Shown here: positions 1-64,000 of the stretch, one piece after another
Layout of the letters: every line of letters starts with the position of its first letter
Position numbering within the stretch: position 1 is the first letter of the stretch
Source: an uncultured Methanomicrobiales archaeon
GTDB taxonomy: Archaea > Halobacteriota > Methanomicrobia > Methanomicrobiales > Methanospirillaceae
Direction of reading: 5' to 3'
Assembly: GCA_963758915.1 (NCBI GenBank)
Contig: CAVWXH010000009.1
Coordinates: 192,001-256,000, forward strand
Length of the DNA stretch: 64,000 bases
The notes under the pieces: generated by a model
The model's database searches: none
What the model was told of the DNA's origin: nothing
The model's input: only the letters and a program-made list of their open reading frames with translations
Made by a program: the position numbers and the translations under genes

Positions 1-332
1 TGGTGCACTTCCATCACACCCGTGACGGGCAACTCAACCCAGCCATTTGGGAGGAGGTGCCGATCGAGTCGCTCCATAAATACGACGGGGCCTTGTGCCG
101 CTTCGCGCAGCACAACAAACTCGTTTTCGAGCGTTGGCGCAAAAAATGGCTCCAGCAAGGCGCGAATACCCGCCGGCCCATAGACCTTGGCCTCGGGCAT
201 GGGCAGGTTATCGTACTCACAATCATCGGAAACATACGAAAGTGCCGTGTCGTAGTCGAGCGTCGCCATTGCAGCAAAGAATGCCTTGACGACTTCAAGG
301 GGAGACTGGGGATTCGTCGTAATAGATGTCAT
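1..332 (-). CDS. Limonene-1,2-epoxide hydrolase-like / SnoaL-NTF2 family protein (3' end beyond the window edge)
   Basis: Not in the ORF track. Manual translation from ATG at 332: MTSITTNPQSPLEVVKAFFAAMATLDYDTALSYVSDDCEYDNLPMPEAKVYGPAGIRALLEPFF...VVFMERLDRHLLPNGWVELPVTGVMEVH. YxNxP, ERxD and LPVxGVxEV are LEH-type motifs. Confidence 0.75.
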   Translation of the reverse strand, partial: MTSITTNPQSPLEVVKAFFAAMATLDYDTALSYVSDDCEYDNLPMPEAKVYGPAGIRALLEPFFAPTLENEFVVLREAAQGPVVFMERLDRHLLPNGWVELPVTGVMEVH

Positions 333-395
333 AATCAGTATTCTCTCGGTATAGTGATTTAAACAATTCACACCAAATAAACTCAGGGAAGTTTA

Positions 396-1229
396 ATGTC
401 TGACATCGATTTGCTCCAGAAGATCGGTCTTTCTAAATACCAGGCATTAATTTATGCCTGCCTGCTCCGGAAAGGCCCACTTGATGCGAGAATTCTGTCA
501 GGAGAATCTCATGTTCCTATGGGAAAAATCTATGAAACGCTCTCCCAACTTCTCATAAATGAAATAATTATCGAGCATTCCGGAAGGCCAAAAAAATACG
601 AAGCCATCATTCCGGAAATTGCGTTTCAAAGAATCTATATGAAATATTATATCGAACACGAAAAACAGCGGGAGGATTTAAAAAATACCATAACTCAACT
701 CGAACAGGGTTTAGAGAGAAAAACTCAAACATCACCCAATCTTCAGGATTTACAAATTATGTACAGCAATGAAGATATCCTGAATTATTTCATACGGATA
801 CACAATGAAGCGAAAAAAGAAGTGATATATGTTACTCAGATTCGTTATGGTTCTTTTAATTCAGAACCTGATGAAAGAACATTACATTCATTAATGAACA
901 ACCTGGTCAGTCTTTTGAAAAGGGGAATTTCTGTAAAAATAATTTACCCCAATTCCCCTTATTTAAATTTCTTTTCTCAAATCGCCTCCTGCATCCAGGA
1001 TGATGATACCCGGCAACTGTACCATGATCTGGTTGAAATCCGGGTTTGCAACACTGAACATAACTTCATACTCGTGGACAAAACAACGTGCATTTTTGAA
1101 CCTGAGGATCAAAGAGATCTCGCCCGGCCTTATGCAATGATCAGGATTCGTGATGCTATCCTGAATTCCCAGCTGAGAGGGGTTTTTCAAGAATTATGGG
1201 AAAATGCCATTCCTATCGGGAATGAATAA
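396..1229 (+). CDS. TrmB family transcriptional regulator
   Basis: N-terminal LQKIGLSKYQALIY...SHVPMGKIYETL...GRPKKYEA wHTH; C-terminal PLD-like effector domain (HNFILVDK). Confidence 0.85.
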   Translation: MSDIDLLQKIGLSKYQALIYACLLRKGPLDARILSGESHVPMGKIYETLSQLLINEIIIEHSGRPKKYEAIIPEIAFQRIYMKYYIEHEKQREDLKNTITQLEQGLERKTQTSPNLQDLQIMYSNEDILNYFIRIHNEAKKEVIYVTQIRYGSFNSEPDERTLHSLMNNLVSLLKRGISVKIIYPNSPYLNFFSQIASCIQDDDTRQLYHDLVEIRVCNTEHNFILVDKTTCIFEPEDQRDLARPYAMIRIRDAILNSQLRGVFQELWENAIPIGNE

Positions 1230-1453
1230 GGTCATGAAACTGTTTTTACATCATTTAATCTCATTTATCTGCTGAATTGATGGATCGTGAAGGAAGGTTA
1301 CTCTCTTTAAGGGAACAGGGAAGCGAACGGTCGACCAGCGGGGTTCAGATAAGATGTCTGCCAAAAGACGGGCACTTTATACACCGCAAAGTTACTCGGT
1401 TCAAGATCACGCTGCCGAAAGGGATGTATCGCATTAAATCAAAATATGTCCCG

Positions 1454-2602
1454 ATGTACGCAAAACGTATGGGCCAGCTTCCCCCTTACCTTTTTGCCCG
1501 GATCGATGAGATGAAGGCCGAGAAAATAAGGAGCGGCGTTGATGTCATTGACCTCGGGGTAGGTGACCCTGATCTTCCAACACCACAACATATCGTGGAA
1601 TCTCTCTGCGAGGCTGCACAACACGTGGAAAACCACCATTACCCGAGTTACGCCGGAATGCCACAGTACCGGAGTGCTGTTGCAGACTGGTATAAAACAC
1701 GGTTCGGTGTATCGCTGGACCCGGGCAAAGAAGTACTTGCCCTGATGGGATCAAAAGACGGAATTACACACATTGGCGAGGCCTTCGTCAATCCCGGGGA
1801 CTACGTGCTTGCCCCAAGCCCGGGTTACCCGGGGTACTATACAGGAACACTGTTTTCTGAGGGAAGGGTACATGAGATGCCATTACTCAGGGAGAATAAT
1901 TTTATTCCTGTCCTTTCGGATATCCCGAAGGACGTCCTTAAAACGGCAAAGCTGATGTTCATTAATTACCCGAACAATCCCACTGCAGCGGTGGCTTCAA
2001 CAGATTTCTACCGCGAGGTGGTGGATTTTGCCGGCGAGAACAATATCATTGTTGTTTCTGATAACCCCTACTCGGAAATTGCCTATGACGGGTACCGTGC
2101 ACCATCTTTCCTTGAGGTGAAAGGAGCGATGGATGTCGGGGTCGAGATGCACTCACTCTCAAAGACTTATAACATGACAGGGTGGAGGATCGGTATGGCG
2201 GTAGGTAACGCCGATATCCTTTCGGGGCTTGGCCGTGTCAAGACCAACGTGGATTCCGGCGTGTTCAACGCGGTGCAGCACGCCGCAATCACGGCCCTGT
2301 CAGGCCCGCAGGACTGTGTCAGGGAGGCCTGCGCAGTCTACCAGGAGCGGCGTGACATCCTTGTAAAAGGACTGAACGAAATGGGATATAACGTCCCCGC
2401 CCCAAAAGCTACCTTCTACGTATGGATGCAGGTCGATGACTGCATGAAATTTTCCGCCATGATGCTTGATAAGGCAGGTATTGTCGTCACACCCGGTGTA
2501 GGGTTCGGGCGCTCGGGTGAGGGGTATGTACGGTTTGCACTTACCCGGCCGAAGGAACGCATTATAGAAGCACTTGGCAGGATGAGGGGGCTTTCGGCGT
2601 GA
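1454..2602 (+). CDS. dapL: LL-diaminopimelate aminotransferase
   Basis: Start re-assigned to ATG 1454 (MYAKRMGQLPPYLFARID); DLGVGDPD, NYPNNPT, SLSKTYNMTGWRIG PLP motif; overlaps lysA start. Confidence 0.85.
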   Translation: MYAKRMGQLPPYLFARIDEMKAEKIRSGVDVIDLGVGDPDLPTPQHIVESLCEAAQHVENHHYPSYAGMPQYRSAVADWYKTRFGVSLDPGKEVLALMGSKDGITHIGEAFVNPGDYVLAPSPGYPGYYTGTLFSEGRVHEMPLLRENNFIPVLSDIPKDVLKTAKLMFINYPNNPTAAVASTDFYREVVDFAGENNIIVVSDNPYSEIAYDGYRAPSFLEVKGAMDVGVEMHSLSKTYNMTGWRIGMAVGNADILSGLGRVKTNVDSGVFNAVQHAAITALSGPQDCVREACAVYQERRDILVKGLNEMGYNVPAPKATFYVWMQVDDCMKFSAMMLDKAGIVVTPGVGFGRSGEGYVRFALTRPKERIIEALGRMRGLSA

Positions 2603-3891
2603 AACTCCCTCCACACCTATCAGTGCAGGGCGGGCATCTCACCATAGGCCAGCATGACCTGGTGACCCTTGCACAGGAGTATGGGACCCCGCTCTATGTC
2701 ACCGATGAACAACGTATCTGCGACAATTACACGCGGTACCAGAAAGCCCTGGCAACCCTGTACCCGAAATCGAAGGTGCTCTATGCCGCGAAGGCCAACG
2801 GGAACATTTCGCTCCTCCGCGCCCTGGGGAAACTTGGTGCCGGCGCCGATGTTTTCTCTCCCGGGGAACTCGAGCTTGCATTATCAGCAGGAATGAAACC
2901 GGCAGACCTTCTCTTTAACGGGAGTTCAAAGAGCCCTGCGGATCTAGCCCTTGCTGTAACGCATGGTATTACCGTCTCGGTTGACTCGCTTGACGAACTC
3001 CACCAGCTCGATGCTGCTGCCAAAGCAGGCGGGAAAAAAGCGCGGATCTCGTTCCGTGTCAACCCTGCACTCCACATTCCAACCCACCCGAAAATCGCGA
3101 CCGGGGTTGCATCAAGCAAGTTCGGTATTGCCCACGACAAGATCCTGTCCGCTTACAGGGAGGCACTCGCATGCAGCAATGTAGTCCCGGTCGGGGTCCA
3201 CTGCCACATAGGTTCCCAGATCCTCGAGATCGAACCCTTTGTGAAGGCTGCAGAAGTGATGGTAAAGGTCGCAAAAGACCTGACCGCGATAGGTGTAACT
3301 CTTGAATTTATCGACCTTGGCGGTGGTCTCGGCATCCCCTACCACCACGACACCGATCCCGCACCAACCCCTGAGGACTACGCCCGTGCAGTCGTGCCGG
3401 TGTTTGTCGAGGGAATCACCGCGGCAGGTATCAGCCCTGCGCTCTGGGTGGAGCCGGGGAGGTACCTCGTCGCCGATTCTTCGGTACTCCTCACCCGTGT
3501 GAATTCAGTCAAGTTCGCCCACAAAAATTTTGTCAACGTGGACGCAGGATTCAACCTCCTCATCCGTCCGACAATGTACGACTCATACCACGAGGTCATC
3601 GTCGCCAACAAGGCAGCATCTCCGGCAACAGAGACCTATTCGATAGCGGGTCCGATCTGTGAGACAGGGGATATTCTCGCGGCTGACCGGTTACTACCGG
3701 TTGTAGAAGCAGGGGACATAATCGCCGTCCTTGATGCCGGAGCGTACGGGTTTGCAATGGCATCGCAGTACAACTGCCGGCCGAGATGTGCCGAAGTCCT
3801 CGTAAAAGGAAAAGATAAGGCGCTTATGCGGAACAGGGAGACCACGGAGGACATCACCTCAACAATGGTCACACCACCGTGGCAGCAGTAA
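2599..3891 (+). CDS. lysA: Diaminopimelate decarboxylase
   Basis: YAAKAN PLP lysine, HCHIGSQ, DLGGG, EPGR, GPICETGD, GAYG motifs; GTG start. Confidence 0.95.
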   Translation: MKLPPHLSVQGGHLTIGQHDLVTLAQEYGTPLYVTDEQRICDNYTRYQKALATLYPKSKVLYAAKANGNISLLRALGKLGAGADVFSPGELELALSAGMKPADLLFNGSSKSPADLALAVTHGITVSVDSLDELHQLDAAAKAGGKKARISFRVNPALHIPTHPKIATGVASSKFGIAHDKILSAYREALACSNVVPVGVHCHIGSQILEIEPFVKAAEVMVKVAKDLTAIGVTLEFIDLGGGLGIPYHHDTDPAPTPEDYARAVVPVFVEGITAAGISPALWVEPGRYLVADSSVLLTRVNSVKFAHKNFVNVDAGFNLLIRPTMYDSYHEVIVANKAASPATETYSIAGPICETGDILAADRLLPVVEAGDIIAVLDAGAYGFAMASQYNCRPRCAEVLVKGKDKALMRNRETTEDITSTMVTPPWQQ

Positions 3892-3907
3892 AAGAGGGAT
3901 CACCCCG

Positions 3908-5239
3908 GTGCAGTTCCACTACGCGCTTGTTGATGACCTGCTCAGCAGGGATGAGTTCGAACGACGTGTAGAAGAGAAAATACGGGATTGCGGGGACCTT
4001 GTCGATGAACTGACCGGTGCAATGCTTGTCGTCGCCGATCTTGGCCGCCAGCATGTAAAGATACATGGCCTGGTGGCAAAATCAAGTCTTTTTTCTTTTT
4101 TCGCAAAAGTAATCGAGAAGGGCGAACCAAAGGAGTTCGACCGCACCGACGGGGAGAAAGGCCTCGTTGCCTCGATCCTTGTCGGGGACGAGACCGGGGA
4201 GACCAGGCTGGTCCTCTGGGACGAGAAAGCCATGGCAGCCCAGGAGATCGAGAAAGGCGACGTGCTTGAGGTCATCGGAAAACCGGGAAAGCGACCGGGT
4301 GACATCATGGCACTGGCCATCAGGAAGGCCACCTGCGAGATCGAATGCAGGAATAACATATCACCACTCAGCACGGCCCCGGCAGAGCGCTTAACGATAG
4401 AGGCCCGGTTGCTTTCGCTGGAGGAGCCCAGGCTTTTCACCCGCCGTGACGGCAGAGGGGGAGAGATGAGGGGGGCAGTCATTGGAGACAGGAACGGAAC
4501 CGCGCGGCTAATCTGCTGGATGCCGGAAATCCTCGATGAGCTGGTACCAGGGACAACACTGCGTATTACCGGTGCGATTGATCGCTCACGCCCTCCTGTG
4601 AGGGAATATAGTGTAGATGAAAAAAGCACGATAGAGCAGATAGAAATGGAGATGGAGGTGCCGATGGACTCCATTGCCGCAGTGGGCGACGATGGTGTTT
4701 ATTCTGTCAGGGGGACCATTTCACGGGTCCTTCCTGCAAGGTCTTTCATCGCGAAGGATGGCTCCCGGTCCCATGTCAGAAATATCATGGTCAGTGATGG
4801 CACAGGTGAAATCAGGGTAGTATTCTGGGGGGAAATGGCAGTGCCGCATTATTTTCAGGGAGATCCCATCACGATTTATAATGCCACGGCACGGGTCGGA
4901 AGAACCGGTGAGCGCGAATTAAGCATCGGGCGGGGGAGCACTATCTCGGTTGAAACCCAGGTATTCGGGCAGCCAATAGAGTTTCAGGGGACCGTCCTGG
5001 CCGACAGGAGAGGTACAGTGATCGATGACGGGACTACCTCTTACCTTATCAAAGGTGAACACCCCCACGGTCGCGAAGTCCGTGTCACCGGTACACTTAC
5101 CGGTCATACTATTACCCCGGAAACCATCGAAGCAGCAGAACTTTCTCCTGAAAAGGTACTCCTGCGGTGCCGCCACCTGAAAGAGCAGATTGACCCGGTA
5201 CGACCAGGCCTGAAGGACCATGCCGGCCACACCCACTGA
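3908..5239 (+). CDS. Replication protein A-like multi-OB-fold ssDNA-binding protein
   Basis: Repeated OB motifs (GDETGETRLVLWD, GDRNGTARLICW, SDGTGEIRVVFWG); directly upstream of radA. Confidence 0.85.
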   Translation: MQFHYALVDDLLSRDEFERRVEEKIRDCGDLVDELTGAMLVVADLGRQHVKIHGLVAKSSLFSFFAKVIEKGEPKEFDRTDGEKGLVASILVGDETGETRLVLWDEKAMAAQEIEKGDVLEVIGKPGKRPGDIMALAIRKATCEIECRNNISPLSTAPAERLTIEARLLSLEEPRLFTRRDGRGGEMRGAVIGDRNGTARLICWMPEILDELVPGTTLRITGAIDRSRPPVREYSVDEKSTIEQIEMEMEVPMDSIAAVGDDGVYSVRGTISRVLPARSFIAKDGSRSHVRNIMVSDGTGEIRVVFWGEMAVPHYFQGDPITIYNATARVGRTGERELSIGRGSTISVETQVFGQPIEFQGTVLADRRGTVIDDGTTSYLIKGEHPHGREVRVTGTLTGHTITPETIEAAELSPEKVLLRCRHLKEQIDPVRPGLKDHAGHTH

Positions 5240-5382
5240 TATGCTGCCACGGTACACCGGGGAAACAGTACACGGCAGGAGAATTTCCATCTGACCGGTC
5301 CTCTTCACTTTCACCCTGCGCACATGCCGGATGCATATATGCGAGGGTATATGATGTTCTTTTAGTAAGAGGTAGATAAGAA

Positions 5383-6360
5383 ATGACCACCACAGGTCCA
5401 CTGGAACTTGATGACTTACCCGGCGTTGGACCAACCACCGCCGAAAAACTCCGGGAAGCCGGATTTGTCACCGTTGAAAGCATCGCAACAGCTTCCCCGC
5501 TCGATCTCGCGGAAACCGCGGAGATCGGAGAGTCCGTAGCAAAGAAGATGATTAAGGCCGCCCGCGAACTGGTCAACATTGGCGGTTTTAAAACAGGAAA
5601 GGATGTTTTTGAGCAGCGGAAAGAGATCAGGAAACTGCGTACACGCGTACCCGATCTCGACACCCTCCTTGGCGGGGGACTCGAAACACAGGCAATCACC
5701 GAGATGTATGGTGAATTCGGGTCAGGTAAAAGCCAGATCGTTCACCAGCTCGCGGTCAACGTCCAGCTCCCTGAGTCGGAAGGGGGACTGAACGGAAGCG
5801 CGATCTATATCGATACCGAAAACACGTTCAGGCCGGAACGTATCGAACAGATGGTGAACGGTCTCGAAATTGATAATGCCGATCCGCAGGAGTTCTTAAA
5901 AAATATCCATGTCGCGCGTGCCCACACCTCGGATCACCAGATGCTGCTCATTGATACAGCACGCGAACGTGCTGCCGAGATGAAGGAGTCCGATATGCCG
6001 GTCAGGTTGTTTATCATCGATTCCCTGACCGCCCATTTCCGTGCAGAATATGCTGGCAGGGGGACCCTCGCAACGCGGCAGCAGAAGCTGAACCGTCATA
6101 TGCATGAACTGTTCAAGCTCGTGGACGAGAACAATGCCGTAGCACTTGTGACGAACCAGGTGATGTCGAACCCGGCTGTATTCTTCGGCGACCCGACAAA
6201 GCCGATCGGTGGAAACATCGTTGGCCATACCGCCACGTTCAGGTTATATCTCCGGAAGAGCAAGGGGGGTAAAAGAATTGCCCGCCTCGTGGACAGCCCG
6301 AACCTGCCCGAGGGTGAAGCACCGTTCATGGTTGAAGAGGCAGGTCTCAAGCCGTGCTGA
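5383..6360 (+). CDS. radA: DNA repair and recombination protein RadA
   Basis: HhH DLPGVGP, FKTG oligomerisation motif, Walker [28 protein letters not shown]. Confidence 0.97.
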
Positions 6361-7052
6361 GGGCAATCCTGACAGACGTGGACGGCACCATAACCGATCA
6401 GGGCCGTTACTTACACACCGGGGCTATAGAGGTGATCCGGGATCTCGTTTCACGTGGCGTAGAGGTCGTGCTTGCCAGCGGCAATACAGCGTGCTTCATG
6501 GACGCGCTGTGCCGCATGATAGGCACATCCGGGACCTTTATAGGAGAAAATGGGGGTGTATACCGTGTCGGGTTCCCTGGTGAACTCCATGTCCACGGTG
6601 ATCAGCCAGTCTGTCTCGAGGCATTCGGGGTAATACAGAAGCATTATCATGATTCGGGGGCACCCCTCCAGTTACTAAGCCCCCAGTACCGGTATGCTGA
6701 TGTCGCCTTCTCACGGACGGTCCCTCCTGAAGAGGTGGAAAAACTGCTCGCGGACTATAACGTGCGGGTAATTGATACCGGGTTTGCTATCCATCTCCAG
6801 GTAAAAGGGGTCAACAAGGCTACCGCATTTATGGACCTTTCAAATGACCTAGGGATACCTGCCGGGGAATTTCTCGCTATAGGGGACGCAATAAACGATG
6901 TTGAGATGCTCAAAGCCGCAGGAATAGGGGTCACCGTTGCAAACGGACATCCGGAGGCAAAGGCGGTTGCAGGATACATTGCAAAAAAGAGGTATGGAGA
7001 TGGTTTTATCGAGGCAATGCAGCACTATTCATCTCATTTTCTTGAGAGATAA
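6354..7052 (+). CDS. HAD phosphoglycolate phosphatase (SPP/TA0175-like)
   Basis: DVDGT motif [18 protein letters not shown] motif IV. Confidence 0.88.
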
Positions 7053-7285
7053 CGGTCAACGACAATATAGTCCTTGATGTCTTTCACTGCTTCAAAATTT
7101 ATATAGAGTTTATCGCCCTCAAGACGGTACCCTGATGTATCAAAGGACGAATCCGGGTGGATGATAAGATCGATTACCTGTCCTGTCTCATCGTCGACAA
7201 TAATATTTTTGAGGGTCCCGATCACCTTTCCGTCATTGGTCATAATTTTCTTCTTTGAAAGCTGGCGGGCCAGTATATGCGTCAT
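7034..7285 (-). CDS. PRC-barrel domain protein
   Basis: KKIMTNDGKVIGTLKNIIVDDETG...INFEAVKDIKDYIVV is a typical archaeal PRC barrel. Confidence 0.85.
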   Translation of the reverse strand: MTHILARQLSKKKIMTNDGKVIGTLKNIIVDDETGQVIDLIIHPDSSFDTSGYRLEGDKLYINFEAVKDIKDYIVVDRYLSRK

Positions 7286-7372
7286 AGAAAAAAATGATGA
7301 TATATTAATATTTAAAGATGTTTAAAAACCTCGAGAGATTGTTGAGAGAATCGGTAAAACGGTAAATTTTGT

Positions 7373-7582
7373 CTAGCTGAGGATCTCAGCGGCCATCCTG
7401 ATATCATGCGCTGTAATCGTCTTCCGACTGGCATGCGATGCGAGTTTCAACGCTTCCTTCGCAATTTTCTGGCCATATTGTTCCATCAGGTCTGCAAGCG
7501 CCTCTCCTGCTTCGTTACCGACACGGTCAGCGCCGGCTTTCCGGATAATCCGTATTACCGGGGCAATCGGGATTTCTGTCAT
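7373..7582 (-). CDS. Archaeal histone (HMf-like)
   Basis: 69 aa: EIPIAPVIRIIRKAGADRV...LASHASRKTITAHDI histone fold. Confidence 0.93.
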   Translation of the reverse strand: MTEIPIAPVIRIIRKAGADRVGNEAGEALADLMEQYGQKIAKEALKLASHASRKTITAHDIRMAAEILS

Positions 7583-7963
7583 GGTATCCTGGTACTCCTT
7601 TTTCTCTTCCCGCCTAATGGTAGCAACCGGCTGGGAATCCCCGGGGGGACACCCGTGCTGGCAAAACCGAATCGTTCCTTCTCAGAAGGATTCACTCCAT
7701 GAACCAGGGAGTAAATGACCGGGTATTTATCAGGAAGGTGTAAAATTTGTTTAGGGTAGAGCCATAAATAGATTAGCCAATAGTTTGAGCATCTGAATGT
7801 TATCACCTGCATATTTTCAAAATAACTGTACAGTTCCTGTGTCCCGGGTGGAACAATACCACGTCATATAAGCTCTCCTGAACGAAACGGTCAGGATTTT
7901 ATTTCAGGGACCAGGTGAAAAGGTGCCCTTTAGCAGAAACCGGTTCAACGAACAGTTCTTACC

Positions 7964-8842
7964 TCAAAGCGAAGGGAATACCCGGATGATATCAGACTGA
8001 GTGAGAATACCGATTGGCACGTCCCCTTCAACGACAACCAGGCGGCCAATTTTACGTTCCTTGAACCTTCCAATAACCTCAAAGAGCTGGACATCAGCTG
8101 ACGCTTTCACCACATCAGTTGTCATTACCACATTGACCTTTGTAGTCAGGGGCATCTCATCATCAATTGCTTTTATAACATCCGACAGAGTTATGATCCC
8201 TTCAAGACCCCCGTTTCCAATCACCGGGGCACCATGGATATGGCGGGTATTGAAGAGATGAAGTGCATCACGCAGCGTGGAGTCCGGTGGAAGTGAGAGG
8301 ATCGGTGCACTCATATAATGCCGGATCGATTGTTTCGGGAGTGATATCATCTCCTGGGTGGTAATCAGCAGGGATTGTTCCACCTCGTCTTTCCCATACA
8401 CCTCACCACGGATCAGGAGCTTGTTAACCGGGGTCGGGCCGATCGTAATCTGGTCGCCTATCTCGAAAATTTTTGCACTCCCAATCAGTTTTATTAACGC
8501 ATGACAGATATCCGGGTGACACAGGGTAGTGAAATCAATCTCTGATACCTTTGCCCCCGTTACCGTCTCACCATTCCGGGAGATGCGGACATCATAGTCC
8601 TCATCCGAAATGTCAAGGTCAAGTTCCCGAAAGGCAAGAGCCGTCGGATTATACCCTCCCTTCGGACCGGGAACCCCGTCAACCAGGCCAATCGCTTTAA
8701 GGGATTGCATCTGGTTCCGTATAGTTCCAGGATTCCGTTTTATTATATCAGCGATTTCTTCACCCTTAATTGGATGAGAATGCTTTTGGTAGAGGGAAAT
8801 CAGTGTAATCAGGATGTCTTTCTGAATAAGGGAAAGATCCAT
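7964..8842 (-). CDS. HrcA-like wHTH + CBS-pair transcriptional regulator
   Basis: IKGEEIA..IKRNPGTIRNQMQSLKAIGLVDGVPGPKGGY; two C-terminal CBS domains. Confidence 0.85.
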   Translation of the reverse strand: MDLSLIQKDILITLISLYQKHSHPIKGEEIADIIKRNPGTIRNQMQSLKAIGLVDGVPGPKGGYNPTALAFRELDLDISDEDYDVRISRNGETVTGAKVSEIDFTTLCHPDICHALIKLIGSAKIFEIGDQITIGPTPVNKLLIRGEVYGKDEVEQSLLITTQEMISLPKQSIRHYMSAPILSLPPDSTLRDALHLFNTRHIHGAPVIGNGGLEGIITLSDVIKAIDDEMPLTTKVNVVMTTDVVKASADVQLFEVIGRFKERKIGRLVVVEGDVPIGILTQSDIIRVFPSL

Positions 8843-8888
8843 AATGATTAATCATGGGAGTACCATAAATAGGTTAGGTTGAACTTCT

Positions 8889-9857
8889 GTGGAATTTGAG
8901 AGAATCCCGACTGTACCGACCGCTGACGAAGTCCTTGACAGGTGTTTCCGGCGTGCTGCGGCTAAAATGAAATTAAAAGCGAATAAAGACCGCGCAAATC
9001 AGGATTTCGTACGGGCTGTCAGCCACTCCATTCACGACAGGCTGGTACACGTGATCCAGACATTCCCTGAATTCGAGACCCTCCCCCCGTTTTACCGGGA
9101 GACTGTAGATATCCTGTATGGAATTCCGAGGCTGAAAAAGGCCCTCGGGGCGATTGGCTGGGCCGCCAGGTGGTCCAGGCTTCACGGCCCTGACCTGATA
9201 CTCGAGACCCGGAGAGGAGGGGATCCGCTTGCCGCACGAAAAAAGGCGGTTGCACGGCTTGCGTCAGTAGTCCACCAGATAGATTCCGAACTGCGTTTCT
9301 TAAATGAAGTAAGAAATGTGGTCCGGAAGCTACCCCACGTGGAGGACATTTTTACGGTGGTTATCGCAGGGTACCCGAATGTCGGCAAATCATCATTTAT
9401 CCGGCTGGTTTCCACGGCAGACCCGGAAGTTGCTTCGTACCCGTTTACTACGAAAGGAGTCATCGTAGGACACCGGGTGGACGGGAGAAAACGGATGCAG
9501 TTTATCGATACTCCCGGCGTACTTGACCGGTTGCCTGAGGCGAGAAATCCCATCGAACGGCAGGCGATGGCTGCAATAACCAATATTGCCGATGTTATCC
9601 TGTTCATTCTTGACCCGAGCGAACACTGCGGGTTCCCGCTCGAGGACCAGATGAAACTGTATGAAGAAATTACCACCACCATCGATGTGCCGGTTGTTGC
9701 AGTCGCAAACAAATCTGATATAAAATGTCTGGATGGCTACCCCCTGATGTCAACAGGCCAGAACTCAGGAGTTGACGAGGTCCTTCTTATCCTTATGGAA
9801 TACTGGAGGGAACCAGGGGTGGTTGAAGAGCCAATCCCATACTCCGTCACATACTGA
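8889..9857 (+). CDS. NOG1-family GTP-binding protein
   Basis: GYPNVGKSS, ASYPFTT, DTPG, NKSD. Confidence 0.92.
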   Translation: MEFERIPTVPTADEVLDRCFRRAAAKMKLKANKDRANQDFVRAVSHSIHDRLVHVIQTFPEFETLPPFYRETVDILYGIPRLKKALGAIGWAARWSRLHGPDLILETRRGGDPLAARKKAVARLASVVHQIDSELRFLNEVRNVVRKLPHVEDIFTVVIAGYPNVGKSSFIRLVSTADPEVASYPFTTKGVIVGHRVDGRKRMQFIDTPGVLDRLPEARNPIERQAMAAITNIADVILFILDPSEHCGFPLEDQMKLYEEITTTIDVPVVAVANKSDIKCLDGYPLMSTGQNSGVDEVLLILMEYWREPGVVEEPIPYSVTY

Positions 9858-9894
9858 AACCGGTAAGAAATCAATAATTTCGGCTTTTATTAAA

Positions 9895-10359
9895 CCCTCT
9901 CAAATCTATCTTGCAGATTGGGAATTCACGCTGGTATGAAAAACTCCACGAACCACCTGAAAGACGACCTTTTTCATACTCATCTATGAGCCAACGGCTC
10001 ATAGCACGCTCTGTTGAAGAGCTATAATAGGCACCCAGAATCCTGATTATTCTGAAATTTATCTTCGCTCCAGGGGCTCATGGCCCGCCGCTTTGGCGAC
10101 CCCGGTTGGGATAGAGACTATTCCCAATACTCTGAATGTAATGAGCCTTCGCCGAAACCCTGCCCGAAGAATATCTGAATGGGGGTGAAGCAGGGAGGCG
10201 GTGAAACCCCCTCCTGTCTACATATTCTCCACTTCTTTTTTAAAATTCTCATAATTTCCCCTGTAAATGCCTGAACGGCCACCAATCTGAAGAAATTTTG
10301 AACGTGGTATTTTCAATCGTTCGGGTGTGAACTTCGCGTTCATCTGTGTTTCAACAAAG
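9895..10359 (+). repeat. Dispersed intergenic repeat / MITE-like element, copy 1 (A end + structured core 10066-10219 + B end)
   Basis: Starts CCCTCTCAAATCTATCTTGCAGATTGG; core CGCTCCAGGGGCTCATGGCCCGCCG...GGTGAAACCCCCTCCTGTCT; ends TTTCAACAAAG. Same architecture occurs inverted at 27038-27377. Confidence 0.75.
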
Positions 10360-10434
10360 AATAGTATCGATAATTAATTGACTGAGGTGTTATTATACCA
10401 ATATTTTGGAAGGATGGAGACATTATTTCCGGGA

Positions 10435-11337
10435 TCAGATCATCATCCAGCCCCAGCTCCCGCTTATTGCACACCCAATCAAAAAACCGATAATTGCCCC
10501 ACCATTTAGTGGAGGGAGCCCGGCTTGGGGTTTTCCCTTATTTACAAACCAAAGGAGGACTATAAGGCCGGCGAGCGATCCAATAATTGCACCCAATGCC
10601 GGAATATTAATAAATGGCAAACCACCCGGTTTTAAGAACATATTGGCCGAAACAACGAGGATCGCAGGCATAATGAGGTCGCCCATCCCCATGACGAATG
10701 CCCCCCGCTCTCCCTCACTAATCTTGCCAATCCCATCCCTGATATATGAATAGCTGACTTTTTTCGGGATAACGAAGAGAATGGGCGTTTTCATCTCCAT
10801 TACTCCTTCTGCAAGGGTGATCATATGCCGGGTCTTGTAGACCGAGATGGCATCATAAATCGCGAGGAGGACAAGCAGGATTATTACCGGAATAATACCA
10901 AGCGAGATGCCAAAAATTGACGCCGCACCTGCGGCAATAAGTATTCCGAGTGTGTCAATGACATACCATTCCGGATACAGGTACAGGAGAGCAATCGCAA
11001 GCCCGGAAAGTATGAGGGGCATGACCACTGCGATGATCCCGTTACTGGTAAAGAGGGTTACAATGGAGCTGAAAATATAAACAAACGTAAAGAAAATCGA
11101 AACCGCAATAATTGCGACAATAAGTTGTTTATAGCGATATTTCAGCAGTACCAGGAGCACGGCGGTGAATGCAAGGAGTATCGCGATAAAGATCAGGGGA
11201 TTTAACATTGACGAAGGGTCTTCGAAAGCTGTGATTCCTGCCTCTTTCATCGGTAGCGAGAGAAAAATAGCGCCGATTTCCACGAGGACCATCATTACCA
11301 GCATCCCTGCCAGCGGGACCAGCTGTTTCAACTCCAT
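10435..11337 (-). CDS. Presenilin-family intramembrane aspartyl protease PSH
   Basis: YD (AIYDAISV), GxGD (MGMGDL) and PAL-like (QAGLPPL) motifs; many TM helices. Confidence 0.92.
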   Translation of the reverse strand: MELKQLVPLAGMLVMMVLVEIGAIFLSLPMKEAGITAFEDPSSMLNPLIFIAILLAFTAVLLVLLKYRYKQLIVAIIAVSIFFTFVYIFSSIVTLFTSNGIIAVVMPLILSGLAIALLYLYPEWYVIDTLGILIAAGAASIFGISLGIIPVIILLVLLAIYDAISVYKTRHMITLAEGVMEMKTPILFVIPKKVSYSYIRDGIGKISEGERGAFVMGMGDLIMPAILVVSANMFLKPGGLPFINIPALGAIIGSLAGLIVLLWFVNKGKPQAGLPPLNGGAIIGFLIGCAISGSWGWMMI

Positions 11338-11394
11338 ACCAGAACTCCATTCATCATAGGTAGTTTAATTAGTTGGCCTTCATTATCTAAAAGC

Positions 11395-11709
11395 ATGGAT
11401 ATTCGAGATTACGTGCGCGACATTATTCTGATTATTATCCTCGTAATCGCCACACTCGCACTCGTCACGCGCCTCTGGTATGATAGTACAATTGCCCTGG
11501 GCGCAATGCTGATGATGCTTTCCCTCGGGGGGCTTCTCCTGTCCCAGAGCATCAGGATCCGTTCACTGGAGCGTAGTATCCAGGTGCGTGACAAGGCAAT
11601 CAGGGCGAATCTTGAGGAAATTTCAGCGAAAATGATCCAGAAATACGATGCGAGTGCAGCCCATCTCGATGAGGTCGTCAACGAGTTTGGGAAACGTATC
11701 TACCGGTAG
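11395..11709 (+). CDS. Hypothetical membrane protein (2 TM + coiled coil)
   Basis: Two hydrophobic helices then a heptad-like tail; fills the gap ahead of fen. Confidence 0.7.
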   Translation: MDIRDYVRDIILIIILVIATLALVTRLWYDSTIALGAMLMMLSLGGLLLSQSIRIRSLERSIQVRDKAIRANLEEISAKMIQKYDASAAHLDEVVNEFGKRIYR

Positions 11710-11731
11710 GATAGTAACTCCACAAGGTACC

Positions 11732-12733
11732 ATGGGTGTCGCGTTACGTGATATCATTGCAGACTATAAAGTGCCCCTCGGATGGGAGGCACTCCCCGGA
11801 ATAGCGGCAGTTGACGCCCATAACGCTCTCTACCAGTTCCTTTCAATTATACGCCAGCCTGACGGTACGCCCCTGATGGACACAAAAGGCCGGGTCACAT
11901 CCCATCTTTCCGGTATTCTCTTCAGGAATGCAAATTTCCTTGAACGCGGTATCAGGCCGGTTTATGTTTTCGATGGCCCGCCACCGGATTTTAAACAAAA
12001 GACCATCGAAGAGCGAAGGAGTGCAAGGGTACAGGCTGGAGAGCGCTGGGAGGAGGCGCTTGCAAGGGGCGACACGGAAGAAGCCTATAAGCAGGCGAGG
12101 TCGTCATCAAAAGTCGATCGGGACGTAATTGAAACCTCAAAAGAACTCCTGTCCCTGATGGGGATACCCTGTATCGAGGCACCAAGCGAAGGTGAAGCAC
12201 AGGCTACTCACATGGTTATGCATGGCGATGCATCCTACGTGGTATCGCAGGACTACGATACCCTGCTTTTCGGTGTCCCCATGCTGGTTCGGAACCTCAC
12301 GATAAGCGGTAAACGGAAAATTCACGGGAGGAGTGTCATGTTAAACCCGGAAAAGGTCACCCTGGCGGAGGTTCTGAAAGGACTTGGTATCACCCGCGAG
12401 CAGCTTATCCAGATCGCGGTGCTTATCGGGAACGATTTTAACCCCGGTGTGAAAGGTATCGGCCCGAAGACAGCGCTGAAACTGGTAAAAGAAGGTTCCT
12501 TCGAAAAGACCATGCGTGAAAAGGAGCCGGATTTCGATCCCGGACCGGTTATTGACTTTTTCTTAAACCCGCCTGTCACCAGTGATTATAACCTGGCCTG
12601 GCATCCTCCGGACACGGTTAAGATCGAGGAGATGCTCTGCGGGGAGTATAATTTCTCGGTGGAACGGGTGAGAAAAGCGCTTGAAGGGATTGCAGGGAAA
12701 GCAGGTCAAAAAACACTTGACAAATGGTTTTAG
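11732..12733 (+). CDS. fen: Flap endonuclease-1
   Basis: Start at MGVALRD; DAHNALYQFL, EGEAQA, SQDYD, GNDFNPG.KGIGPKTA; C-terminal PIP box QKTLDKWF. Confidence 0.96.
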   Translation: MGVALRDIIADYKVPLGWEALPGIAAVDAHNALYQFLSIIRQPDGTPLMDTKGRVTSHLSGILFRNANFLERGIRPVYVFDGPPPDFKQKTIEERRSARVQAGERWEEALARGDTEEAYKQARSSSKVDRDVIETSKELLSLMGIPCIEAPSEGEAQATHMVMHGDASYVVSQDYDTLLFGVPMLVRNLTISGKRKIHGRSVMLNPEKVTLAEVLKGLGITREQLIQIAVLIGNDFNPGVKGIGPKTALKLVKEGSFEKTMREKEPDFDPGPVIDFFLNPPVTSDYNLAWHPPDTVKIEEMLCGEYNFSVERVRKALEGIAGKAGQKTLDKWF

Positions 12734-12810
12734 AAATATCCCAGATGAGTGGTTCCCTGATGTTTGAGTTCTCGCTGTAATCCTGAATACCACTACATAT
12801 TTTTTCGTCA

Positions 12811-13109
12811 TTGTTGAAATTCAAATGAATGGGAAGTTTAAAACCCGAATATGATAATTTCCGTAGCAAAATCTCCTTATATTGTTATTTGTCTATAAGC
12901 ATTTTCAGGAGAAATGCTTCTCATAAATTAGATAGCCTGAAAATGATTCACGCTCCAGTGGCTCATGGCCCGCCGATTTGGCGACCCCGGTTGGGATGAG
13001 GGAATGGTCTCTACATTTTTTGAATTTTTCAAGAAACCACAATTGAACCCTGCCCAAAGAGTATCTTATTGGGGGTGGGTCAGGGAGGGGGTGAAACCCC
13101 CTCCTGTCT
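12811..13109 (+). repeat. Dispersed intergenic repeat, copy 2 (B-like module 12811-~12910 + core 12951-13109)
   Basis: CGCTCCAGTGGCTCATGGCCCGCCGATTTGGCGACCCCGGTTGGGAT...CCCTGCCCAAAGA...GGGGGTGAAACCCCCTCCTGTCT. Confidence 0.75.
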
Positions 13110-13190
13110 GCACCTTTTCTTTTTCCTCATTTCATACAACCAAAACAGAATTTTCTTTTTTAAAAAAATAAAGGCCAGATTTAAATTCCA

Positions 13191-13787
13191 TCACTCAATT
13201 TTTCTCCAGGTATGCACAAATCGCTGTGCTGCTGTGAAATGGCCGAACACCCCGAATATTACGAGTAACCACCCGAGTAGCGGCATCCCGAGCACCCCCT
13301 CAGGGAATACCAGTGTCAGGATCCCGGCCACCATGATCAACAGCAGGCGGTCTGCCCGCCCAAGCACCCCGCCATAAAATCTCCCGGCACCTACAGCCTG
13401 GGCCTGGGTCCCGAGATAGGAGGACATGAGGACGCCGGTCAGGGCAAAAATACCAAGCAGCCAGCCGGCATTTCCCCCGCCGATAATTCCGGTGATGATG
13501 AAAATATCTGCATAACGGTCAACCACGTGGTCGAGGAAATCCCCCTTCGGGCTCTGGATATTCATTGCTCGCGCCAGAGCGCCATCCAGTGCATCCAGGC
13601 CCGCATTCAGCGCGACCATAACGACAGCTGCAGCAATATAGTTAAAATAAAAAAATATACCTGCAGCAATTGCTGCGACCAGTGATCCAACGGTCAGAAT
13701 ATTAGGGGTCAGGCCCATTTTCATTGAGGCCGCGATGAAAGGGTTGAACCAGTCCTTAACATGCGGTCTGAAATGGTCAAGGGTCAT
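13191..13787 (-). CDS. CDP-alcohol phosphatidyltransferase (archaetidylinositol-phosphate synthase-like)
   Basis: DALDGALAR...G.FLDHVVDRYAD signature. Confidence 0.9.
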   Translation of the reverse strand: MTLDHFRPHVKDWFNPFIAASMKMGLTPNILTVGSLVAAIAAGIFFYFNYIAAAVVMVALNAGLDALDGALARAMNIQSPKGDFLDHVVDRYADIFIITGIIGGGNAGWLLGIFALTGVLMSSYLGTQAQAVGAGRFYGGVLGRADRLLLIMVAGILTLVFPEGVLGMPLLGWLLVIFGVFGHFTAAQRFVHTWRKIE

Positions 13788-14296
13788 ATCATTGGCTCCA
13801 GGTAGTCCGACCAGTCGTTCTTCCCATAAGAGGAAGGTATCTCCCTCCGGATAAACTGCTCTATATGTTCCACGCAGACGGGGATCGCGGCATATGTTGT
13901 TTCAATTTCAAGAATATGCCCTGGCGGATGAATCTCAAGGGCCTCGACAAGAATCACATCGAGCGCTTCGGCTTCAACATTCTCCCGAATTTTCTCCCAC
14001 GGGTATCCCCGCTTCTCCAGCCTTGATTTGAGGATGTCCGGCCTGCAACGGAGAATGATTACAAGGTCACAAGGGAGGAGATGGGCAAGGTGACCTTCAA
14101 CGAACCCTTCGACTGGCGTGAATGATGCAATCCATGCTTCCTCGTCAATAATAACTGTGTCGCGCTGATTATCAGCCTCAATAATAAATTCCCTGGAGGA
14201 TTCTGTCGCATGGACTACACGGTAACCCCGCTTTTCCAGCTCTTCTGCAATCGCAGACTTTCCTGTACCGGGGGTCCCGGATATCCCGTACATCAT
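13784..14296 (-). CDS. Adenylate kinase, AK6/Fap7 type
   Basis: GTPGTGKS, EGH, RGY..EKIRENVEAE. Confidence 0.88.
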   Translation of the reverse strand: MMYGISGTPGTGKSAIAEELEKRGYRVVHATESSREFIIEADNQRDTVIIDEEAWIASFTPVEGFVEGHLAHLLPCDLVIILRCRPDILKSRLEKRGYPWEKIRENVEAEALDVILVEALEIHPPGHILEIETTYAAIPVCVEHIEQFIRREIPSSYGKNDWSDYLEPMI

Positions 14297-15354
14297 GGAT
14301 TCAGGCGCCCGAAGGCATCAATACACATTGTGTTCTCCCAATCGGCCCCGATACTTACACGGACATAATGGTCTTCGAGACCACGGAAACTCCGGCATGA
14401 CCGGGCAAGCACACCCATGCGGGCGAGACGGTCAACTGCATCATCAGATGTGAGCGGGGCAACGTCCACCATAACGAAATTCGCATCCGACGGCATGACA
14501 GGAAAATTCAACCGCCCTGATAATTCCATTCGCCACCGGATTACCCGTGCCCGGGCCCTTTCAACATGTTGTGTATCTGACAGGGCACCCACTGCCGCGG
14601 CAGCCGATACCGCATTGAGGGTGTGTGGTGTGGCAGCACGGAGGTAATAGGGCCGGAACCATTCCGGCACAAAGGCATACCCAACCCTGAGCCCGGCAAG
14701 TGAGTACGCCTTTGAAAAGGTCCTCCCGATGATCAGGTTATCGAAATCCCGGAGTAACGGGAGATAATCCAGGTCTGAAAACTCTACATATGCATTGTCG
14801 AGGAACAGGACACATTCGATCTCCTTCAGGATTCCCCGGATCACTTCCAGGGAGGTCCCGTTTCCTGTCGGGTTATTGGGGGTGCACAGGAACGCCAGCT
14901 TTGCTTCTTCACACGCTTCGATGAACCCGGCAGGCTCAACGGTAAAACCCGGGCCCCTCGGCACTTCGACGACCCCGGCCCCCTGCGCAATGGCAGAAAG
15001 GCGGTAAAACGAGAAAGTAGGGGTGGAAATCGCGACAAGGTCACCTGGCTCCACAAGTGTCCGGATTGTTGTCTCGATGACCCCGTCCATGCCAACGCCG
15101 GTAACGAAGGGGAAATTCCCATGCGCCGCGACAAGGGCGTCATTCAGGGAGACCTGGCGCTCATCAGGGTAGCGGTTCGCGTTGCAAAGTGCTTCGTAAC
15201 CCTTTTCCAGGGCAATTTCTGAAGGGGGATCCGGATTTTCGTTGCTGGCAAGCCTGGCAACCCGATCAAGACCATGTTGTTTCCCGATCTCCGCAGCGTT
15301 CCTGGCAAAGACATAACCCTCGCTCTGGTAGCAACCCCTAACCGATCGCTTCAT
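14293..15354 (-). CDS. hisC: Histidinol-phosphate aminotransferase
   Basis: LASNENP, NRYP, PNNPTG, RTFSKAYSLAGLRVGY. Confidence 0.9.
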   Translation of the reverse strand: MKRSVRGCYQSEGYVFARNAAEIGKQHGLDRVARLASNENPDPPSEIALEKGYEALCNANRYPDERQVSLNDALVAAHGNFPFVTGVGMDGVIETTIRTLVEPGDLVAISTPTFSFYRLSAIAQGAGVVEVPRGPGFTVEPAGFIEACEEAKLAFLCTPNNPTGNGTSLEVIRGILKEIECVLFLDNAYVEFSDLDYLPLLRDFDNLIIGRTFSKAYSLAGLRVGYAFVPEWFRPYYLRAATPHTLNAVSAAAAVGALSDTQHVERARARVIRWRMELSGRLNFPVMPSDANFVMVDVAPLTSDDAVDRLARMGVLARSCRSFRGLEDHYVRVSIGADWENTMCIDAFGRLNP

Positions 15355-16468
15355 TGACCACCTCTATTACGCGATCTATCTCACTGTCGCTGATAACAAG
15401 GGGGGGCATAAGCCGCAGGTTCCCATCCGCAGCACAGTTTACCAGTACACCCTTTCCGGCACAATTGTCCCGGACGGATACACACCGGTCACCGAGAGTC
15501 ATCCCGATCAGGAGGCCGGCAATCCGGGGGTTATGCCCGGAAAGCCCCTTCCTGAACCGTTCTGCCTTTATGGGAATGGACGGCAGAATATCCTCAATGA
15601 TCCCTATCGTTGCAAGCGCCGCTGCACAAGCGAGCGGACCACCTGCAAACGTGCTCCCGTGCTCACTTTTCTGGAACTCGAGACCTTTCCGGGCCACAAG
15701 AGCACCCATTGGAAAACCACTGGCAATTCCTTTTGCAATTGTCACAATATCCGGCGTTACCCGGGAATGCTGGTAGGCAAACCACTTCCCGGTCCTCGCC
15801 ATCCCGGTCTGTACTTCATCGGCGATCATCAGGGTGCCGTGCTCATCGCAGATCTCCCGGACCCCTTCAAGGAAACCTGGTGGTGGAATGATGACCCCTG
15901 CTTCACCCTGGACAGGTTCAACAAGGACGGCTGCTGTAGTATCATCGACTGCCTTTTTCAGTAATTCGAGGTTGCCGTATTCTACAAATGAACATTCAAG
16001 CCCAAGTGGTTCAAACGGCTCACGGATTGCCGGTTTGTGGGTAACCGCAAGTGACCCTATCGTCCTCCCGTGGAACCCGTGCGCAAATGAAACAAATTTT
16101 TTCCTGCCTGTCCGCACACGGGCCAGCTTCAGCGCTCCATCGTTAGCTTCGGCTCCGGAATTGGAGAAAAACGCCTTTTCAAGACCCGAGATCTCGACAA
16201 GTTTCTTCGCAAGCTCTGCCTGGTGGGGAACATAGTACAGGTTGGAGCAGTGGATCAGGTCATGCGCCTGTTCGCAGATCGCCTTCACCACGGCCGGGTG
16301 ACAATGACCGGTGCTGCACACAGCAATCCCTGCAACGCAGTCAATGTACTCCTTTCCGTCTGAGTCCCATACTAATGATCCCGATCCCCGGGTGATCATC
16401 ATGTCCCGGGTAAATGCGGGCATAACGTACTGTGCATCCAGTTCCCTGAAATTGGATGAATTTTTCAT
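15338..16468 (-). CDS. argD: Acetylornithine aminotransferase
   Basis: Class III PLP: NSGAEAN, FHGRT, EPVQGEAG, DEVQTG, AKG, HGSTFAG. Confidence 0.9.
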   Translation of the reverse strand: MKNSSNFRELDAQYVMPAFTRDMMITRGSGSLVWDSDGKEYIDCVAGIAVCSTGHCHPAVVKAICEQAHDLIHCSNLYYVPHQAELAKKLVEISGLEKAFFSNSGAEANDGALKLARVRTGRKKFVSFAHGFHGRTIGSLAVTHKPAIREPFEPLGLECSFVEYGNLELLKKAVDDTTAAVLVEPVQGEAGVIIPPPGFLEGVREICDEHGTLMIADEVQTGMARTGKWFAYQHSRVTPDIVTIAKGIASGFPMGALVARKGLEFQKSEHGSTFAGGPLACAAALATIGIIEDILPSIPIKAERFRKGLSGHNPRIAGLLIGMTLGDRCVSVRDNCAGKGVLVNCAADGNLRLMPPLVISDSEIDRVIEVVNEAIG

Positions 16469-16590
16469 GTATATCCTTCCTGGTTAGTTATCCTGGTTGT
16501 TCATCTGATTATGTTCCGGTGGAAATAGTATATACCGAATCTTCCTGGCGGGAAAGCCCTGGATGTAAATCCCACCCCATCCCACCCTTT

Positions 16591-17508
16591 TCATTCATAC
16601 TCAATTGTCGCCGGAGGCTTAGGTGTAATGTCATAAACTACCCTTGAAACGCTTCTGATCTGCCCGGTGATCCGGGACTCGATTTTTGCCAGTACCTCGT
16701 ACGGGAGATGGATCGGGTCCGCGGTCATACCATCACGTGAGTTGACCGCACGCACGGCAACTATCCACCCATGGACCCTGTTATCTCCCTTTACCCCGGT
16801 CCCAAGACCCACCACGGCAGCTAAACACTGCCACGGACGGAACTGTTCCACCAGTTCGTCCTCGACAATCCAGTTCGCTTCCCGGACGACCTCAACTTTT
16901 TCAGGGGTAACTTCCCCGATTATCCTGACTGCGAGGCCCGGGCCCGGAAATGGCATCCTGTGCTGGATTTCTGCCGGGAGTCCGAGTGCACCGGCAACAT
17001 CCCGTACCTCGTCCTTGTAAAGGTCACGGAGCGGTTCAATCACGCCTTCAAATTCCATGTGAAGTGGCATACCACCGACATTATGATGGCTCTTGATACC
17101 ACCTTCGCTCTCTATCCGGTCGGGGTAGATCGTCCCCTGCAGGAGCATTTTCGCTCCCGTTAACCTTGCCTCACGTTCGAAAACACGGATGAACTGCTCA
17201 CCAATGGCTTTCCTCTTCGCTTCCGGGTCTGTGATCCCTTTCAGGACTGATAGGAATTCCACCGACGCGTCAACGACCTTGAGGTTCATATCGCCAAACA
17301 GGTGACAGATCCGTTCGGTCTCACCCTTTCTCATGAGCCCGGTATCGACATAAATAGGCACCAGGTTACACCCGATCGCCTTTGCCGCCAGCGCTGCTGC
17401 CACTGAGCTGTCAACCCCGCCTGAAAGGGCCATTACAACGCCCCTGCCGGCCGCAGAATCCCTGATCTCTGTTATTGCCTGATCGATGAATTTTGCTGTA
17501 TTAACCAT
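16591..17508 (-). CDS. guaAB: GMP synthase subunit B (ATP pyrophosphatase)
   Basis: [41 protein letters not shown]. Confidence 0.95.
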
Positions 17509-17522
17509 TCATTCACCTGAAT

Positions 17523-19103
17523 TCAGATTTTTTTATTCCTTTCACGGCATGCGTCCACAAACCCGAGGAACGGGGGTGACGGTCGCGTCGGTCGCGACCT
17601 GAACTCCGGATGGAACTGGGTGGCAAAGAAGAACGGGTGTGCCGGCACCTCGAGGATCTCCATCCTGTCCCCCCAGGCCCCTGAAAACACTACACCTGCC
17701 TTTTCGAGCGTTTCTATGGAGCCCGGGTCTACCTCGTACCGGTGGCGGTGACGCTCAGTGGTCTCGTTACTCCCGTAGAGCTTCTTCGCCAGTGTCCCGT
17801 CCTTAATGGTAACCGGGTAGTTCCCAAGTCTCATCGTGCCACCCAGGTTTTTCACGTTCTCCTGCTCGGGAAGTATTGCTATCACGTGCCGGCCTTCACC
17901 GAACTCTTCGCTCGTGGCATCAGTCCACCCGAGCACATTTCGCGAATACTCGACAACCGCCATCTGGAACCCTAGACACAGGCCGAGGAACGGGATACTT
18001 TTTGTCCTTGCATAGGTGATGGCATCGATCTTTCCCTGTATTCCACGCGGCCCGAAACCACCAGGGACCAGGATCCCGTCATATTCCTCAAGGTGTGACG
18101 GTTCGTACCGTTCTGCATCAAGCCAGCCGATCTTCACCTCGGTAGAAAGGGCACGTCCCGCATGTTTGAGTGCTTCCTTAATACTCAGGTAAACGTCCTC
18201 AATTCCATATTTAGAGACGATGGCAACACTTATGCGGCTAGTGTACTCACGGTTCACCAGGCTGTACCAGTCATTGTTCACCGGTCTCTTCTCAAGGCCC
18301 ATGTGCTTCGAAAGGACATCTGCCAGGCCCTCCTTCTCCATCTCCATCGGGACCTGGTAAATGTCCGGGACCGTTGCTGCACTAATCACGCCTGCCTGCG
18401 GGAGGTCACAGAACGCCGAAATCTTACGTTTCGTGTTGGGGCCGATCGGCTGCTCACTCCTTCCGACGATAATATCCGCGTACAGACCAAGTTCACGGAG
18501 TGCCTTGACCGAGTGCTGGGTCGGCTTGGTCTTCATATCACCCATCGAGTCAGCCGGAATAAGGGTGACATGGATAAGAAGGCTGTCTGCTTCAGGTAGC
18601 TCGCCCCGCATCTGCCTGACCGCTTCAAGGAAGGGCATGCTCTCGATGTCGCCCACCGTACCACCCACTTCCACAAGACACATTTCTGCCTGGTCTCCTC
18701 CGTTGATGGCGGTTTCTGCGGCATTCCTGATACAGGTCTTAATCTGTTCAGTTATGTGGGGAATGATCTGCACGGTCTCGCCGAGGAAATCACCCCGGCG
18801 CTCCATTTCGATAACAGTCCGGTAGACTTTACCGGTTGTGATATTGTGGGTTGCACCGAGGTCGATATCGAGGAACCGCTCGTAATTTCCAAGGTCGAGG
18901 TCTACCTCCCCGCCATCGGAGAGGACGAACACCTCGCCGTGCTGACCGGGATTCATCGTGCCGGCGTCGATATTGAGGTACGGGTCAATTTTTACCGCCG
19001 TTACCTTGTATCCACGACTTTTGAGGATGCGTCCAACAGACGCTGCGGTAATCCCTTTTCCAAGCCCGCTCATTACTCCGCCGGTAATAAAAATATACTT
19101 CAC
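17523..19103 (-). CDS. pyrG: CTP synthase
   Basis: [37 protein letters not shown]. Confidence 0.97.
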
Positions 19104-19321
19104 ACTATCCCCCGTTCACCTGTACAGTTATGATTACTCATTATCACTCATTTTATGATAGTTCTATTCCCCTCTGTCACAGGGGACCGGGAAAAAGATG
19201 TATCAGTTGTCCGGTTGCTCCCGTCCGTGCAAAAAAGATTGCGGCCATCTCAAAACCCCTTGTCGGGAGATCTAACCGGATTGCCCCGGGAACCACTAAA
19301 CTATTGGACGGTGGAGAGAGA

Positions 19322-19762
19322 TTACGAAAGACCAGGTTCAGTTTTTTTTACGGTGGATGAAATCGCAAACGAAGCAGAAGAACGGGCGATACTATCCTCC
19401 TGGCCCTCAGGTCGCACATCAGCTTCTGAGAATACCACCCTCCTTCCTTTTTTAATAACACGGCCTTCTGCAACCAGGACCATCCCGGGTCCTGCCCCCC
19501 TCATGAAACTGGTTGATTCTGATATAGTGGCAATGACCTGGTCTTCTTCAAGCAGGGCATAAACAGCAAGCACCATGGCCTCGTCAGCGAGCGCGGTAAA
19601 CATTCCGCCCTGTAAAAAGCCTTCCCCGTTGAGCATATCGTCCCGCACCCTCATGCTGAGCGTGGCCTTCCCATTATCAAGCGAGACCACGTCGATCCCC
19701 ATCAGGCAGAAAAACGGGTTTGCATCCCTCCCTCGATCCCGGATCCTTTCAATATAACTCAT
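19322..19762 (-). CDS. PaaI-family thioesterase (hotdog fold)
   Basis: Start re-assigned to ATG 19762 (MSYIERI); NGEGFLQGGMFTALADEAM. Confidence 0.85.
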   Translation of the reverse strand: MSYIERIRDRGRDANPFFCLMGIDVVSLDNGKATLSMRVRDDMLNGEGFLQGGMFTALADEAMVLAVYALLEEDQVIATISESTSFMRGAGPGMVLVAEGRVIKKGRRVVFSEADVRPEGQEDSIARSSASFAISSTVKKTEPGLS

Positions 19763-19808
19763 TTGTTTCCCTTTAATCTTCGCGAGCGATACAATAAGGG
19801 TTTTGCCG

Positions 19809-20243
19809 CTCTGTAGAATCACACATGAACGGAACGTCCACACCAGGGCTATGAACCCCGTTCAGAATTTCCATATATTGGGGTCCGTTTTGTCATTTCC
19901 AATGAAAATCCCATCGACAATTTCATTCTTTATGCCCGACCGCAGGGCGGCCATAGGCGGTTAATATGAAAATCCCCACTGGCAATTTCATGTTGTATGC
20001 TTGTGGCCCTTCGGCATCATACCTGTTTTCATGGGAAATCCTCTCAAATCTATCTTGCAGATTGGTAATTCCAAAATTGTGTCACGCTATCCGGGCTCAT
20101 GGCCCGCCGCTTTGGCGACCCAGGTTGGGATAGAGGATGAACTCACAATCTCCGAAATTTTTAAGGGATTCTACCGTTGAACCCTGCCCGAAGAATATCT
20201 TAATGGGGGTGGGGCAGGGAGGGGGTGAAACCCCCCCGGGTCT
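19809..20243 (+). repeat. Dispersed intergenic repeat, copy 3 (B module 19809-~19912, A end from 20040, core 20085-20243)
   Basis: CTCTGTAGAATCACACATGAAC...; CCTCTCAAATCTATCTTGCAGATTGG; GGGCTCATGGCCCGCCGCTTTGGCGACCCAGGTTGGGATAG...GGGGGTGAAACCCCC. Confidence 0.75.
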
Positions 20244-20348
20244 GCGTATTTCCTTTTATTTTTTATGACACCGAATGGTTTCAATAAAGCCGGTTTTCCA
20301 AAAAAAAAATCCTGTGTATTCATCTTCTTGTGTGACAATTCTTTCAGC

Positions 20349-20609
20349 ATGCCGGATAAACCATCAAAGGAGAAAGAGGTGACGGAGTTACTCCGTGACC
20401 TGGTATGGCTGAATGCAGTCATCGCAACCGAATTGATCCAGATCACCGAGAACAGTTCGCAAATTCTGCGAAAGAGCCCGCCTCCGGATTCCTGTCTCCG
20501 TGACCACCAGTCACTCCGTGAAACGGCCCTGCTGATAGCAGAGCGTTGCCGGCCGGGAACTGCCTTAATGGAACACCTTACAAAACACCAGCAGGATAAA
20601 TCTGCGTAA
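20349..20609 (+). CDS. Small hypothetical helical protein
   Basis: MPDKPSKEKEVTELLRDLVWLNAVIATELIQITEN...; ATG 20349; protein-like composition with several Cys/His. Confidence 0.6.
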   Translation: MPDKPSKEKEVTELLRDLVWLNAVIATELIQITENSSQILRKSPPPDSCLRDHQSLRETALLIAERCRPGTALMEHLTKHQQDKSA

Positions 20610-20807
20610 TGTATTTGCCATTGCGCCCCGAAACATACAGGTACAACGGTACGGCTGAGTTCGTACCCGGGTGCCTTTGAAAAGCAGTACCCGGGTACAG
20701 CTCCGTTACCACCTGTTACCAGTTACACGGTACCAAGACCGGGCTACATGGAAATATACAGGGCATGATATTGTGAACAAGGTGTGTAAACGGCCTATCT
20801 ATCCGGA

Positions 20808-21536
20808 GTGAGTATACTGGAACAAACAGAGATCAAGGCAGAGATGGCAGCGTGTACCCTTGTTATACCGGCCTATAACGAGGAGGAGCGTATCCATCTC
20901 CTCCTTTCAGATATAACGGGTTCCGACGCAACATTTATTTTTATCTGCGACGGGAACGATAAGACCTCAGAAATAATCCATAATTTTACAACAGCAAATC
21001 CGGATATGCGGATAAGCTGCCTGGAATATCCCGTAAGGCTTGGAAAAGGAAAGGCCATCAGAGAAGGACTTCAAAAAGCAGGCACACCGTTTGCCGGCTA
21101 CATGGATGCGGACGGTTCGACATCAATAGGGGAGATGAATGCCCTTCTTCACGGACTGGGGGATGTGGATGGCGCGATCGGCTCCCGTTACGTTCCCGGG
21201 TCAAAAGTCACCACGCCGCAGGGCATATTCCGGAGGCTTGAGAGCAGGACATTTAATCTTATCATCAGGTTACTCTTTGGCCTGCCGTATAACGACACCC
21301 AGTGCGGGGCGAAAGTCTTTAAATCAGTTCCATTGAAACTTATTCTCCCAAAGGTTACCTCAACCGGGTTCGAATTTGATGTAGAACTGATCTGGCGGAT
21401 GAGAACTACAGGATTTTTGTTAAAGGAACTCCCGATTATCTGGCAGAACCGGGGAGATTCACGGGTAAAGGGCCAGGACGCCTTTTCAATGTTTATGAAC
21501 CTCCTGACACTCAGGTTTGGAAGGGGACATACTTGA
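20808..21536 (+). CDS. Glycosyltransferase family 2 (dolichyl-phosphate glycosyltransferase-like)
   Basis: VIPAYNEE, GKGKA, YMDADGS, DTQCGAK, FEFDVE. Confidence 0.9.
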   Translation: MSILEQTEIKAEMAACTLVIPAYNEEERIHLLLSDITGSDATFIFICDGNDKTSEIIHNFTTANPDMRISCLEYPVRLGKGKAIREGLQKAGTPFAGYMDADGSTSIGEMNALLHGLGDVDGAIGSRYVPGSKVTTPQGIFRRLESRTFNLIIRLLFGLPYNDTQCGAKVFKSVPLKLILPKVTSTGFEFDVELIWRMRTTGFLLKELPIIWQNRGDSRVKGQDAFSMFMNLLTLRFGRGHT

Positions 21537-23341
21537 CTGGTTTAGGCGAGAAAAAACGGCAGGCATTCCAGCTTTTTGAAGACGGGGACTATGATGGGTC
21601 CTATACCACCTGCATGACAATCCTGGGCGGGAGCCAGGAACCACAGGTTGAGGTACTGGCCGCCACCAACCTTTTCTATCTCGGACGCCTCGAAGAGGCG
21701 GAACTACATTTTCGTGACCTTGCAAGGAAAATGCCGGATTCTTCACACGTTCACGGGTTCCTCGGGAAGGTCCTGCGTGAAAAAGGAGATGAAGGGGCTG
21801 TTGCCGAATTTTCCGCTGCTGTGCGTCTGGACCCGGATAACCAGGACGCGCTCCGGAATTACACAAAATGCCTCGTTGATGGCAGGGATTACCGCAGGTC
21901 GCTTCCTGCACAACGACGCCTTGCAGAGCACTCCCGCAGGGAAGACGATTGCAGGGACCTGATTGCTACACTTATTGCCGTGGGAGAGGGTGTTGAAGCG
22001 CTGGACCAGTACCAGAGGTTCCCCTCCCTGAAAGCGAACGCTGACCCGCTCTATATCGATGCCCTCATTGCTGCAGGAGAGTTTGCAAAGGCAGGGGATG
22101 CCGCATCTGCTGAGTTTGAACGCTCGGGAAACAGGGAATTTCTTCGGAAATATCTTGGGGTCCTGTCACGCTGCAATGTCGCACTTGCCCTTTCAGGATA
22201 CCGGGACGCCTGCATGATGGAGGCGGACCATGGTATTGCGAAGGACTATATCAACCTCCTTATTTCAGTCCGCGATAATGATGAGGCACTCAGGATGTGC
22301 AGGGCACTGGTAACGAATGATAAGGATACGGACAGTTCAATACGACTTATTGAATGCAGGCTGCTCGCCGGACTTGGGTTGAAAGAAGAGGCAAGATCAA
22401 CCTACGAAGAACTGATCCGTTCGGGCATCGGGAGTGCAGGGAGTGACGCGTTGCTCCGTGATGCACTCCCGCTCTACCGCGAGTTCCTCCTGACATATTA
22501 CCCGAAAAGTGAGACCATTAAGATATTTACATCGGTCGTATCTCCAGGCGCCAACCCGGTATGCCTGTATGAGACAGGAAATCTCTACGAACAACTGGGG
22601 GATGGTACCGAGGCGCGGGGGTGGTACTACCGGGCATACCGGAGTGATTTCCTTACCGGAGGTCTCGAATATGCAGCGTTCCTGGCCCGCCATAAGGAGT
22701 GGAGGGAGTGCGAAAAAGTGATGCTGTATATCCTTTCCAACATTAAACGGAGCCAGGACATCATCAGGGTAGCACAGGTAACCACAGGAGGTAATCTGAT
22801 TCACCATACCCCGAGGCTCCTGTTCAGGCTTATCGAACGGCTTGAAGAGCGGCGGGACAAGTTACCTGCAGACGGGCTCGAGTTCCTGGCTGTTGCATAC
22901 CTTGTTGCAGGGACAAATGCAATAGGTGAAGGCAATTATTCGGCATGCAAACGCTACTGCCTCCAGGGACTTGATATCCTGCCCGCATATTCAACCTGCA
23001 TTGCAACGGCTGATTTTGTTGCCGTCCTCGGACGCTGCAAGGAGCGGGCGATAGTCGACCTGCCGGTAATGGATGATGCAGAAGGAGCGGCAGGAATTTC
23101 CGTGAGGGAATCGCCACAGGTCAGGATTAGTGGTCTGGAGCCGCAGGAGGAAAAAATCCTCGAGTTCCTGAAATTACACCGCAAGGCCAGCGAAACTGAC
23201 CTTCGAAAACTCCTCGGGACCCGCCGGGTAACGGGGATAATGAACAGGCTGATTGCTAAAAGTGTTGCACAGGGTGTGCGGCACGTTGCAAAAAGAGGAA
23301 GTGGAGAGCAGGGGGAGATCTATGAGTATACGGGAGGGTGA
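21533..23341 (+). CDS. Tetratricopeptide-repeat protein with C-terminal wHTH-like domain
   Basis: TPR-like helices (LGRLEEAE...PDSSHVHGFLGKVL..AVRLDPDNQDA); C-terminal KILEFLKLHRKASETDLRKLLG. Confidence 0.75.
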   Translation: MTGLGEKKRQAFQLFEDGDYDGSYTTCMTILGGSQEPQVEVLAATNLFYLGRLEEAELHFRDLARKMPDSSHVHGFLGKVLREKGDEGAVAEFSAAVRLDPDNQDALRNYTKCLVDGRDYRRSLPAQRRLAEHSRREDDCRDLIATLIAVGEGVEALDQYQRFPSLKANADPLYIDALIAAGEFAKAGDAASAEFERSGNREFLRKYLGVLSRCNVALALSGYRDACMMEADHGIAKDYINLLISVRDNDEALRMCRALVTNDKDTDSSIRLIECRLLAGLGLKEEARSTYEELIRSGIGSAGSDALLRDALPLYREFLLTYYPKSETIKIFTSVVSPGANPVCLYETGNLYEQLGDGTEARGWYYRAYRSDFLTGGLEYAAFLARHKEWRECEKVMLYILSNIKRSQDIIRVAQVTTGGNLIHHTPRLLFRLIERLEERRDKLPADGLEFLAVAYLVAGTNAIGEGNYSACKRYCLQGLDILPAYSTCIATADFVAVLGRCKERAIVDLPVMDDAEGAAGISVRESPQVRISGLEPQEEKILEFLKLHRKASETDLRKLLGTRRVTGIMNRLIAKSVAQGVRHVAKRGSGEQGEIYEYTGG

Positions 23342-23345
23342 TCGG

Positions 23346-24623
23346 ATGGATGAACAGAAACTGGAGAGCCTGAATATCATCAACGCCCTGCGACGCGGGA
23401 CCGTGCCTGCCAGCGGACTTGAACGGATTGCGGTCGGTCTCGACGTGGAAGAGGATGTCATCGCCACGCAGCTGGATTATGTCTCTTCCGGTGGGGGTGA
23501 CCTCAAGTTTATCAGGGGCGATTATGGGAGCGGGAAGACGTTTCTCGTCGCACGGTCACTTGAGATTGCACGTGAAAAAGGATTTGCCACGGCCCATGTT
23601 ATTATCTCTCCCTCTTCCCCCCTCCATAAGCTGAAAGGGATTTACCAGCAGATATGCGGGACCCTGCGGACGAAGGAAGACGAACACGCGTTGAAGACAG
23701 TCATCGACAACTGGCTCTATGCTATCGAGGAGCGAATAATCCAGGTCACCGGGGAAGGAATAGATGAGCAGGGGCTTGAAACAGCGACCGAACGGGAGAT
23801 AGAGTCCGCCCTTGCCGGGATAAGCGAGATGAACTCGTCACTTGCGGCAGCACTCAGGACGTATTACCGGGCGAATAATACCGGTGACTTCCAGCTTGCG
23901 CAGTCTGCGATAGGCTGGCTTTCCGCCGAGCCAAACATCGGCCGCGATTTCAAACAAAAGGCAGCGATAAAAGGGGATATTGACGAGACCGTGGCATTTG
24001 TATTCCTGAAAGGGATTGTAAAGATTATTATCGGGTCTGGATGCCGGGGCCTGGCCGTCGCAATTGATGAAGCAGAGATTACGCAGTCCTCCCCGCGTGC
24101 GACCCGGGAAAAAGGGTATTCCCTGATACGACAGGTGGTTGATTCCCTTGACGGGGGCGAAATGCCCCACTGTTATTTCCTGGTCACCGGAACACCCTCG
24201 CTCTTTGAAGGACCACGCGGATTCCGCTCACTTCCTGCCCTTTTTGACAGGATCAATGTTGTCCAGACCGATAAATTCAGGAACCCGAGGCAACCGCAGA
24301 TCATTCTCTCGCGGTTCAATACAACCAAGCTCGAAAAAGTTGCCCTGAAGGTCTGTGACATCTATTCTGTTGCCTACAAAGAGGTCGACCGGGAGCGGAT
24401 CTCGCACCGGTTTATCAGGGCGATGATCAGCAAGGTGACGGGAAAATTCGGTGGGAGGGTGGATATCATCCCGAGGATTTTCTTAAAGGAATTCGTGGAC
24501 GTTCTCGATAAATGTGAGCTCTACGAAGATTATGACCCGTGGGCTGCCTATGAATTTGACACGGCCCGGTTAAAAGGCGAACTCCGTGAAGAGGAAGAAG
24601 CGGTCATGACGATTGAGTTCTGA
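23346..24623 (+). CDS. BrxD-like / DUF2791 P-loop ATPase
   Basis: IINALRRGTVPASGLERIAVG, Walker A GDYGSGKT, Walker B AIDEAE, GTPSLFEG.RG, PRIFLKEFVDVLD. Confidence 0.85.
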   Translation: MDEQKLESLNIINALRRGTVPASGLERIAVGLDVEEDVIATQLDYVSSGGGDLKFIRGDYGSGKTFLVARSLEIAREKGFATAHVIISPSSPLHKLKGIYQQICGTLRTKEDEHALKTVIDNWLYAIEERIIQVTGEGIDEQGLETATEREIESALAGISEMNSSLAAALRTYYRANNTGDFQLAQSAIGWLSAEPNIGRDFKQKAAIKGDIDETVAFVFLKGIVKIIIGSGCRGLAVAIDEAEITQSSPRATREKGYSLIRQVVDSLDGGEMPHCYFLVTGTPSLFEGPRGFRSLPALFDRINVVQTDKFRNPRQPQIILSRFNTTKLEKVALKVCDIYSVAYKEVDRERISHRFIRAMISKVTGKFGGRVDIIPRIFLKEFVDVLDKCELYEDYDPWAAYEFDTARLKGELREEEEAVMTIEF

Positions 24624-24872
24624 AATCACTAACCGGGGTTGACCGGCATAATATCACCCCGAAGAACAACCTGCCGGAATACCTTTTTTTATTACAATTG
24701 GACAGGCAAACGTAACCATACGAAAAGATTATCGATGCATACCCTTTGGGTAGAGTGCGACACCTGTGCTGGTATGTCTCCCGGTTATCATGGATCGTTG
24801 GATACAACTCCCGTTTTTTTCGGTGAAGAACAATTTATATTAAACAATAATACGTGATAGATAAGATTATTA

Positions 24873-26948
24873 ATGGACCTACGGGCGAAAACACTCATTA
24901 TTTTTGGTGTCGGATTATTGCTTATCCTTGCCGGGTTTACTTTGTATTCCACCTATGTCCTGCAAAAAAGCTACACAGATATTGAACATGCGGAAGTCCG
25001 GCAGGATATTGAACAGGTCAAATTTGCAATCGACAATGAATTATCCACACTTGATTCCACGCTGCTGGACTGGTCCTCCTGGGATGATACCTATTATTTT
25101 GCACAAGGAAACAACTCTGATTACATAGAAGAAAATCTTCCAAAAGAAACATTCCAGACGCTGGACCTCGATTTTCTCCTGATGTTCAGCCGGTCTGGTA
25201 ACCTGATCTATGCCAAAGCGTATGATCAGAATACCGGTGATCTTGAACCGGTCTCTCCTTTCTTGCTCAATAAAATAATTGAGAACTATCCTCTTTTTGG
25301 TTTTGAGTCTCCTGACAGGAGTTCATCTGTACAGGGTATTTTCTTTGCTGATAACCAGCCAAGGTTTGTGGCGGTCCGTCCAATCCTGAAAAACAATGGG
25401 GATGGACCCGCCGAAGGAATCCTGGTAATGGGCCGCAATTTTGATGAAGGCCGGATGGATAAGATGTCAAAATCCACCGGTGTTTCCGTAACTTTGATTG
25501 ATTCAGCCACCCTGTCACAAACCCCGTCAACAGGTCCCATTCGGGACCAGTTTACTACAGAAAATTTCAGGGTAAATTACCCGGACAATTCGGATATAAT
25601 CGAGGGTTACACGCAGTTGAAGCAACTCAGTGTCACCCCTGGCAATTATATTCTGGCGGTGAAAGAACCCCGGGTTATCTACCAGAGCGGGATTTCGACG
25701 ATCTATTCATTCCTGTTCATTGTCCTCCTCGCTGCACTGATCTTTGGAATCCTTGGCTTAATGTTAATCGATCGATTAGTCTTGTCAAGGGTCAGTACCA
25801 TCACGACCGATGTCCAAAAGATTGGATCTGATAAAGAAATCACCAGGATCACCGAAATTGCGGGAGATGATGAATTAACCCAGTTGTCGAGGGCCATTAA
25901 CCAGATGCTCGAAAAGATTTCGCTTGCCCGGTTACGCTACCAGAGTATTGTTGAGGACCAGACCGAACTGATCTGCAGATTCAACCCGGACGGCCGCATC
26001 ACATTCATGAATTCCGCGTTTAAACGTATTATGCCGGGTTTTTGGGAAGATCTGGATACGGTCACGTTTTACGACCTCAATTCACCTTACATCTCCAGGG
26101 AGCGAATGGAAAAAAATTTAAAGACCCTCACACCGCACTCACCAATCGGTGAAGGAGAGCAGGAATTCGCGCTTGAAAGGGGTTACCTTTCAATCTCCTG
26201 GACAATCAGGGCAATTTTCGACTCGGAGGAGATAGTACAGGAATACCAGTTCGTAGGGAGTGATATTACCATGAGAAAACAGGCGGAAACTGCATTACAG
26301 CAGGTTACCAGAAAACTGACGCTATTGAACCAGGTCACGTTTAATGACATCCATAATGCAGTCTTTACACTCAACGGGTACCTCGCGCTCGAAAAAATCC
26401 TTCCTGATGGCGAAATGGTCAACAATTACCATGATATGGAGGTGGAATCTGTCAGGAAGATTGAGAATTCACTGAACTTTGCAAAAAATTACCAGGATCT
26501 GGGCCTGAAACCCCCCGAGTGGCAGAATGTTCACCAGGTATTCGTTATGGGCATTTCGCACCTGGATTTTTCATCCATGCAGCGCATCATTCATCTTGAT
26601 AACCTGGAGATTTATGCAGATTCACTCCTTGAACGGGTTTTTTTCACGCTGGCCGGAAATGTTCTCCGCCATGCAAAAAATGCCACTGAGGTTACCCTTG
26701 GGTATCAGTTTACCGTGGACGGCCTCATGCTGTTTTTCGAGGACAACGGAAAGGGAATACCTGATGCCAATAAGGAAAAGATATTTGAACGGGGATACGG
26801 TGCCCAGCAGGGGATGGAATTGTTCCTGGTACGGGAAATCCTCGGCATTACAGGCATCAAAATACGGGAAACGGGAAAACATGGGTTCGGCGCACGCTTC
26901 GAGATGAATGTACCAAAAACGGCATACCGGTTTACGGATAACAGATAA
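24873..26948 (+). CDS. CHASE4-HAMP-PAS sensor histidine kinase-like protein
   Basis: TM, DWSSWDDTY (CHASE4), TM, GDDELTQLSRAINQML (HAMP), EDQTELICRF (PAS), GNVLRHA/EDNGKGIP/IFERGYG (HATPase). Confidence 0.88.
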   Translation: MDLRAKTLIIFGVGLLLILAGFTLYSTYVLQKSYTDIEHAEVRQDIEQVKFAIDNELSTLDSTLLDWSSWDDTYYFAQGNNSDYIEENLPKETFQTLDLDFLLMFSRSGNLIYAKAYDQNTGDLEPVSPFLLNKIIENYPLFGFESPDRSSSVQGIFFADNQPRFVAVRPILKNNGDGPAEGILVMGRNFDEGRMDKMSKSTGVSVTLIDSATLSQTPSTGPIRDQFTTENFRVNYPDNSDIIEGYTQLKQLSVTPGNYILAVKEPRVIYQSGISTIYSFLFIVLLAALIFGILGLMLIDRLVLSRVSTITTDVQKIGSDKEITRITEIAGDDELTQLSRAINQMLEKISLARLRYQSIVEDQTELICRFNPDGRITFMNSAFKRIMPGFWEDLDTVTFYDLNSPYISRERMEKNLKTLTPHSPIGEGEQEFALERGYLSISWTIRAIFDSEEIVQEYQFVGSDITMRKQAETALQQVTRKLTLLNQVTFNDIHNAVFTLNGYLALEKILPDGEMVNNYHDMEVESVRKIENSLNFAKNYQDLGLKPPEWQNVHQVFVMGISHLDFSSMQRIIHLDNLEIYADSLLERVFFTLAGNVLRHAKNATEVTLGYQFTVDGLMLFFEDNGKGIPDANKEKIFERGYGAQQGMELFLVREILGITGIKIRETGKHGFGARFEMNVPKTAYRFTDNR

Positions 26949-27037
26949 CCCCCGGGGTAGATCTCTTCAGATTTCTGCATCGGAAGTTCGCGGTAAATAA
27001 TTTCTTTAAGGAAAGATCCTTTATTCTAAAAAATTGG

Positions 27038-27377
27038 CTCTGTAGAAACACACATGAATGGGATGTTCACACCCAAACCATGAAAATGCCCTCTAAAATC
27101 TCCTTATATTGGTGTTCGTTCAGCCATTTTCATATGAAATCCTTCGGATATAAAAAAGGTAACAGAACTGCATAGACAGGAGGGGGGGTTTCACCCCCTC
27201 CCTGCCCCACCCCCATTAAAGTATTCTTTGGGCAGGGTTTTCATAAATTTCAATAATCCAGGTCATTTGTGACTGGCCCCTATCCCAACAGGGGTCGCTA
27301 CCGCGGCGGGGCGGAGCCCCGGGAGCATGACAAAATACTGGATAAACCTAAAACTCCGTAAATGGATTTGAGAGAGG
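27038..27377 (-). repeat. Dispersed intergenic repeat / MITE-like element, copy 4 (inverted; core 27174-27327)
   Basis: Reverse complement reads CCTCTCTCAAATCC...GCTCCCGGGGCTCCGCCCCGCCGCGGTAGCGACCCCTGTTGGGATAG...CCCTGCCCAAAGAATAC...GGGGGTGAAACCCCC...TTTCTACAGAG. Confidence 0.75.
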
Positions 27378-27468
27378 TTCAACATCAGCTAAATAATGGG
27401 AAATAATAGAAAAAAATTTGTCCCGGTCTATTACCAGGGACGGGGAAAAAATAATTGTTGGCCGGTAC

Positions 27469-28107
27469 TTATGTCCCGGATTTCATCGTTCCATTCGTTT
27501 TCACAGCACTTGTATTGGCCGTCTGGTTAACTGCCGGAGCAGGAGGTATCAGGACCGCATCGATGACATGGATAACACCGTTATCGGTCTTGATATCAGT
27601 CGTAACAATCTTGGCATTGTTAATGAATACTCCTTCCTTGGTCACATTAACGGTGAGGTTCTGACCCTCGAGGGTCTTGATGGTCTTCATCTTGACAACG
27701 TCATCTGCTACGTACATCCCTGATACCACGTGATATTTCAGGACATCAGTCAGCTGGCTCTTCGGGTCCAGCAGTAATTTTTCCACAGTCCCGTTAGGCA
27801 GTTTTTTGAATGCTGCATCGCTTGGTGCAAAAACGGTAAACGGTCCCTGACCGCTTAATGCGCTGTCAAGATTGGCGGCCTTGAGAGCTGTGACAAGCGT
27901 CGTGAAATTACCATTTGCTACTGCAGTGCTCACAATGGTCTTCATCGGGGGTGTTGTTGTCTGTGCTGCAATGGTAGTCGGTACCGGGGTCGCAATTGTT
28001 GTAGCCTGAGTCGTTGCCGGTGGAGTTGTTGTTGGTGTCGTACATCCGGCGATTAATACACCTGCCAGACAGAAACATATGAATAATAATAGCATCTCTT
28101 TTCTCAT
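27469..28107 (-). CDS. Fasciclin (FAS1) domain secreted/lipoprotein-like protein
   Basis: Signal with AGC, Thr/Pro linker, [32 protein letters not shown]. Confidence 0.92.
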
Positions 28108-28281
28108 TTTTTCCAGCTCATGCCCGTAATATGGGTAAAATACTAATAATTAACAAAATATTTATATTTTCTTAAATATCAGTGGGATCGTCTTTCATAA
28201 AGTGAAATAAACGTATTTTCATTCCTGTGAATAATCCATGAACTGTTCTGCTCAAAAGGTCTTATATGCAAATTTGTCGGT

Positions 28282-28313
28282 CCTGTGGAAACACATGAGA
28301 ATGATTTGAGAGG
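28282..28313 (-). repeat. Minimal relic made of only the two termini of the dispersed element
   Basis: CCTGTGGAAACACATGA (B end) directly followed by GATTTGAGAGG (reverse complement of A end). Confidence 0.45.
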
Positions 28314-28369
28314 TTTCCAACACAGCCGAAAAATTGCAGGGATTTGTTGTTATATTATGAGTTTTGCCG

Positions 28370-29624
28370 TTAAGGGCGTCTACGACGGACCCGTACCGAT
28401 TCCGAGTGGGCAAAGAGCCCTTCAGCGTCTGCGATGGTCTCAACAGCATCCCCGATCAGTTCAATCCCTTCACGGTCGATGATCTGGACGGTCGAGGTCT
28501 TGGTGAAATGCCGGACATCGAGTCCTGAATAGGTCCTGGCATACCCTGCTGTCGGGAGGACATGGTTTGTACCCGATGCAAAGTCCCCGCATGCGACTGC
28601 GGCATTCGGCCCGACAAAAATAGAGCCGGCATGCCTGATCCTTGAAAGGACATGCATGCTGTCAGCAGTCTGGACAGACAGGTGTTCCGGGGCAAGGTAA
28701 TTTACCGCATCGATGGCGTCATCCATGCAGTCAGCAATATAATAGCCCGAATTTTTCAGTGCTTTTTCGATTATCGTCCTGCGGGATGCCGTTTTCATCA
28801 TGGTTTCAACAATTGCCCCTGTCTTTTTCGCGATGCTTTCATCGGTGGTGATCAGGACACAGGCCGCATGGGGGTCATGTTCGGCCTGTGCAAGGATATC
28901 AGCCGCGATGAACTCCGGATCTGCTGTTCCGTCGGCAATAATTGCGATTTCGCTCGGGCCCGCGGGAAAATCTATCTCGGCATGTTCTCTTAAGAGGACT
29001 TTTGCGGCGGTGACATAGACATTTCCCGGGCCAACAATTTTCTGGACAGGTTCAATGGTCTCGGTCCCGAGCGCCATCGCGGCGATTGCCTGGGCCCCGC
29101 CGACCTGGTAGACTTCATCTACCCCGGCGATATCGAGGGCGATTAACGTGGCAGGGTGGACAGGTGGCGGGGAGCAGCAACAGACTGAGGGGACTCCGGC
29201 GACCCTGGCAGGCACGGTACACATCAGTGCGGTTGAGGGGTAGGCCGCCCTTCCGCCAGGCACGTAAGCCCCGATCCGGTCAAGTGCCGTGGTCTTCACC
29301 CCGAGCGTGATACCTGGGGAGACCTGCCTGAGCCAGATGTCCTCAGGCCGTGACATCTCGTGAAAAGATGAAATACGTGCCTCTGCTTCGATGAGGCTCT
29401 CAACAAGCCGGGTTTCGACTTTTTCGTATGCCTCTTCCCGCTCCTCATCGCTGACCAGGAGGTCTGAAAGCACGGATGTTATCGAATTTCTCCGTGAGGT
29501 CGAAAAGGGCCTTGTCCCCGCCTTCCCTGACCATGCGGATAATTTCTTCAACCGGTCCTTTCACCCCGGATATCCCCGATCTCCGCTGTTCCACCCATGT
29601 TTCGATATCGACAGCCTGCCACAT
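28370..29624 (-). CDS. hisD: Histidinol dehydrogenase paralog (+1 frameshift near 29474; sequencing error or pseudogene)
   Basis: ATG 29624 gives [17 protein letters not shown]...TEKFDNI, then one extra base before [11 protein letters not shown]...; [23 protein letters not shown]. Confidence 0.85.
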
Positions 29625-29794
29625 GTGAGGAGTGGTTCGATGAGAACCAATGTTAAGGTATCGACGGGGTGCACCTCCTAAAATTCCATCGGTTTCTGAT
29701 TATTCGTATTTCCTGGTTCCGGAGATTTTTTTCGGTGAAATCCCTGCCCTGTCCCGAAAATTTAACAACGATTTCTGCGAAAGCTATTCCTACC

Positions 29795-31039
29795 ATGTGG
29801 AAGGAAGTCAGGGTAGATACCTGGATCAATAACCGGACATCGAGCCTCGAGGGCGTCCGTGAGAATGTTACCGATATCATCGGACGGGTCCGGAAAGACG
29901 GGGATGCGGCACTCAGGGCGATGTCCCGGCATGTCGTCCTCGAAGAAGTCGCCGTATCTGAAAAAGAGATTGCTGCGGCATACGATACGGTCGACGGGAA
30001 GGTAGTTGAGAGCCTTGTGAAGGCAGAGGAACGGATCCGGAGGTTCCACGAACTCCAGCGTCCACGAAATCTCTGGCTCGACACGATCGAACCGGGGATT
30101 GTCCTTGGCGTAAAAACGACACCCCTGAACAGGGTCGGCATTTATGTGCCCGGGGGGCGTGCGGCTTACCCGTCAACGGCCCTTATGTGTGCAGTCCCGG
30201 CCAGGGTAGCAGGCGTCCGCGAGATCTGCGCCTGCTCGCCGCCACCGATCAAACCGCTCACGCTGGTCGCCCTTGATATTGCAGGGGTTACTGAAATCTA
30301 CAATGCAGGTGGGGCCCAGGCAATTGCAGCAATGGCATTAGGAACGGAAACGGTAAAACCCGTCCAGAAAATTGTCGGACCAGGGAACGTGTACGTTACC
30401 ATGGCAAAAATGATGCTACGGGACCACGTGGAGATTGACTTCCCCGCCGGCCCGAGCGAGATCGCCGTCATTGCCGATCATACGGCTGACCCTGATTTCA
30501 TCGCGGCTGATATCCTCGCCCAGGCAGAACATGACCCGGATGCGGCCTGCATCCTGATTACGACCGATAAGGCGCTTGCGGAGAAAGTTGGCCTGAAAGT
30601 CGCTGCAATGACAGAAAAAGCACCGAGAAAAGAGATCATTGAGAAAGCGCTCGTCAATTCCGGTTACGTTGTGGTCAGTGACATCGATGAAGCGATTCGC
30701 GTGTCGGACCGGATTGCCCCGGAGCACCTCTCGATACAGACTGCCGATTCACTCTCAATTGTCACCCGCGTGGAAAATGCCGGGGCAATATTTGTCGGGA
30801 AATACTCAGTCGTTGCGAGCGGCGATTATGCCATCGGGACAAACCATGTCCTCCCGACTGCGGGCTACGCGAAACTCTATTCCGGTCTTGATGTAAACCA
30901 TTTCTGTAAGACTGCTTCCGTTGAGATGGTGAGCCCCGAAGGGCTCGAGTCAATCGGTGATATTGTTGAAACGATTGCCGGTGCGGAAGGCCTTTTTGCC
31001 CACGCGGAATCCGTCCGGGTCAGGCGCAGGAAACACTGA
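29795..31039 (+). CDS. hisD: Histidinol dehydrogenase
   Basis: ATG 29795 (MWKEVRVDTW); [44 protein letters not shown]. Confidence 0.93.
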   Translation: MWKEVRVDTWINNRTSSLEGVRENVTDIIGRVRKDGDAALRAMSRHVVLEEVAVSEKEIAAAYDTVDGKVVESLVKAEERIRRFHELQRPRNLWLDTIEPGIVLGVKTTPLNRVGIYVPGGRAAYPSTALMCAVPARVAGVREICACSPPPIKPLTLVALDIAGVTEIYNAGGAQAIAAMALGTETVKPVQKIVGPGNVYVTMAKMMLRDHVEIDFPAGPSEIAVIADHTADPDFIAADILAQAEHDPDAACILITTDKALAEKVGLKVAAMTEKAPRKEIIEKALVNSGYVVVSDIDEAIRVSDRIAPEHLSIQTADSLSIVTRVENAGAIFVGKYSVVASGDYAIGTNHVLPTAGYAKLYSGLDVNHFCKTASVEMVSPEGLESIGDIVETIAGAEGLFAHAESVRVRRRKH

Positions 31040-31177
31040 TTTTCCTATCCAATACTTTTTTTTCGGTGATTCATCAGTTGGAACCACCACAATACATTTT
31101 TGTTCGCTAAATCGGGAGAGAATTGTATCCGGTTTAGGTAATTCTTTTCATTTTGAGAAATTTCAACAGTCCAGGAA

Positions 31178-31228
31178 CTATCCCAATTGGGGGCTGCCGC
31201 AGCGGCGGGGGCAATGCCCCCAAGAGCG
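31178..31228 (-). repeat. Partial (5' half) diverged copy of the structured repeat core
   Basis: Reverse complement CGCTCTTGGGGGCATTGCCCCCGCCGCTGCGGCAGCCCCCAATTGGGATAG aligns with the core 5' half. Confidence 0.6.
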
Positions 31229-31798
31229 TCTTACTTTCCAATTCTAACTACATTTTTTGAATTGGTTATGAGTCAGAAAAAAATTGTGTGCCGTTTGTTG
31301 ACGAATCACCTTTTTTTATAATACACTGCTGACTGTGTATTGTTATTGTTCTGAGGGGTTCAGGCAGAGTTCAGACCCGGTCGGGACTCCGTATTTACGG
31401 TTAAAAACTCCTCTTCATGCCCGTTCCGCAGTTGGACCAATGGACAACCCCCGGATGTGGTACCCCACCAACATTGTGGTTCACGCACTGGAATGCGTTG
31501 GTATCAATGACCCCTTTGAAAAGGGTGTTTAAGGCTGCAACATCAGCGATCCTGGTCGCACGGGTAGGACCGGACGCCTGACATTTGCAGTCCGGACTTT
31601 AATCTGCCATTTATTTTCACTCCTGCCCCTTTTGAGATTTAGAGAGGTTAAGAAGGGGAATTGGAAAACAGGGGGGGGAAATGTAACCCCGGAACAGCGA
31701 ACTAACAGGGAGAAGACCTGATAGCAACCAGGGGAACATATACCACTCCCCCTTCCAATCAAAAATTAGTGAAGAAGAATGATCCGGAAGAGTTCTCC

Positions 31799-32029
31799 TC
31801 ATTTCTTCATCGTTACAAGATAACTGTTATCAGCGGATTGTTCCCATGTCACATCATATCCCTGGCTGATAAATTGTGAACAGGTATTGTCGACCTGCTC
31901 CCGGGTGGCAAAAAATTTTAGTTCTCCTCCGTTTGCAAGTTTTTTCAACAGTATTTTGAGTTTAATCATCAGGTTTGTACAGGTAAGATCGGTAAAATCG
32001 CTGGGTTTTGTCGTATCCATCCTAATCAC
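31799..32029 (-). CDS. TusA/SirA (YedF/YeeD)-like sulfur-carrier protein
   Basis: ~75 aa, DFTDLTCTNL (Cys at the CPxP position), final gene of the YedE-DsrE cluster. Confidence 0.65.
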   Translation of the reverse strand: MIRMDTTKPSDFTDLTCTNLMIKLKILLKKLANGGELKFFATREQVDNTCSQFISQGYDVTWEQSADNSYLVTMKK

Positions 32030-32041
32030 ATCCTCCGGTTT

Positions 32042-33269
32042 TTAGAAAAATATCGTCCTCACAGGGCGGGAATTATTTGCATGACCCGTGACTCCGAGCA
32101 AGGCTCCAAGCCCGGTACTGTCAATCATTTCGATCGATGACAGGCACTCTGCCCTTTCCAGTCCCCGTTCCGCGAGGGAAGGGGAGTATACATAATAGTG
32201 CAGTCCGGTGATATCGGAGGTCGCTTCAACCATCTCCTGTACATTAAAAACCCGGTCATCCGGGGTTACTTCGTGATTCCCGCATAGCGAATAAACTCCC
32301 TGCTCGATGAATATTACCCTGGTCTCGATCCCACCCATCGCGGCTGCAACTGCCATGGAAAGTCCACCAAAAGTCCATTCAGATACATATGGGGTATTGG
32401 TGATCATGACGGTGAGGATTGGATTTGCCGTGTCCGTTCCGGGTTGTTCTTTTATCCGGGATACGGATGTGCCTCCGCAGGAATGCGCCAGTATCGGGTG
32501 ATGCCCGATGAACCGGTCGAGGATCTCTTTCAGGGGCCTTATAGTAATGGCATCGATGCAGGATACCGGCACACAACCTCCTGTTTCCGTGTTTTTAACA
32601 TAATACCCGCGGGCTGTTGCACAACGCGAACATGCACCAAACCATGGGTCTTCACCCGATCCACCCGCGACTGTTGAAAGGGCTGCTATACCCTCCCCGA
32701 TATTTTCAAATTCCGAGGGCCTCTGGTACATGTGGGCAGCATGTACACCATCCAGGTAACTATACAGCTCGGGGGTCAGGCCGGCCTCAACAGCACTTTT
32801 TAAAAACCTGAGCATATACACCGGAATGCGGCTCATGTAGGGAGAATAGCAGAGGAGAAATGCCACCTTGTCACTCCCCGTCCAGTTCTCCTGGATATGA
32901 TTCACCAGTGACTGCCAGAAGGTTATTTCGTCGGCGGATCTGCGATCACCAGTGACATTTACATCCGGATAACGGGTAACCACTTCATCGCGAATTCCAT
33001 GCAACCGTCAGCTCGTCCCCGTCGGCAATAACACTCACTGTGGAATCCGAAAAAAGGGAACCCCATTTTTTCTCAAGCCTGGCATCTACGAGGCTCATGA
33101 GTGCATCTCCAGTGAGATACAGGTTACAGCTATTATTTGTATCCGTTATCTTTGCAGGTCCACTACTCCCGGGACTCTCCTTTTCGGGAAAACATCCTTT
33201 GATCCATTGGAGCCGTTCGGGAGATACTTCCCCGCAGAACAGGAAGTAAGAGGTTATCATCGGCAACAA
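32042..33269 (-). CDS. DsrE/DsrF/DsrH (TusD/C/B)-like multidomain protein (frameshift near 33005)
   Basis: ORFs 32985-33269 and 32042-33004 join if one G is removed (DELT-LHGIRD). YLDGVH and GACSRCATARG (DsrE-like); TPYVSE...FIEQGVY...SLAERG (DsrF-like). Confidence 0.7.
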
Positions 33270-33305
33270 TCCTCGTCTTCTGGCAAAAAATTCAATATAT
33301 ACATC

Positions 33306-33833
33306 TCATACCCCGAACCCTATTAATTTCATGAGAACTACGACGGCTCCCGATACCCACGCGGCAAAAATAATTGAGCCAATACACATCCCGACGAAAA
33401 ACCAGGCCGCTTTGTAATTTCCTTCCGATGCCATTACGGTCTGCCTGATAGGGCAACCCCCAAGGTACACACAGATCAACCCGATGAAAAAACCCGGGAT
33501 TATTGCAAACAGGAAATATGCAGCGGGACTTAAGCCCCCCGGGGCACCGGGTATTGCTGTGAACAGGCCGTTTGTGTTCGCCCATAAAAATCCCTCCATG
33601 GCACTCGGGATGATGAACCAGAAGAGGAGGTACCCGGCAAACGATGCGAGAATCAGGGTTATATACCCTGACAGGAGTCGTGTGTGCCGGAAAAGGTAAT
33701 AGTCACGGAACCCGCCAATCGAACAATACCCGGACCTCTGGGCTAAATATCCAATGAGGAGCCCGAGCATGAGTGTTACTACGGGGACCGCATAGATGGC
33801 GATATCCCTGGGGAGAATTCCTATCGCTACCAT
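33306..33833 (-). CDS. YeeE/YedE family transporter, second half
   Basis: AQRSGYCSIGGFRD and LGGCPIRQ; ATG overlaps the upstream TAA (TAATG). Confidence 0.85.
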   Translation of the reverse strand: MVAIGILPRDIAIYAVPVVTLMLGLLIGYLAQRSGYCSIGGFRDYYLFRHTRLLSGYITLILASFAGYLLFWFIIPSAMEGFLWANTNGLFTAIPGAPGGLSPAAYFLFAIIPGFFIGLICVYLGGCPIRQTVMASEGNYKAAWFFVGMCIGSIIFAAWVSGAVVVLMKLIGFGV

Positions 33834-34378
33834 TATGCTTCCTCCCGTTCTGCCCATTTTAACATGATATATGCTCCTGCAATTACACCTGCGGCCATAG
33901 AAATAATGAAGACAAGAGCACTCAGGTCACCATACCCGGTCCGTAATGCAGCCCGGTACGGGCACCCGCCAAAGATCATGGCAAGTTGTAAGACAATTAC
34001 CCCGGCAAGAAAATAGATGGCATAATCCCAGGTTGTCCCTTTCCGGATTTTATGTTCCTTTGATTTTTTTGCTGCAACATAACCCCCGATAAGAACACCG
34101 ACAATACTCATCACTGGCAGGACCGCATTTGCGGAAATGGGGGCAAGGGCAAGGTGCGTACCTGCAACAATATTGGTAAGCCCGTTCACGAGGTCACGGG
34201 TATGACAGGCAACACAAAATCCATAGGCGACGGGTCCACCGGCGCTGATAAGGAGGGCCTGGGTAAAAGCAGCGAGAATACCGATAAGGGCACCAAGAAA
34301 CGCGGGGTGTCTCATCCAGTCCCGATGAGACTGCCCTGTATGCTCACTTCCAGATTGATCTGACATGTGAGTATACAT
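33833..34378 (-). CDS. YeeE/YedE family transporter, first half (selenium-associated YedE-like)
   Basis: GFCVACHTRD and FGGCPYRA motifs; hydrophobic. Confidence 0.85.
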   Translation of the reverse strand: MYTHMSDQSGSEHTGQSHRDWMRHPAFLGALIGILAAFTQALLISAGGPVAYGFCVACHTRDLVNGLTNIVAGTHLALAPISANAVLPVMSIVGVLIGGYVAAKKSKEHKIRKGTTWDYAIYFLAGVIVLQLAMIFGGCPYRAALRTGYGDLSALVFIISMAAGVIAGAYIMLKWAEREEA

Positions 34379-34694
34379 TCATCCCTTATTGTTATAACTT
34401 TTTTTGAAATGTTTTCCATATTGGATTTTCATCATTTTGACGCTGCAAAGGTTTTAACCCAAATTTTCTACCGGAGAAATACTAAGAAATATCGGGATTT
34501 ACAGTGATCTTTACCGTAATGGACAGGTACAAGGGGTTGTTATTCCCACACGCATCCGCACCCGCTGCGATGAGGTAAAGCACGAATCCGGTCTTTTTCC
34601 TTGACAAGGCATACATCACAAAGGAGGACAACGCCCAGTTCCTGGTGATTCACCCTGGTAAAAGATATGCCGGATTCACCACAAACTGCACACT

Positions 34695-35063
34695 TCATTT
34701 GCGGACCGCCTTCCGGACTGCCGCAACCAGTATCTCGATCTCATCGAACCTCGGGTCCGCCATCCCGTTCTTTTCAATCCCTTCTTCGGTCGCGATTATA
34801 TGGATATGAGGGGTTATGCACAGGCTTTTCAGTTTCTTCGCTGCACAATGGTCCTTACAGCCGTCAAGGACCAGCACCTTCCCACCGTTGATAACGTTCT
34901 CCATGTCATGCGTGGACTGTTTTGCATTCAGGTGCCCTTCGAACAAATCCGGTTCCCGCTGCACAAGAACTGCTGCTACCTGAGCAGTAAGTTTTCCGGT
35001 ATTGGAGATCCCCGAACAGGTAACGAGGACCAATGAATCGTTGTCATCAGGAATTAGTCTCAC
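34695..35063 (-). CDS. DGC-domain putative zinc-binding protein
   Basis: TCSGISNTGKL...VLDGCKDHCAAKKL...EEGIEK. Confidence 0.8.
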   Translation of the reverse strand: MRLIPDDNDSLVLVTCSGISNTGKLTAQVAAVLVQREPDLFEGHLNAKQSTHDMENVINGGKVLVLDGCKDHCAAKKLKSLCITPHIHIIATEEGIEKNGMADPRFDEIEILVAAVRKAVRK

Positions 35064-35112
35064 CCTGTGTCATGGTGTTACCCTGGTCAACATTTACATT
35101 CCAACTCGGATT

Positions 35113-35910
35113 TCAAGTGGATGACCGTTTTACGGCCCTTACTTTCACGCTTCGTATTGATCCCTCAATCTTCGGGAACAGCGGATCGGTAGCGGAAAGG
35201 TCGAATGGGACTCGTACCTCCTCAAGTACTGCCACATCGGTTAAATTAGCTTTTCTTATCAGGTCAAGATACGCATCCTTCATTATCGCACCCGCGACAC
35301 AGCTCGTATAGGCTTCAACCGAAGTTCGTACTGACTCAGGGAGTGGTTGGTCGAGGACAATATCGGAGACCATGAGCAGTCCTCCTGGCTTTAGTACGCG
35401 GTATGCCTCCCGGAAGACTCTCGCCTTATCAGGAGAGAGATTGATAACGCAATTCGAGATTATGAGATCGACGGAGTTATCAGCAACCGGAAGTGCTTCA
35501 ATCTCTCCGAGCCGGAACTCGACATTGGTTACCCCGGCTTTCTTTGCATTTTCCCGTGCCTTTGCGAGCATCCCGGGGGTCATATCGACCCCGATAACCA
35601 ATCCGGTCTTTCCGACCTTGCGGGCCGCAAGGAAACAATCAAACCCGGCACCGGACCCCAGGTCAAGTACGGTGTCCCCTTCGTGAATCGCAGCATGGGC
35701 AAGCGGGTTCCCACAACCAAGTCCGAGATTTGCGCCAGCCGGGACCGCATTCATTTCTTCTGCCGAATACCCTGCTTTCCCGCTCATCTCTTCTGCGGTT
35801 GTTGTGCTGCCGCAGCAGGAGGATGATGGGCCACAGCAACCGCAGCCCTGCTCCGCCACCTTTGCGTAGCCCTTTCGTACATTTTTCCGTATTTCATGTT
35901 CGTCAGTCAT
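35113..35910 (-). CDS. arsM: Arsenite S-adenosylmethionine methyltransferase
   Basis: Cys-rich N-terminus, LGLGCGNP, DLGSGAGFD, ISNCVINL, CVAGA. Confidence 0.93.
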   Translation of the reverse strand: MTDEHEIRKNVRKGYAKVAEQGCGCCGPSSSCCGSTTTAEEMSGKAGYSAEEMNAVPAGANLGLGCGNPLAHAAIHEGDTVLDLGSGAGFDCFLAARKVGKTGLVIGVDMTPGMLAKARENAKKAGVTNVEFRLGEIEALPVADNSVDLIISNCVINLSPDKARVFREAYRVLKPGGLLMVSDIVLDQPLPESVRTSVEAYTSCVAGAIMKDAYLDLIRKANLTDVAVLEEVRVPFDLSATDPLFPKIEGSIRSVKVRAVKRSST

Positions 35911-35962
35911 GATTTCACCTGGTATGTACTCGTTATTATTTCGTCAGTTATTGTCATATTGT

Positions 35963-36673
35963 TCAATCCATCCTCGTTTTCTTCTCTTCCGCTGCCTTTG
36001 CGGCACTTCGTGCCTTCAGCTTCTCGATCATGTCGAGTGCTCGTTGTTTCGCGGCCCGTTCCTTGTCATCCTGTGGTTCAGACCACGGCTGTACGACCTT
36101 CCAGGTAATCTTCCCGCTCAACGGCGGTTCCGGCCATGCCCCGGGATCGCAGAGAACCTGGCCTTTGAAATCAACCGGTTTCTCCTGGTAACAGGACCAC
36201 ACGGCCTTCCTAATTACTTCTTCTGTCTGGAACTGGCAGTCAACAAGTGTCAGCTGGTCACGGAACCTCTGGATGAATTCCATCGGGACATTATACAGGA
36301 CTGCGGTAAGTCCTGTAGTCCCGATAATACGTTTCTTTTCATCGACCCCGTTCCGGAACAATGCCTTGATTGCATCTCCTGTCTTGTGTCCTTCGGATTC
36401 GGGGCCTCCAAGGATGAGGAATCTGATGTTCGGGTTCGCAACGATATTGCAGATAACCTTCTCGATGCCGATATTTGCCGTCTGCAACGTCCCTGATAGT
36501 GCAGCCCCGCTCTCCACGCCTGTCCGTACAAGGCGTTCAATCTCGGGTGGGATCTCTTCGGCATCGGTAGTCAGGATGATAATTACTGCGACAGGGGAGT
36601 AGTCGTTGCCTCTCAGGTAACGCCCCTCTTCGGGCGGATAGGCCTCATGAGGGGCCACTTTAAGCATGACCAT
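35963..36673 (-). CDS. Soluble MtrA-like corrinoid-binding protein
   Basis: YPPEEGRY..GN..SPVAV, TANIGIEKVICNIVANPNIRFLILGGPESEGHKTG, RIIG, RFRDQ; no C-terminal TM helix. Confidence 0.85.
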   Translation of the reverse strand: MVMLKVAPHEAYPPEEGRYLRGNDYSPVAVIIILTTDAEEIPPEIERLVRTGVESGAALSGTLQTANIGIEKVICNIVANPNIRFLILGGPESEGHKTGDAIKALFRNGVDEKKRIIGTTGLTAVLYNVPMEFIQRFRDQLTLVDCQFQTEEVIRKAVWSCYQEKPVDFKGQVLCDPGAWPEPPLSGKITWKVVQPWSEPQDDKERAAKQRALDMIEKLKARSAAKAAEEKKTRMD

Positions 36674-37370
36674 TCACACCGTTCCTGCCTGTTTTTTCCG
36701 GAACTCTTTTCAGTATCTGGTCCATCTCATCACTGAATTTTTCAAGTCCCGCAGCAGCCAGCGCTTCTTTTGGAATACTATGGAGCAGCTGCCGGACATG
36801 CAGGGCCCCGGATACTTCTTTGTCACAGGTCTTCCCAAACCGGGGTGCAACACAGTGGTGGCAGATCCGGAGACCGAAATGCCTGAGCGTTTCGGTGTTG
36901 AGTTGCATATTAACGCATTCAGCAGCAGCTCCCCGTGTCGAACCGCATGGGGCTTCCCTTACAATTTCAATCCCGGTGATCGTTCCGTTTTCCACGGTGG
37001 TCACAAAACCGGGAAGTCCGAACTTCTCCGCGTATAAGTCGATCTCTTTGCACCCGGTCGTTGGTTCAAGGGAGCACATGGTCGGGGCCGAGGCAACATG
37101 GGGGTTGATCTCTATCGCCTGGCGGACGAGACCGGGACCGGGGGTGATACCGAGCACTACCGGTATTCCCTGTTCGACAATGGCAAGGATAACATCCGGG
37201 TGCCGGGCATAGGAGATACAGAGGTCACATGGTGGCAGGTCTATCTCGACATCCTCCATGATCGGGGATCCTGAGTATGGAACCGTGACCCACCGGCAGG
37301 TGAACTGCCGGCAGATATTCTCAAATGCCCGCTTCCCGAATAACCCGTCGCTGATGATGTTTATCTGCAT
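36660..37370 (-). CDS. DUF166-family protein
   Basis: GLFGKRAFENI, HPD, PTMCSL, FGLP, REAPCGST; start re-assigned to ATG 37370. Confidence 0.7.
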   Translation of the reverse strand: MQINIISDGLFGKRAFENICRQFTCRWVTVPYSGSPIMEDVEIDLPPCDLCISYARHPDVILAIVEQGIPVVLGITPGPGLVRQAIEINPHVASAPTMCSLEPTTGCKEIDLYAEKFGLPGFVTTVENGTITGIEIVREAPCGSTRGAAAECVNMQLNTETLRHFGLRICHHCVAPRFGKTCDKEVSGALHVRQLLHSIPKEALAAAGLEKFSDEMDQILKRVPEKTGRNGVNGHA

Positions 37371-37389
37371 AGGCTCTCCTTTACCACCT

Positions 37390-38439
37390 TCATACCGGAG
37401 ACCCCGCCGTTTTTTCAAACTCTTTAATCCGGCGTCTCCTTCTCAATGACAACCATACAATTCCCAGCATGACGGGTATTTCAATCAATGGACCGACAAC
37501 CGTGGAGACCGCGACCATCGGCATCGCTGCAAATGCTGTCAGTGCGATGGCAATCGCCAGCTCGAAGTTCCTGCCGGTACAGTGGAAACCCATCGTTGCC
37601 GAATCTTCGTAATTGTACCCCATACGCCTCGTCGTATAGTAGACAATATGGAACAGCAGGAAGAAGAACAGGACAATGGGGACCGCCATCTGCCAGATTA
37701 AGCTCGGGTTATCGATTATCACCTCGCCTTTCAGGGCGAACATGACAACCATGGTGAACAGTAATGCGAGCAGCTGGAGGACATTGAAGCGTGGTATGAG
37801 TTTGGTGTTCAGCCATTCCACGCCTTTCCGTTTGATTACCTCCCTGCGTGTAATAACCCCTAAAAGCAAGGGCAGACCGAGATAGAGAAGGACACTCTGG
37901 GCAATAAGGACGAAATCTATGGCAATGTACGTGCCTACCAGGAGAGCGATGAAGAAAGGTGTTGTAAAAATCTGGATAATGGAATTCCATGCCATGAGTA
38001 CGATCCCGAGGGGGCCGTTACCTTTGGCAAGGTCCGTCCACACCAGCACCATCGCAATGCACGGTGCGACACCGAGCAGGATAAGGCCGGTCCACAGGGA
38101 ACTGGCGGTTTCAGCCGTGATCCAACCCATGCCCAGCAGTATCTGCTCAAAGAATACCCATCCGATGAAATAGAGCAGGAAGGGATTGACAACGTAATTG
38201 AAAAAAACAATGATGGCGACCTGTTTCTTACTCTTGAAGGCATCTTTAAGTTCTCCCAGTTCGATCTTCGTCATCGCCGGGTAGATCATCAAAAATAATC
38301 CAATCGGGATACCAATTGCGAGATGCTGGCTGAATTCAGGGAAGTATTTCCCGATTGCTAACCCGGTTACAATACAGAGAAATATCCAGAGGGCCAGGAG
38401 TTTTTCAACCCAGCCCAGTCCTCCTGTACTTTCTGTCAT
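37390..38439 (-). CDS. acr3: Acr3-family arsenite efflux transporter
   Basis: MIYPAM, APCIAMVLVW, RNFELAIA, VGPLIEIPV. Confidence 0.92.
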   Translation of the reverse strand: MTESTGGLGWVEKLLALWIFLCIVTGLAIGKYFPEFSQHLAIGIPIGLFLMIYPAMTKIELGELKDAFKSKKQVAIIVFFNYVVNPFLLYFIGWVFFEQILLGMGWITAETASSLWTGLILLGVAPCIAMVLVWTDLAKGNGPLGIVLMAWNSIIQIFTTPFFIALLVGTYIAIDFVLIAQSVLLYLGLPLLLGVITRREVIKRKGVEWLNTKLIPRFNVLQLLALLFTMVVMFALKGEVIIDNPSLIWQMAVPIVLFFFLLFHIVYYTTRRMGYNYEDSATMGFHCTGRNFELAIAIALTAFAAMPMVAVSTVVGPLIEIPVMLGIVWLSLRRRRRIKEFEKTAGSPV

Positions 38440-38530
38440 TGCGATGCGCTTTCCCTGCAAAATGGCCTGTGACCCTCAGGAAATGAGGGTTTTCTGACCT
38501 GGTCCATCGTGTCCATCAAAATTCACACCA

Positions 38531-38965
38531 TCAGAGGATTTTTTCAAGAATTGCTACGGCACCGGCAACCAGTTCAGGGCATTTCGTGACGAAGAGTCTG
38601 CTTTCACGTGCCCGTTCATATTCATCCGGGTTGCTGAGGTTATACCCGAGCAGTTCCGTGCAGTTGACCGAACCATACCGGGCGGTAAATTCCTGCATGA
38701 ATTCCCTGACCAAAGCCCGCAACTTTTCGGTTGCCGCATTATCCCCCTGTATTGTCTTCCCGTATTTCAGGCCAATCACCATAATCGCCCCTGATACGGC
38801 ACCGCAGATGTTCCCTGTTTTCGAGATACCTGCACCAAAACCGCAGCCTATTTTCTTTGCCATATCCGGGTCCAGTCCGAGCTCCCCGGCAAATGTGGAG
38901 AACACTACTGACGAGCAGGTAAACCCGCTCTGGAAACTCGCAAGTGCATCATCGGATTTTGTCAT
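38531..38965 (-). CDS. C_GCAxxG_C_C family putative redox protein
   Basis: GFTCS, GFGAG, ICGAVSG, NCTELLG, KCPELV. Confidence 0.88.
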   Translation of the reverse strand: MTKSDDALASFQSGFTCSSVVFSTFAGELGLDPDMAKKIGCGFGAGISKTGNICGAVSGAIMVIGLKYGKTIQGDNAATEKLRALVREFMQEFTARYGSVNCTELLGYNLSNPDEYERARESRLFVTKCPELVAGAVAILEKIL

Positions 38966-38974
38966 TGCCCACCT

Positions 38975-39442
38975 TCAGCAGCTTCCTCCGCAACGGTCCC
39001 CGCAGCCGCAGCCTCCTGGTCCCGGTTTCTTATCGTTTTGTTCCGGGACTTCTGTTCTTCCGGCTCCTTCCCAGGCTGCTGATACGACTGTTTCAATATC
39101 GGCATCTGTGTAGTCCCTTGACCCGGACTTCACAATACCCAGTTCAGTTACGATGATATGCTGTCCGGGGATGATTCCCTGCTCTGCTGCTATCTTTTTC
39201 GCACACAGCATCGGGCAGCCATCAAGGATGACCACTTCGTCAGCCTTCTTTGCATTGGCGACAAGCCCTTCGGCACCGATTGCAAGCAGAGCTACACAGG
39301 CGATATTCCCGTATCCTTCCTCGGTTAACTGGATTGCTGCTAGGTTGGTGAGCTGCCCGGTGTTTGCCTGCCCGGCACAGGGAAAGATGATCCGTTTAGG
39401 TTCGTCCTGTCCGCATGAACAGGTAGGTGTTTCTGCCATCAC
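38975..39442 (-). CDS. DGC-domain putative zinc-binding protein
   Basis: FPCAGQANTGQL...ACVA...LDGCPMLCAKKI; Cys-rich tail. Confidence 0.85.
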   Translation of the reverse strand: MMAETPTCSCGQDEPKRIIFPCAGQANTGQLTNLAAIQLTEEGYGNIACVALLAIGAEGLVANAKKADEVVILDGCPMLCAKKIAAEQGIIPGQHIIVTELGIVKSGSRDYTDADIETVVSAAWEGAGRTEVPEQNDKKPGPGGCGCGDRCGGSC

Positions 39443-39681
39443 GCACCTCCACCCAGGAACTTTTTGATTTCCGGGACATCGGCGACCCTGCCTGAGATTT
39501 TCAGGTCTCCGTCCACAATAACCGCCGGCAGCATCATCACGCCCCGTTCCATGATCTGGGCGATATCATCCACTTTTACGATCTCTGCGGTGATACCAAG
39601 TTGTTTGACCGCTGCTTCGACATTGCTCATCTGCCGCTTGCAGTTTGCGCAACCGGTCCCGAGTACTTCAATGGTTACCAT
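39439..39681 (-). CDS. Small thioredoxin-like redox-active disulfide protein (MTH895/ArsE-like)
   Basis: IEVLGTGCANC...GVMMLPAVIVDG. Confidence 0.9.
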   Translation of the reverse strand: MVTIEVLGTGCANCKRQMSNVEAAVKQLGITAEIVKVDDIAQIMERGVMMLPAVIVDGDLKISGRVADVPEIKKFLGGGA

Positions 39682-39805
39682 GATTCTGACCTTGGAACAT
39701 TGTTTCTAATTTATTTGAAATATCAGGGATACTACCAGATAAAGATATCTATTTCATATTAAATTGAACCTGACAACCGGGTGTGGGAGGGACTGACCCC
39801 TGTCA

Positions 39806-40768
39806 CTACCCTAGTATCACGTTAAAGAGCAGCCCGGTAATGGTTATCGCTGCAAACATAATTCCTGCAAAGACCGCGATGAGTTTTATTTTTATTACTT
39901 TCCGGAGGATAATCATCTCCGGGAGTGATAACCCGATCACCGACATCATAAACGCGAGGGCAGTCCCGAAAGCCATACCCTTTGAGGTCAGGACATCCAA
40001 AATCGGGATCATCCCGGCTGCATTAGAATACAGGGGTATACCAATGAGCACTGCGATTGGGACTGCAAGAGGGTTATCAGGGCCTGCAATATTCACGAGG
40101 AAATCAGCCGGTGCATACCCATGAATTATCGCCCCGATTGCGATACCTATGAGGATGTATGGCAGGACCTTCAGGGTGATGCTCTTTGATTCACCTATTG
40201 CAAAGTCGGTCCGGTCCCGCCAGGTCATGACCTTGTCCGGCTGGTCATGTAACTTGCATTTATAGACGAACTCTTCGACCTGGTTTTCGAGGTGGAGCCT
40301 CCCGATAATAATTCCTGCAACGATGGCGATGATCAGGCCTGATACGATGTAGAGTGCTGCAATCTGCCACCCGAATAATGCAAAAAGCATCGCGATGGCA
40401 ACTTCATTGATCAACGGCGAAGCGATGAGGAAAGAGAACGTGATCCCCAGTGGCACACCCGACTCGACAAACCCTATAAAGAGCGGGACTGCCGAACACG
40501 AGCAGAACGGAGTAGGAATACCAAGAAGGGCCGCAAATACATTCCCCACTCCTTCGGTCCTCCCGCCTACCCATTTCTTCACTTTCTGCGGGGTAACGAA
40601 AGTCCGTATTATACCGACAAAGAATACGATGACCGCGAGAAGAGCGGTCACCTTGATCGAATCGTAGATAAAGAAATTGACCGAGGAGGCAAGCGGGGTC
40701 CCTGCTACTAATCCTAAAACCGTATACGTGACCCAGTCCGCAAACATCTGTAAATAGTCAGGAATCAT
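39806..40768 (-). CDS. ArsP/DUF318 permease (organoarsenical efflux family)
   Basis: TPFCSCSAVPLF, SPLINE, GIPLYSNAAG, LSLPE. Confidence 0.88.
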   Translation of the reverse strand: MIPDYLQMFADWVTYTVLGLVAGTPLASSVNFFIYDSIKVTALLAVIVFFVGIIRTFVTPQKVKKWVGGRTEGVGNVFAALLGIPTPFCSCSAVPLFIGFVESGVPLGITFSFLIASPLINEVAIAMLFALFGWQIAALYIVSGLIIAIVAGIIIGRLHLENQVEEFVYKCKLHDQPDKVMTWRDRTDFAIGESKSITLKVLPYILIGIAIGAIIHGYAPADFLVNIAGPDNPLAVPIAVLIGIPLYSNAAGMIPILDVLTSKGMAFGTALAFMMSVIGLSLPEMIILRKVIKIKLIAVFAGIMFAAITITGLLFNVILG

Positions 40769-40972
40769 CACGTGCTCCCCCCTCACATTCATAAATGTTC
40801 CATTCAGTCATCGGCGGTCCCTCGTGTGCCATCGTCGGTATTCAGAATTATATCAATAACCATTCTACCAGAATTCCCATGAACCAGCAGTTAGAGATTC
40901 AAATTATCTTGAAATTATATTGTCAGTGGAAGACATATATACCTTACCATTTCATATTAATTTGAATCTTTT

Positions 40973-41371
40973 ATGCCACAGACAAAAACACGTTCACGCC
41001 CGGCCAAATGCTGCGATGTTACAAGGGATATCCCGGATCCAGTCCGGGACGAACTTAATAAAAGAGGCGGAATGGACGGACTACTTGCCCGGATCCCGGA
41101 CCCGGCTTCACGGTATACGAGCAGCCGTCTTGCCCAGGCACTGGCCGATCCGATCCGCCTTACTGTCATGTACGCGCTTCATTCCCAGCCGCTCTGCGTC
41201 TGCGTGATCAAGGCAGTCGTCCAGATTGCAGACTCAAAGCTCTCCTACCATCTCACGATCCTAAAAGAACAGGAATTTATTGTCGGTGAACAGCAGGGCA
41301 ACTGGATTATCTACTCAATTACAGACCGTGGCCGGCAGGCACTGAAGTGTATTGAAAAAATGGGAGTCTGA
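40973..41371 (+). CDS. arsR: ArsR/SmtB family regulator
   Basis: ALADPIRL, LCVCVI, SKLSYHL..LK, GNWIIYS; divergent from the arsP operon. Confidence 0.88.
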   Translation: MPQTKTRSRPAKCCDVTRDIPDPVRDELNKRGGMDGLLARIPDPASRYTSSRLAQALADPIRLTVMYALHSQPLCVCVIKAVVQIADSKLSYHLTILKEQEFIVGEQQGNWIIYSITDRGRQALKCIEKMGV

Positions 41372-41375
41372 ACAG

Positions 41376-41867
41376 ATGGACCCCTGGAAACCAAAATTAA
41401 TAATTCCCCTGGTCCTTGCCTGCATGATGATATCCCTGCTTTTTGTTGCAGGATGCTCATCTCTCACGGCAAATGAGGGTAAAGGTGCGATTTCTCCATC
41501 GACCGCGAACATTACCCGAAGTACTGTCGAACGTGTAGAGGTAATGCATTTCCACCCGGCCCAGCAATGTTATTCCTGCAGGACGCTTGGGGAATATGCA
41601 AATGAGACACTGAACATCTTCTTTGCTCCTGAACTCGAATCCGGAAAACTGGTATACCAGGAAGTGAATATCAACCTCCCGGAGAACGCCGATCTCGTGA
41701 AGAAATACGAGGTGACCGGGTCATCGCTGTGGATCGGTGTGTATGACACGAACGGGTTCCACAAGGAACAGAATGTCAACGTGTGGTATAAAATCAATAA
41801 TAAAGCAGAATTTGCGCAGTATCTCCAGCCGATAATCAGGGACAGGCTTAATGGAGTCATTACCTGA
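41376..41867 (+). CDS. ArsF-like secreted thioredoxin-fold protein
   Basis: Signal with AGC; VEVMHFHPAQQCYSC...FAPELESGKL...NADLVKKY. Confidence 0.7.
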   Translation: MDPWKPKLIIPLVLACMMISLLFVAGCSSLTANEGKGAISPSTANITRSTVERVEVMHFHPAQQCYSCRTLGEYANETLNIFFAPELESGKLVYQEVNINLPENADLVKKYEVTGSSLWIGVYDTNGFHKEQNVNVWYKINNKAEFAQYLQPIIRDRLNGVIT

Positions 41868-42611
41868 TGGATTTTATGCAGGTAATGGAGACGATGGGTA
41901 CCAGCGGTATCCCGGTCGTCGCCGCTTTTTTTATCGGTCTTATGACCGCCTTCAGTCCTTGTACGCTCGCGACCAACATCACCGCGATTGCGTTTATATC
42001 CAAAAAAATTGACAACAATCGTCACACGCTCCTGGCCGGTTGTGTCTATACGCTCGGAAGGGTGGTCGCGTATGTCGCCGTGGCATCAGTCATTGTTTTC
42101 TTCGGGATGAACATCCAGTTTATTGCCCTGGGACTACAGCATTACGGTGAACTTCTGCTCGGGCCGTTCCTTATTGCGTGTGGGATTTACCTCCTCGATA
42201 TCATCCCTTTCAGCAGTCTGCCAGGATCATGCAGGATCGCAACCTTTTCTTCAGGGGTTACTGCAAGCCTCGCAGAGAGAGGTTATCTCGGCGCATTCCT
42301 GCTCGGTGTTATCTTTGCCATGAGTTTCTGCCCGTTCAGTGTCGTCCTCTTCTTTGCCATGCTGATCCCGCTCGCTCTTGGGTGCGGGCGACCCGGTACT
42401 CATTCCTGCGGTGTTCGCCATCGCAACCGGTTTACCAGTAATTGTGATCTCGTACTTCCTCGTGACGGGTGTAGGGAAGTGCAGTGGAATTGTTAAGAAA
42501 GTGGGGGAGATCGGGCCCTGGATCCAGAGAGCGGTCGCAGCGGTGTTTATCGTGGTCGGGTTGTACTATATTGCAATTATCCCCGGAATTGCAGGTAGTA
42601 TCTCTTTTTAG
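41867..42611 (+). CDS. ArsG/CcdA-like membrane protein (frameshift near 42380)
   Basis: GLMTAFSPCTLATNITA, YTLGR, SFCPFS; C-terminus continues in ORF 42378-42611 (FAIATGLPV) after one extra G. Confidence 0.75.
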
Positions 42612-43201
42612 TTAGCAGGAAAATGAGAAAATTCATTTTTTCCTGTTAAAAATGATTGAAACGATACCCGTAATTGGGACCACTGACACCAATTTCCGAC
42701 AGTCAGAACGCACCATTGTCCCCGATATGTGAAATCCCCGGTTCGTTCATCGCGGTCTGTTCCATCCGGTACCCTATCAGCATGAACGGACAGAGGTAAC
42801 CGTGTAAGTCCCAAACCATTGTGGAATTTCAACTTTTTCTGAAGTTCTCATGGGTAATACCCCATCTATTCTTACATTAATAATTTGCCAGGGGATGCAG
42901 TATCAAATCCGGTTTATTCTGATAACCATAAAAGGATCCCTGCTTTAATGAAAACATCTAAAAATACCCTAAATCCCCCCGAATTAACTTGAAGCCCTGT
43001 AAAATTAGGTAGTCGCGGGGGGATACTGACTATGTATCTCCTTAAATAAAAAAAATCATCTTTCACCCATTTCAGGCGGCTCCCGGTTCATACCCCGGTT
43101 TCATAGAATAAACCATCAATTGAATCGAAATACGGATTATTCGGAGTTTTTTAAACAACTATAAATACCAATGTGGTCACCCCTGATCAGGTAATCCAGT
43201 T

Positions 43202-44652
43202 ATGAGTGACAGCAGCACCCGTCAGAAAATGACCCCCAGAGAACTGATGATCGTCCTGGTAATATCCCTCGGATCGTTCATGGCCGGGCTCGATGGTACC
43301 ATCGTGAACATCGCCCTGCCAACAATCGGCAAGGCATTTGACGTCTCGACGGTGACGGTCTCCTGGGTGCTGAATGCATACCTGATTGTCCTTGTCAGCC
43401 TGCTCCTCTTTGCCTCCCGTCTCGGGGATATCAAGGGGTTTCGGAAACTATTCCTTGTGGGATTCGCAATTTTTACCCTTGGTTCTGCTATGTGCGGCCT
43501 TGCCCCGTCACTCGACATCCTCATCATCTCCCGCATGCTCCAGGCAGTAGGAGGGGCGTTTATCGCTGCTCTCGGGGCAGTGATGGTCACCACGTACCTA
43601 TCCCCGTCCCTCCGGGGACAGGCGCTTGGGATGGTGGCGATGTTCACCATGCTGGGTGCCGCTCTCGGTCCGGTACTCGGGGGTTTCCTCACCAGCGCCC
43701 TTTCCTGGCAGTTCATCTTTTTCGTGAACCTGCCGGTCGGGATCCTTGCAATTCTGCTCGGAATATATTATCCTTCCCCGAACTGACCCGGTGACCCCGA
43801 ATGCATCGATGGACCTCCCTGGAGTCATCATCATATTTCGCCGCCCTCGGTACACTGATACTCGGCCTGAACATGCTCACCAGCCCGACTCCCGTGAATG
43901 GCATTGCAGCACTGGTTGTATCTGCGATATTCTGGGGACTATTCTATATCCGCGAACGGAAGACTGCTGAACCGCTGATCAACCTGAAATTGTTCAAGAA
44001 CAGGGCCTTTACACTGCAGAACGTGAACGTCACGCTCACCCAGATTGGCCTGGCAGGGGTGATGATCCTGATGCCATTCTATCTCGAAATGGTCAAATTA
44101 GTCCCGACCGACAATGCCGGGACAATCCTCCTGGCCCTCCCGATCGGGATGATCCTTACCTCACCCATCGCCGGAAGGATCTCGGATGTGATCGGGACGA
44201 AAAAACCGATTATACTCGGTTTTATTGTAAGTGCAATCGCCTTATTCCTGCTTTCCACCCTGGGTTCCCATTCGAGTATCGGGCACGTGGAAATCTACCT
44301 CTTTCTGCTTGGTGCCGGTACCGGGTTTGCCTATGCCCCGCTGAACAGTGCCGTAATGGGTGAAGCCCCGGTGAAGGACAGGGGGTCAACATCCGGCCTG
44401 ATCAAGATGATGTCCAACCTGGGTTCATCACTGGGGGTCGCACTCGTCATGCTTGTCACCACGGTCGCAGCCGGGTCCAGGATGGCCCAGGAAGCAACCC
44501 ACCATCTGCTTCCTGCAGAAATGGCCAGCGCTTTTGATACCGGGTTCTTCTTCCTGATGTGCATCGAAATCCTTGGGATTGTTTTAATGCTCCTTGTTAA
44601 GGAGCACGATACCGGTTACAGCACTGAGGGAGAACCGGTTGCAGCGTATTGA
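43202..44652 (+). CDS. MFS DHA2 (EmrB/QacA-type) transporter (frameshifted around 43770-43835)
   Basis: LDGTIVNIALP, SRLGDIKG, GPVLGGFL, WQFIFFVNLPVG; continues in ORF 43801-44652 (EPLINLKLF). Confidence 0.85.
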
Positions 44653-44796
44653 AAATTGGAGACTGGAGGGTTCGATTTTTTTTAGGATATGGAAATTCAC
44701 AGAGGCATTTGAAAAGAGGGACATAACCCTCCAAATAGAAAACGATTGTACCATTTCAGATGCAGTTAAAAAATAGTGTACCGAATCAATACGCAA

Positions 44797-45655
44797 TTAC
44801 AATCCTTTTCTTACGTAATAGAATATTATTACTCCCCCAATCAACCCAACCACAATAACAATTTCAGCAATCATGATCCAAGGGGAGGATGAATTATTTC
44901 CAGTTTTAATCGGTTGAGTTGATACCGGATTCACCACATTTTGAGGAGTTGCGGTCTCTTTCGGTGCTTCTTGGGTCGCTTTTTGATTGACAATGTTCTG
45001 AGTCACTACGGGTGTGACTACTGAGGTTTGAACCATTTGAGTAGATGTCGTAGTTGCAATGGTAGTTGTACCGCTGCCGGTAAATGAATAGCCTGAATAA
45101 CCTCCTCCTCCACCCCCTCCTGAATAACCTCCGCTGCTGCTGGTAGAGGTTGGTATTACGGTCCCACCTCCCTGGACTAATGAGCTGGGCATCGGTCACC
45201 GTTGGAACAACTACCCCCCCACCATCTGCATTCATCCGGATTGAATTAATTGAAATACCTGTTGTGCCTTGTGATACGCCACGAACAGTAATCGTCCCAA
45301 GAAGGATTTCGTTTGCACCAGGTTGAACCATTTTTGCAATATCAACACCACTTGTTCGAACCACTCCTTCTGACAAGTACGTGGTGTTATTCAGGGATTC
45401 CCAAGTGGGATATACAACCCCTGTAATCTCTGCAACACCCGGATTTGAAAGAATGAGGTTCAGGTTATATCCTGCAATTCCATCAGGTGCTGAATCGAGT
45501 ATTAATTTAAATTCTGTAGTCGTTCCCTGTGAAATTGTTCCCTGTGATGGCTCAATCATAATTGTTGCTGCAAATGCTGTTGATACAGTAATTATGGATA
45601 CTATCATCAGAGCCAGTAATGAGGTGTGAATTCTTTTTTTCATTATCTGCACCAT
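44797..45655 (-). CDS. Secreted cohesin-like protein with Gly/Thr linker and C-terminal membrane anchor (frameshift near 45180)
   Basis: Signal; LDSAPDGIAGYNLNLILSNPGVAEITGVVYPTW...LLGTITVRG...MNADGG; tail in ORF 44797-45192 ends in a TM helix + YYVRKGL. Confidence 0.75.
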
Positions 45656-45749
45656 GTGGAGCTTGATATTCCTATGAATAAATTTGGTTATCTTTTTTAT
45701 CGTTTCTCGGGAGAATTAATCAATCGAAAAAAAATCATTTGGATATTTC

Positions 45750-48700
45750 TCATCCAAGCACTATCCAATACAGCAGGACCAGATCATCGTAGTCGATATA
45801 GCCATTGTGGTTGTAGTCGTAGGGTGCAACACCCACATCGTATTGAGCTGAAATCCAGTCCATGTTCTGGTAATAAACGACAACATCATCGTAGTCGATA
45901 TAGCCATTTCCGTTGATATCCTCAATGAGGTAATCGCCGTTTGTATCGGTTGGTAAATTCGTGTAGCCTGGGAAAGGCTTCACAAGCGGCGTTACGTTGA
46001 TATAATTCTGCTTGGTGCTTGTTGCCTGTGTGTAGGCATTGCTAACTGTTAGATTCACGGTATAATGACCGGGCCCATGATACCTAGCCACCGGGTTAAC
46101 CTGCGTTGAAGAGACGCCATTACCAAAGGTCCACTGCCACGATGAGGGCACGGGATTACCAGTCGAGAGATCTGTAAAAGAAATATCTAGTGATACATTG
46201 GTAGAGGCCATTCCAGAAGTCCTGTTTGCGTTGAAGTCAGCAATGATAGGACTATAGACATTTATCTGCCCATTCATTATTGCCGGATTAACGATACCGC
46301 CACCATCTGCATCCATCGCGAACTGAACTGAGGGTAATCGGACTTGTTCCCGGTACATCCCCACGCACTGTCACAGATGCTATTACTGTGTTTAGAGAAC
46401 CGGCCTGAACCAGATGTTGAGATCGACAGCACTGATTTTTACAGAACTAGCGGGTAAGGCACTAGTATTTGAGAGCCCCACCCATGACGGATAGGTAACG
46501 TTCACAATCTTTCCAATATTTGGATCAGTCAGGGTAATTACCAAGTCATAGCCTGCGATACCATTGGGTAAGGAATTCATTACAAGTTGGTACTGTGCAT
46601 TTCCTGCCCGATGGGGATGTTGTCCAGCCACCGGGACCAGTGACAATGTTGGGGAAGAGGGTTGTGTACTAATTGGAGTCAGGGTGATTGATGCGACCTT
46701 TTTCACAACTTTGCCCCCTGTAACATTCTGCCCGACTAACCGGAGTGGCCAGCTGTCGCCGGTCTCCGCAAGAAGGGTTCCGTTAAGTGAATTGGCAATA
46801 ATGTAATTGTTGCTGCGGATTGTGTTCCTGCTGTTAACGGTAACAGAATACCCGTCTGTGGCAGTAATAGTGACGTTATACCCTGCCTGGGCCTTTGTTT
46901 CGTTGTAGGAGTTGCTTGAATGCTGGTCGGCATCGTCAACAAATCCGCAGAGGAACCAGAGTGGCATACCAGACCAGACACGGCTGCTGCTATCGGTGTA
47001 ATTGACCTCGTGGTTTGATCCGAACTGGCATGCAAGTGCCTGTTCAAAGTAGACCTTGCCGATGGTAGAGTTGAGTCCGCCGATATCACGCCCGTCAAGC
47101 ATGAGGTTCCAGTCTGATGCAGGTGACGAATAGATCTTCACCGTTGTGACCAGTTTTGCCGAAGTCCCGGCACAGGACGGGTAGTTGACCCCATTCTGCG
47201 TGTTATAGTGCCAGTATGCCGAGGGGAGTGACTCATGCATGTCCCACTGACCGTATACGTGGTCGTCGGGCATGAAGAAGAGCCGCATCCCGTCCTGGTA
47301 ACCCGGGACATACTGACCGTCCGCATACCAGGCGAGGATTGCATCTCCCTGGCGTGCCTGGACTGCCGGGTTTGTGTATATGGAGGAATAGGGCAGGGTC
47401 GTTTCGTACCCGTCACTCGCGATGAACTTGATATCGGTTCCTGATCCCATGCCACCGACGAGGTTACACAGGTCCATAACCCTGCTTCCCTTCACGGCAT
47501 TGGAAATCTTGTATCCGCCGGGGTATGTCTCCTCAGGGTCCCAGAGGTTGGTCGGGACCAGCGTGAGCCCTTCGTATTTGTACAGGGTTGTGCCATCTCC
47601 CACAACCGCGAGGTTCTGCTCCATCCACTCCCGGGTTACGGTTGTCTCGTTGACAATGGTAACGCCATCTGCTGCATATTTAATGATATGGAGCGGTGCT
47701 GCAGTCGTCGGAGTCTGGAACTCGGTAAGTTCAATCTCCACGACATTTCCGACACTGTTTCCACCGGTCGCACCTGATCCGACAAGCCTGAGTGGCCAGG
47801 GGGGATGACTGCCGGTGGTAGGTAATGCTGCACCATTCATCACATTGGCGAGAATGTAATTGTCATTCTTGCCGATCGCAGCGCTGGTAAACTCCTTGGA
47901 GTATCCATCCCCGGCTTTTACAATTACTTTGTAACCAGCTGATGCAGCGGAATCATTGAAACCGTTTGAACCATGCGGGATCCGGTCATCAACCCATCCC
48001 ATCAGGCGCCAAAGGGGAATACCCGTATACACATTGCTGCTGTCATCTGTATAGGTTGACTGGTGGTGGGCGATCCATTCTTCCAGTTCGGGTTGTGTGA
48101 TCACATCGCTTATCCGACCCTTAAGTGTCAGGCTGTACGCTCCGGCCGGGTAGGACGGGAGTCCTTCGAGGCGGATTGTGGTAATATTGCCGACACGCTG
48201 GCCATTCGATGTGGTTGCCGGACCGACAAGTTTGAGGTGGCCGTTCGATCCTGATAATGCGCTCCCATTTAACGTGTTGGCCACGATAAAGCCGTCGTTA
48301 TGGCTCACAACCTGGCTGGTGAAGGTCCTGTTGTAAGTCGCCAGCCATCACCCTGACGGTATATCCTCCTGTGGCACGGGTATCGTTAAACGTCCAGTGA
48401 CTCGATGGTCTCAATATCATCAACACTGCCGACCAGGTCCCAGAGGGGACACCAGTCCAGACTGATCCACCGGCATCAGTATAGGTCACATTATGGTGGC
48501 AGACAATTGCCTGTTCGAAATACTGCTGCGTGATAACGTCAGTTACATCCCCTTCCATGGTCAGGGTCCAGCCTGCTGCCGGTTGTGGTAGGCCGACGAG
48601 TTCAATTTCATTGATTCCACCGACCTGCTGTCCACCGAACACGCTCGATCCCTTGAGCATCAGGGGCCAGCAGGGTTTGCCACCAGGCGTAGTTGTCGGG

Positions 48701-51113
48701 AGGGCCGTGCCATTCAGGGTATTGACTACGAGATAACCGCCATCCCGGGCAATATCTGCGCTGGCGAGGCTCGTGTCCCAGTCAGCAGCTTTTACTTTTA
48801 CCGTGTACCCCTGGGTAGCGAGTGCGTCATTGAATGTGTAGTGACCACTGCTTTCCTCGTCATCAATCATGCCAACAAGGACCCAGAGCGGAATTCCTCC
48901 CCAGACACTGCCATTCGTATCTGTCCAGGTCACGTTATGGCCAGACGGGACACAGGCGAGTGCTTCCTCGAACTGGGCCTTGGTAATAATCCTGTTTACT
49001 TTGCCCTTCATTGAGAGGGAATAGTCGGTTGAAGGTTCACCACCGGTTGAGACCGTTATCAGTGCTGCAGCGATTGCATTTTGCGGGGTGACAGGTTTCA
49101 CACCGTAATAGAAATTGACATGATCGCCATTGGCAACGGTTTTTATGTTGAGCCCATCAGTGGAGGGGAATCCGTAATCATCCAGGGTAACCCCGTTTAC
49201 CTGGCAAATCCAGGTCTTTCCTGCTGTTTTATTATAGTCGTAACTCCCGATACCATCGAGCAGGAAGTACCCTTGAGTCCCGAAGTTCTTGTCCGAAATT
49301 TTGAAGGATAATCCCGCACCATTCAGCGCCCCGAGTGGGGTGGTTGTGTTGATATCATAGGATGCACCTGAATTGTATGCCACTTTATTGAAGGTTCCTG
49401 TGCTAAGGGAGACGGTGCCGCTATAGATTGTGTCCACTACCGGTCCCGCAGATGTGACATTAATATAGTTACTTTTCAGCGTTGAATTCGAGCCTGCGGC
49501 ATTGCTTACCGAGAAGTTCACCGAATACACGCCTGCAGCGGAATACGTGTATACCGGGCTTTGGATTGTACTGTCGATAGTCCCATCGTTATTGAAGTCC
49601 CATGACCAGGTGGACGGGGACCCTGATGATGCATCAGTGAACTGGACCTGTAGTGGCGCAGCCCCCATTGTCATATTTGCGGCGAAGTCAGCGACAGGTG
49701 CGATCGGGGCTGCAGGGAGCCCAATCAGTCGGATTTCGGTGATATTTCCCACGCTGTTGCCACCAGTCGGACCGGAACCAACCAGTTTCAATGCCCACCA
49801 GATTTTTGAAGGGTTTGTCGGATCTGTAAAAGGAATTACTGTGCCGTTAAGCGTGTTTGCTACGATATAATTGTTATTGCTGGCAATGGTGGAACTTGTA
49901 AAGGTCTTGTTGAACCCATCCGCAGCCCTAACCTGGACTGAGTAACCCATAGAAGCCCGCGTGGTGTTGAAATTGTATCCGATTATCAGCGTCATCAACT
50001 GCTCCGACAAGATACCACAGCGGAATACCCTGCCAGGTGCGCTGATTAGTGCTATCTGTCCAGCTGGCACTCGGGCCACTTGTAACGATTGCTTCAATTT
50101 GTGCTTTTGTGAGAGTAACTGAATGATCGCCGGTTAACAGGAGAGAGTATTCAGGGGAGACTGGAGAATTAACAACAATATAACCGGTTTTGATCTCGCT
50201 GTCGGTCCCCTGCACATTTGTTACCGTTAGATTTACGGTGTAAGTCCCCGCGGTAGTGTACGTGTAAGCCGGGTTCTGGATCGTGCTGTCAACTGTCCCG
50301 TCATTGGTGAAGTCCCAGGCATATGATAGTGTGGATGTTCCGGTTGATGCATCGGTGAACTGGACAGTAAGAGGAACAGTTCCACTAACCGTGTCCGCAG
50401 AAAAAGCTGCCACCGGTGCGACAGGGGCGGGATCATTGCTGTAAATAAGTATCCTATTGGTGTTCTGCACCGAAAGGCCTGTTGCACTTGGTTGTCCAGG
50501 CTGGTAGTAATACCAGAATGCTTCAGGATAGGTTTCGTGCATATCCCAGAGCCCGAATACATTGAGTCCCCAGGGGTTGGTGGTAGTATCAGCAAAATTG
50601 ACATTGCGCATACCCTCGTTATATGAACTGTCCACATAACCCAGATCAGCTCTGTACCATGTCAGAACAATTGGTCCTGCACGGGCAGGTGGTGAGTAAA
50701 CGCTGGAATATGCAAAAAATTTGGAGAAACCGTCAGATCCCATGAGTGTGACATTGTAATCGCCAGAATCCATACCCCCAACGAGATCACAGAGATCCTT
50801 TACATTCGTGCCTTTGGCAGCACCAAAATCTTTTGTCAATATGGCCGGATCGTTCTCTTCCGGATTCCATTTATTGGTGATACTTGCGTTAAATACAGGT
50901 CCCTGCACATAATAATGAGTGAAACCGTCCCCATATACAGGTAGGTTAGTCTCCATCCAATGGAAGTCAACCGTTGTCTGGTTCAGGATTGTTGTCCCGT
51001 CATTTGCATATTTAATGATCTGTACTGAAGTGGTCCCCGCTGCACTCGCTTGGGCGACAAATAACGTCATTACCACAATTAAAATGATAATTGGTGTCCA
51101 TTTTCCTTTCATT
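45750..51113 (-). CDS. Giant (~1800 aa) secreted multidomain surface protein, split by several frameshifts
   Basis: ORFs 49928-51133, 48298-50097, 46392-48308 and 45750-46364 break mid-domain. Order: signal, A, PKD, B, PKD, DUF4430-like, B, B, B, A, B, cohesin, PKD, dockerin (EDINGNGYIDYDDVV...YDYNHNGYIDYDDLV). Confidence 0.75.
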
Positions 51114-51174
51114 TTTTGATAAACCCCCACCATGAGATCGTGGATTTATGGAAATTGTATCAATACGAGTGACT

Positions 51175-51219
51175 AAAAATATTGTGTTTTATTTTTTAAC
51201 TATGTTAAATTAGTTAATT
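51175..51219 (-). promoter_or_regulatory. Putative promoter/operator of the giant surface-protein gene
   Basis: AAAAATATTG plus GTTAAATTAGTTAATT, nearly identical to elements at 62480-62535. Confidence 0.4.
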
Positions 51220-51277
51220 ATACTAGAATAATTTGAAATAACAAATTACTAATAAATATAGATAAAAATCTGTTAAA

Positions 51278-52369
51278 TTGTTGAAAATACCAACAGGAGA
51301 TAGATTGAAACATAGAGTTGCTTTTATTGTGTTAATTATTTGTTTATTACTCGGTAGTGCCTTAAGCGACCGACCGGCAAACGCGACAAACGAAGTCCAG
51401 GGAATTATCACGAGCACGAACATGGAATGCCTGGGAATAACAACTGAAACAGATCTCATTTCTTGGTCCGTGGAAGCCCCGGCGCGCCCGAAAGACTATG
51501 CAACAATAAAATTCGGGATAGTCGGCCTTCCACCAAACCTCTATTCTGCAATTCGCCGGGTTTCAGATGGAACAATCGTAGCGAAAACAAGTGGTAGCGG
51601 GACAATAGCATCAACTCTTAACGGAGACCTCTACCAGTTCGGGTATACCAATGGAATCATATTCTGGCCTGTAGAAAGTGGAACTACGTTATCCGACGGA
51701 TCTGCTTACAACGCACAGTATGATCTTACCCATGGATTCGGCATCGGTAATTCGTTAATGGACCCTGAAATGGTGTATTATTCGGCAGGTTACAATGAAC
51801 AGACCGTTGCAGTGTCAGGAAAAACTACCTACATTAAGTCTATGGCGTTATCAACCGCCAATAAAAATTCTGGCGAGAGCAATATCAAGTCCACAAAAAG
51901 TATCCAGTTTGTCGGGACCAATTCAGGAAGGATAACTTCATCCGAAGACCTCCTTGTTGACGGATCAGGTACCTGGTCACGAACCGGAGACAGTAATCTC
52001 TGTCCCGTTTGGCTCGCAGGATTCGGAATTTATTCCAGCCTTTTGTAATATTGCACAGGCAGGAAGTTCTATTGATATGAATCTCGTGTCCATGACAACC
52101 GATATAGATAGCAGGTTTATAGCAGCCAATTCCGCTGATTCCAGTGGTACTTAATTATGATATCAGTGCAGGGGGTTTAACACGGTAATGGGTATTCTCC
52201 TGCAACCGGGTCAGTTTCTGCATTTATTAAGGTCCATACGCAGGAAGCGAGGGGTAATATCTCCAAAAAGTCAGAGGATCTTTCATATTCTGAAATATCT
52301 TCAGCGAACGGACTCATCAAACAATTTACCAAGAAAATGAATTATCAGTCAGGGACCAGACTGAATTAA
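51278..52369 (+). CDS. Secreted Ser/Thr-rich beta-type protein, possibly Methanomicrobiales sheath-protein-like (2-3 frameshifts)
   Basis: Signal; EVQGIITST...SGKTTYIKS...LCP|FG...PAFCNIAQAGS...; manual continuation GSVSAFIKVHTQEARG...EDLSYSEISSANGLIKQFTKKMNYQSG, TAA 52367-52369. Confidence 0.55.
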
Positions 52370-52427
52370 CATCCTTTTTTATACCCTTTTACCGTTTTAC
52401 TGTGACTGCGGTAGATCTGGATATTTT

Positions 52428-53795
52428 TCAGACAAAAATTCGGACTTGTTTTCCAAAAACCGGAGTTGGTCTCTTAATAAAATGACAAAGATTTATTTCC
52501 TGCGATGGCGGGATCTTTGTTATCAGCACCCTTTCTCCCACCATCCCTTCCGGTAACACAACAATCTGTTTATCTTTCACCTCTGCGACCGGGACAAACT
52601 CAAGCAAAACCTGTTGGGAATTCACAGTTACCCTCATGTAACCGAGTGTGTTCTCCCGGCTGTTGACGTAACCGGGGGGTTTGTCCGCGGAAAGTGCGTA
52701 GGAAGGCGCACCACCGGTCGCGACCGTGAAATAATGGACCCCGTTCACCTGGAAATGCTCATACGCATGGACATGGGCAGAAAAGACAGCATCGACCCCC
52801 CCAGCGTTGAATACTGGCCCCCATTTTTCCTGTATATCAGCATAACCACCCCAGTGATTGACCTCGGAGGTATAGAGCGGATGGTGAAGAAAAACGAAAT
52901 TCCATGTTACTTTATTGTCAAGTGTGGCATTCAGCCATGAGTCCTGTGAAGATGCCACAACCGGCGAAACAGCATTACTATTGAGGGCGGTAAAGCGGGC
53001 ATCACTGCACATGAACGAATACCATGGGAGGCATGCCAAATCGTTCCTGATATACGGATAAGATTCCCTTCATGGTTCCCGGGAACCGGGTAAAAGGTCG
53101 TATTGGCAAGCATGGGACCGGCAGCCTCAAAAAAACGCCCCCATTCACCCTCATCGGCAGGGTCATTGACGAGATCCCCGGTATGCACCACAAAAAGACA
53201 ATCCGGTTCCTTCGCAATCCGTTGCTGCAACTAATGCATGGTGGGTCGACTGGTTCCACCTGGGCAGTTGTTCCCGTGTGTCACCATAGACGATAAACGT
53301 GAACGGACCATCGAGGGACAGAGTCCGGAACGAATAATTCCCCGGGTTGTTCCCGATCCAGTACGAATAGCGCTGACCTGGCTCGAGGTTATTCAGTTGT
53401 ACATGGTGAAGTATCGATGGGTTTTCCTCTGATACACTCTGGTCGGATATTCCAGGTGTTTTGATACCTGAATGGGCAAAACCAACACGGCCGATTGAAG
53501 GTTCCAAAGTCTTCCAATGGAGGATGGTGGAATTGTGAGTAGTGTTTGTAATGTAAGGTCCCCATACTATCACTTCATCCCCTTGGGACATCCCTTCAAA
53601 GTTGCCTATCACCGGATCTGCATATGCAACAACTGGAAAAAGGATTGTAAGAAGAATCAGGGAAATTAGCATTCCCCTCCATTGGTATGCATACCAGCGC
53701 CCGTTGTAATTCATAGAGAGAGAATTGTATTTTTTACCACACTTTTGATCTGCGGGTAAATTATCCGGAACTGGAAGGTCGGTATTCATACCCAT
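52428..53795 (-). CDS. Secreted purple-acid-phosphatase-like metallophosphoesterase (frameshifts near 53222 and 53045)
   Basis: FN3-like N-domain (HHVQLNNLEPGQRYSY); GDTR, HTGDLV, GNHE, HHPLY, AHVHAYE spread over three ORFs. Confidence 0.8.
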
Positions 53796-53804
53796 CCCCT
53801 CACT

Positions 53805-56800
53805 TCAGGCCACACTCCCTTTTTCCTTAAACATCACGACCTCGCGGTGGCTCTCACCGGGTTTTACATTGACTTCGATCGTCCGGGTTTCACCATTACG
53901 ACGCACAGTTACCTGGTGTATACCGAGTGAAAGGTGTTTGAAGGTATACGGTGTGATTTCTCCTGTCACAATCCCGTCAATCAGGATATCGGCCGCAGGG
54001 GGCAGCTTTCAAGGGTAACCGGGCCGCTGGCATACGTATCCAGGATAAATGATACAGGTTTGCGGACAACTGGACTATCGGTGATCGGTATCTCCGTGAT
54101 GGTTTCTCCGGGAATATATCCCGGCAGGGTGACAATTATCCGGTGCAGCCCTGTTGAAAGGTTCGGAATAACCGCAGGGGTAGTATACCCCGACCACAGG
54201 CCATCAACAAATATTTCACCACCGGGCGGTGAAGATTCTACCGGTAATTTGTAGAGGGGGGGGCTTGAAACCGGAACCGCAATACTGTTTTCGTCCGAGG
54301 TAATAGCAAACGGCCTGTATGAAAGGTACGCCCCTTCACGAATAACCGTAAAGAAATCATCAGGTCCGGTACATTCAATTTCAGCCGGGGTCTTCCTGAT
54401 CGGATAATACCCGTTTACCGTGAATGAATACGAGGTATTATCAGGGGAATTAATCCGGATTTTTCTCGGAATATTGCCCGAGATCAGGTTAAAATCAGCA
54501 GTAGTGACCGCATCAGCATATACCCAGACCCGGAGGGATCGTGATACAGTGGTCTTGTCCATCTCTGATGTCTGTCTCACTTCGACAATGTGAATGCCTT
54601 CTTTCAGCCCGTACACTACGGCAGGAAGGACCGCCTCAATTTTTTTCGTATCCACCCTGAGCTCTGCATCGGCCGGGTACGAGGTGATGTAAATACCCCC
54701 GCTGTGTGAGGCTGGTTTGCGTTGCAATGTTGTTCCGGGGTTATTTACCACATTTGGCTCCTTTTTTACTGCAATCACCGGGGATTCTGTTGGGTACCCT
54801 GTTACCGGAACCGGAGTTATTAACGCAGAATTTTCCACCGGGAAAGAATCATCGCCCGTGGGAAATTCTCCTCGTAATGGATCTGCATGAGGGATCGATT
54901 CCGTTGAGTTATCGGAGTGGGCGTCTTCAATAATTACATCATTAACTGAATTCCGGTCAAGGGGAACCATGTCGCCAACAAGGGAGAATAGAAACACGAA
55001 TACCCGGTCGAGCGTATCAAAACCCCACGAAGAAAATTCCTTCGAGGTGGGTCCAGGTATTTTTTTCACCGGAACCGGCCCCGGGGTATTCCGGACAGGA
55101 GTAGTGCTTACAACAGGGTTTGTTTTTCCTTGAGAACTGCTCACGTTTTCAGACTTCCCCGGTACCGTAGTATTGACTGAAGTCTGGGCCGGTACAGGTT
55201 TTTTCACCTGTCCATTCATAGTAAAAATCGCTATCCGGGTCTCACCATAGAGTACTGATGATTCATTGAGTATTGCCTGGATTGATGTATGCACTTGTGA
55301 TCCTGCCTGGGGAGCAGGAAATGATATGGCAGCGGTCCGGACAGGACTTTTCGGGTCTGTAAATGTTCCGGGAAATGTCTCACCATTTATTGCTGCAAGG
55401 TAACGGGACTGGGTATCATACACCATACTGGTACTGATAAATTGGAGGTCTGCGTGAGAAAATGCGGATCCTGATGGTTCAAGGTAGAATTCAGCGGTCG
55501 TCTCCGCATCGTTGTTTTCCCTGCCGGGCGGTGCAGAAATCACATCTGCCCCTTCGTGGAGCCAGTACGAGATAGTGGGTCCATTTTCATTTCGGGAAAC
55601 TACAACAAGCGCCGCACCTTCAAGTATACATGAAGTTCCAGGTGAGTTGTCCATGATAAGTTTTATTGTCTGCCCCGGTTTGGTAGAATTCGGCAGGATA
55701 AAGCAACTCGTTGTTACTAAACCGGATGTTGCATTCAGGCCATGGTCCCTGTATACACGGTCTGGGTTGATCGACGTTGTTCCCTGCACCACGATGAAAG
55801 ATGGATCGGCTCCTGCTGCCCGGGTTATATCATAACCCGCTGATGAAAATACATAGAGCCGGATACATGTGATGTCCCCGGTCGTTGCCAGTAACGGGAG
55901 GGAAAATGTCTGTTCACCCCCACCTTTTACCGGTCCTTCCAATACCTTAACAGGCATTATCGAGATATTGCCACGGATATTCTCATGCCTGTAAAGGTCA
56001 AGTGTGGACCCCTCTGTGCCATATACGGTATTCTTATCTGATCCTAAACCATCAGATCCAGCTTCAGCTCCGCTTGCAGGGCCGGGAGACGTCTTTTGCA
56101 ATGTAAAATCTGCAACGGATACCTGGTTAACAATCACATCAACCACCAGCGATTCTGGGATCTCGTATTCCTGTTTTTGTACATTCACAACATGTGGACC
56201 CAAAGAAACACCCGTAATCTCCGCGGGAGTGAGCTTGCCGGTGTCCTCGTCATCAACGAGTATCGTTGCGCCAGCCGGCTCTGATGTAACACGGATCGTT
56301 CCCGATGGTTCTTCCTGGCTGAAAATTAAGAATTTCTCCCAAAGACTGGACGGAGACCCCGGTGGTGGTGGGATATTTTTCATTCCCGTTATAATAGTAA
56401 TACCAGTATTTTTCGGCAGCACTTTCATGCCAGTCCCAGGCCCCCATCGCATGAATCCCCCACGGGTTGACCGAAGTATCGGCAAGGAAGACGAGGCGCA
56501 TCCCGTCATTGTACGAAGGAACATATCCCTTATCTGCCCGATACCATGCGATGACCATCGGTCCCTGCCGTGAAGGGGGCTCATACACATTTTCGTAGGC
56601 AAAAGTTTTAGAAAACCCATCTGTTGCTGTCAGTTTCAGTTCATCACCCGAAACCATACCCCCGACAAGGTTGCAGAGATCCCTGACATCGGTACCTTTT
56701 ATTGCACCCATGTCCTTCTCCTGGACATTGGTATCTTCCGCTATGTTCCACCGGTCTTCAGGCCTATCCACAAATACCGGCCCCTGGAGATAGTAATGAG

Positions 56801-56996
56801 TTATCCCATCACCTTTCACAGGCAGGTTTTGCTCCATCCAGCGGTAATCAATCCTTGTCTCGTTGAGGACCGTTGACCCGTCAACCGCATATTTTACGAT
56901 ATGGAGCTCCGTAGACGCGCCGGAAACGGTAATAGTCCCAAATGACAGCAGGAAAAGACATGTGAACGAAAGAAAAAACCACTGGTTGTGCTTCAT
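53805..56996 (-). CDS. Secreted protein: A domain + PEGA repeats + DUF3344-like domain (frameshifts near 56326 and 54000)
   Basis: ORF 56253-56996 (A domain) joins 53981-56620 (VTSEPAGATILVD, ITSYPADAELRVD, ESSPPGGEIFVDG PEGA; SYWLHEGAD); last PEGA continues to TGA at 53805. Confidence 0.72.
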
Positions 56997-57097
56997 GACA
57001 TGGACCCAAACCTGCGGGATCAGAGAATGATCCCGATACCTGCTAGGTACTCAGGGATTGCAATAAAAGAATATTATCTTTTAATGTCGTAAGTTAA

Positions 57098-58198
57098 TCA
57101 CATTAATTTAATTTCATTATCCGGAGCCGGTGCAACTGGCAGTACGAGCACGTGGTCTCTGGAGAATGACAACCGGACCGCATCGCCATTCTGAAATACA
57201 GGTTGCTCCTTGGTTTTTCTTGGAATCGTAACGCTCATTGGCAGAGGTCCTTCGACAGAGAGAGTACAGGTATAATCAGTGATTATCTGCGAGGCAACGG
57301 TCCCCTCAATAATATTATCCTGGTCTTCCGGGACCCGGCCATTTTTATGGATAGCAATATCCCCGGCCCGGATGCAAACCACCACCCTGCTACCAGGGGG
57401 AAATATTTCCTCTGCGGTAATGGTTACCCCATGGACTTCGATAGAACTCATTCCAACGGTCTTTGCGTGGACAATTCCCTCAAAAATATTTTCAGTCCCG
57501 GCAATCACCGCGGCTCTCAGTGTTTTGGGATGTGAAAAAACATCAGTGGGACGACCGGTCTGAACGATAGAACCGTTGTCGATGAGTGCCACTTCATCTG
57601 CCAGGGAGTATACTTCATCCCGTGAATGGCTTACCTGGAGGATCGTAAGACCCTGGTCACGATGAAGGTCCCTCAGTCCCTGCATGCACTCCTCGCGGGA
57701 AACAGGGTCCAGGGCCGCAAAGGGCTCATCCAGGAGCAGTACAGTCGGATCTATTGCCAGGGCCCTGGCAAGGGCCACCCGTTGTTTTTCACCGCCACTT
57801 AACGTCGTGGGGAACCGGTCAGCCAGGTGGGATATCCCGAACTGTTGCAGCAACCCGCAGACTTTTTTATCCTGATCAGAGGGAGATTTTCCCTGCATTT
57901 TCATACCAAATGCGACATTCTTAGTAACCGTGTAGTGGGGAAACAGGGAATAGTCCTGGTAGACAAACCCGATGTTTCGTTCTTCCGCACGGGCACCGGT
58001 GATATCACTACCATCCAGGAGTACCCGCCCTGAACCAGGGACCTTCAGGCCTGCAATAATCTCGAGGATAAGGGTTTTTCCCGCACCGGACGGCCCCATC
58101 AGGAAATAATACCTGCCTGATGTAACATCGAGGTTGATGTCATTGAGACTGAATACACCCCTTTGTAACGAGATATGTTCAAGCCCGATCATCAACAT
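57098..58198 (-). CDS. wtpC: Tungstate/molybdate ABC transporter ATP-binding subunit
   Basis: GPSGAGKT, LSGGEKQRVALARAL, LLLDEPF; C-terminal TOBE-like region. Confidence 0.85.
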   Translation of the reverse strand: MLMIGLEHISLQRGVFSLNDINLDVTSGRYYFLMGPSGAGKTLILEIIAGLKVPGSGRVLLDGSDITGARAEERNIGFVYQDYSLFPHYTVTKNVAFGMKMQGKSPSDQDKKVCGLLQQFGISHLADRFPTTLSGGEKQRVALARALAIDPTVLLLDEPFAALDPVSREECMQGLRDLHRDQGLTILQVSHSRDEVYSLADEVALIDNGSIVQTGRPTDVFSHPKTLRAAVIAGTENIFEGIVHAKTVGMSSIEVHGVTITAEEIFPPGSRVVVCIRAGDIAIHKNGRVPEDQDNIIEGTVASQIITDYTCTLSVEGPLPMSVTIPRKTKEQPVFQNGDAVRLSFSRDHVLVLPVAPAPDNEIKLM

Positions 58199-59006
58199 CC
58201 CCCTTTTTCTTCAGCAGTACCCTGAACAGGACGAATATTATCCCGCATATCACAATCATTACCAGTGCAACGCTCATGGCCTCCGAAAGCCCTCCGGAAG
58301 CGAACCGGTAATAAATCAACGTCGATATTACCATCGGGAAGTAGGCAATCATGATGACAGCGGCAAATTCCCCGATCGCCCTTCCCCACGCGAGCAACGC
58401 CCCGTAAGAGATATGGCGGGTGGACAGCGGGAGGACTATATGCCAGAATGCACGGAACCGTGAGGCACCAAGCGTTCTTGCGACATTCTCCAGCCGGACC
58501 GGGACCGTTTCAAATCCCTCGCGGACGGTGTTGACATAATAGGGAATTGCGACAAATACCATCGCGACCACTATTCCGGGATAGGCATCTTCGAATACGA
58601 TTCCTACGTTACCAAGCGGTGCTCCTATTATTCCCTGCGACATGAAGAGAAGATAGACCATGAGGCCTGCGACGGTATGCGGGAGGATCAGCGGTAAATC
58701 GATGATACTTTCAACCAGACCTTTACCCGGGAATGTACTTCTTGAGAGTGCGTAGGCGAGAGGGGTCCCGAACAGGATTAGAATTACCACGGCATTCAAC
58801 CCTGCAACCATAGTAATCCCCAGGGTGAGAAGAACAGAGGGATCGGTTACAACCCCTGCAAGATGAGCAGGGTTTGATAATTCAGGGATTGCAATGGAGA
58901 GGATGGCGAGGACAATGAACAGTACAAGGAGCCCGCCGATTAACCAGAAACCAAGGATACTCCTGTCAAAGACACCTCGTTTCACGTTCAGGGGTGCTTT
59001 CTGCAT
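58179..59006 (-). CDS. wtpB: Tungstate/molybdate ABC transporter permease
   Basis: DLPLILPHTVAG, LENVARTLGAS, WGRAIGEF, IAYFP. Confidence 0.88.
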   Translation of the reverse strand: MQKAPLNVKRGVFDRSILGFWLIGGLLVLFIVLAILSIAIPELSNPAHLAGVVTDPSVLLTLGITMVAGLNAVVILILFGTPLAYALSRSTFPGKGLVESIIDLPLILPHTVAGLMVYLLFMSQGIIGAPLGNVGIVFEDAYPGIVVAMVFVAIPYYVNTVREGFETVPVRLENVARTLGASRFRAFWHIVLPLSTRHISYGALLAWGRAIGEFAAVIMIAYFPMVISTLIYYRFASGGLSEAMSVALVMIVICGIIFVLFRVLLKKKGDVDDRA

Positions 59007-59010
59007 GGGG

Positions 59011-60039
59011 CTACTCCCGGATGATTTCTGTCTTGTTTAACGGGGCTGGCCATCCCGGTCTCCCCTTCCGGGCTTCACTCGCGATGTAGTCCACAAATTC
59101 CTTCGCAATTTCCGGGTGGGAAGCACTATAGGGTATCGTGACTGCGTAGACAATCGGTACTCCTACCCGCTCGGTTCCAATCGAGCTGAACCGCTGGAAC
59201 CCGAGAATAACAGTTACATTGCGATAGTTTCTGGCATACTCAGGTGATCCAAGATGGATGGATGACGGAAGACGTATCCACCGGAGGTTCTTCCCTTCCG
59301 CCACGCTGCGGTATTCGAAGGCATAATCGATACCTCCAGTCTCCAGAAGAGAAAGGAGGAAGATACTCCCGTCCCGGACAACCACGTGATCATCCGAAGG
59401 TTTCACAATCTCGGGGAGTATAATTGTCGTAACCTGGCCAACGGTCGTGACCGGTAGCGGTGGATCAAAATGGTCACCGATAAGAGTCCCGAATAGTTTA
59501 CTGGTGTGGTATTCGTTTTCTGCCAGCTTTGCGACCATCAATGCGCGATACCCGGCGGCGTCAAGCATCGGGTTTGATAGTCCCACCTTCACATCAGGCC
59601 GTGAGAGGACCACGTACCAGTTTTCCTCCGTAATTTCACTTGCATACCTGCTCTTGTTGGTGAAGGCGATGACCATCTCGTTTCCACCAAACGGCAGGTA
59701 CCAGTCGGTGTAGTTGCGTCCGTCCCCCCCGGCTTTCCTGTACATCAGGTCCGGTATCAGGGACTCATCCGCTACGGCAATCACGTCCCCTGGGCGGTGC
59801 AGGTCCGTAACCTGCCGGATGACCTGGATACTCCCATGCGGTTCCAGCTGGACATCGACATCGGGGTGAAGGGCTTCAAATTCTTTCTCGGCCTCCCCGA
59901 ACGGGATGACAAGGCTCCCGGCACAATAGACTTTCAGGGGGACCTTCTCCTTCGCCGTCCCGGTACACCCTGCCGTCCATGTAACAAGAACGACGATAAT
60001 TGCGAGGATAAGGATCCAGGACATGGATAACGCCTTCAT
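59011..60039 (-). CDS. wtpA: Tungstate/molybdate ABC transporter substrate-binding lipoprotein
   Basis: AGC lipobox; AGSL, HGS, SNPMLDAAGYRA, DYAFEYRSVA, IVYAVTIP. Confidence 0.9.
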   Translation of the reverse strand: MKALSMSWILILAIIVVLVTWTAGCTGTAKEKVPLKVYCAGSLVIPFGEAEKEFEALHPDVDVQLEPHGSIQVIRQVTDLHRPGDVIAVADESLIPDLMYRKAGGDGRNYTDWYLPFGGNEMVIAFTNKSRYASEITEENWYVVLSRPDVKVGLSNPMLDAAGYRALMVAKLAENEYHTSKLFGTLIGDHFDPPLPVTTVGQVTTIILPEIVKPSDDHVVVRDGSIFLLSLLETGGIDYAFEYRSVAEGKNLRWIRLPSSIHLGSPEYARNYRNVTVILGFQRFSSIGTERVGVPIVYAVTIPYSASHPEIAKEFVDYIASEARKGRPGWPAPLNKTEIIRE

Positions 60040-60623
60040 TTCCGGTGGACTTCGATTCGGTCTACCCATTTGACCCAGGCACTTCCTTCTGTGACGATCC
60101 CAGGCGAGTCCGAAACGATTGCGACCCTCGCCGGCCCCCCGTCGTTGTATGTGACGGGTTTTCCATCCTGCTCGTACATGAGGATGACCTTCAGCGGCGG
60201 GGACGGGACTTCACGGAGTGACTCGTTGAACGTAACAAACCCTTTTCCGTTGAGTTGTCCCGCATCGAAGACCCAGAGGTACCCATCTGGTGCATACACC
60301 CATACCTGGTCTTTTTCACCGATCCCGCCAACAAGTGCCGCAAGATCACGGAGGTCCACACCTTTACAGGTATAGGGTCCGAACCGGATCCCGGTTGTGG
60401 AGACGGCGTACCCATTGGCCGTGACTGCTGGGAGTGCCTGAAGATCTGAAAGTGTCAGCACTTTTTCAGTCGTGCCATTGAGGGTGAGATGCCAGTTGCT
60501 GATTGAGGGATCTTCTGCCGGTATGGATTTGCCGATAGCGTTTCCGGTACACCCTGACGTAAGGACAAGGCCCATGCAAAGGCAGGCGATCACGAGGAAA
60601 CCCAGGATCTTCTGTCCGGGCAT
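60036..60623 (-). CDS. Lipoprotein with a molybdopterin-oxidoreductase (sulfite-oxidase Moco-fold)-like domain
   Basis: SGC lipobox; LTLSDLQALP...KGVDLRDL...APDGY...LMYEQDGKP...GGPARV...WVKWVDRIEV. Confidence 0.75.
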   Translation of the reverse strand: MPGQKILGFLVIACLCMGLVLTSGCTGNAIGKSIPAEDPSISNWHLTLNGTTEKVLTLSDLQALPAVTANGYAVSTTGIRFGPYTCKGVDLRDLAALVGGIGEKDQVWVYAPDGYLWVFDAGQLNGKGFVTFNESLREVPSPPLKVILMYEQDGKPVTYNDGGPARVAIVSDSPGIVTEGSAWVKWVDRIEVHRK

Positions 60624-61543
60624 CAGAATCTCCTCCTCATGAACAGGATGCCGGTAATAATGAGAGCCGACGGGACGAGCAGGAGGGAGGAGGGGCTTTT
60701 ATTCGTTGGGGGGGCAGGATATGTTTCGTCCATTTTCGAACTAAACGATTTTGGCAGGAGATCTGTTGAACCTTGATAACCCCCTTTGTATACCCGGACT
60801 TCATCCACCCACTTGACGGTATACCCGCTTGTCGAAGGATAGAGATTTTCGAACAGGTGAATTGATTCGGGCGGCATTACTGCACGCATGTCCTGGTTGC
60901 CGAACACATGTTTCCTGCCCGGGTTTGTTGAATTATCGGCAAAGAACACGAGTCGCATCCCTACATAATAGTCTGGAGGGTACCCGGTTCCCTGCCGTTC
61001 CCCTATCGTCGATTCATTACCGTTGAACCAGGTGACGGTGACAGGACCCTGCCGGGGTTCCGGTTGGTAAATGTTTTGGTAATCAAGTTCCACATGGTAA
61101 CCGTCACCGGATTTTATCATAACCTGGTCTCCGGGGGCCATTCCCCCGACCAGGTCACAGAGGTCTTTTACCGCTGTCCCTTTGACTGCCCCCATATCCT
61201 TGAAATTCGTAGTCTCGTTGGTATCCCATTGTGCTTCCTTTGATTCTACAAAGACCGGGCCCTGGTGATAGTAATGGGTGACCCCGTCACCCTGCACAGG
61301 GAGGTGGGACTCCATCCACCGGGTACTGACCGTCGTCTCATTGACGACCATCGTCCCGTTATCCGCCATTTTTATTACATGGAGCGAAGAGGTCGGTTCA
61401 CCCGCAACCGGGAATACGAGGATTGCGATTCCAGCGAGGAGAATCAGCAATAGGAGGACCCCGGTCCCATTACATCTCCCATGCAGGGAAATCGAACGAT
61501 TCCGGACGATATTTGCAGGTAATTGTAGTGATCTATGAGGCAT
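60623..61543 (-). CDS. Secreted A-domain protein with C-terminal sorting/TM anchor
   Basis: LHVIKMADNG...WMESHLPVQGDGVTHYYHQGPVF...KDMGAVKGTAVKDLCDLVGGM; tail KSP + hydrophobic helix + RRR. Confidence 0.8.
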   Translation of the reverse strand: MPHRSLQLPANIVRNRSISLHGRCNGTGVLLLLILLAGIAILVFPVAGEPTSSLHVIKMADNGTMVVNETTVSTRWMESHLPVQGDGVTHYYHQGPVFVESKEAQWDTNETTNFKDMGAVKGTAVKDLCDLVGGMAPGDQVMIKSGDGYHVELDYQNIYQPEPRQGPVTVTWFNGNESTIGERQGTGYPPDYYVGMRLVFFADNSTNPGRKHVFGNQDMRAVMPPESIHLFENLYPSTSGYTVKWVDEVRVYKGGYQGSTDLLPKSFSSKMDETYPAPPTNKSPSSLLLVPSALIITGILFMRRRF

Positions 61544-61544
61544 G

Positions 61545-62414
61545 TTATCGTCTCCCCGATGCGAAAAACAGGGTAATCCCAAGTGCGGCCAGGACGAGAG
61601 GCAATCCAAAACCGGGAGCCTTTCCCGGTGTACCATGACTTGTCGCGGCTGGTTGTGAGGGTTGCCCCGCCTGGTAAATCGTTACCTCTGAAATAGACTG
61701 TACTGAAAGACCGGTTGTGGTCGGGTACTGCTCATTTCCCTGTGTGTAATAGTACCAGTATTCCGGGGAAGCAGAATCATGCCAGTCCTGGTTCCCAAAA
61801 GCGTGAAGTCCCCATGGATTGGTGGAAGTGTCAGCCAAAAAAACGAGACGCATTCCGGTGGTATAGTTTGGTACATATCCTTCGTCTGACCGGTACCAGG
61901 TAAGGACCATCGGGCCCTGTGATGATGAGTAATTATAGACATTCTCATAGGCAAATGTACGAGAAAACCCATCAGATGCTTTTAGCCGCAGGGTATCCCC
62001 CTGGCCCATTCCCCCGATGAGCTCGCAGAGGTCCCTGATATCGGTCCCTTTTACTGCACCCATATCCTTTTCTTTGACGTTTTTATTCTCTTCGGGGTTC
62101 CAGCGCAGGACTTCCTCAACAGCAGGGTCTGCATTATCAACGAACACCGGCCCCTGGTGATAATAGTGGACGACACCATCTCCCTGTACGGGCAGGTTCT
62201 GTTCCATCCAGAGGTAATCCAGGTTTTTTTCGGCAAGGACGGTCTTTCCATCAGCTCCTATTTTCTGGAGATGGAGGCTTGTGGTTGAAGCGGACACCCC
62301 TTGTGTGATCAGTAAAAATACGACGAGAAAGACCAGGGCGTGAGTATAGTTCCTACCGGACCTTACTATGAAAAAATTATCGTTTTGAGAAGATTTTGTA
62401 ATTTGGACTAGCAC
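61545..62414 (-). CDS. Secreted A-domain protein with PGF-CTERM archaeosortase signal
   Basis: Same A domain; tail KAPGFGLPLVLAALGITLFFASGRR; GGAGGT upstream of the GTG. Confidence 0.8.
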   Translation of the reverse strand: MLVQITKSSQNDNFFIVRSGRNYTHALVFLVVFLLITQGVSASTTSLHLQKIGADGKTVLAEKNLDYLWMEQNLPVQGDGVVHYYHQGPVFVDNADPAVEEVLRWNPEENKNVKEKDMGAVKGTDIRDLCELIGGMGQGDTLRLKASDGFSRTFAYENVYNYSSSQGPMVLTWYRSDEGYVPNYTTGMRLVFLADTSTNPWGLHAFGNQDWHDSASPEYWYYYTQGNEQYPTTTGLSVQSISEVTIYQAGQPSQPAATSHGTPGKAPGFGLPLVLAALGITLFFASGRR

Positions 62415-62479
62415 AGTATTATTAGACCTCCATGGATTGAGTGGAAGGGTATGTGCTGTACGATCTCACAGGTACTTTG

Positions 62480-62535
62480 AAAAATATTGCTATTTTATTT
62501 TATTATTTAATCAGATTAAGTTAATTTAGTTAATT
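62480..62535 (-). promoter_or_regulatory. Putative promoter/operator of the A-domain/wtp operon
   Basis: AAAAATATTG plus GTTAATTTAGTTAATT, matching 51175-51219. Confidence 0.4.
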
Positions 62536-62689
62536 TCAACTAATTCCACTCACCTGGGTATTTCAGTCAACCCTTAAGGTGGTCATGGACTTTGGGTGGA
62601 CGGAAAAGACTGACTGACGGGGATGAAGTCAGTGAGACTAGGGGCCTGAACGAAGGGAATCTGCCAGCAACCGCCTTGTCTCTAGTTCA

Positions 62690-64000
62690 TCACCACCCGA
62701 GGAACAGGGTCTTTGTCCTGGTGTACCCCTCTAATGCCCTGTAACCATTTTCCCGTCCGGTCCCGCTTTCCTTTGTCCCTCCAAATGGAATTTCCGGCGG
62801 TACCGTCAGATGGCGGTTTACCCAGACAATACCGGCGTGCACATCCTGGAAGACCTTCCTTACGGTTGCAAGGTCACTTGTCCACACCGAGGCCCCAAGC
62901 CCATAGGGGCTGCGGTTCGCCTGTGAAATGGCAGTATCGAGGTCAGAAAACACCACGACAGGGAGGACAGGGCCAAATATCTCCCCGGTTAACAGGGACG
63001 AGTCCTCTGCAACGTCCCCAACCAGGGTTGGTTCAAAGAAATACCCGTTATCATACCCCGCACCCGTTAGCGGACTTCCACCGGTGAGAATAGTACCTTC
63101 CGCGTTCTCCTTTACAGATTTCATAATCCCTGACAGGGTATCATACTGCTGCCGGTTGTTCAGGGGACCCATTTCCACCTGGGGATCAAGCCCGTTCCCC
63201 ACATGAAGCGATTCAACACGCCCTTTTAACTGGCGGATAAATGATTCGGCAATATCCCTGTGCACGAAAAGACGTTTTACCGCGGTGCATACCTGTCCTG
63301 CATTGTAGAAACGTCCCCGTAATGCACCCTCAACCGCTTTCGGCACATTGGCATCATTCATGACGATCATCGGGTCAGATCCGCCAAGTTCCAGGAGCAG
63401 GTCTTTGTTATGTGACCCTGCAAGTTCCCTGATGCGGCACCCGGTCGCACAACTGCCGGTGAACGAGACTTTTTGTATCGATGGATGGGTAATGATCGCT
63501 TCACCGGCAGAACCACCACTTCCTGTCACTATATTCAATACCCCGGGTGGGAGTCCTGCTTCCTCAAGGATTTTAGAGAGTGCGAGGACTGTCAGGGGGG
63601 CCGTAGAGGAAGGTTTCATGACCATGGTATTTCCGGCGAGTAATGCCGGAGCAGTCTTCCAGCCCATAATGAGGACGGGCATGTTCCAGGGGATGACAGC
63701 CCCGCAAACCCCAAGGGGCTCATTCATTACCATGCAGTCGCCCTGGCTGCCCAGGCGTACTGCCTCTCCCGCAGGCTGCGATGAGAGCCCGGCGTAAAAT
63801 TCAAGGATATTACAAAAGCCCCTGACCTCATCGGTGGCCTCACGGAGAGGTTTTCCCTGTTCCATGGTAAGAAGTCGTGCGAAGCGCTTATGATCATCCC
63901 TGACCATTGTTGCTGCGCGGAAAAGAAGGGCTCCACGTTCCCGCATGGTTTTTTCTGACCATTTCAGAAAGGCTGATTCTGCAGAATCAACTGCCACATT
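62690..64000 (-). CDS. NAD(P)-dependent aldehyde dehydrogenase (5' end beyond the window edge)
   Basis: IPWN, KPSSTAP, FTGS, LELGGSDP, GQVCTA, EIFGP, PFGG.KESG.GRE. Confidence 0.93.
   Translation of the reverse strand, partial: NVAVDSAESAFLKWSEKTMRERGALLFRAATMVRDDHKRFARLLTMEQGKPLREATDEVRGFCNILEFYAGLSSQPAGEAVRLGSQGDCMVMNEPLGVCGAVIPWNMPVLIMGWKTAPALLAGNTMVMKPSSTAPLTVLALSKILEEAGLPPGVLNIVTGSGGSAGEAIITHPSIQKVSFTGSCATGCRIRELAGSHNKDLLLELGGSDPMIVMNDANVPKAVEGALRGRFYNAGQVCTAVKRLFVHRDIAESFIRQLKGRVESLHVGNGLDPQVEMGPLNNRQQYDTLSGIMKSVKENAEGTILTGGSPLTGAGYDNGYFFEPTLVGDVAEDSSLLTGEIFGPVLPVVVFSDLDTAISQANRSPYGLGASVWTSDLATVRKVFQDVHAGIVWVNRHLTVPPEIPFGGTKESGTGRENGYRALEGYTRTKTLFLGW

Follow-up and report, generated by a model that had tools for sequence, protein, structure and literature searches.

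The known route to methylarsenicals is ArsM (AS3MT), a methyltransferase that takes SAM as its direct donor and does not require a cobamide. The organoarsenical resistance systems ArsP and ArsEFG, attributed to Chen et al. in 2015 and 2019, were reportedly described in aerobes or in facultative bacteria, and no corrinoid protein is known among their components. Here we describe an ars gene cluster of a Methanoregulaceae-like methanogen, located in a 64-kb stretch of DNA (the window), that encodes a canonical (by score) ArsM, homologues of ArsP and ArsEFG assigned by NCBIfam models only, an MtrA-like protein and a DUF166 protein.

The MtrA-like protein shares its Pfam family and fold with methanogen MtrA and its cytoplasmic homologues (PDB 5LAA, 5L8X, 8Q3V, 9QTQ; Wagner et al. 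2016, PMC4915002). It conserves the His-on ligand of the cobalt and the residues contacting the nucleotide tail, and lacks the membrane helix as the cytoplasmic homologues do. However, it shares ~35% identity with MtrA, from which it also differs by an extra helix, a WSC161YQE motif, a charged C-terminal helix and the change of Glu54 to Ala; moreover, its gene adjoins no mtr gene and belongs to an arsenic-resistance rather than a methanogenesis context. HgcAB is a second parallel, pairing a corrinoid protein with a redox partner, next to or under ArsR and in the company of ars genes; according to Gionfriddo et al. (bioRxiv 10.1101/2022.10.17.512643), an ArsR-like regulator that responds to arsenic controls hgcAB. 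HgcA differs in being a membrane-anchored, CFeSP-type corrinoid protein with a fold unrelated to MtrA, and for both systems a substrate link to arsenic is unproven.

The DUF166 protein belongs to the same Pfam family as MMP_RS05055 of Methanococcus maripaludis, which is genetically tied to the corrinoid-dependent CODH/ACS: its knockout abolished CODH/ACS-dependent autotrophy, according to Day et al. (bioRxiv 10.1101/2024.03.05.583561). This context is exactly matched by a second DUF166 gene of our genome, whereas the window DUF166 sits with acr3 and not with cdh genes. Finally, the principle proposed below, a small corrinoid methyl shuttle with a reductive re-activator, is that of the three-component corrinoid methyltransferase systems with RACo/RamA activases (MtaABC type), yet MT1, MT2 and the ATP-dependent activase are all missing in or near the ars operon.

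Organization of the ars operon

An earlier note on this DNA had reported a co-directional run of acr3, DUF166, mtrA-like, arsM and DGC with an overlap between DUF166 and mtrA-like. All five genes are indeed present on the minus strand, each named by curated models (Pfam, NCBIfam), and the DUF166 stop codon falls within the first codons of the mtrA-like gene, giving an overlap of 14 nt, or 8 nt if the start is Met3. The run is the distal half of a ten-gene operon with the order arsP-arsE-DGC-CGCAxxG-acr3-DUF166-mtrA-like-arsM-DGC, which diverges from arsR-arsF-arsG (Table 1) and is followed by a 316-nt gap to the next gene. It is an arsenic-detoxification operon, probably under the control of ArsR, for which the inverted repeat between arsR and arsP is a candidate operator. 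Core genes of export and SAM-dependent methylation are joined by two separate accessory families, MtrA-like and DUF166.

Table 1. Features of the ars operon and its divergent flank, by position in the window
Feature	Position	Strand	Support
DGC-domain protein 2, last operon gene	34695..35063	-	PF08859 75.8 bits
Canonical SAM-dependent arsenite methyltransferase ArsM	35113..35910	-	NF008823 352.6 bits (cut-off 263)
Soluble MtrA-like putative cobamide-binding protein	35963..36673	-	PF04208 128 bits; NF002126 193 bits (cut-off 161)
DUF166, ars-island subfamily	36660..37418	-	PF02593 99.9 bits
Acr3 arsenite efflux permease	37390..38460	-	SBF 144.5 bits; TIGR00832 277.3 bits (slightly below cut-off 282.8)
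C_GCAxxG_C_C putative redox protein	38531..38965	-	PF09719 111.5 bits; TIGR01909 93.9 bits
DGC-domain protein 1	38975..39442	-	PF08859 114 bits
ArsE/MTH895-family thioredoxin-like protein, CxxC	39439..39681	-	Thioredoxin_3 86.5 bits; TIGR00412 99.4 bits (cut-off 62)
ArsP_1-family permease, TPFCSCS motif, operon gene 1	39806..40792	-	PF03773 254.4 bits
Inverted repeat, arsR/arsP intergenic	40895..40969	no strand	two 21-nt arms, 86% complementary, spacing 33 nt
ArsR/SmtB-family repressor, divergent from the long ars operon	40973..41371	+	HTH_5 40.7 bits; NF033788 70.9 bits (cut-off 55)
ArsF-family protein, signal-anchor-like N-terminus, CxxC motif	41352..41867	+	NF040494 102.5 bits (cut-off 60)
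ArsG-family/DsbD_2 membrane protein	41867..42611	+	DsbD_2 51.7 bits; NF040495 183 bits (below cut-off 200)

The first ATG of acr3 lies at 38439, taken in the earlier note as the end of the run. The ArsM translation displays the Cys-bearing motifs GLGCGNP, ISNCVINL and YTSCVAGA. A Pfam search with the ArsF-family protein gave no match, and the ArsG reading frame is split over two ORFs (41867-42496 and 42378-42611) by a frameshift or an assembly error. Two RNA-library contigs match the operon, X18 over the 5' part of the mtrA-like gene (0 mismatches) and X17 across the arsM/DGC junction (4 mismatches); such matches alone do not show transcription and are a weak hint of operon expression.

The single MtrH gene of the genome and its two canonical MtrA genes are located outside the window on contig C3; the earlier note had likewise seen no other mtr genes here. 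The window contains no MtrH, CdhD-type methyltransferase or RACo-type activase. The suggestion that methylarsenicals are linked here to the C1 pool of the methanogen is therefore unsupported. The window is also devoid of hgcA, the candidate hgcA of the genome being on contig C3 as well. Published demethylation of arsenicals by methanogens points to methylotrophic, not hydrogenotrophic, species (PMC10579292).

The MtrA-like family and its genomic neighbourhoods

Sequence comparison matched the MtrA-like protein to cobalamin-bound MtrA (PDB 5LAA) with an E-value of 6e-33. The ExxGH stretch, correctly recognized in the earlier note, reads E92-S-E-G-H96, in which H96 aligns with the cobalt ligand His84 and is found in 52/52 aligned relatives. 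The side chains that contact cobalamin in the solved MtrA, namely Tyr18, Thr53, Asn55 and Asn64 (PMC4915002), correspond to Y19, T65, N67 and N76, all invariant or at least 90% conserved among relatives. By contrast, the residue that hydrogen-bonds to the cobalt-ligand His in solved MtrA, Glu54, is replaced by Ala66 here, and by Ala in 19 of the 52 relatives. The structure model (pLDDT 91.5) superimposes onto 5L8X and 5LAA with a target-normalised TM-score of 0.92-0.93 and an RMSD of 1.8-2.5 Å. In place of the membrane anchor, whose absence had also been pointed out, the model predicts a long charged C-terminal helix (residues 203-235). Further family-specific features are the helix insertion at residues 43-54 and two cysteines that are absent from canonical MtrA, Cys161 of the WSCYQE motif (53/53 alignment rows) and Cys75 (47/52). 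The protein scores 121 bits against the mtrA equivalog model, below its cut-off of 249, and the genome's own MtrA is distant from it in a quick tree. The protein quite probably binds a cobamide, and its gene is a member of a distinct soluble, His-on, predicted cobamide-binding family with a patchy distribution in both domains.

To survey its context, we counted Acr3, ArsP, ArsE/F/G, ArsC or ArsM within the stored flank of 69 MtrA-like loci as ars-type neighbours. The earlier note had made its case depend on a recurrent association with ars genes, and one was found at 49/69 loci: 22/23 in Methanomicrobiales, 27/39 in bacteria of more than 10 phyla and 0/7 in other archaea. The most frequent neighbours are Acr3 (37), ArsP (36), ArsE (35) and DGC (26), followed by ArsG (18), ArsC (13), ArsF (10) and ArsM (9). 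The usual order is arsR-arsP-mtrA-like-arsE-arsF-arsG-acr3, common to Planctomycetota and Omnitrophota. The usual seat of the family is with the organoarsenical genes of ars islands (arsP, arsE, arsF, arsG). In several bacterial phyla the gene has arsP on one side and arsE on the other; in Methanoregula it lies between acr3/arsC and the end of the operon. The holders are exclusively anaerobes by their record titles, and the family is mostly bacterial, an ars-island accessory in anaerobes. Among 151 genomes sampled across the order Methanomicrobiales it is patchy, occurring in 13; in addition, true HgcA/HgcB/HgcC follow the gene at 5/23 Methanomicrobiales loci. Finding these neighbours again in dozens of unrelated genomes puts the context of the MtrA-like and DUF166 genes beyond chance. 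Both are very probably real ars-island members. We found no publication describing the association of the MtrA-like gene with ars genes.

Contrary to the picture drawn in the earlier reading, neither ArsM nor DUF166 is a general partner of the MtrA-like protein. Besides its low count among the 69 loci, ArsM is above the cut-off in 5/13 positive genomes of the order sample and in none of the other eight, seven of which are at least 96% complete. DUF166 occurs at 14/69 loci, all of them Methanomicrobiales (0/39 bacterial loci), and only 3 genomes of the order sample hold both genes, compared to 13 positive for MtrA-like and 8 for DUF166.

The DUF166 protein

Homologues of DUF166 have ~231 residues, which makes the ATG at 37370 its probable start. 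The motifs MCSL, APCGST and CHHC, seen previously as a sign of a Cys-rich protein, are present, and in an alignment of 66 sequences C115, C158, C186, C189 and C198 are either invariant or conserved at 90% or above. The structure model (pLDDT 89.5) has an N-terminal Rossmann-like domain and a Cys-rich C-terminal domain, for which fold searches gave no match. As 60/79 loci of the subfamily carry Acr3, ArsP, ArsM or ArsC, it is an archaeal ars-island gene in its own right, with a conserved centre of four to five Cys.

At the end of cdhABCDE, the second DUF166 of the genome (28% identity over 154 residues to that of the window) shows translational coupling with a classical B12-binding protein; it faces a RACo activase. 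Moreover, 13 Asgard-type loci show the arrangement ArsR / DUF166-Acr3, followed by a fusion of a CpaM-like SAM methyltransferase with an HgcA-like corrinoid domain and by an HgcB-like ferredoxin. Hence ars operons combine DUF166, a corrinoid protein and a SAM methyltransferase more than once, and the corrinoid protein here is not homologous to the MtrA-like one. By analogy with these paralogues, which accompany corrinoid proteins, a corrinoid-service role is favoured for DUF166.

A putative cobamide-dependent step and its alternatives

The best overall explanation, to which we assign a probability of about 0.5, is an ars operon from arsP to DGC carrying two accessory families, the MtrA-like protein as a putative cobamide carrier and DUF166. 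The cobamide-dependent arm of arsenic handling put forward in the earlier note is still live owing to the recurrent ars context and the conserved cobalamin-contact residues, although its C1-pool link finds no backing. A cobamide-dependent step is thus plausible, while its chemistry, its direction and any connection to the C1 pool are what we infer. The presence of the two families in ars clusters of many oxygen-avoiding microbes hints at an undescribed B12-based arsenic step.

Methyl transfer to or from arsenic is the likeliest, though tentative, choice for this chemistry, at somewhat less than even odds. We propose that the MtrA-like protein would carry a cobamide cycling between Co(I) and CH3-Co(III), whose methyl group may be passed to thiol-bound As(III) or taken from a methylarsenical, with Cys161 and Cys75 as candidate arsenic-holding residues. 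The product might leave via ArsP or Acr3. Where present, DUF166 could serve the corrinoid by cofactor handling or by electron transfer that reactivates Co(II) to Co(I), and ArsM may work alongside or supply the methyl group from the SAM side.

Alternatively, the cobamide might be a low-potential Co(I)/Co(II) reductant acting with ArsE, ArsF and ArsG (and DUF166 in archaea) to reduce nitro, pentavalent methyl or aromatic organoarsenicals to forms exported by ArsP, ArsG or Acr3. The steadiest bacterial neighbours are ArsP, ArsE, ArsF and ArsG, not ArsM (ArsE 18, ArsG 15, ArsM 6 of 39 loci), and the NCBIfam names are "nitrophenyl compound nitroreductase subunit" for ArsF and aminoaromatic arsenical efflux permease for ArsG. 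In addition, a methyltransferase partner is not conserved, no methyl-donor or -acceptor methyltransferase or RACo-type activase recurring beside the bacterial relatives, and DUF166 has selenoprotein forms, typical of redox proteins (NF041372 name; PMC9312934). Such a redox role is nevertheless unlikely: the characterised members of the MtrA fold are all methyl carriers (PMC4915002), the Asgard DUF166-Acr3 operons contain the SAM methyltransferase-corrinoid fusion, and ArsM came to adjoin the MtrA-like gene in three unrelated lineages (this window with L006/L050; Acidobacteriota L033; Planctomycetota L034/L035).

Protection of the cobamide under arsenic stress, with arsenic not a substrate, is less probable still. 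The protein would sequester or spare the cofactor, preventing adventitious methylation of As(III) by free or enzyme-bound methylcobamide, which would yield the more toxic MAs(III), or allowing damaged corrinoid enzymes to be re-supplied. This would suit a small cofactor-binding domain that stands alone, has no catalytic partner close by, is confined to anaerobes that depend on corrinoid enzymes and co-occurs with ArsP, whose family includes a methylarsenite exporter (reference list of PMC9144182). However, the invariant Cys161 and near-invariant Cys75 suggest a reactive site rather than passive storage.

The same two cysteines might instead bind As(III) as a chaperone or sensor and pass it on to ArsP or Acr3, the way ArsD delivers As(III) to ArsA, the cobamide site being vestigial. 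ArsP is the commonest gene directly upstream, at 11 of the 66 loci with an MtrA-like ORF called, which places the gene immediately downstream of a permease gene there. We consider this very improbable, because a vestigial site would not explain a cobalt-ligand His and cobalamin-tail contacts invariant across domains, and the conserved Cys number only two. Lastly, it is hardly credible that the genes merely hitch-hike with a mobile ars island while working in some unrelated corrinoid process. Although 20/69 loci, including 7/7 of the non-Methanomicrobiales archaea, lack ars-type neighbours in the stored flank and the deeply branching members of the quick tree are non-ars forms from archaea and Chloroflexota, the in-operon position is conserved and the association is far above the ~1% expected (estimated for 1-2 ars loci per 2-5 Mb genome and a 14-kb window).

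As a side observation, the names ArsE, ArsF and ArsG are tied to nitro-aromatic arsenical reduction and efflux, with which a redox role fits as well as a methyl one.

The ars operon and its surroundings

The ORF listing, combined with Pfam and NCBIfam matches, yielded a compact minus-strand run, which confirms the five genes acr3, DUF166, mtrA-like, arsM and DGC, and their order, as read in the earlier note. From arsP to the second DGC gene, all genes lie on one strand at spacings of -14 (overlap) to +124 nt, in close array with known ars genes and beside a divergent arsR, which is the layout of an ars operon. We consider it plausible that this operon carries undescribed cobamide-linked accessory modules. 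Among public sequences, the locus is closest to MAGs of Methanoregulaceae/Methanomicrobiales.

Genes and sequence features of the ars operon and its flanks (positions in the window)
Feature	Position	Strand	Evidence or remark
ArsG-family/DsbD_2 gene	41867-42611	plus, divergent	two frames: ORFs 41867-42496 and 42378-42611
ArsF-family gene	41352-41867	plus, divergent	
arsR	40973-41371	plus, divergent from the minus-strand run	
Inverted repeat	40895-40969		arsR/arsP intergenic
ArsP_1-family permease	39806-40792	minus	ORF listing, Pfam, NCBIfam
ArsE/MTH895-family thioredoxin-like protein	39439-39681	minus	ORF listing, Pfam, NCBIfam
DGC-domain protein (first)	38975-39442	minus	PF08859
C_GCAxxG_C_C protein	38531-38965	minus	ORF listing, Pfam, NCBIfam
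Acr3	37390-38460	minus	ORF listing, Pfam, NCBIfam
DUF166 protein	36660-37418	minus	PF02593, 99.9 bits (cut-off 24.4)
MtrA-like protein	35963-36673	minus	PF04208, 128 bits (cut-off 25)
ArsM	35113-35910	minus	NF008823, 352.6 bits (cut-off 263)
DGC protein (second)	34695-35063	minus	PF08859
YedE/YeeE-like half-genes	33833-34378; 33306-33857	minus	within the region 31799-34378

The split ArsG-family/DsbD_2 gene, which scores 183 bits, slightly below the ArsG equivalog cut-off of 200, reflects a frameshift or an assembly error. The inverted repeat immediately upstream of arsR, with 21-nt arms (86% complementary) and a 33-nt spacer, is a candidate operator. At the other end, the second DGC gene is followed by a 316-nt gap and a YedE-like/DsrE-like/TusA-like cluster, in which the YedE/YeeE-like transporter is present as two half-size genes, each matching one half of TIGR04112; genes for a DsrE/TusC-like protein of 320 aa and a TusA-like protein come next. 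The cluster, which resembles a module for sulfur or selenium handling, is also kept beside the ars operon in the related loci L006, L017 and L050. DGC-domain proteins (PF08859) recur in ars islands, and in Methanoregula loci the DGC gene usually lies immediately before DUF166.

Two contigs from RNA libraries match the operon, one covering 36518-36668 with 0 mismatches (X18) and one spanning the arsM/DGC junction at 34921-35203 with 4 mismatches (X17); such contigs do not demonstrate transcription, and give no transcript start, strand or level. The cover, from four runs and contigs only, consists of scattered low-depth pieces, and uncovered stretches carry no meaning.

The MtrA-like protein and its relatives

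The MtrA-like protein scores 193 bits against the subfamily NF002126 (cut-off 161) and does not reach the mtrA equivalog TIGR01111 (121 bits; cut-off 249). Having neither the equivalog score nor a C-terminal membrane helix nor an mtr operon, it falls outside the membrane MtrA-H subunits. The NF002126 name, “tetrahydromethanopterin S-methyltransferase subunit A”, misleads for bacteria, which have no such pathway. The protein aligns with 5LAA, a cytoplasmic MtrA homologue with bound cobalamin, at an E-value of 6e-33. Its AlphaFold model (pLDDT 91.5) resembles the MtrA structure 5L8X_A in a Foldseek search (E 6e-18), with a target-normalised TM-score of 0.93 and an rmsd of 1.8 Å, and reaches a target-normalised TM-score of 0.92-0.93 against 5LAA.

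With 5LAA numbered off the printed alignment, which puts His35 and His84 at their published positions, H96 of the MtrA-like protein corresponds to His84, the lower axial cobalt ligand. The ExxGH histidine of the earlier note is indeed retained, and it is kept in 52 of the 52 aligned relatives. In MtrA, the side chains of Tyr18, Thr53, Asn55 and Asn64 are reported to hold the nucleotide tail and propionamide (PMC4915002); their counterparts are Y19, T65, N67 and N76. In the 43-row and 53-row alignments of relatives, no substitution occurs at T65 and N67, and conservation reaches at least 90% at Y19 and N76. Glu54 of MtrA, described as hydrogen-bonding the cobalt-ligand His84 (PMC4915002), corresponds to Ala66 in the window, and to Glu (29), Ala (19) or Pro (4) in the 52 relatives. 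We infer His-on cobamide binding by the MtrA-like protein, with cycling between Co(I) and CH3-Co(III).

Compared to canonical MtrA, the MtrA-like protein has an inserted helix (residues 43-54), and its family possesses Cys75 (kept in 47 of the 52 relatives) and an invariant WSC161YQE motif, both missing from canonical MtrA. Its C-terminus forms a long charged helix, whereas canonical MtrA ends in a membrane anchor, in agreement with the earlier description of a protein without such an anchor.

The host is a methanogen, whose genome (2.38 Mb, 18 contigs, 94% complete) contains CODH/ACS genes, and two tandem canonical mtrA together with its sole mtrH on contig C3. The tandem copies (L001/L002, G000:C3:209303-210749) share an identical soluble domain of ~170 residues and differ in their C-terminal anchors. 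The claim that no other mtr gene is present near the MtrA-like gene holds, mtrH and canonical mtrA being located solely on contig C3. The window was searched for MtrH, CdhD-type proteins and the RACo activase, and has no further mtr gene and none of the methyltransferases or the activase sought as company for a corrinoid protein.

A quick tree with SH-aLRT support and a midpoint root, from which no donor or transfer direction is claimed, placed a long, fully supported branch between 53 MtrA-like relatives and the genome's own MtrA, and nested the Methanomicrobiales clade in a 25-row clade with bacterial sequences. In view of this branch and the bacterial nearest relatives, we reject the idea that the MtrA-like gene arose by a recent duplication of the resident mtrA.

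Among species-representative genomes, a scan revealed 69 loci with MtrA-like relatives (36-98% identity). Of these, 39 are bacterial (Planctomycetota, Omnitrophota, Acidobacteriota, Actinomycetota, Chloroflexota, Spirochaetota, Armatimonadota and Bacillota, among others), 23 belong to Methanomicrobiales and 7 to other archaea. Neighbours were identified in two ways: 14 window proteins served as tblastn queries, and 912 crude ORFs were clustered, with 23 cluster representatives then compared with Pfam. As the ORF caller was crude (the longest ORF wins) and an antisense ORF hid the thioredoxin or DUF166 gene in some loci, the counts are the union of tblastn matches and ORF clusters within the stored flanks.

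Neighbours of MtrA-like and DUF166 loci
Neighbour	MtrA-like loci	DUF166 loci
Acr3	37/69	44/79
ArsP	36/69	27/79
ArsE	35/69	
ArsR	32/69	36/79
DGC	26/69	26/79
ArsG	18/69	
DUF166	14/69	
MtrA-like		14/79
LMWP-type ArsC	13/69	14/79
ArsF	10/69	
ArsM	9/69	8/79
HgcA (HgcA-like for DUF166 loci)	5/69	21/79

At least one of Acr3, ArsP, ArsE, ArsF, ArsG, ArsC and ArsM accompanies the gene in 49 of the 69 loci (22/23 Methanomicrobiales, 27/39 bacterial and 0/7 other archaeal); the other 20, some of them short contigs, have no ars-type neighbour in the stored flanks. The comparison of neighbourhoods suggested in the earlier note thus revealed a recurrent linkage of stand-alone MtrA homologs to ars genes. The order ArsR-ArsP-MtrA-like-ArsE-(DGC)-ArsF-ArsG-Acr3 is common to several bacterial phyla, and ArsP is the gene directly upstream in 11 of the 66 loci with a called MtrA-like ORF. 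Among the ars-free relatives, six loci (L054, L056, L058, L059, L060 and L074) belong to Dehalococcoidia/Chloroflexota and Methanobacteriota MAGs, and include fusions of ~460-507 aa and tandem MtrA-like fragments of ~117 aa. Within an order sample of 151 Methanomicrobiales genomes, the MtrA-like gene is found in 13, the window genome counted (E <= 1e-40), and is therefore an accessory gene.

The tie to ArsM drawn in the earlier note survives only in part. The two genes are directly adjacent in three lineages, namely the window with L006/L050, Acidobacteriota (L033) and Planctomycetota (L034/L035), but ArsM occurs in the flanks of few MtrA-like loci (9/69) and in 5 of the 13 MtrA-like-positive genomes (G000, G067, G083, G093 and G145). 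Above the curated cut-off, it is present in 35 of the 151 sampled genomes and missing from the remaining eight MtrA-like-positive ones, seven of which are at least 96% complete. ArsM is not obligate for the MtrA-like gene.

DUF166 in archaeal ars islands

The DUF166 protein does not reach the DfsP equivalog NF041372 (DUF166 family (seleno)protein), scoring 56.4 bits against a cut-off of 200. Its description as Cys-rich is borne out by five cysteines conserved in a 66-sequence alignment (C115, C158, C186, C189 and C198, numbered from the listed start), four of which align with cysteines of the genome's distant paralogue (28% identity, 154 residues). The predicted structure (pLDDT 89.5) has a generic Rossmann-like domain in its N-terminal half. 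Foldseek against the PDB returned nothing at E <= 0.001, and wide VIA-align gave generic Rossmann/CheY-like matches only, spanning residues 14-132, the best with a Z of 8.3 (3eq2_A) and the next rows with 7.3-8.2; the MetH cobalamin domain is among them, no better than response regulators. No fold matched the Cys-rich C-terminal half, searched as part of the whole model. A PDB sequence search yielded nothing below E 0.9, and an ESM Atlas search that excluded PF02593 gave no usable match. Co-folding of the MtrA-like and DUF166 proteins scored 0.00 against a mark of 0.32 in a run without controls, and bears neither way on binding.

With the 66-sequence alignment as query, 80 loci were kept and 79 new ones analysed. 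This set partly coincides with the MtrA-like loci, so that neither count is independent of the other. Of the 79 loci, 60 contain one or more of Acr3, ArsP, ArsM and ArsC. The ars association of the MtrA-like and DUF166 genes is real and non-random. As a general rule, we reject DUF166 as the specific partner of the MtrA-like protein, since the two co-occur in 14/69 MtrA-like loci, none of them bacterial (0/39), and share three sampled genomes. In the order sample, 8 of the 151 genomes have this DUF166 subfamily (E <= 1e-35), and only G000, G139 and G147 among them also have the MtrA-like gene, overlapping in the window genome G000 and 2.0-2.5 kb away on one contig in the other two. From the few shared genomes and the bacterial count, DUF166 therefore emerges as an independent archaeal ars-island gene.

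The wider DUF166 family is tied to corrinoid proteins by its paralogue, by Asgard-type loci and by a knockout. In the window genome, locus L075 (contig C15, 1502-11563) contains cdhA-B-C-D-E and then an additional classical B12-binding protein (8757-9422); the second DUF166 gene (319 aa, 9392-10351) overlaps the end of this B12-binding-domain gene and faces a RACo-type activase (10661-11563, minus strand). In 13 Asgard-type loci (L112, L123, L126, L128, L130, L133, L136, L141, L143, L147, L149, L152 and L154), the genes are laid out as ArsR | DUF166-Acr3, then a fusion protein of ~550 aa that joins a CpaM-like SAM methyltransferase to an HgcA-like corrinoid domain (both halves below equivalog cut-offs), and an HgcB-like ferredoxin; two small unknown genes often come after it. 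In M. maripaludis, deletion of DUF166 is reported to abolish CODH/ACS-dependent autotrophy, with complementation in trans (bioRxiv 10.1101/2024.03.05.583561). The window's combination of DUF166, SAM methyltransferase and corrinoid protein next to acr3 thus recurs elsewhere with a non-homologous corrinoid protein, and we regard this as the strongest single reason to believe that the three cooperate. A rival view takes DUF166 as a metal-cluster or thiol-redox helper, for which the existence of selenoprotein forms speaks (NF041372; PMC9312934).

Genuine HgcC-HgcA-HgcB genes lie downstream of the MtrA-like gene in Methanomicrobiales loci (HgcA 433 bits; cut-off 275), and an arsenic link of HgcA, another corrinoid protein, is reported from experiments (bioRxiv 10.1101/2022.10.17.512643).

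A putative corrinoid-dependent arsenic chemistry

We propose, at odds of roughly one in four, that MtrA-like proteins are the central corrinoid component of an undescribed anaerobic system for methyl transfer to or from arsenic, one that methylates As(III) or demethylates methylarsenicals. Arsenic would act as methyl acceptor or donor while sitting on Cys161/Cys75, and the products would exit via ArsP or Acr3. In the methylating direction, As(III) would be methylated without direct SAM chemistry and MAs(III) passed to the adjacent ArsP permease, a handover that may be likened to MtrA giving its methyl group to a membrane subunit. In the opposite direction, methyl groups would be stripped off methylarsenicals where the oxygen-dependent ArsI lyase fails. 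ArsM may work in parallel or supply methyl groups from SAM, and DUF166 may service the corrinoid, archaea having added it as a reductive servicing protein. Sequence cannot decide between methylation and demethylation.

Several points count against methyl transfer. No MT1/MT2-type partner or activase recurs across the 69 MtrA-like loci, and Glu54 is missing in this lineage. A reductive role would suit the constant neighbours ArsE, ArsF and ArsG just as well. As to the suggested link between methylarsenicals and the C1 pool, demethylation of DMAs is attributed to methylotrophic, not hydrogenotrophic, methanogens (PMC10579292; PMC6776024), which speaks against methane-linked demethylation in the window organism, and the mostly bacterial family speaks against a methanogen-specific C1 link. 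The functional reading in the earlier note is plausible but unproven, and details of it need correction.

To our knowledge, arsenic methylation and demethylation have just two known enzymes, ArsM, which depends on SAM, and ArsI, which depends on oxygen. McBride and Wolfe reportedly described methylcobalamin-dependent arsenic methylation in methanogen extracts in 1971; if methyl transfer by the MtrA-like family were true, it would provide a gene for that activity and also one for anaerobic demethylation. In anoxic soil and sediment, methylation and demethylation are described as governing the toxic dimethylarsenic that reaches rice (PMC6776024, PMC10579292), and the mechanism of anaerobic demethylation “remains unclear” (PMC10579292). 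With a cobamide protein in ars operons of Methanomicrobiales and many bacterial phyla, and DUF166 in those of archaea, the two families are concrete, clonable candidates for this missing anaerobic chemistry. They also join three loose ends: what the “MtrA homologues” of bacteria, noted in 2016 without a role, do; what DUF166, required for CODH/ACS in M. maripaludis, does; and why the mercury-methylation genes hgcAB have a link to arsenic.

The accessible portions of the literature yielded no published account of an MtrA-type protein in ars operons, and none of the papers retrieved for DUF166 concerns arsenic by title. As far as can be told, three findings are new: a DUF166 subfamily has an ars linkage of its own, DUF166 recurs in a trio with a corrinoid protein and a SAM methyltransferase, and the MtrA-like gene is free of ArsM and DUF166 as obligatory companions. 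The methyltransferase-HgcA fusion within an ars operon seems to merit separate study.

Follow-up and report, generated by a model that had tools for sequence, protein, structure and literature searches.

A conserved cassette of sulfite-oxidase-fold surface domains around WtpABC as a candidate extracellular module of tungstate/molybdate uptake

What is an array of secreted, repeat-bearing proteins doing around the genes of a tungstate/molybdate importer? The window analyzed here, a stretch of 64,000 nucleotides from an uncultured Methanomicrobiales archaeon, holds wtpABC genes flanked by five copies of one domain (A), five copies of a second domain (B), and one membrane-anchored PF00174 protein (the anchor), all on the minus strand. 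The original prediction had described about 11 Moco-fold-like domains in genes co-directional with wtpABC, which agrees with both our count and the shared strand, and had read them as a surface scavenging apparatus feeding the ABC transporter. We find that reading reasonably well supported and favor it: the locus is probably an extracellular accessory module of tungstate/molybdate uptake that feeds WtpA, as suggested by the fold of A and B, a gene order linked to WtpA across phyla, riboswitch control in bacterial homologs, and a predicted interface between the anchor and WtpA. The cassette appears to be a hitherto undescribed means of capturing scarce W/Mo extracellularly, and we found no description of it in the literature searched.

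Gene content and frame breaks of the locus

The genes and domains are as follows.

61545..62414, minus strand: small A-domain protein 1, 289 aa; open reading frame with signal peptide, A domain, and PGF-CTERM-like tail
60623..61636, minus strand: small A-domain protein 2, 337 aa; A domain and C-terminal TM tail
60036..60623, minus strand: membrane-anchored PF00174 (SUOX-fold) protein, 195 aa, the anchor; PF00174 43.8 bits
59011..60069, minus strand: wtpA, tungstate/molybdate-binding protein; TIGR03730 322 bits
58179..59006, minus strand: wtpB-like ABC permease; best NCBIfam match NF040839 (WtpB), Pfam BPD_transp_1
57098..58198, minus strand: wtpC-like ABC ATPase with TOBE domain; NF040840 (WtpC), ABC_tran, TOBE_2
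53829..56996, minus strand: A-PEGA-DUF3344-PEGA surface protein (Pfam), A domain at 56319-56915
52428..53795, minus strand: secreted calcineurin-like metallophosphoesterase with purple-acid-phosphatase N domain (Pfam)
45750..51133, minus strand: giant surface protein, ~1790 aa; A, B, PKD, and dockerin-like loops
44797..45655, minus strand: secreted protein with C-terminal TM tail and Gly/Ser/Thr-rich linker
61671-62285, 60785-61393, 56319-56915, 50438-51034, and 47127-47702, minus strand: A domains, 192-205 aa, n=5
B1 49714-50152, B2 48586-49026, B3 48156-48573, B4 47715-48140, and B5 46671-47114, minus strand: B domains, ~145 aa, in the giant gene only

The A domain had been said to occur five times in four proteins, and the coordinates confirm this, the giant gene holding two of the copies. 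The five B copies claimed for the giant protein are likewise present in its gene, but, as went unremarked in the original prediction, this gene is not one open reading frame in the assembly: the protein is spread over several frames (49928-51133, 48298-50097, 46392-48308, and 45750-46364), and B1 and B3 are each cut by a frame break. Read across the frames, it consists of a signal peptide, A, PKD, B1, PKD, a DUF4430-like segment, B2, B3, B4, A, and B5, followed by a shared domain of no known family, PKD, and dockerin-like EF-hand loops. An intact Methanolinea ortholog of 1709 aa lines up with it in three colinear segments at 49-65% identity, and relatives have open frames of 1659-1928 aa. The A-PEGA-DUF3344 gene, which is broken at ~56332 and ~54003, is colinear with an intact 1064-aa ortholog over three frame segments; the phosphoesterase gene is also broken by frame shifts, and the 44797-45655 gene is broken at ~45190. 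At several of these breaks, short-read contigs of other samples differ from the assembly by 1-base indels, with indel positions at 48337, 48408, and 48445 in the giant gene and at 53025, 53060, and 53221 in the phosphoesterase gene, and with a 1-base indel at both 56332 and 54003 in four of four short-read runs, which points to the breaks being probable assembly errors.

The proposal that the surface proteins use different anchors stands in part. Inspection of the sequence suggests a PGF-CTERM tail (APGFG...RR) and a TM tail at the C terminus, neither confirmed by an HMM, but the "dockerin" of the giant protein consists of EF-hand matches only (27.4 bits). The supposed lipoprotein overlapping wtpA is the anchor, which matches PF00174 and whose gene shares 34 bases with wtpA, but its lipobox is imperfect, and most orthologs have an N-terminal TM anchor instead. 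By reading of their N termini, the window proteins and bacterial orthologs have signal peptides of Sec-type appearance, and no consistent twin-arginine motif (S/T-R-R-x-F-L-K) is visible in either set, as had been anticipated. Small A-domain protein 1 has no Pfam or NCBIfam match and has 860 homologs of similar length. No family was returned by a Pfam search for the 44797..45655 protein, whose homologs occur in only 7 of 137 loci; it contains a domain of ~130 aa that recurs near the C terminus of the giant protein, and we conjecture that it might serve as a tether for the latter. The conserved metallophosphoesterase, whose metal-binding motifs (GDT, GDLVND, GNHE, HHP, and AHVH) are present in a three-frame reading, is an additional cassette member that was absent from the original prediction.

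Fold of the A, B, and anchor domains

The A copies are 45-66% identical to the reference copy at 56319-56915, with 42 invariant columns, and because all strong A-domain matches of the 2.38-Mb genome lie in this one locus, chance repetition is excluded. Searches of Pfam and NCBIfam gave no match to A, and an A profile found nothing relevant among PDB sequences. Its structural model (pLDDT 96.3) returned SUOX-fold chains as all 10 of its best Foldseek matches. When structures were compared (VIA), the A model matched PruR (7kom; Z 13.0, rmsd 2.9, 132 of 134 residues) and chicken sulfite oxidase (3hbg; Z 12.4), with only SUOX-fold chains above Z 6 and the next unrelated fold at 5.8. B (44.6 bits) and the anchor (43.8 bits) both score above the PF00174 cut-off of 24 bits, and the B model (pLDDT 91.3) matched residues 150-312 of chicken sulfite oxidase (3hbg) with Z 15.5 and rmsd 2.3 A, and PruR with Z 13.4. 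The proposed Moco-binding fold is thus borne out by PF00174 for B, by Foldseek for A, and by Z-scores to the SUOX fold for both domains, and A, as judged from its model, is a new family of this fold. Both domains cover only the core of the Moco domain (chicken sulfite oxidase 150/151-310/312), so that they are without its N-terminal part and the dimerization domain. The SUOX signature segments DGY, PxR, and VKW are retained.

The same fold is found in sulfite oxidase, SorA/SorT, SoxC, and YedY/MsrP (PF00174), and the PF00174 matches of B and the anchor would fit true Moco/Tuco-dependent extracellular oxidoreductases of the sulfite oxidase family, co-transcribed with the transporter that supplies their metal. 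Several observations make such enzymes improbable here. In contrast to the SUOX-family Moco enzymes, the cassette domains comprise the core only and are arranged in tandem. No Cys column reaches at least 90% conservation in alignments of 45 A sequences or 22 anchor orthologs, and in a gap-free comparison, the anchor has S/T where its canonical paralog has the Cys of HCVEGW (the genome encodes one such PF00174 protein elsewhere, at 127 bits). A Cys that may correspond to the Mo-binding one does occur in 21 of 26 aligned B copies, but B4-type copies have none. Cofactor-loaded extracytoplasmic enzymes require Tat export, and the cassette proteins have no consistent twin-arginine signal. Nor did Pfam identify any heme, cytochrome, dimerization, or other redox partner domain in the archaeal cassette, and up to 11 copies per locus would be atypical of an enzyme.

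The closest structural neighbor of A is PruR (PDB 7KOM, 7KP2, 7RKB, and 7KOS), which also matches B strongly. PruR is, like A, a secreted, small, cofactor-less SUOX core without the Mo-binding Cys; the two do not match at the sequence level, and A is ~65 residues longer and carries an aromatic-rich insert. According to passages in PMC11194511, this secreted SUOX-fold protein, which does not have the Mo-binding Cys, binds pterins and is a single-domain regulator of the c-di-GMP enzyme DcpA in Proteobacteria. Unlike PruR, the cassette domains are arrayed on surface proteins whose genes are linked to wtpABC, and a Pfam scan of the window cassette and three bacterial loci identified no GGDEF or EAL gene that could supply a DcpA-type partner.

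Conservation of the cassette and its riboswitches

The A domain heads proteins containing adhesin-type domains (PKD, Big_2, SLH, Flg_new_2, and malectin), and only 10 of 50 sampled A-domain representatives also carry PF00174, so A may be a binding module of wider use. These fusions to many stalk and anchor domains, together with the reported presence of DUF3344 in a fibrillar-adhesin survey (PMC9210967), would suit envelope or adhesion proteins of an ordinary kind, or a metal store or buffer at the surface, whose adjacency to wtpABC is mechanistically meaningless. We give this explanation very little weight, since the genome's A copies all lie in one locus, the gene order persists across Bathyarchaeia, Bacillota, and Chloroflexota, riboswitches directly precede the surface-protein genes in bacterial loci, and an interface between the anchor and WtpA is predicted with high confidence, as described below.

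The cassette is shared by many other strict anaerobes. Its recurring order begins with the giant A/B protein and continues with the phosphoesterase, the small A protein, the PF00174 anchor, and WtpABC, and it is found in methanogens, ANME-1, GoM-Arc1, Bathyarchaeia, syntrophic Bacillota, and Chloroflexota, including Syntrophomonadaceae, Moorellaceae, Dehalococcoidia, and Anaerolineales. Across archaea and bacteria, the anchor is followed directly by WtpA in 107 of 137 loci, and loci of at least 15 kb contain WtpA in 78 and the phosphoesterase in 65 of 86 cases, these counts being non-independent because the loci are interrelated and partly overlapping. Most loci have an A-domain gene immediately upstream of the anchor, an arrangement towards which our second scan was biased by its seed, the small A protein adjoining the anchor. 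The expected linkage of A-domain genes to wtpA is also seen among 20 related Methanomicrobiales genomes having A, where wtpA lies inside or beside the A cluster in 15; in one A-rich genome (G016), the sole wtpA is 1.7 Mb from the A cluster. One bacterial variant (L058) has genes for an ECF-type transporter, FMN_bind, and Fer4_5 in place of WtpAB. ECF-type transporters usually import vitamins, and the gene content of L058 may point to a vitamin-like ligand or to a role in redox chemistry.

In the bacterial loci L055 (73.5 bits) and L058 (61.6 bits; cut-off 36), a Moco/Tuco riboswitch (Rfam RF01055) precedes the giant gene by ~200 nt. A riboswitch model that we built (R1) and searched in 40 bacterial and 20 archaeal loci gave 23 matches in 17 of the bacterial loci, in 15 of which an A/B/PF00174 gene directly follows the match. 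The other 23 bacterial loci had no match, several of them despite ample upstream sequence, and there was no match in the window or the 20 archaeal loci. Support for the suggested W/Mo regulation comes from the bacterial homologs, in which these sequence matches place the cassette under riboswitch control. The bacterial homologs resemble the mod, tup, wtp, and moa genes of the RF01055 regulon in sitting behind this riboswitch, and differ from the rest of that regulon in that the first controlled genes encode surface proteins.

Riboswitches also bear on the oxidoreductase explanation. Regulski et al. 2008 (PMC2408646) report that Moco riboswitches also precede genes for Moco-using enzymes, and that the genes behind P3-less riboswitches in S. 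wolfei, an unexplained exception, encode putative sulfite oxidases; in L058, moreover, the FMN_bind and Fer4_5 genes adjoin PF00174 proteins. However, an operon shared with an uptake system under cofactor-riboswitch control fits acquisition better than cofactor use, and with the Cys, export, and copy-number findings above, we regard dedicated enzymes as highly improbable.

Predicted docking of the anchor on WtpA and a possible relay

WtpA scores 322.1 bits against TIGR03730 (cut-off 242.75) and aligns over its full length with the solved M. acetivorans MA_0280 (3k6u, 3cfx; 219 bits), including the segments AGS, HGS, SNP..D..GYR, and ETG of these class-III binding proteins, which places it among the WtpABC/ModABC/TupABC importers. 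The best NCBIfam matches of WtpB (NF040839, 260.9 bits) and WtpC (NF040840, 309.6 bits) fall below their equivalog cut-offs of 340 and 440. To our knowledge, these importers consist of three transporter parts only, and we found no extracellular accessory proteins for them in the literature searched. When co-folded, WtpA and the anchor scored 0.88 (best control 0.00), a mark that 58 of 80 solved complexes attained, against 2 of 110 mismatched pairs; at least 92% of the contacts were common to three runs, and partner pLDDT was at least 92. The predicted interface comprises hairpin S75-I79, the DGY motif (113-115), and E179-S181 on the anchor, and G51, H78-G79, S165-N166, D170, and R293 on WtpA. 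The anchor is thus predicted to dock on WtpA, facing its cleft.

Could the cassette instead salvage cofactor? The SUOX-like domains might bind molybdopterin, Moco/Tuco, or a precursor released from dead cells, with the phosphoesterase trimming phosphate and either the metal being freed for WtpABC or the pterin being imported by another route. The pterin binder PruR as nearest structural neighbor of A, the conservation of the phosphoesterase, and the ECF-type transporter that replaces WtpAB in L058 are consistent with such salvage, as is the description, in PMC2408646, of Moco/Tuco riboswitches as sensing the cofactor rather than the metal. However, the transporter linked to the cassette is the oxyanion-type WtpABC, the cassette has no conserved pterin transporter, and in the predicted complex the anchor directly faces the cleft of WtpA. 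We therefore consider salvage unlikely, though a good deal less so than the enzyme or adhesin explanations.

For an accessory module of W/Mo uptake, the explanation that we favor, we propose the following mechanism. Sec-exported surface proteins, tethered at different envelope depths, would carry the 11 cofactor-less, truncated sulfite-oxidase-fold domains (five A, five B, and one anchor). These would bind scarce metal extracellularly, as oxyanion, thio-oxyanion, or metal on released pterin cofactor, and pass it inward to the membrane-anchored SUOX-like protein docked over the WtpA cleft, and WtpBC would then import it; the co-encoded secreted metallophosphoesterase would probably help free or bind the ligand. 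W/Mo binding by the domains, ligand relay between them, and this role of the phosphoesterase are what we infer. A more far-reaching reading, which we hold as quite possible but short of probable, is a W/Mo relay without a secreted metallophore. In it, arrays of truncated, cofactor-less SUOX-fold domains, a fold that seats the metal-pterin cofactor within enzymes, would have been repurposed for extracellular metal capture, whether as tungstate, as a thiometalate, or as necromass-derived cofactor, and would hand the metal on through differently tethered proteins to a membrane-anchored, WtpA-plugging adaptor. Judging from the models, the hairpin that bears the Mo-binding Cys in the enzymes may instead bear an invariant Asp (GDG in A, TD in B). 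The cassette would have spread by gene transfer among methanogenic and alkane-oxidizing consortium partners. If true, the relay would explain how W/Mo demand is met at trace, sulfide-scavenged concentrations.

A functional analogy is offered by Isd/NEAT, the heme relay of Gram-positive bacteria, in which surface proteins anchored at various depths likewise display repeated ligand-binding domains, the series terminating at an ABC importer's binding protein. The fold and the ligand differ, there is no NEAT domain, and transfer between domains is here only proposed. The DNA immediately beyond the window carries mobB as well as genes for a second WtpA-type binding protein, a MOT1-type molybdate transporter, and a ModBC-like pair.

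Gene content of the cassette and integrity of its reading frames

The source genome has 2.38 Mb in 18 contigs and is 94% complete; the closest homologs of the window proteins are from Methanoregulaceae and other Methanomicrobiales MAGs. The listed cassette genes, which encode A- and B-domain surface proteins, a membrane-anchored PF00174 protein (the anchor), a secreted metallophosphoesterase, and WtpABC, run from 62414 down to 44797, all on the minus strand, with one plus-strand ORF (51278-52048) intervening.

Table. Cassette genes and the intervening ORF, in window coordinates
61545-62414, minus: small secreted protein
60623-61636, minus: small secreted protein
60036-60623, minus: membrane-anchored protein, 195 aa (the anchor); PF00174, 43.8 bits
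59011-60069, minus: wtpA; TIGR03730, 322 bits (cut-off 242.75)
58179-59006, minus: wtpB-like; best NCBIfam match WtpB, under the equivalog cut-off
57098-58198, minus: wtpC-like; best NCBIfam match WtpC, under the equivalog cut-off
56996 down to ~53829, minus: A-PEGA-DUF3344 protein; PEGA and DUF3344 (Pfam)
53795-52428, minus: secreted metallophosphoesterase; purple-acid-phosphatase N and Metallophos (Pfam)
51278-52048, plus: ORF of 256 aa with a signal-peptide-like N terminus, between the giant gene and the phosphoesterase gene; no Pfam family
51133-45750, minus: giant gene; PF00174 at 44.6 bits on a B-rich piece; PKD
45655-44797, minus: small anchored protein; last cassette gene

Measured against the copy at 56319-56915, the A copies show 45-66% identity, and all five share 42 invariant columns. 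A profile built from them and run against the whole genome found exactly the same five places and also weakly matched the anchor (E = 4e-4), and the five B domains all lie within the giant gene; the 11 related domains counted in the original prediction (five A, five B, and the PF00174 anchor) are therefore correct. Pfam and NCBIfam gave no matches for three proteins or pieces consisting mainly of A domain. The phosphoesterase retains its metal-binding motifs. In the giant protein, a 134-aa domain between the second PKD domain and the second B domain (49039-49440, minus) matched DUF4430 at 17 bits, under the cut-off of 23.8; DUF4430 was above cut-off in one representative of the A family, P0127. 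Reading the domain common to 44906-45655 and the C-terminal part of the giant protein as a cohesin found no support in Pfam. The one canonical PF00174 protein of this genome is encoded far from the cassette (contig C3:214162-214851); it has 229 aa, scores 126.6 bits, and carries an N-terminal TM segment and an HCVEGW motif that includes the Cys.

In the assembly, the giant gene is scattered across three frames, with a brief cluster of stop codons, and the reading frames of the A-PEGA-DUF3344 gene, the last cassette gene, and the phosphoesterase gene are also disrupted. Errors in the assembly probably explain these breaks. From end to end, the giant gene runs colinear with an intact 1709-aa Methanolinea ortholog (49-65% identity in three colinear segments), relatives have open frames of 1659-1928 aa, and another few-contig genome of the same genus shows the same kind of fragmentation. 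We also compared the window with short-read contigs of four other metagenomes, which are 92-100% alike to it and differ from it by a single-base indel at several breaks: all four runs do so at 56332 and 54003, two at 48337 and 48445, one at 48408, and one or two at 53025, 53060, and 53221; among the short-read alignments listed, the breaks near 50000, 46380, and 45190 had no such indel. For these reasons, we treated the cassette genes as intact in nature. We also weighed pseudogenization of the giant gene but think it unlikely, given its whole-length colinearity with an intact ortholog and given that the covered breaks are missing from the contigs of other samples. Indel errors seem to be spread throughout the assembly, since at 43202-44652 (plus) two ORFs of 194 and 283 aa together make up one MFS transporter and 1-base indels lie beyond the cassette genes at 52003, 52136, and 52404.

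Fold of the A and B domains and extent of the A family

The original prediction had proposed a Moco-binding-like fold for both repeated domains, and comparison of their models with solved structures bore this out, as both align to sulfite-oxidase-fold (SUOX) chains (Z 12.4-15.5). The A domain, modeled by AlphaFold2 with a 45-sequence alignment, reached a pLDDT of 96.3 and a pTM of 0.91. When this model was searched against the PDB with Foldseek, the best 10 matches were all SUOX-fold chains (nitrate reductase, PruR, and sulfite oxidase), with SorA, SoxC, and YedY further down; E-values for SUOX-fold matches ranged from 4e-4 to ~0.04. Structural alignment placed the A model on PruR (7kom) with Z 13.0 and an rmsd of 2.9 Å over 132 of 134 residues, and on residues 151-310 of chicken sulfite oxidase with Z 12.4, the next unrelated fold scoring 5.8. 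The B model (pLDDT 91.3) aligned to residues 150-312 of chicken sulfite oxidase with Z 15.5 and an rmsd of 2.3 Å and to PruR with Z 13.4, the next unrelated fold scoring 5.1. Because both models align only to the core region of sulfite oxidase, A and B are each predicted to be a bare Moco-domain core, about the size of PruR. Profile searches against PDB chains were much less informative: the A profile found nothing relevant (its sole match was a TATA-box protein, E = 1.5), and the B profile and the anchor alone gave weak matches to the C-terminal part of sulfite oxidase (E = 0.03-0.2). Since hhalign joined A and B over just 24 columns with 35% probability, their kinship rests on the fold and on the weak match of the A profile to the anchor.

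The same fold might mean that the surface proteins are true Moco enzymes. We regard this as very unlikely, because the domain is truncated, a conserved Cys is missing from A and the anchor, export appears to be Sec-type, and a redox partner is lacking; the cassette proteins fail defining features of SUOX enzymes. Neither the 45-sequence A alignment nor the alignment of the anchor family contains a Cys column conserved at 90% or more, and Cys is present in 21 of 26 B copies, those of the B4 type being without it. The closest working parallel to the A and B domains is PruR, which uses a secreted, cofactor-less SUOX fold for binding, although the cassette proteins are not members of its family by sequence or by operon. 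The PruR study describes this secreted fold, which has no Mo-ligand Cys, as binding small pterins, not Moco (PMC11194511).

Among 1.84 billion proteins, the A profile found 623 cluster representatives (50% identity, E ≤ 1e-3), in which the A domain usually directly follows the signal peptide. We examined domain partners in 50 of the 150 representatives listed, taking each third: PF00174 occurred in 10 (one under cut-off), PEGA and/or DUF3344 in 13, PKD in 14, SLH in 3, and a phosphoesterase in 2, and the A domain stood without any other domain in 3. Small A proteins are named "hypothetical" or "argininosuccinate synthase" in public records, the latter also in the ESM Atlas; this label is carried by the window protein at 61545-62414 and by the homologs P0022, P0039, P0053, and P0059. 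It looks like a propagated annotation error, as neither fold nor sequence supports the name.

Conservation of the cassette and its riboswitches

A domains occur in 20 of 41 related Methanomicrobiales genomes and are clustered every time. In 15 of these 20, wtpA lies inside the A cluster or at most ~2 kb from it; one has only the anchor and wtpA together on a small contig, two have them non-adjacent, and two are too fragmented to judge. Two scans of species-representative genomes returned 462 and 497 A-encoding stretches, and we annotated 137 fetched loci, using profiles built on the proteins encoded in the window. WtpA directly follows the anchor on the same strand in 107 of the 137, and the 86 loci of at least 15 kb contain WtpA in 78, the anchor in 80, the phosphoesterase in 65, and B domains in 62; these counts include mutually related loci, overlapping loci kept separate, and a second scan that was seeded with an anchor-adjacent A protein. 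The recurring order is giant A/B protein, phosphoesterase, small A protein, anchor, WtpA, WtpB, WtpC. It is found in archaea (Methanomicrobiales, Methanocorpusculum, Methanosarcinales including GoM-Arc1, ANME-1, and Bathyarchaeia) and in bacteria (Syntrophomonadaceae, Moorellaceae, other Bacillota, Dehalococcoidia, Anaerolineales, and Chloroflexia), and Pfam annotation of three bacterial loci confirmed the order, with SLH domains replacing the archaeal anchors.

The Rfam model for the Moco/tungsten-cofactor riboswitch (RF01055, cut-off 36 bits) matched two of the fetched loci, L055 (73.5 bits) and L058 (61.6 bits), in each case ~200 nt upstream of the giant A/B gene and on its strand. Both RNAs are without the P3 stem. 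A loose regular expression for the Moco motif produced numerous spurious hits among the archaeal loci and was therefore replaced by a covariance model, R1, trained on 11 candidate RNAs; one candidate from the expression, in locus L080, looked wrong in the alignment and was left out. R1 returned 23 matches (11 training sequences, one duplicate locus, and 11 new), with rough E-values of 3e-15 or less, in 17 of 40 distinct bacterial loci, and found no riboswitch in the other 23. The RNA, sometimes in tandem, stands directly upstream of an A, B, or PF00174 gene in 15 of the 17 loci and before a permease gene in one. P3 is present in some of these RNAs and absent in others; the alignment shows this for the training sequences, and for the remaining RNAs it was judged by length. 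R1 matched none of the 20 archaeal loci searched, and neither R1 nor Rfam matched the window. On this sequence evidence, the surface proteins of bacteria appear to share a cofactor-sensing regulon with the transporter. That the surface proteins serve a purely structural or adhesive role is most improbable; both the conserved gene order and the riboswitch speak against it.

In the 2008 riboswitch report, P3-less RNAs are associated with tungsten-cofactor metabolism, and those before "putative sulphite oxidase" genes of S. wolfei are an unexplained exception (Regulski et al., PMC2408646). The cassette may account for these tungsten-type riboswitches. Four Chloroflexota loci (L075, L089, L097, and L102) have two tandem Moco-type riboswitches, ~100-120 nt apart, before the first A-domain gene. 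L058 itself is a variant cassette from a Pelotomaculum MAG (20-17400), in which several SLH-anchored PF00174 proteins with FMN_bind and a Fer4_5 membrane protein are followed by the P3-less riboswitch, the giant A/B protein, and the phosphoesterase, and an ECF-type transporter (two ABC ATPases and CbiQ) stands where WtpAB would be.

Predicted docking of the anchor to WtpA and a possible capture route

To our knowledge, no complex of the anchor-WtpA type has been solved. We co-folded mature WtpA with the anchor, using 22 orthologs of each and three controls. The pair scored 0.88 (runs 0.89, 0.88, and 0.88) and the best control 0.00; in calibration, 58 of 80 solved complexes attained the mark for such scores, as did 2 of 110 mismatched pairs. 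At least 92% of contacts were common to the three runs, with partner pLDDT of at least 92. On the anchor, the predicted contacts are the hairpin S75-I79, the DGY motif at 113-115, and E179-S181; on WtpA, they include G51, H78-G79, S165-N166, D170, and R293, which lie in or beside invariant columns of the WtpA alignment and in segments that presumably line the anion cleft of class-III binding proteins. The model supports binding of the anchor to WtpA and gives a picture in which the SUOX-like pocket of the anchor would face the mouth of WtpA.

We consider the surface proteins a probable accessory part of W/Mo acquisition, and with somewhat less confidence we favor a route in which their domains capture a ligand that is handed over through the anchor to WtpA. 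The surface A and B domains would catch W/Mo species outside the cell, and the anchor would pass them on. The captured species could be a free oxyanion, a thiometalate, or a pterin-bound metal or cofactor, although we think the last of these unlikely. The phosphoesterase could release a phosphate-bearing cofactor or bind the oxyanion itself; enzymes of its kind are inhibited by tungstate and molybdate.

Such an arrangement resembles Isd heme uptake, in which a surface relay feeds an ABC importer, by analogy only. As far as our literature searches show, the known W/Mo uptake systems have no components beyond a binding protein, a permease, and an ATPase, so a conserved, cofactor-regulated extracellular capture layer would, if confirmed, be a new element of trace-metal acquisition. 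Neither the cassette nor the A domain was described in any paper that these searches returned. Dependence on W/Mo-pterin enzymes, formylmethanofuran and formate dehydrogenases among them, is common to hydrogenotrophic methanogens, anaerobic methane and alkane oxidizers, syntrophic fatty-acid oxidizers, and Dehalococcoidia, and in the habitats of these anaerobes sulfide strips W and Mo from solution. Capture by the surface proteins might matter for methane production, for syntrophy, and for digesters limited by tungsten; the large unnamed A family would also gain a function, and the uses of the sulfite-oxidase fold would widen past enzymes and PruR-type sensors.

Upstream of the cassette (39806-42496), the window encodes an ArsP-type permease, an ArsR-family regulator, and a DsbD-like membrane protein. 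The Mo/W theme extends past the right end of the window: positions 256001-268000 of the contig hold mobB, CorA, a MOT1-type MFS molybdate transporter, a 578-aa fused binding protein (PBP_like_2 and a WtpA-type SBP; TIGR03730, 254.6 bits), and a second permease/ATPase pair, which is ModBC-like and has a TOBE domain.
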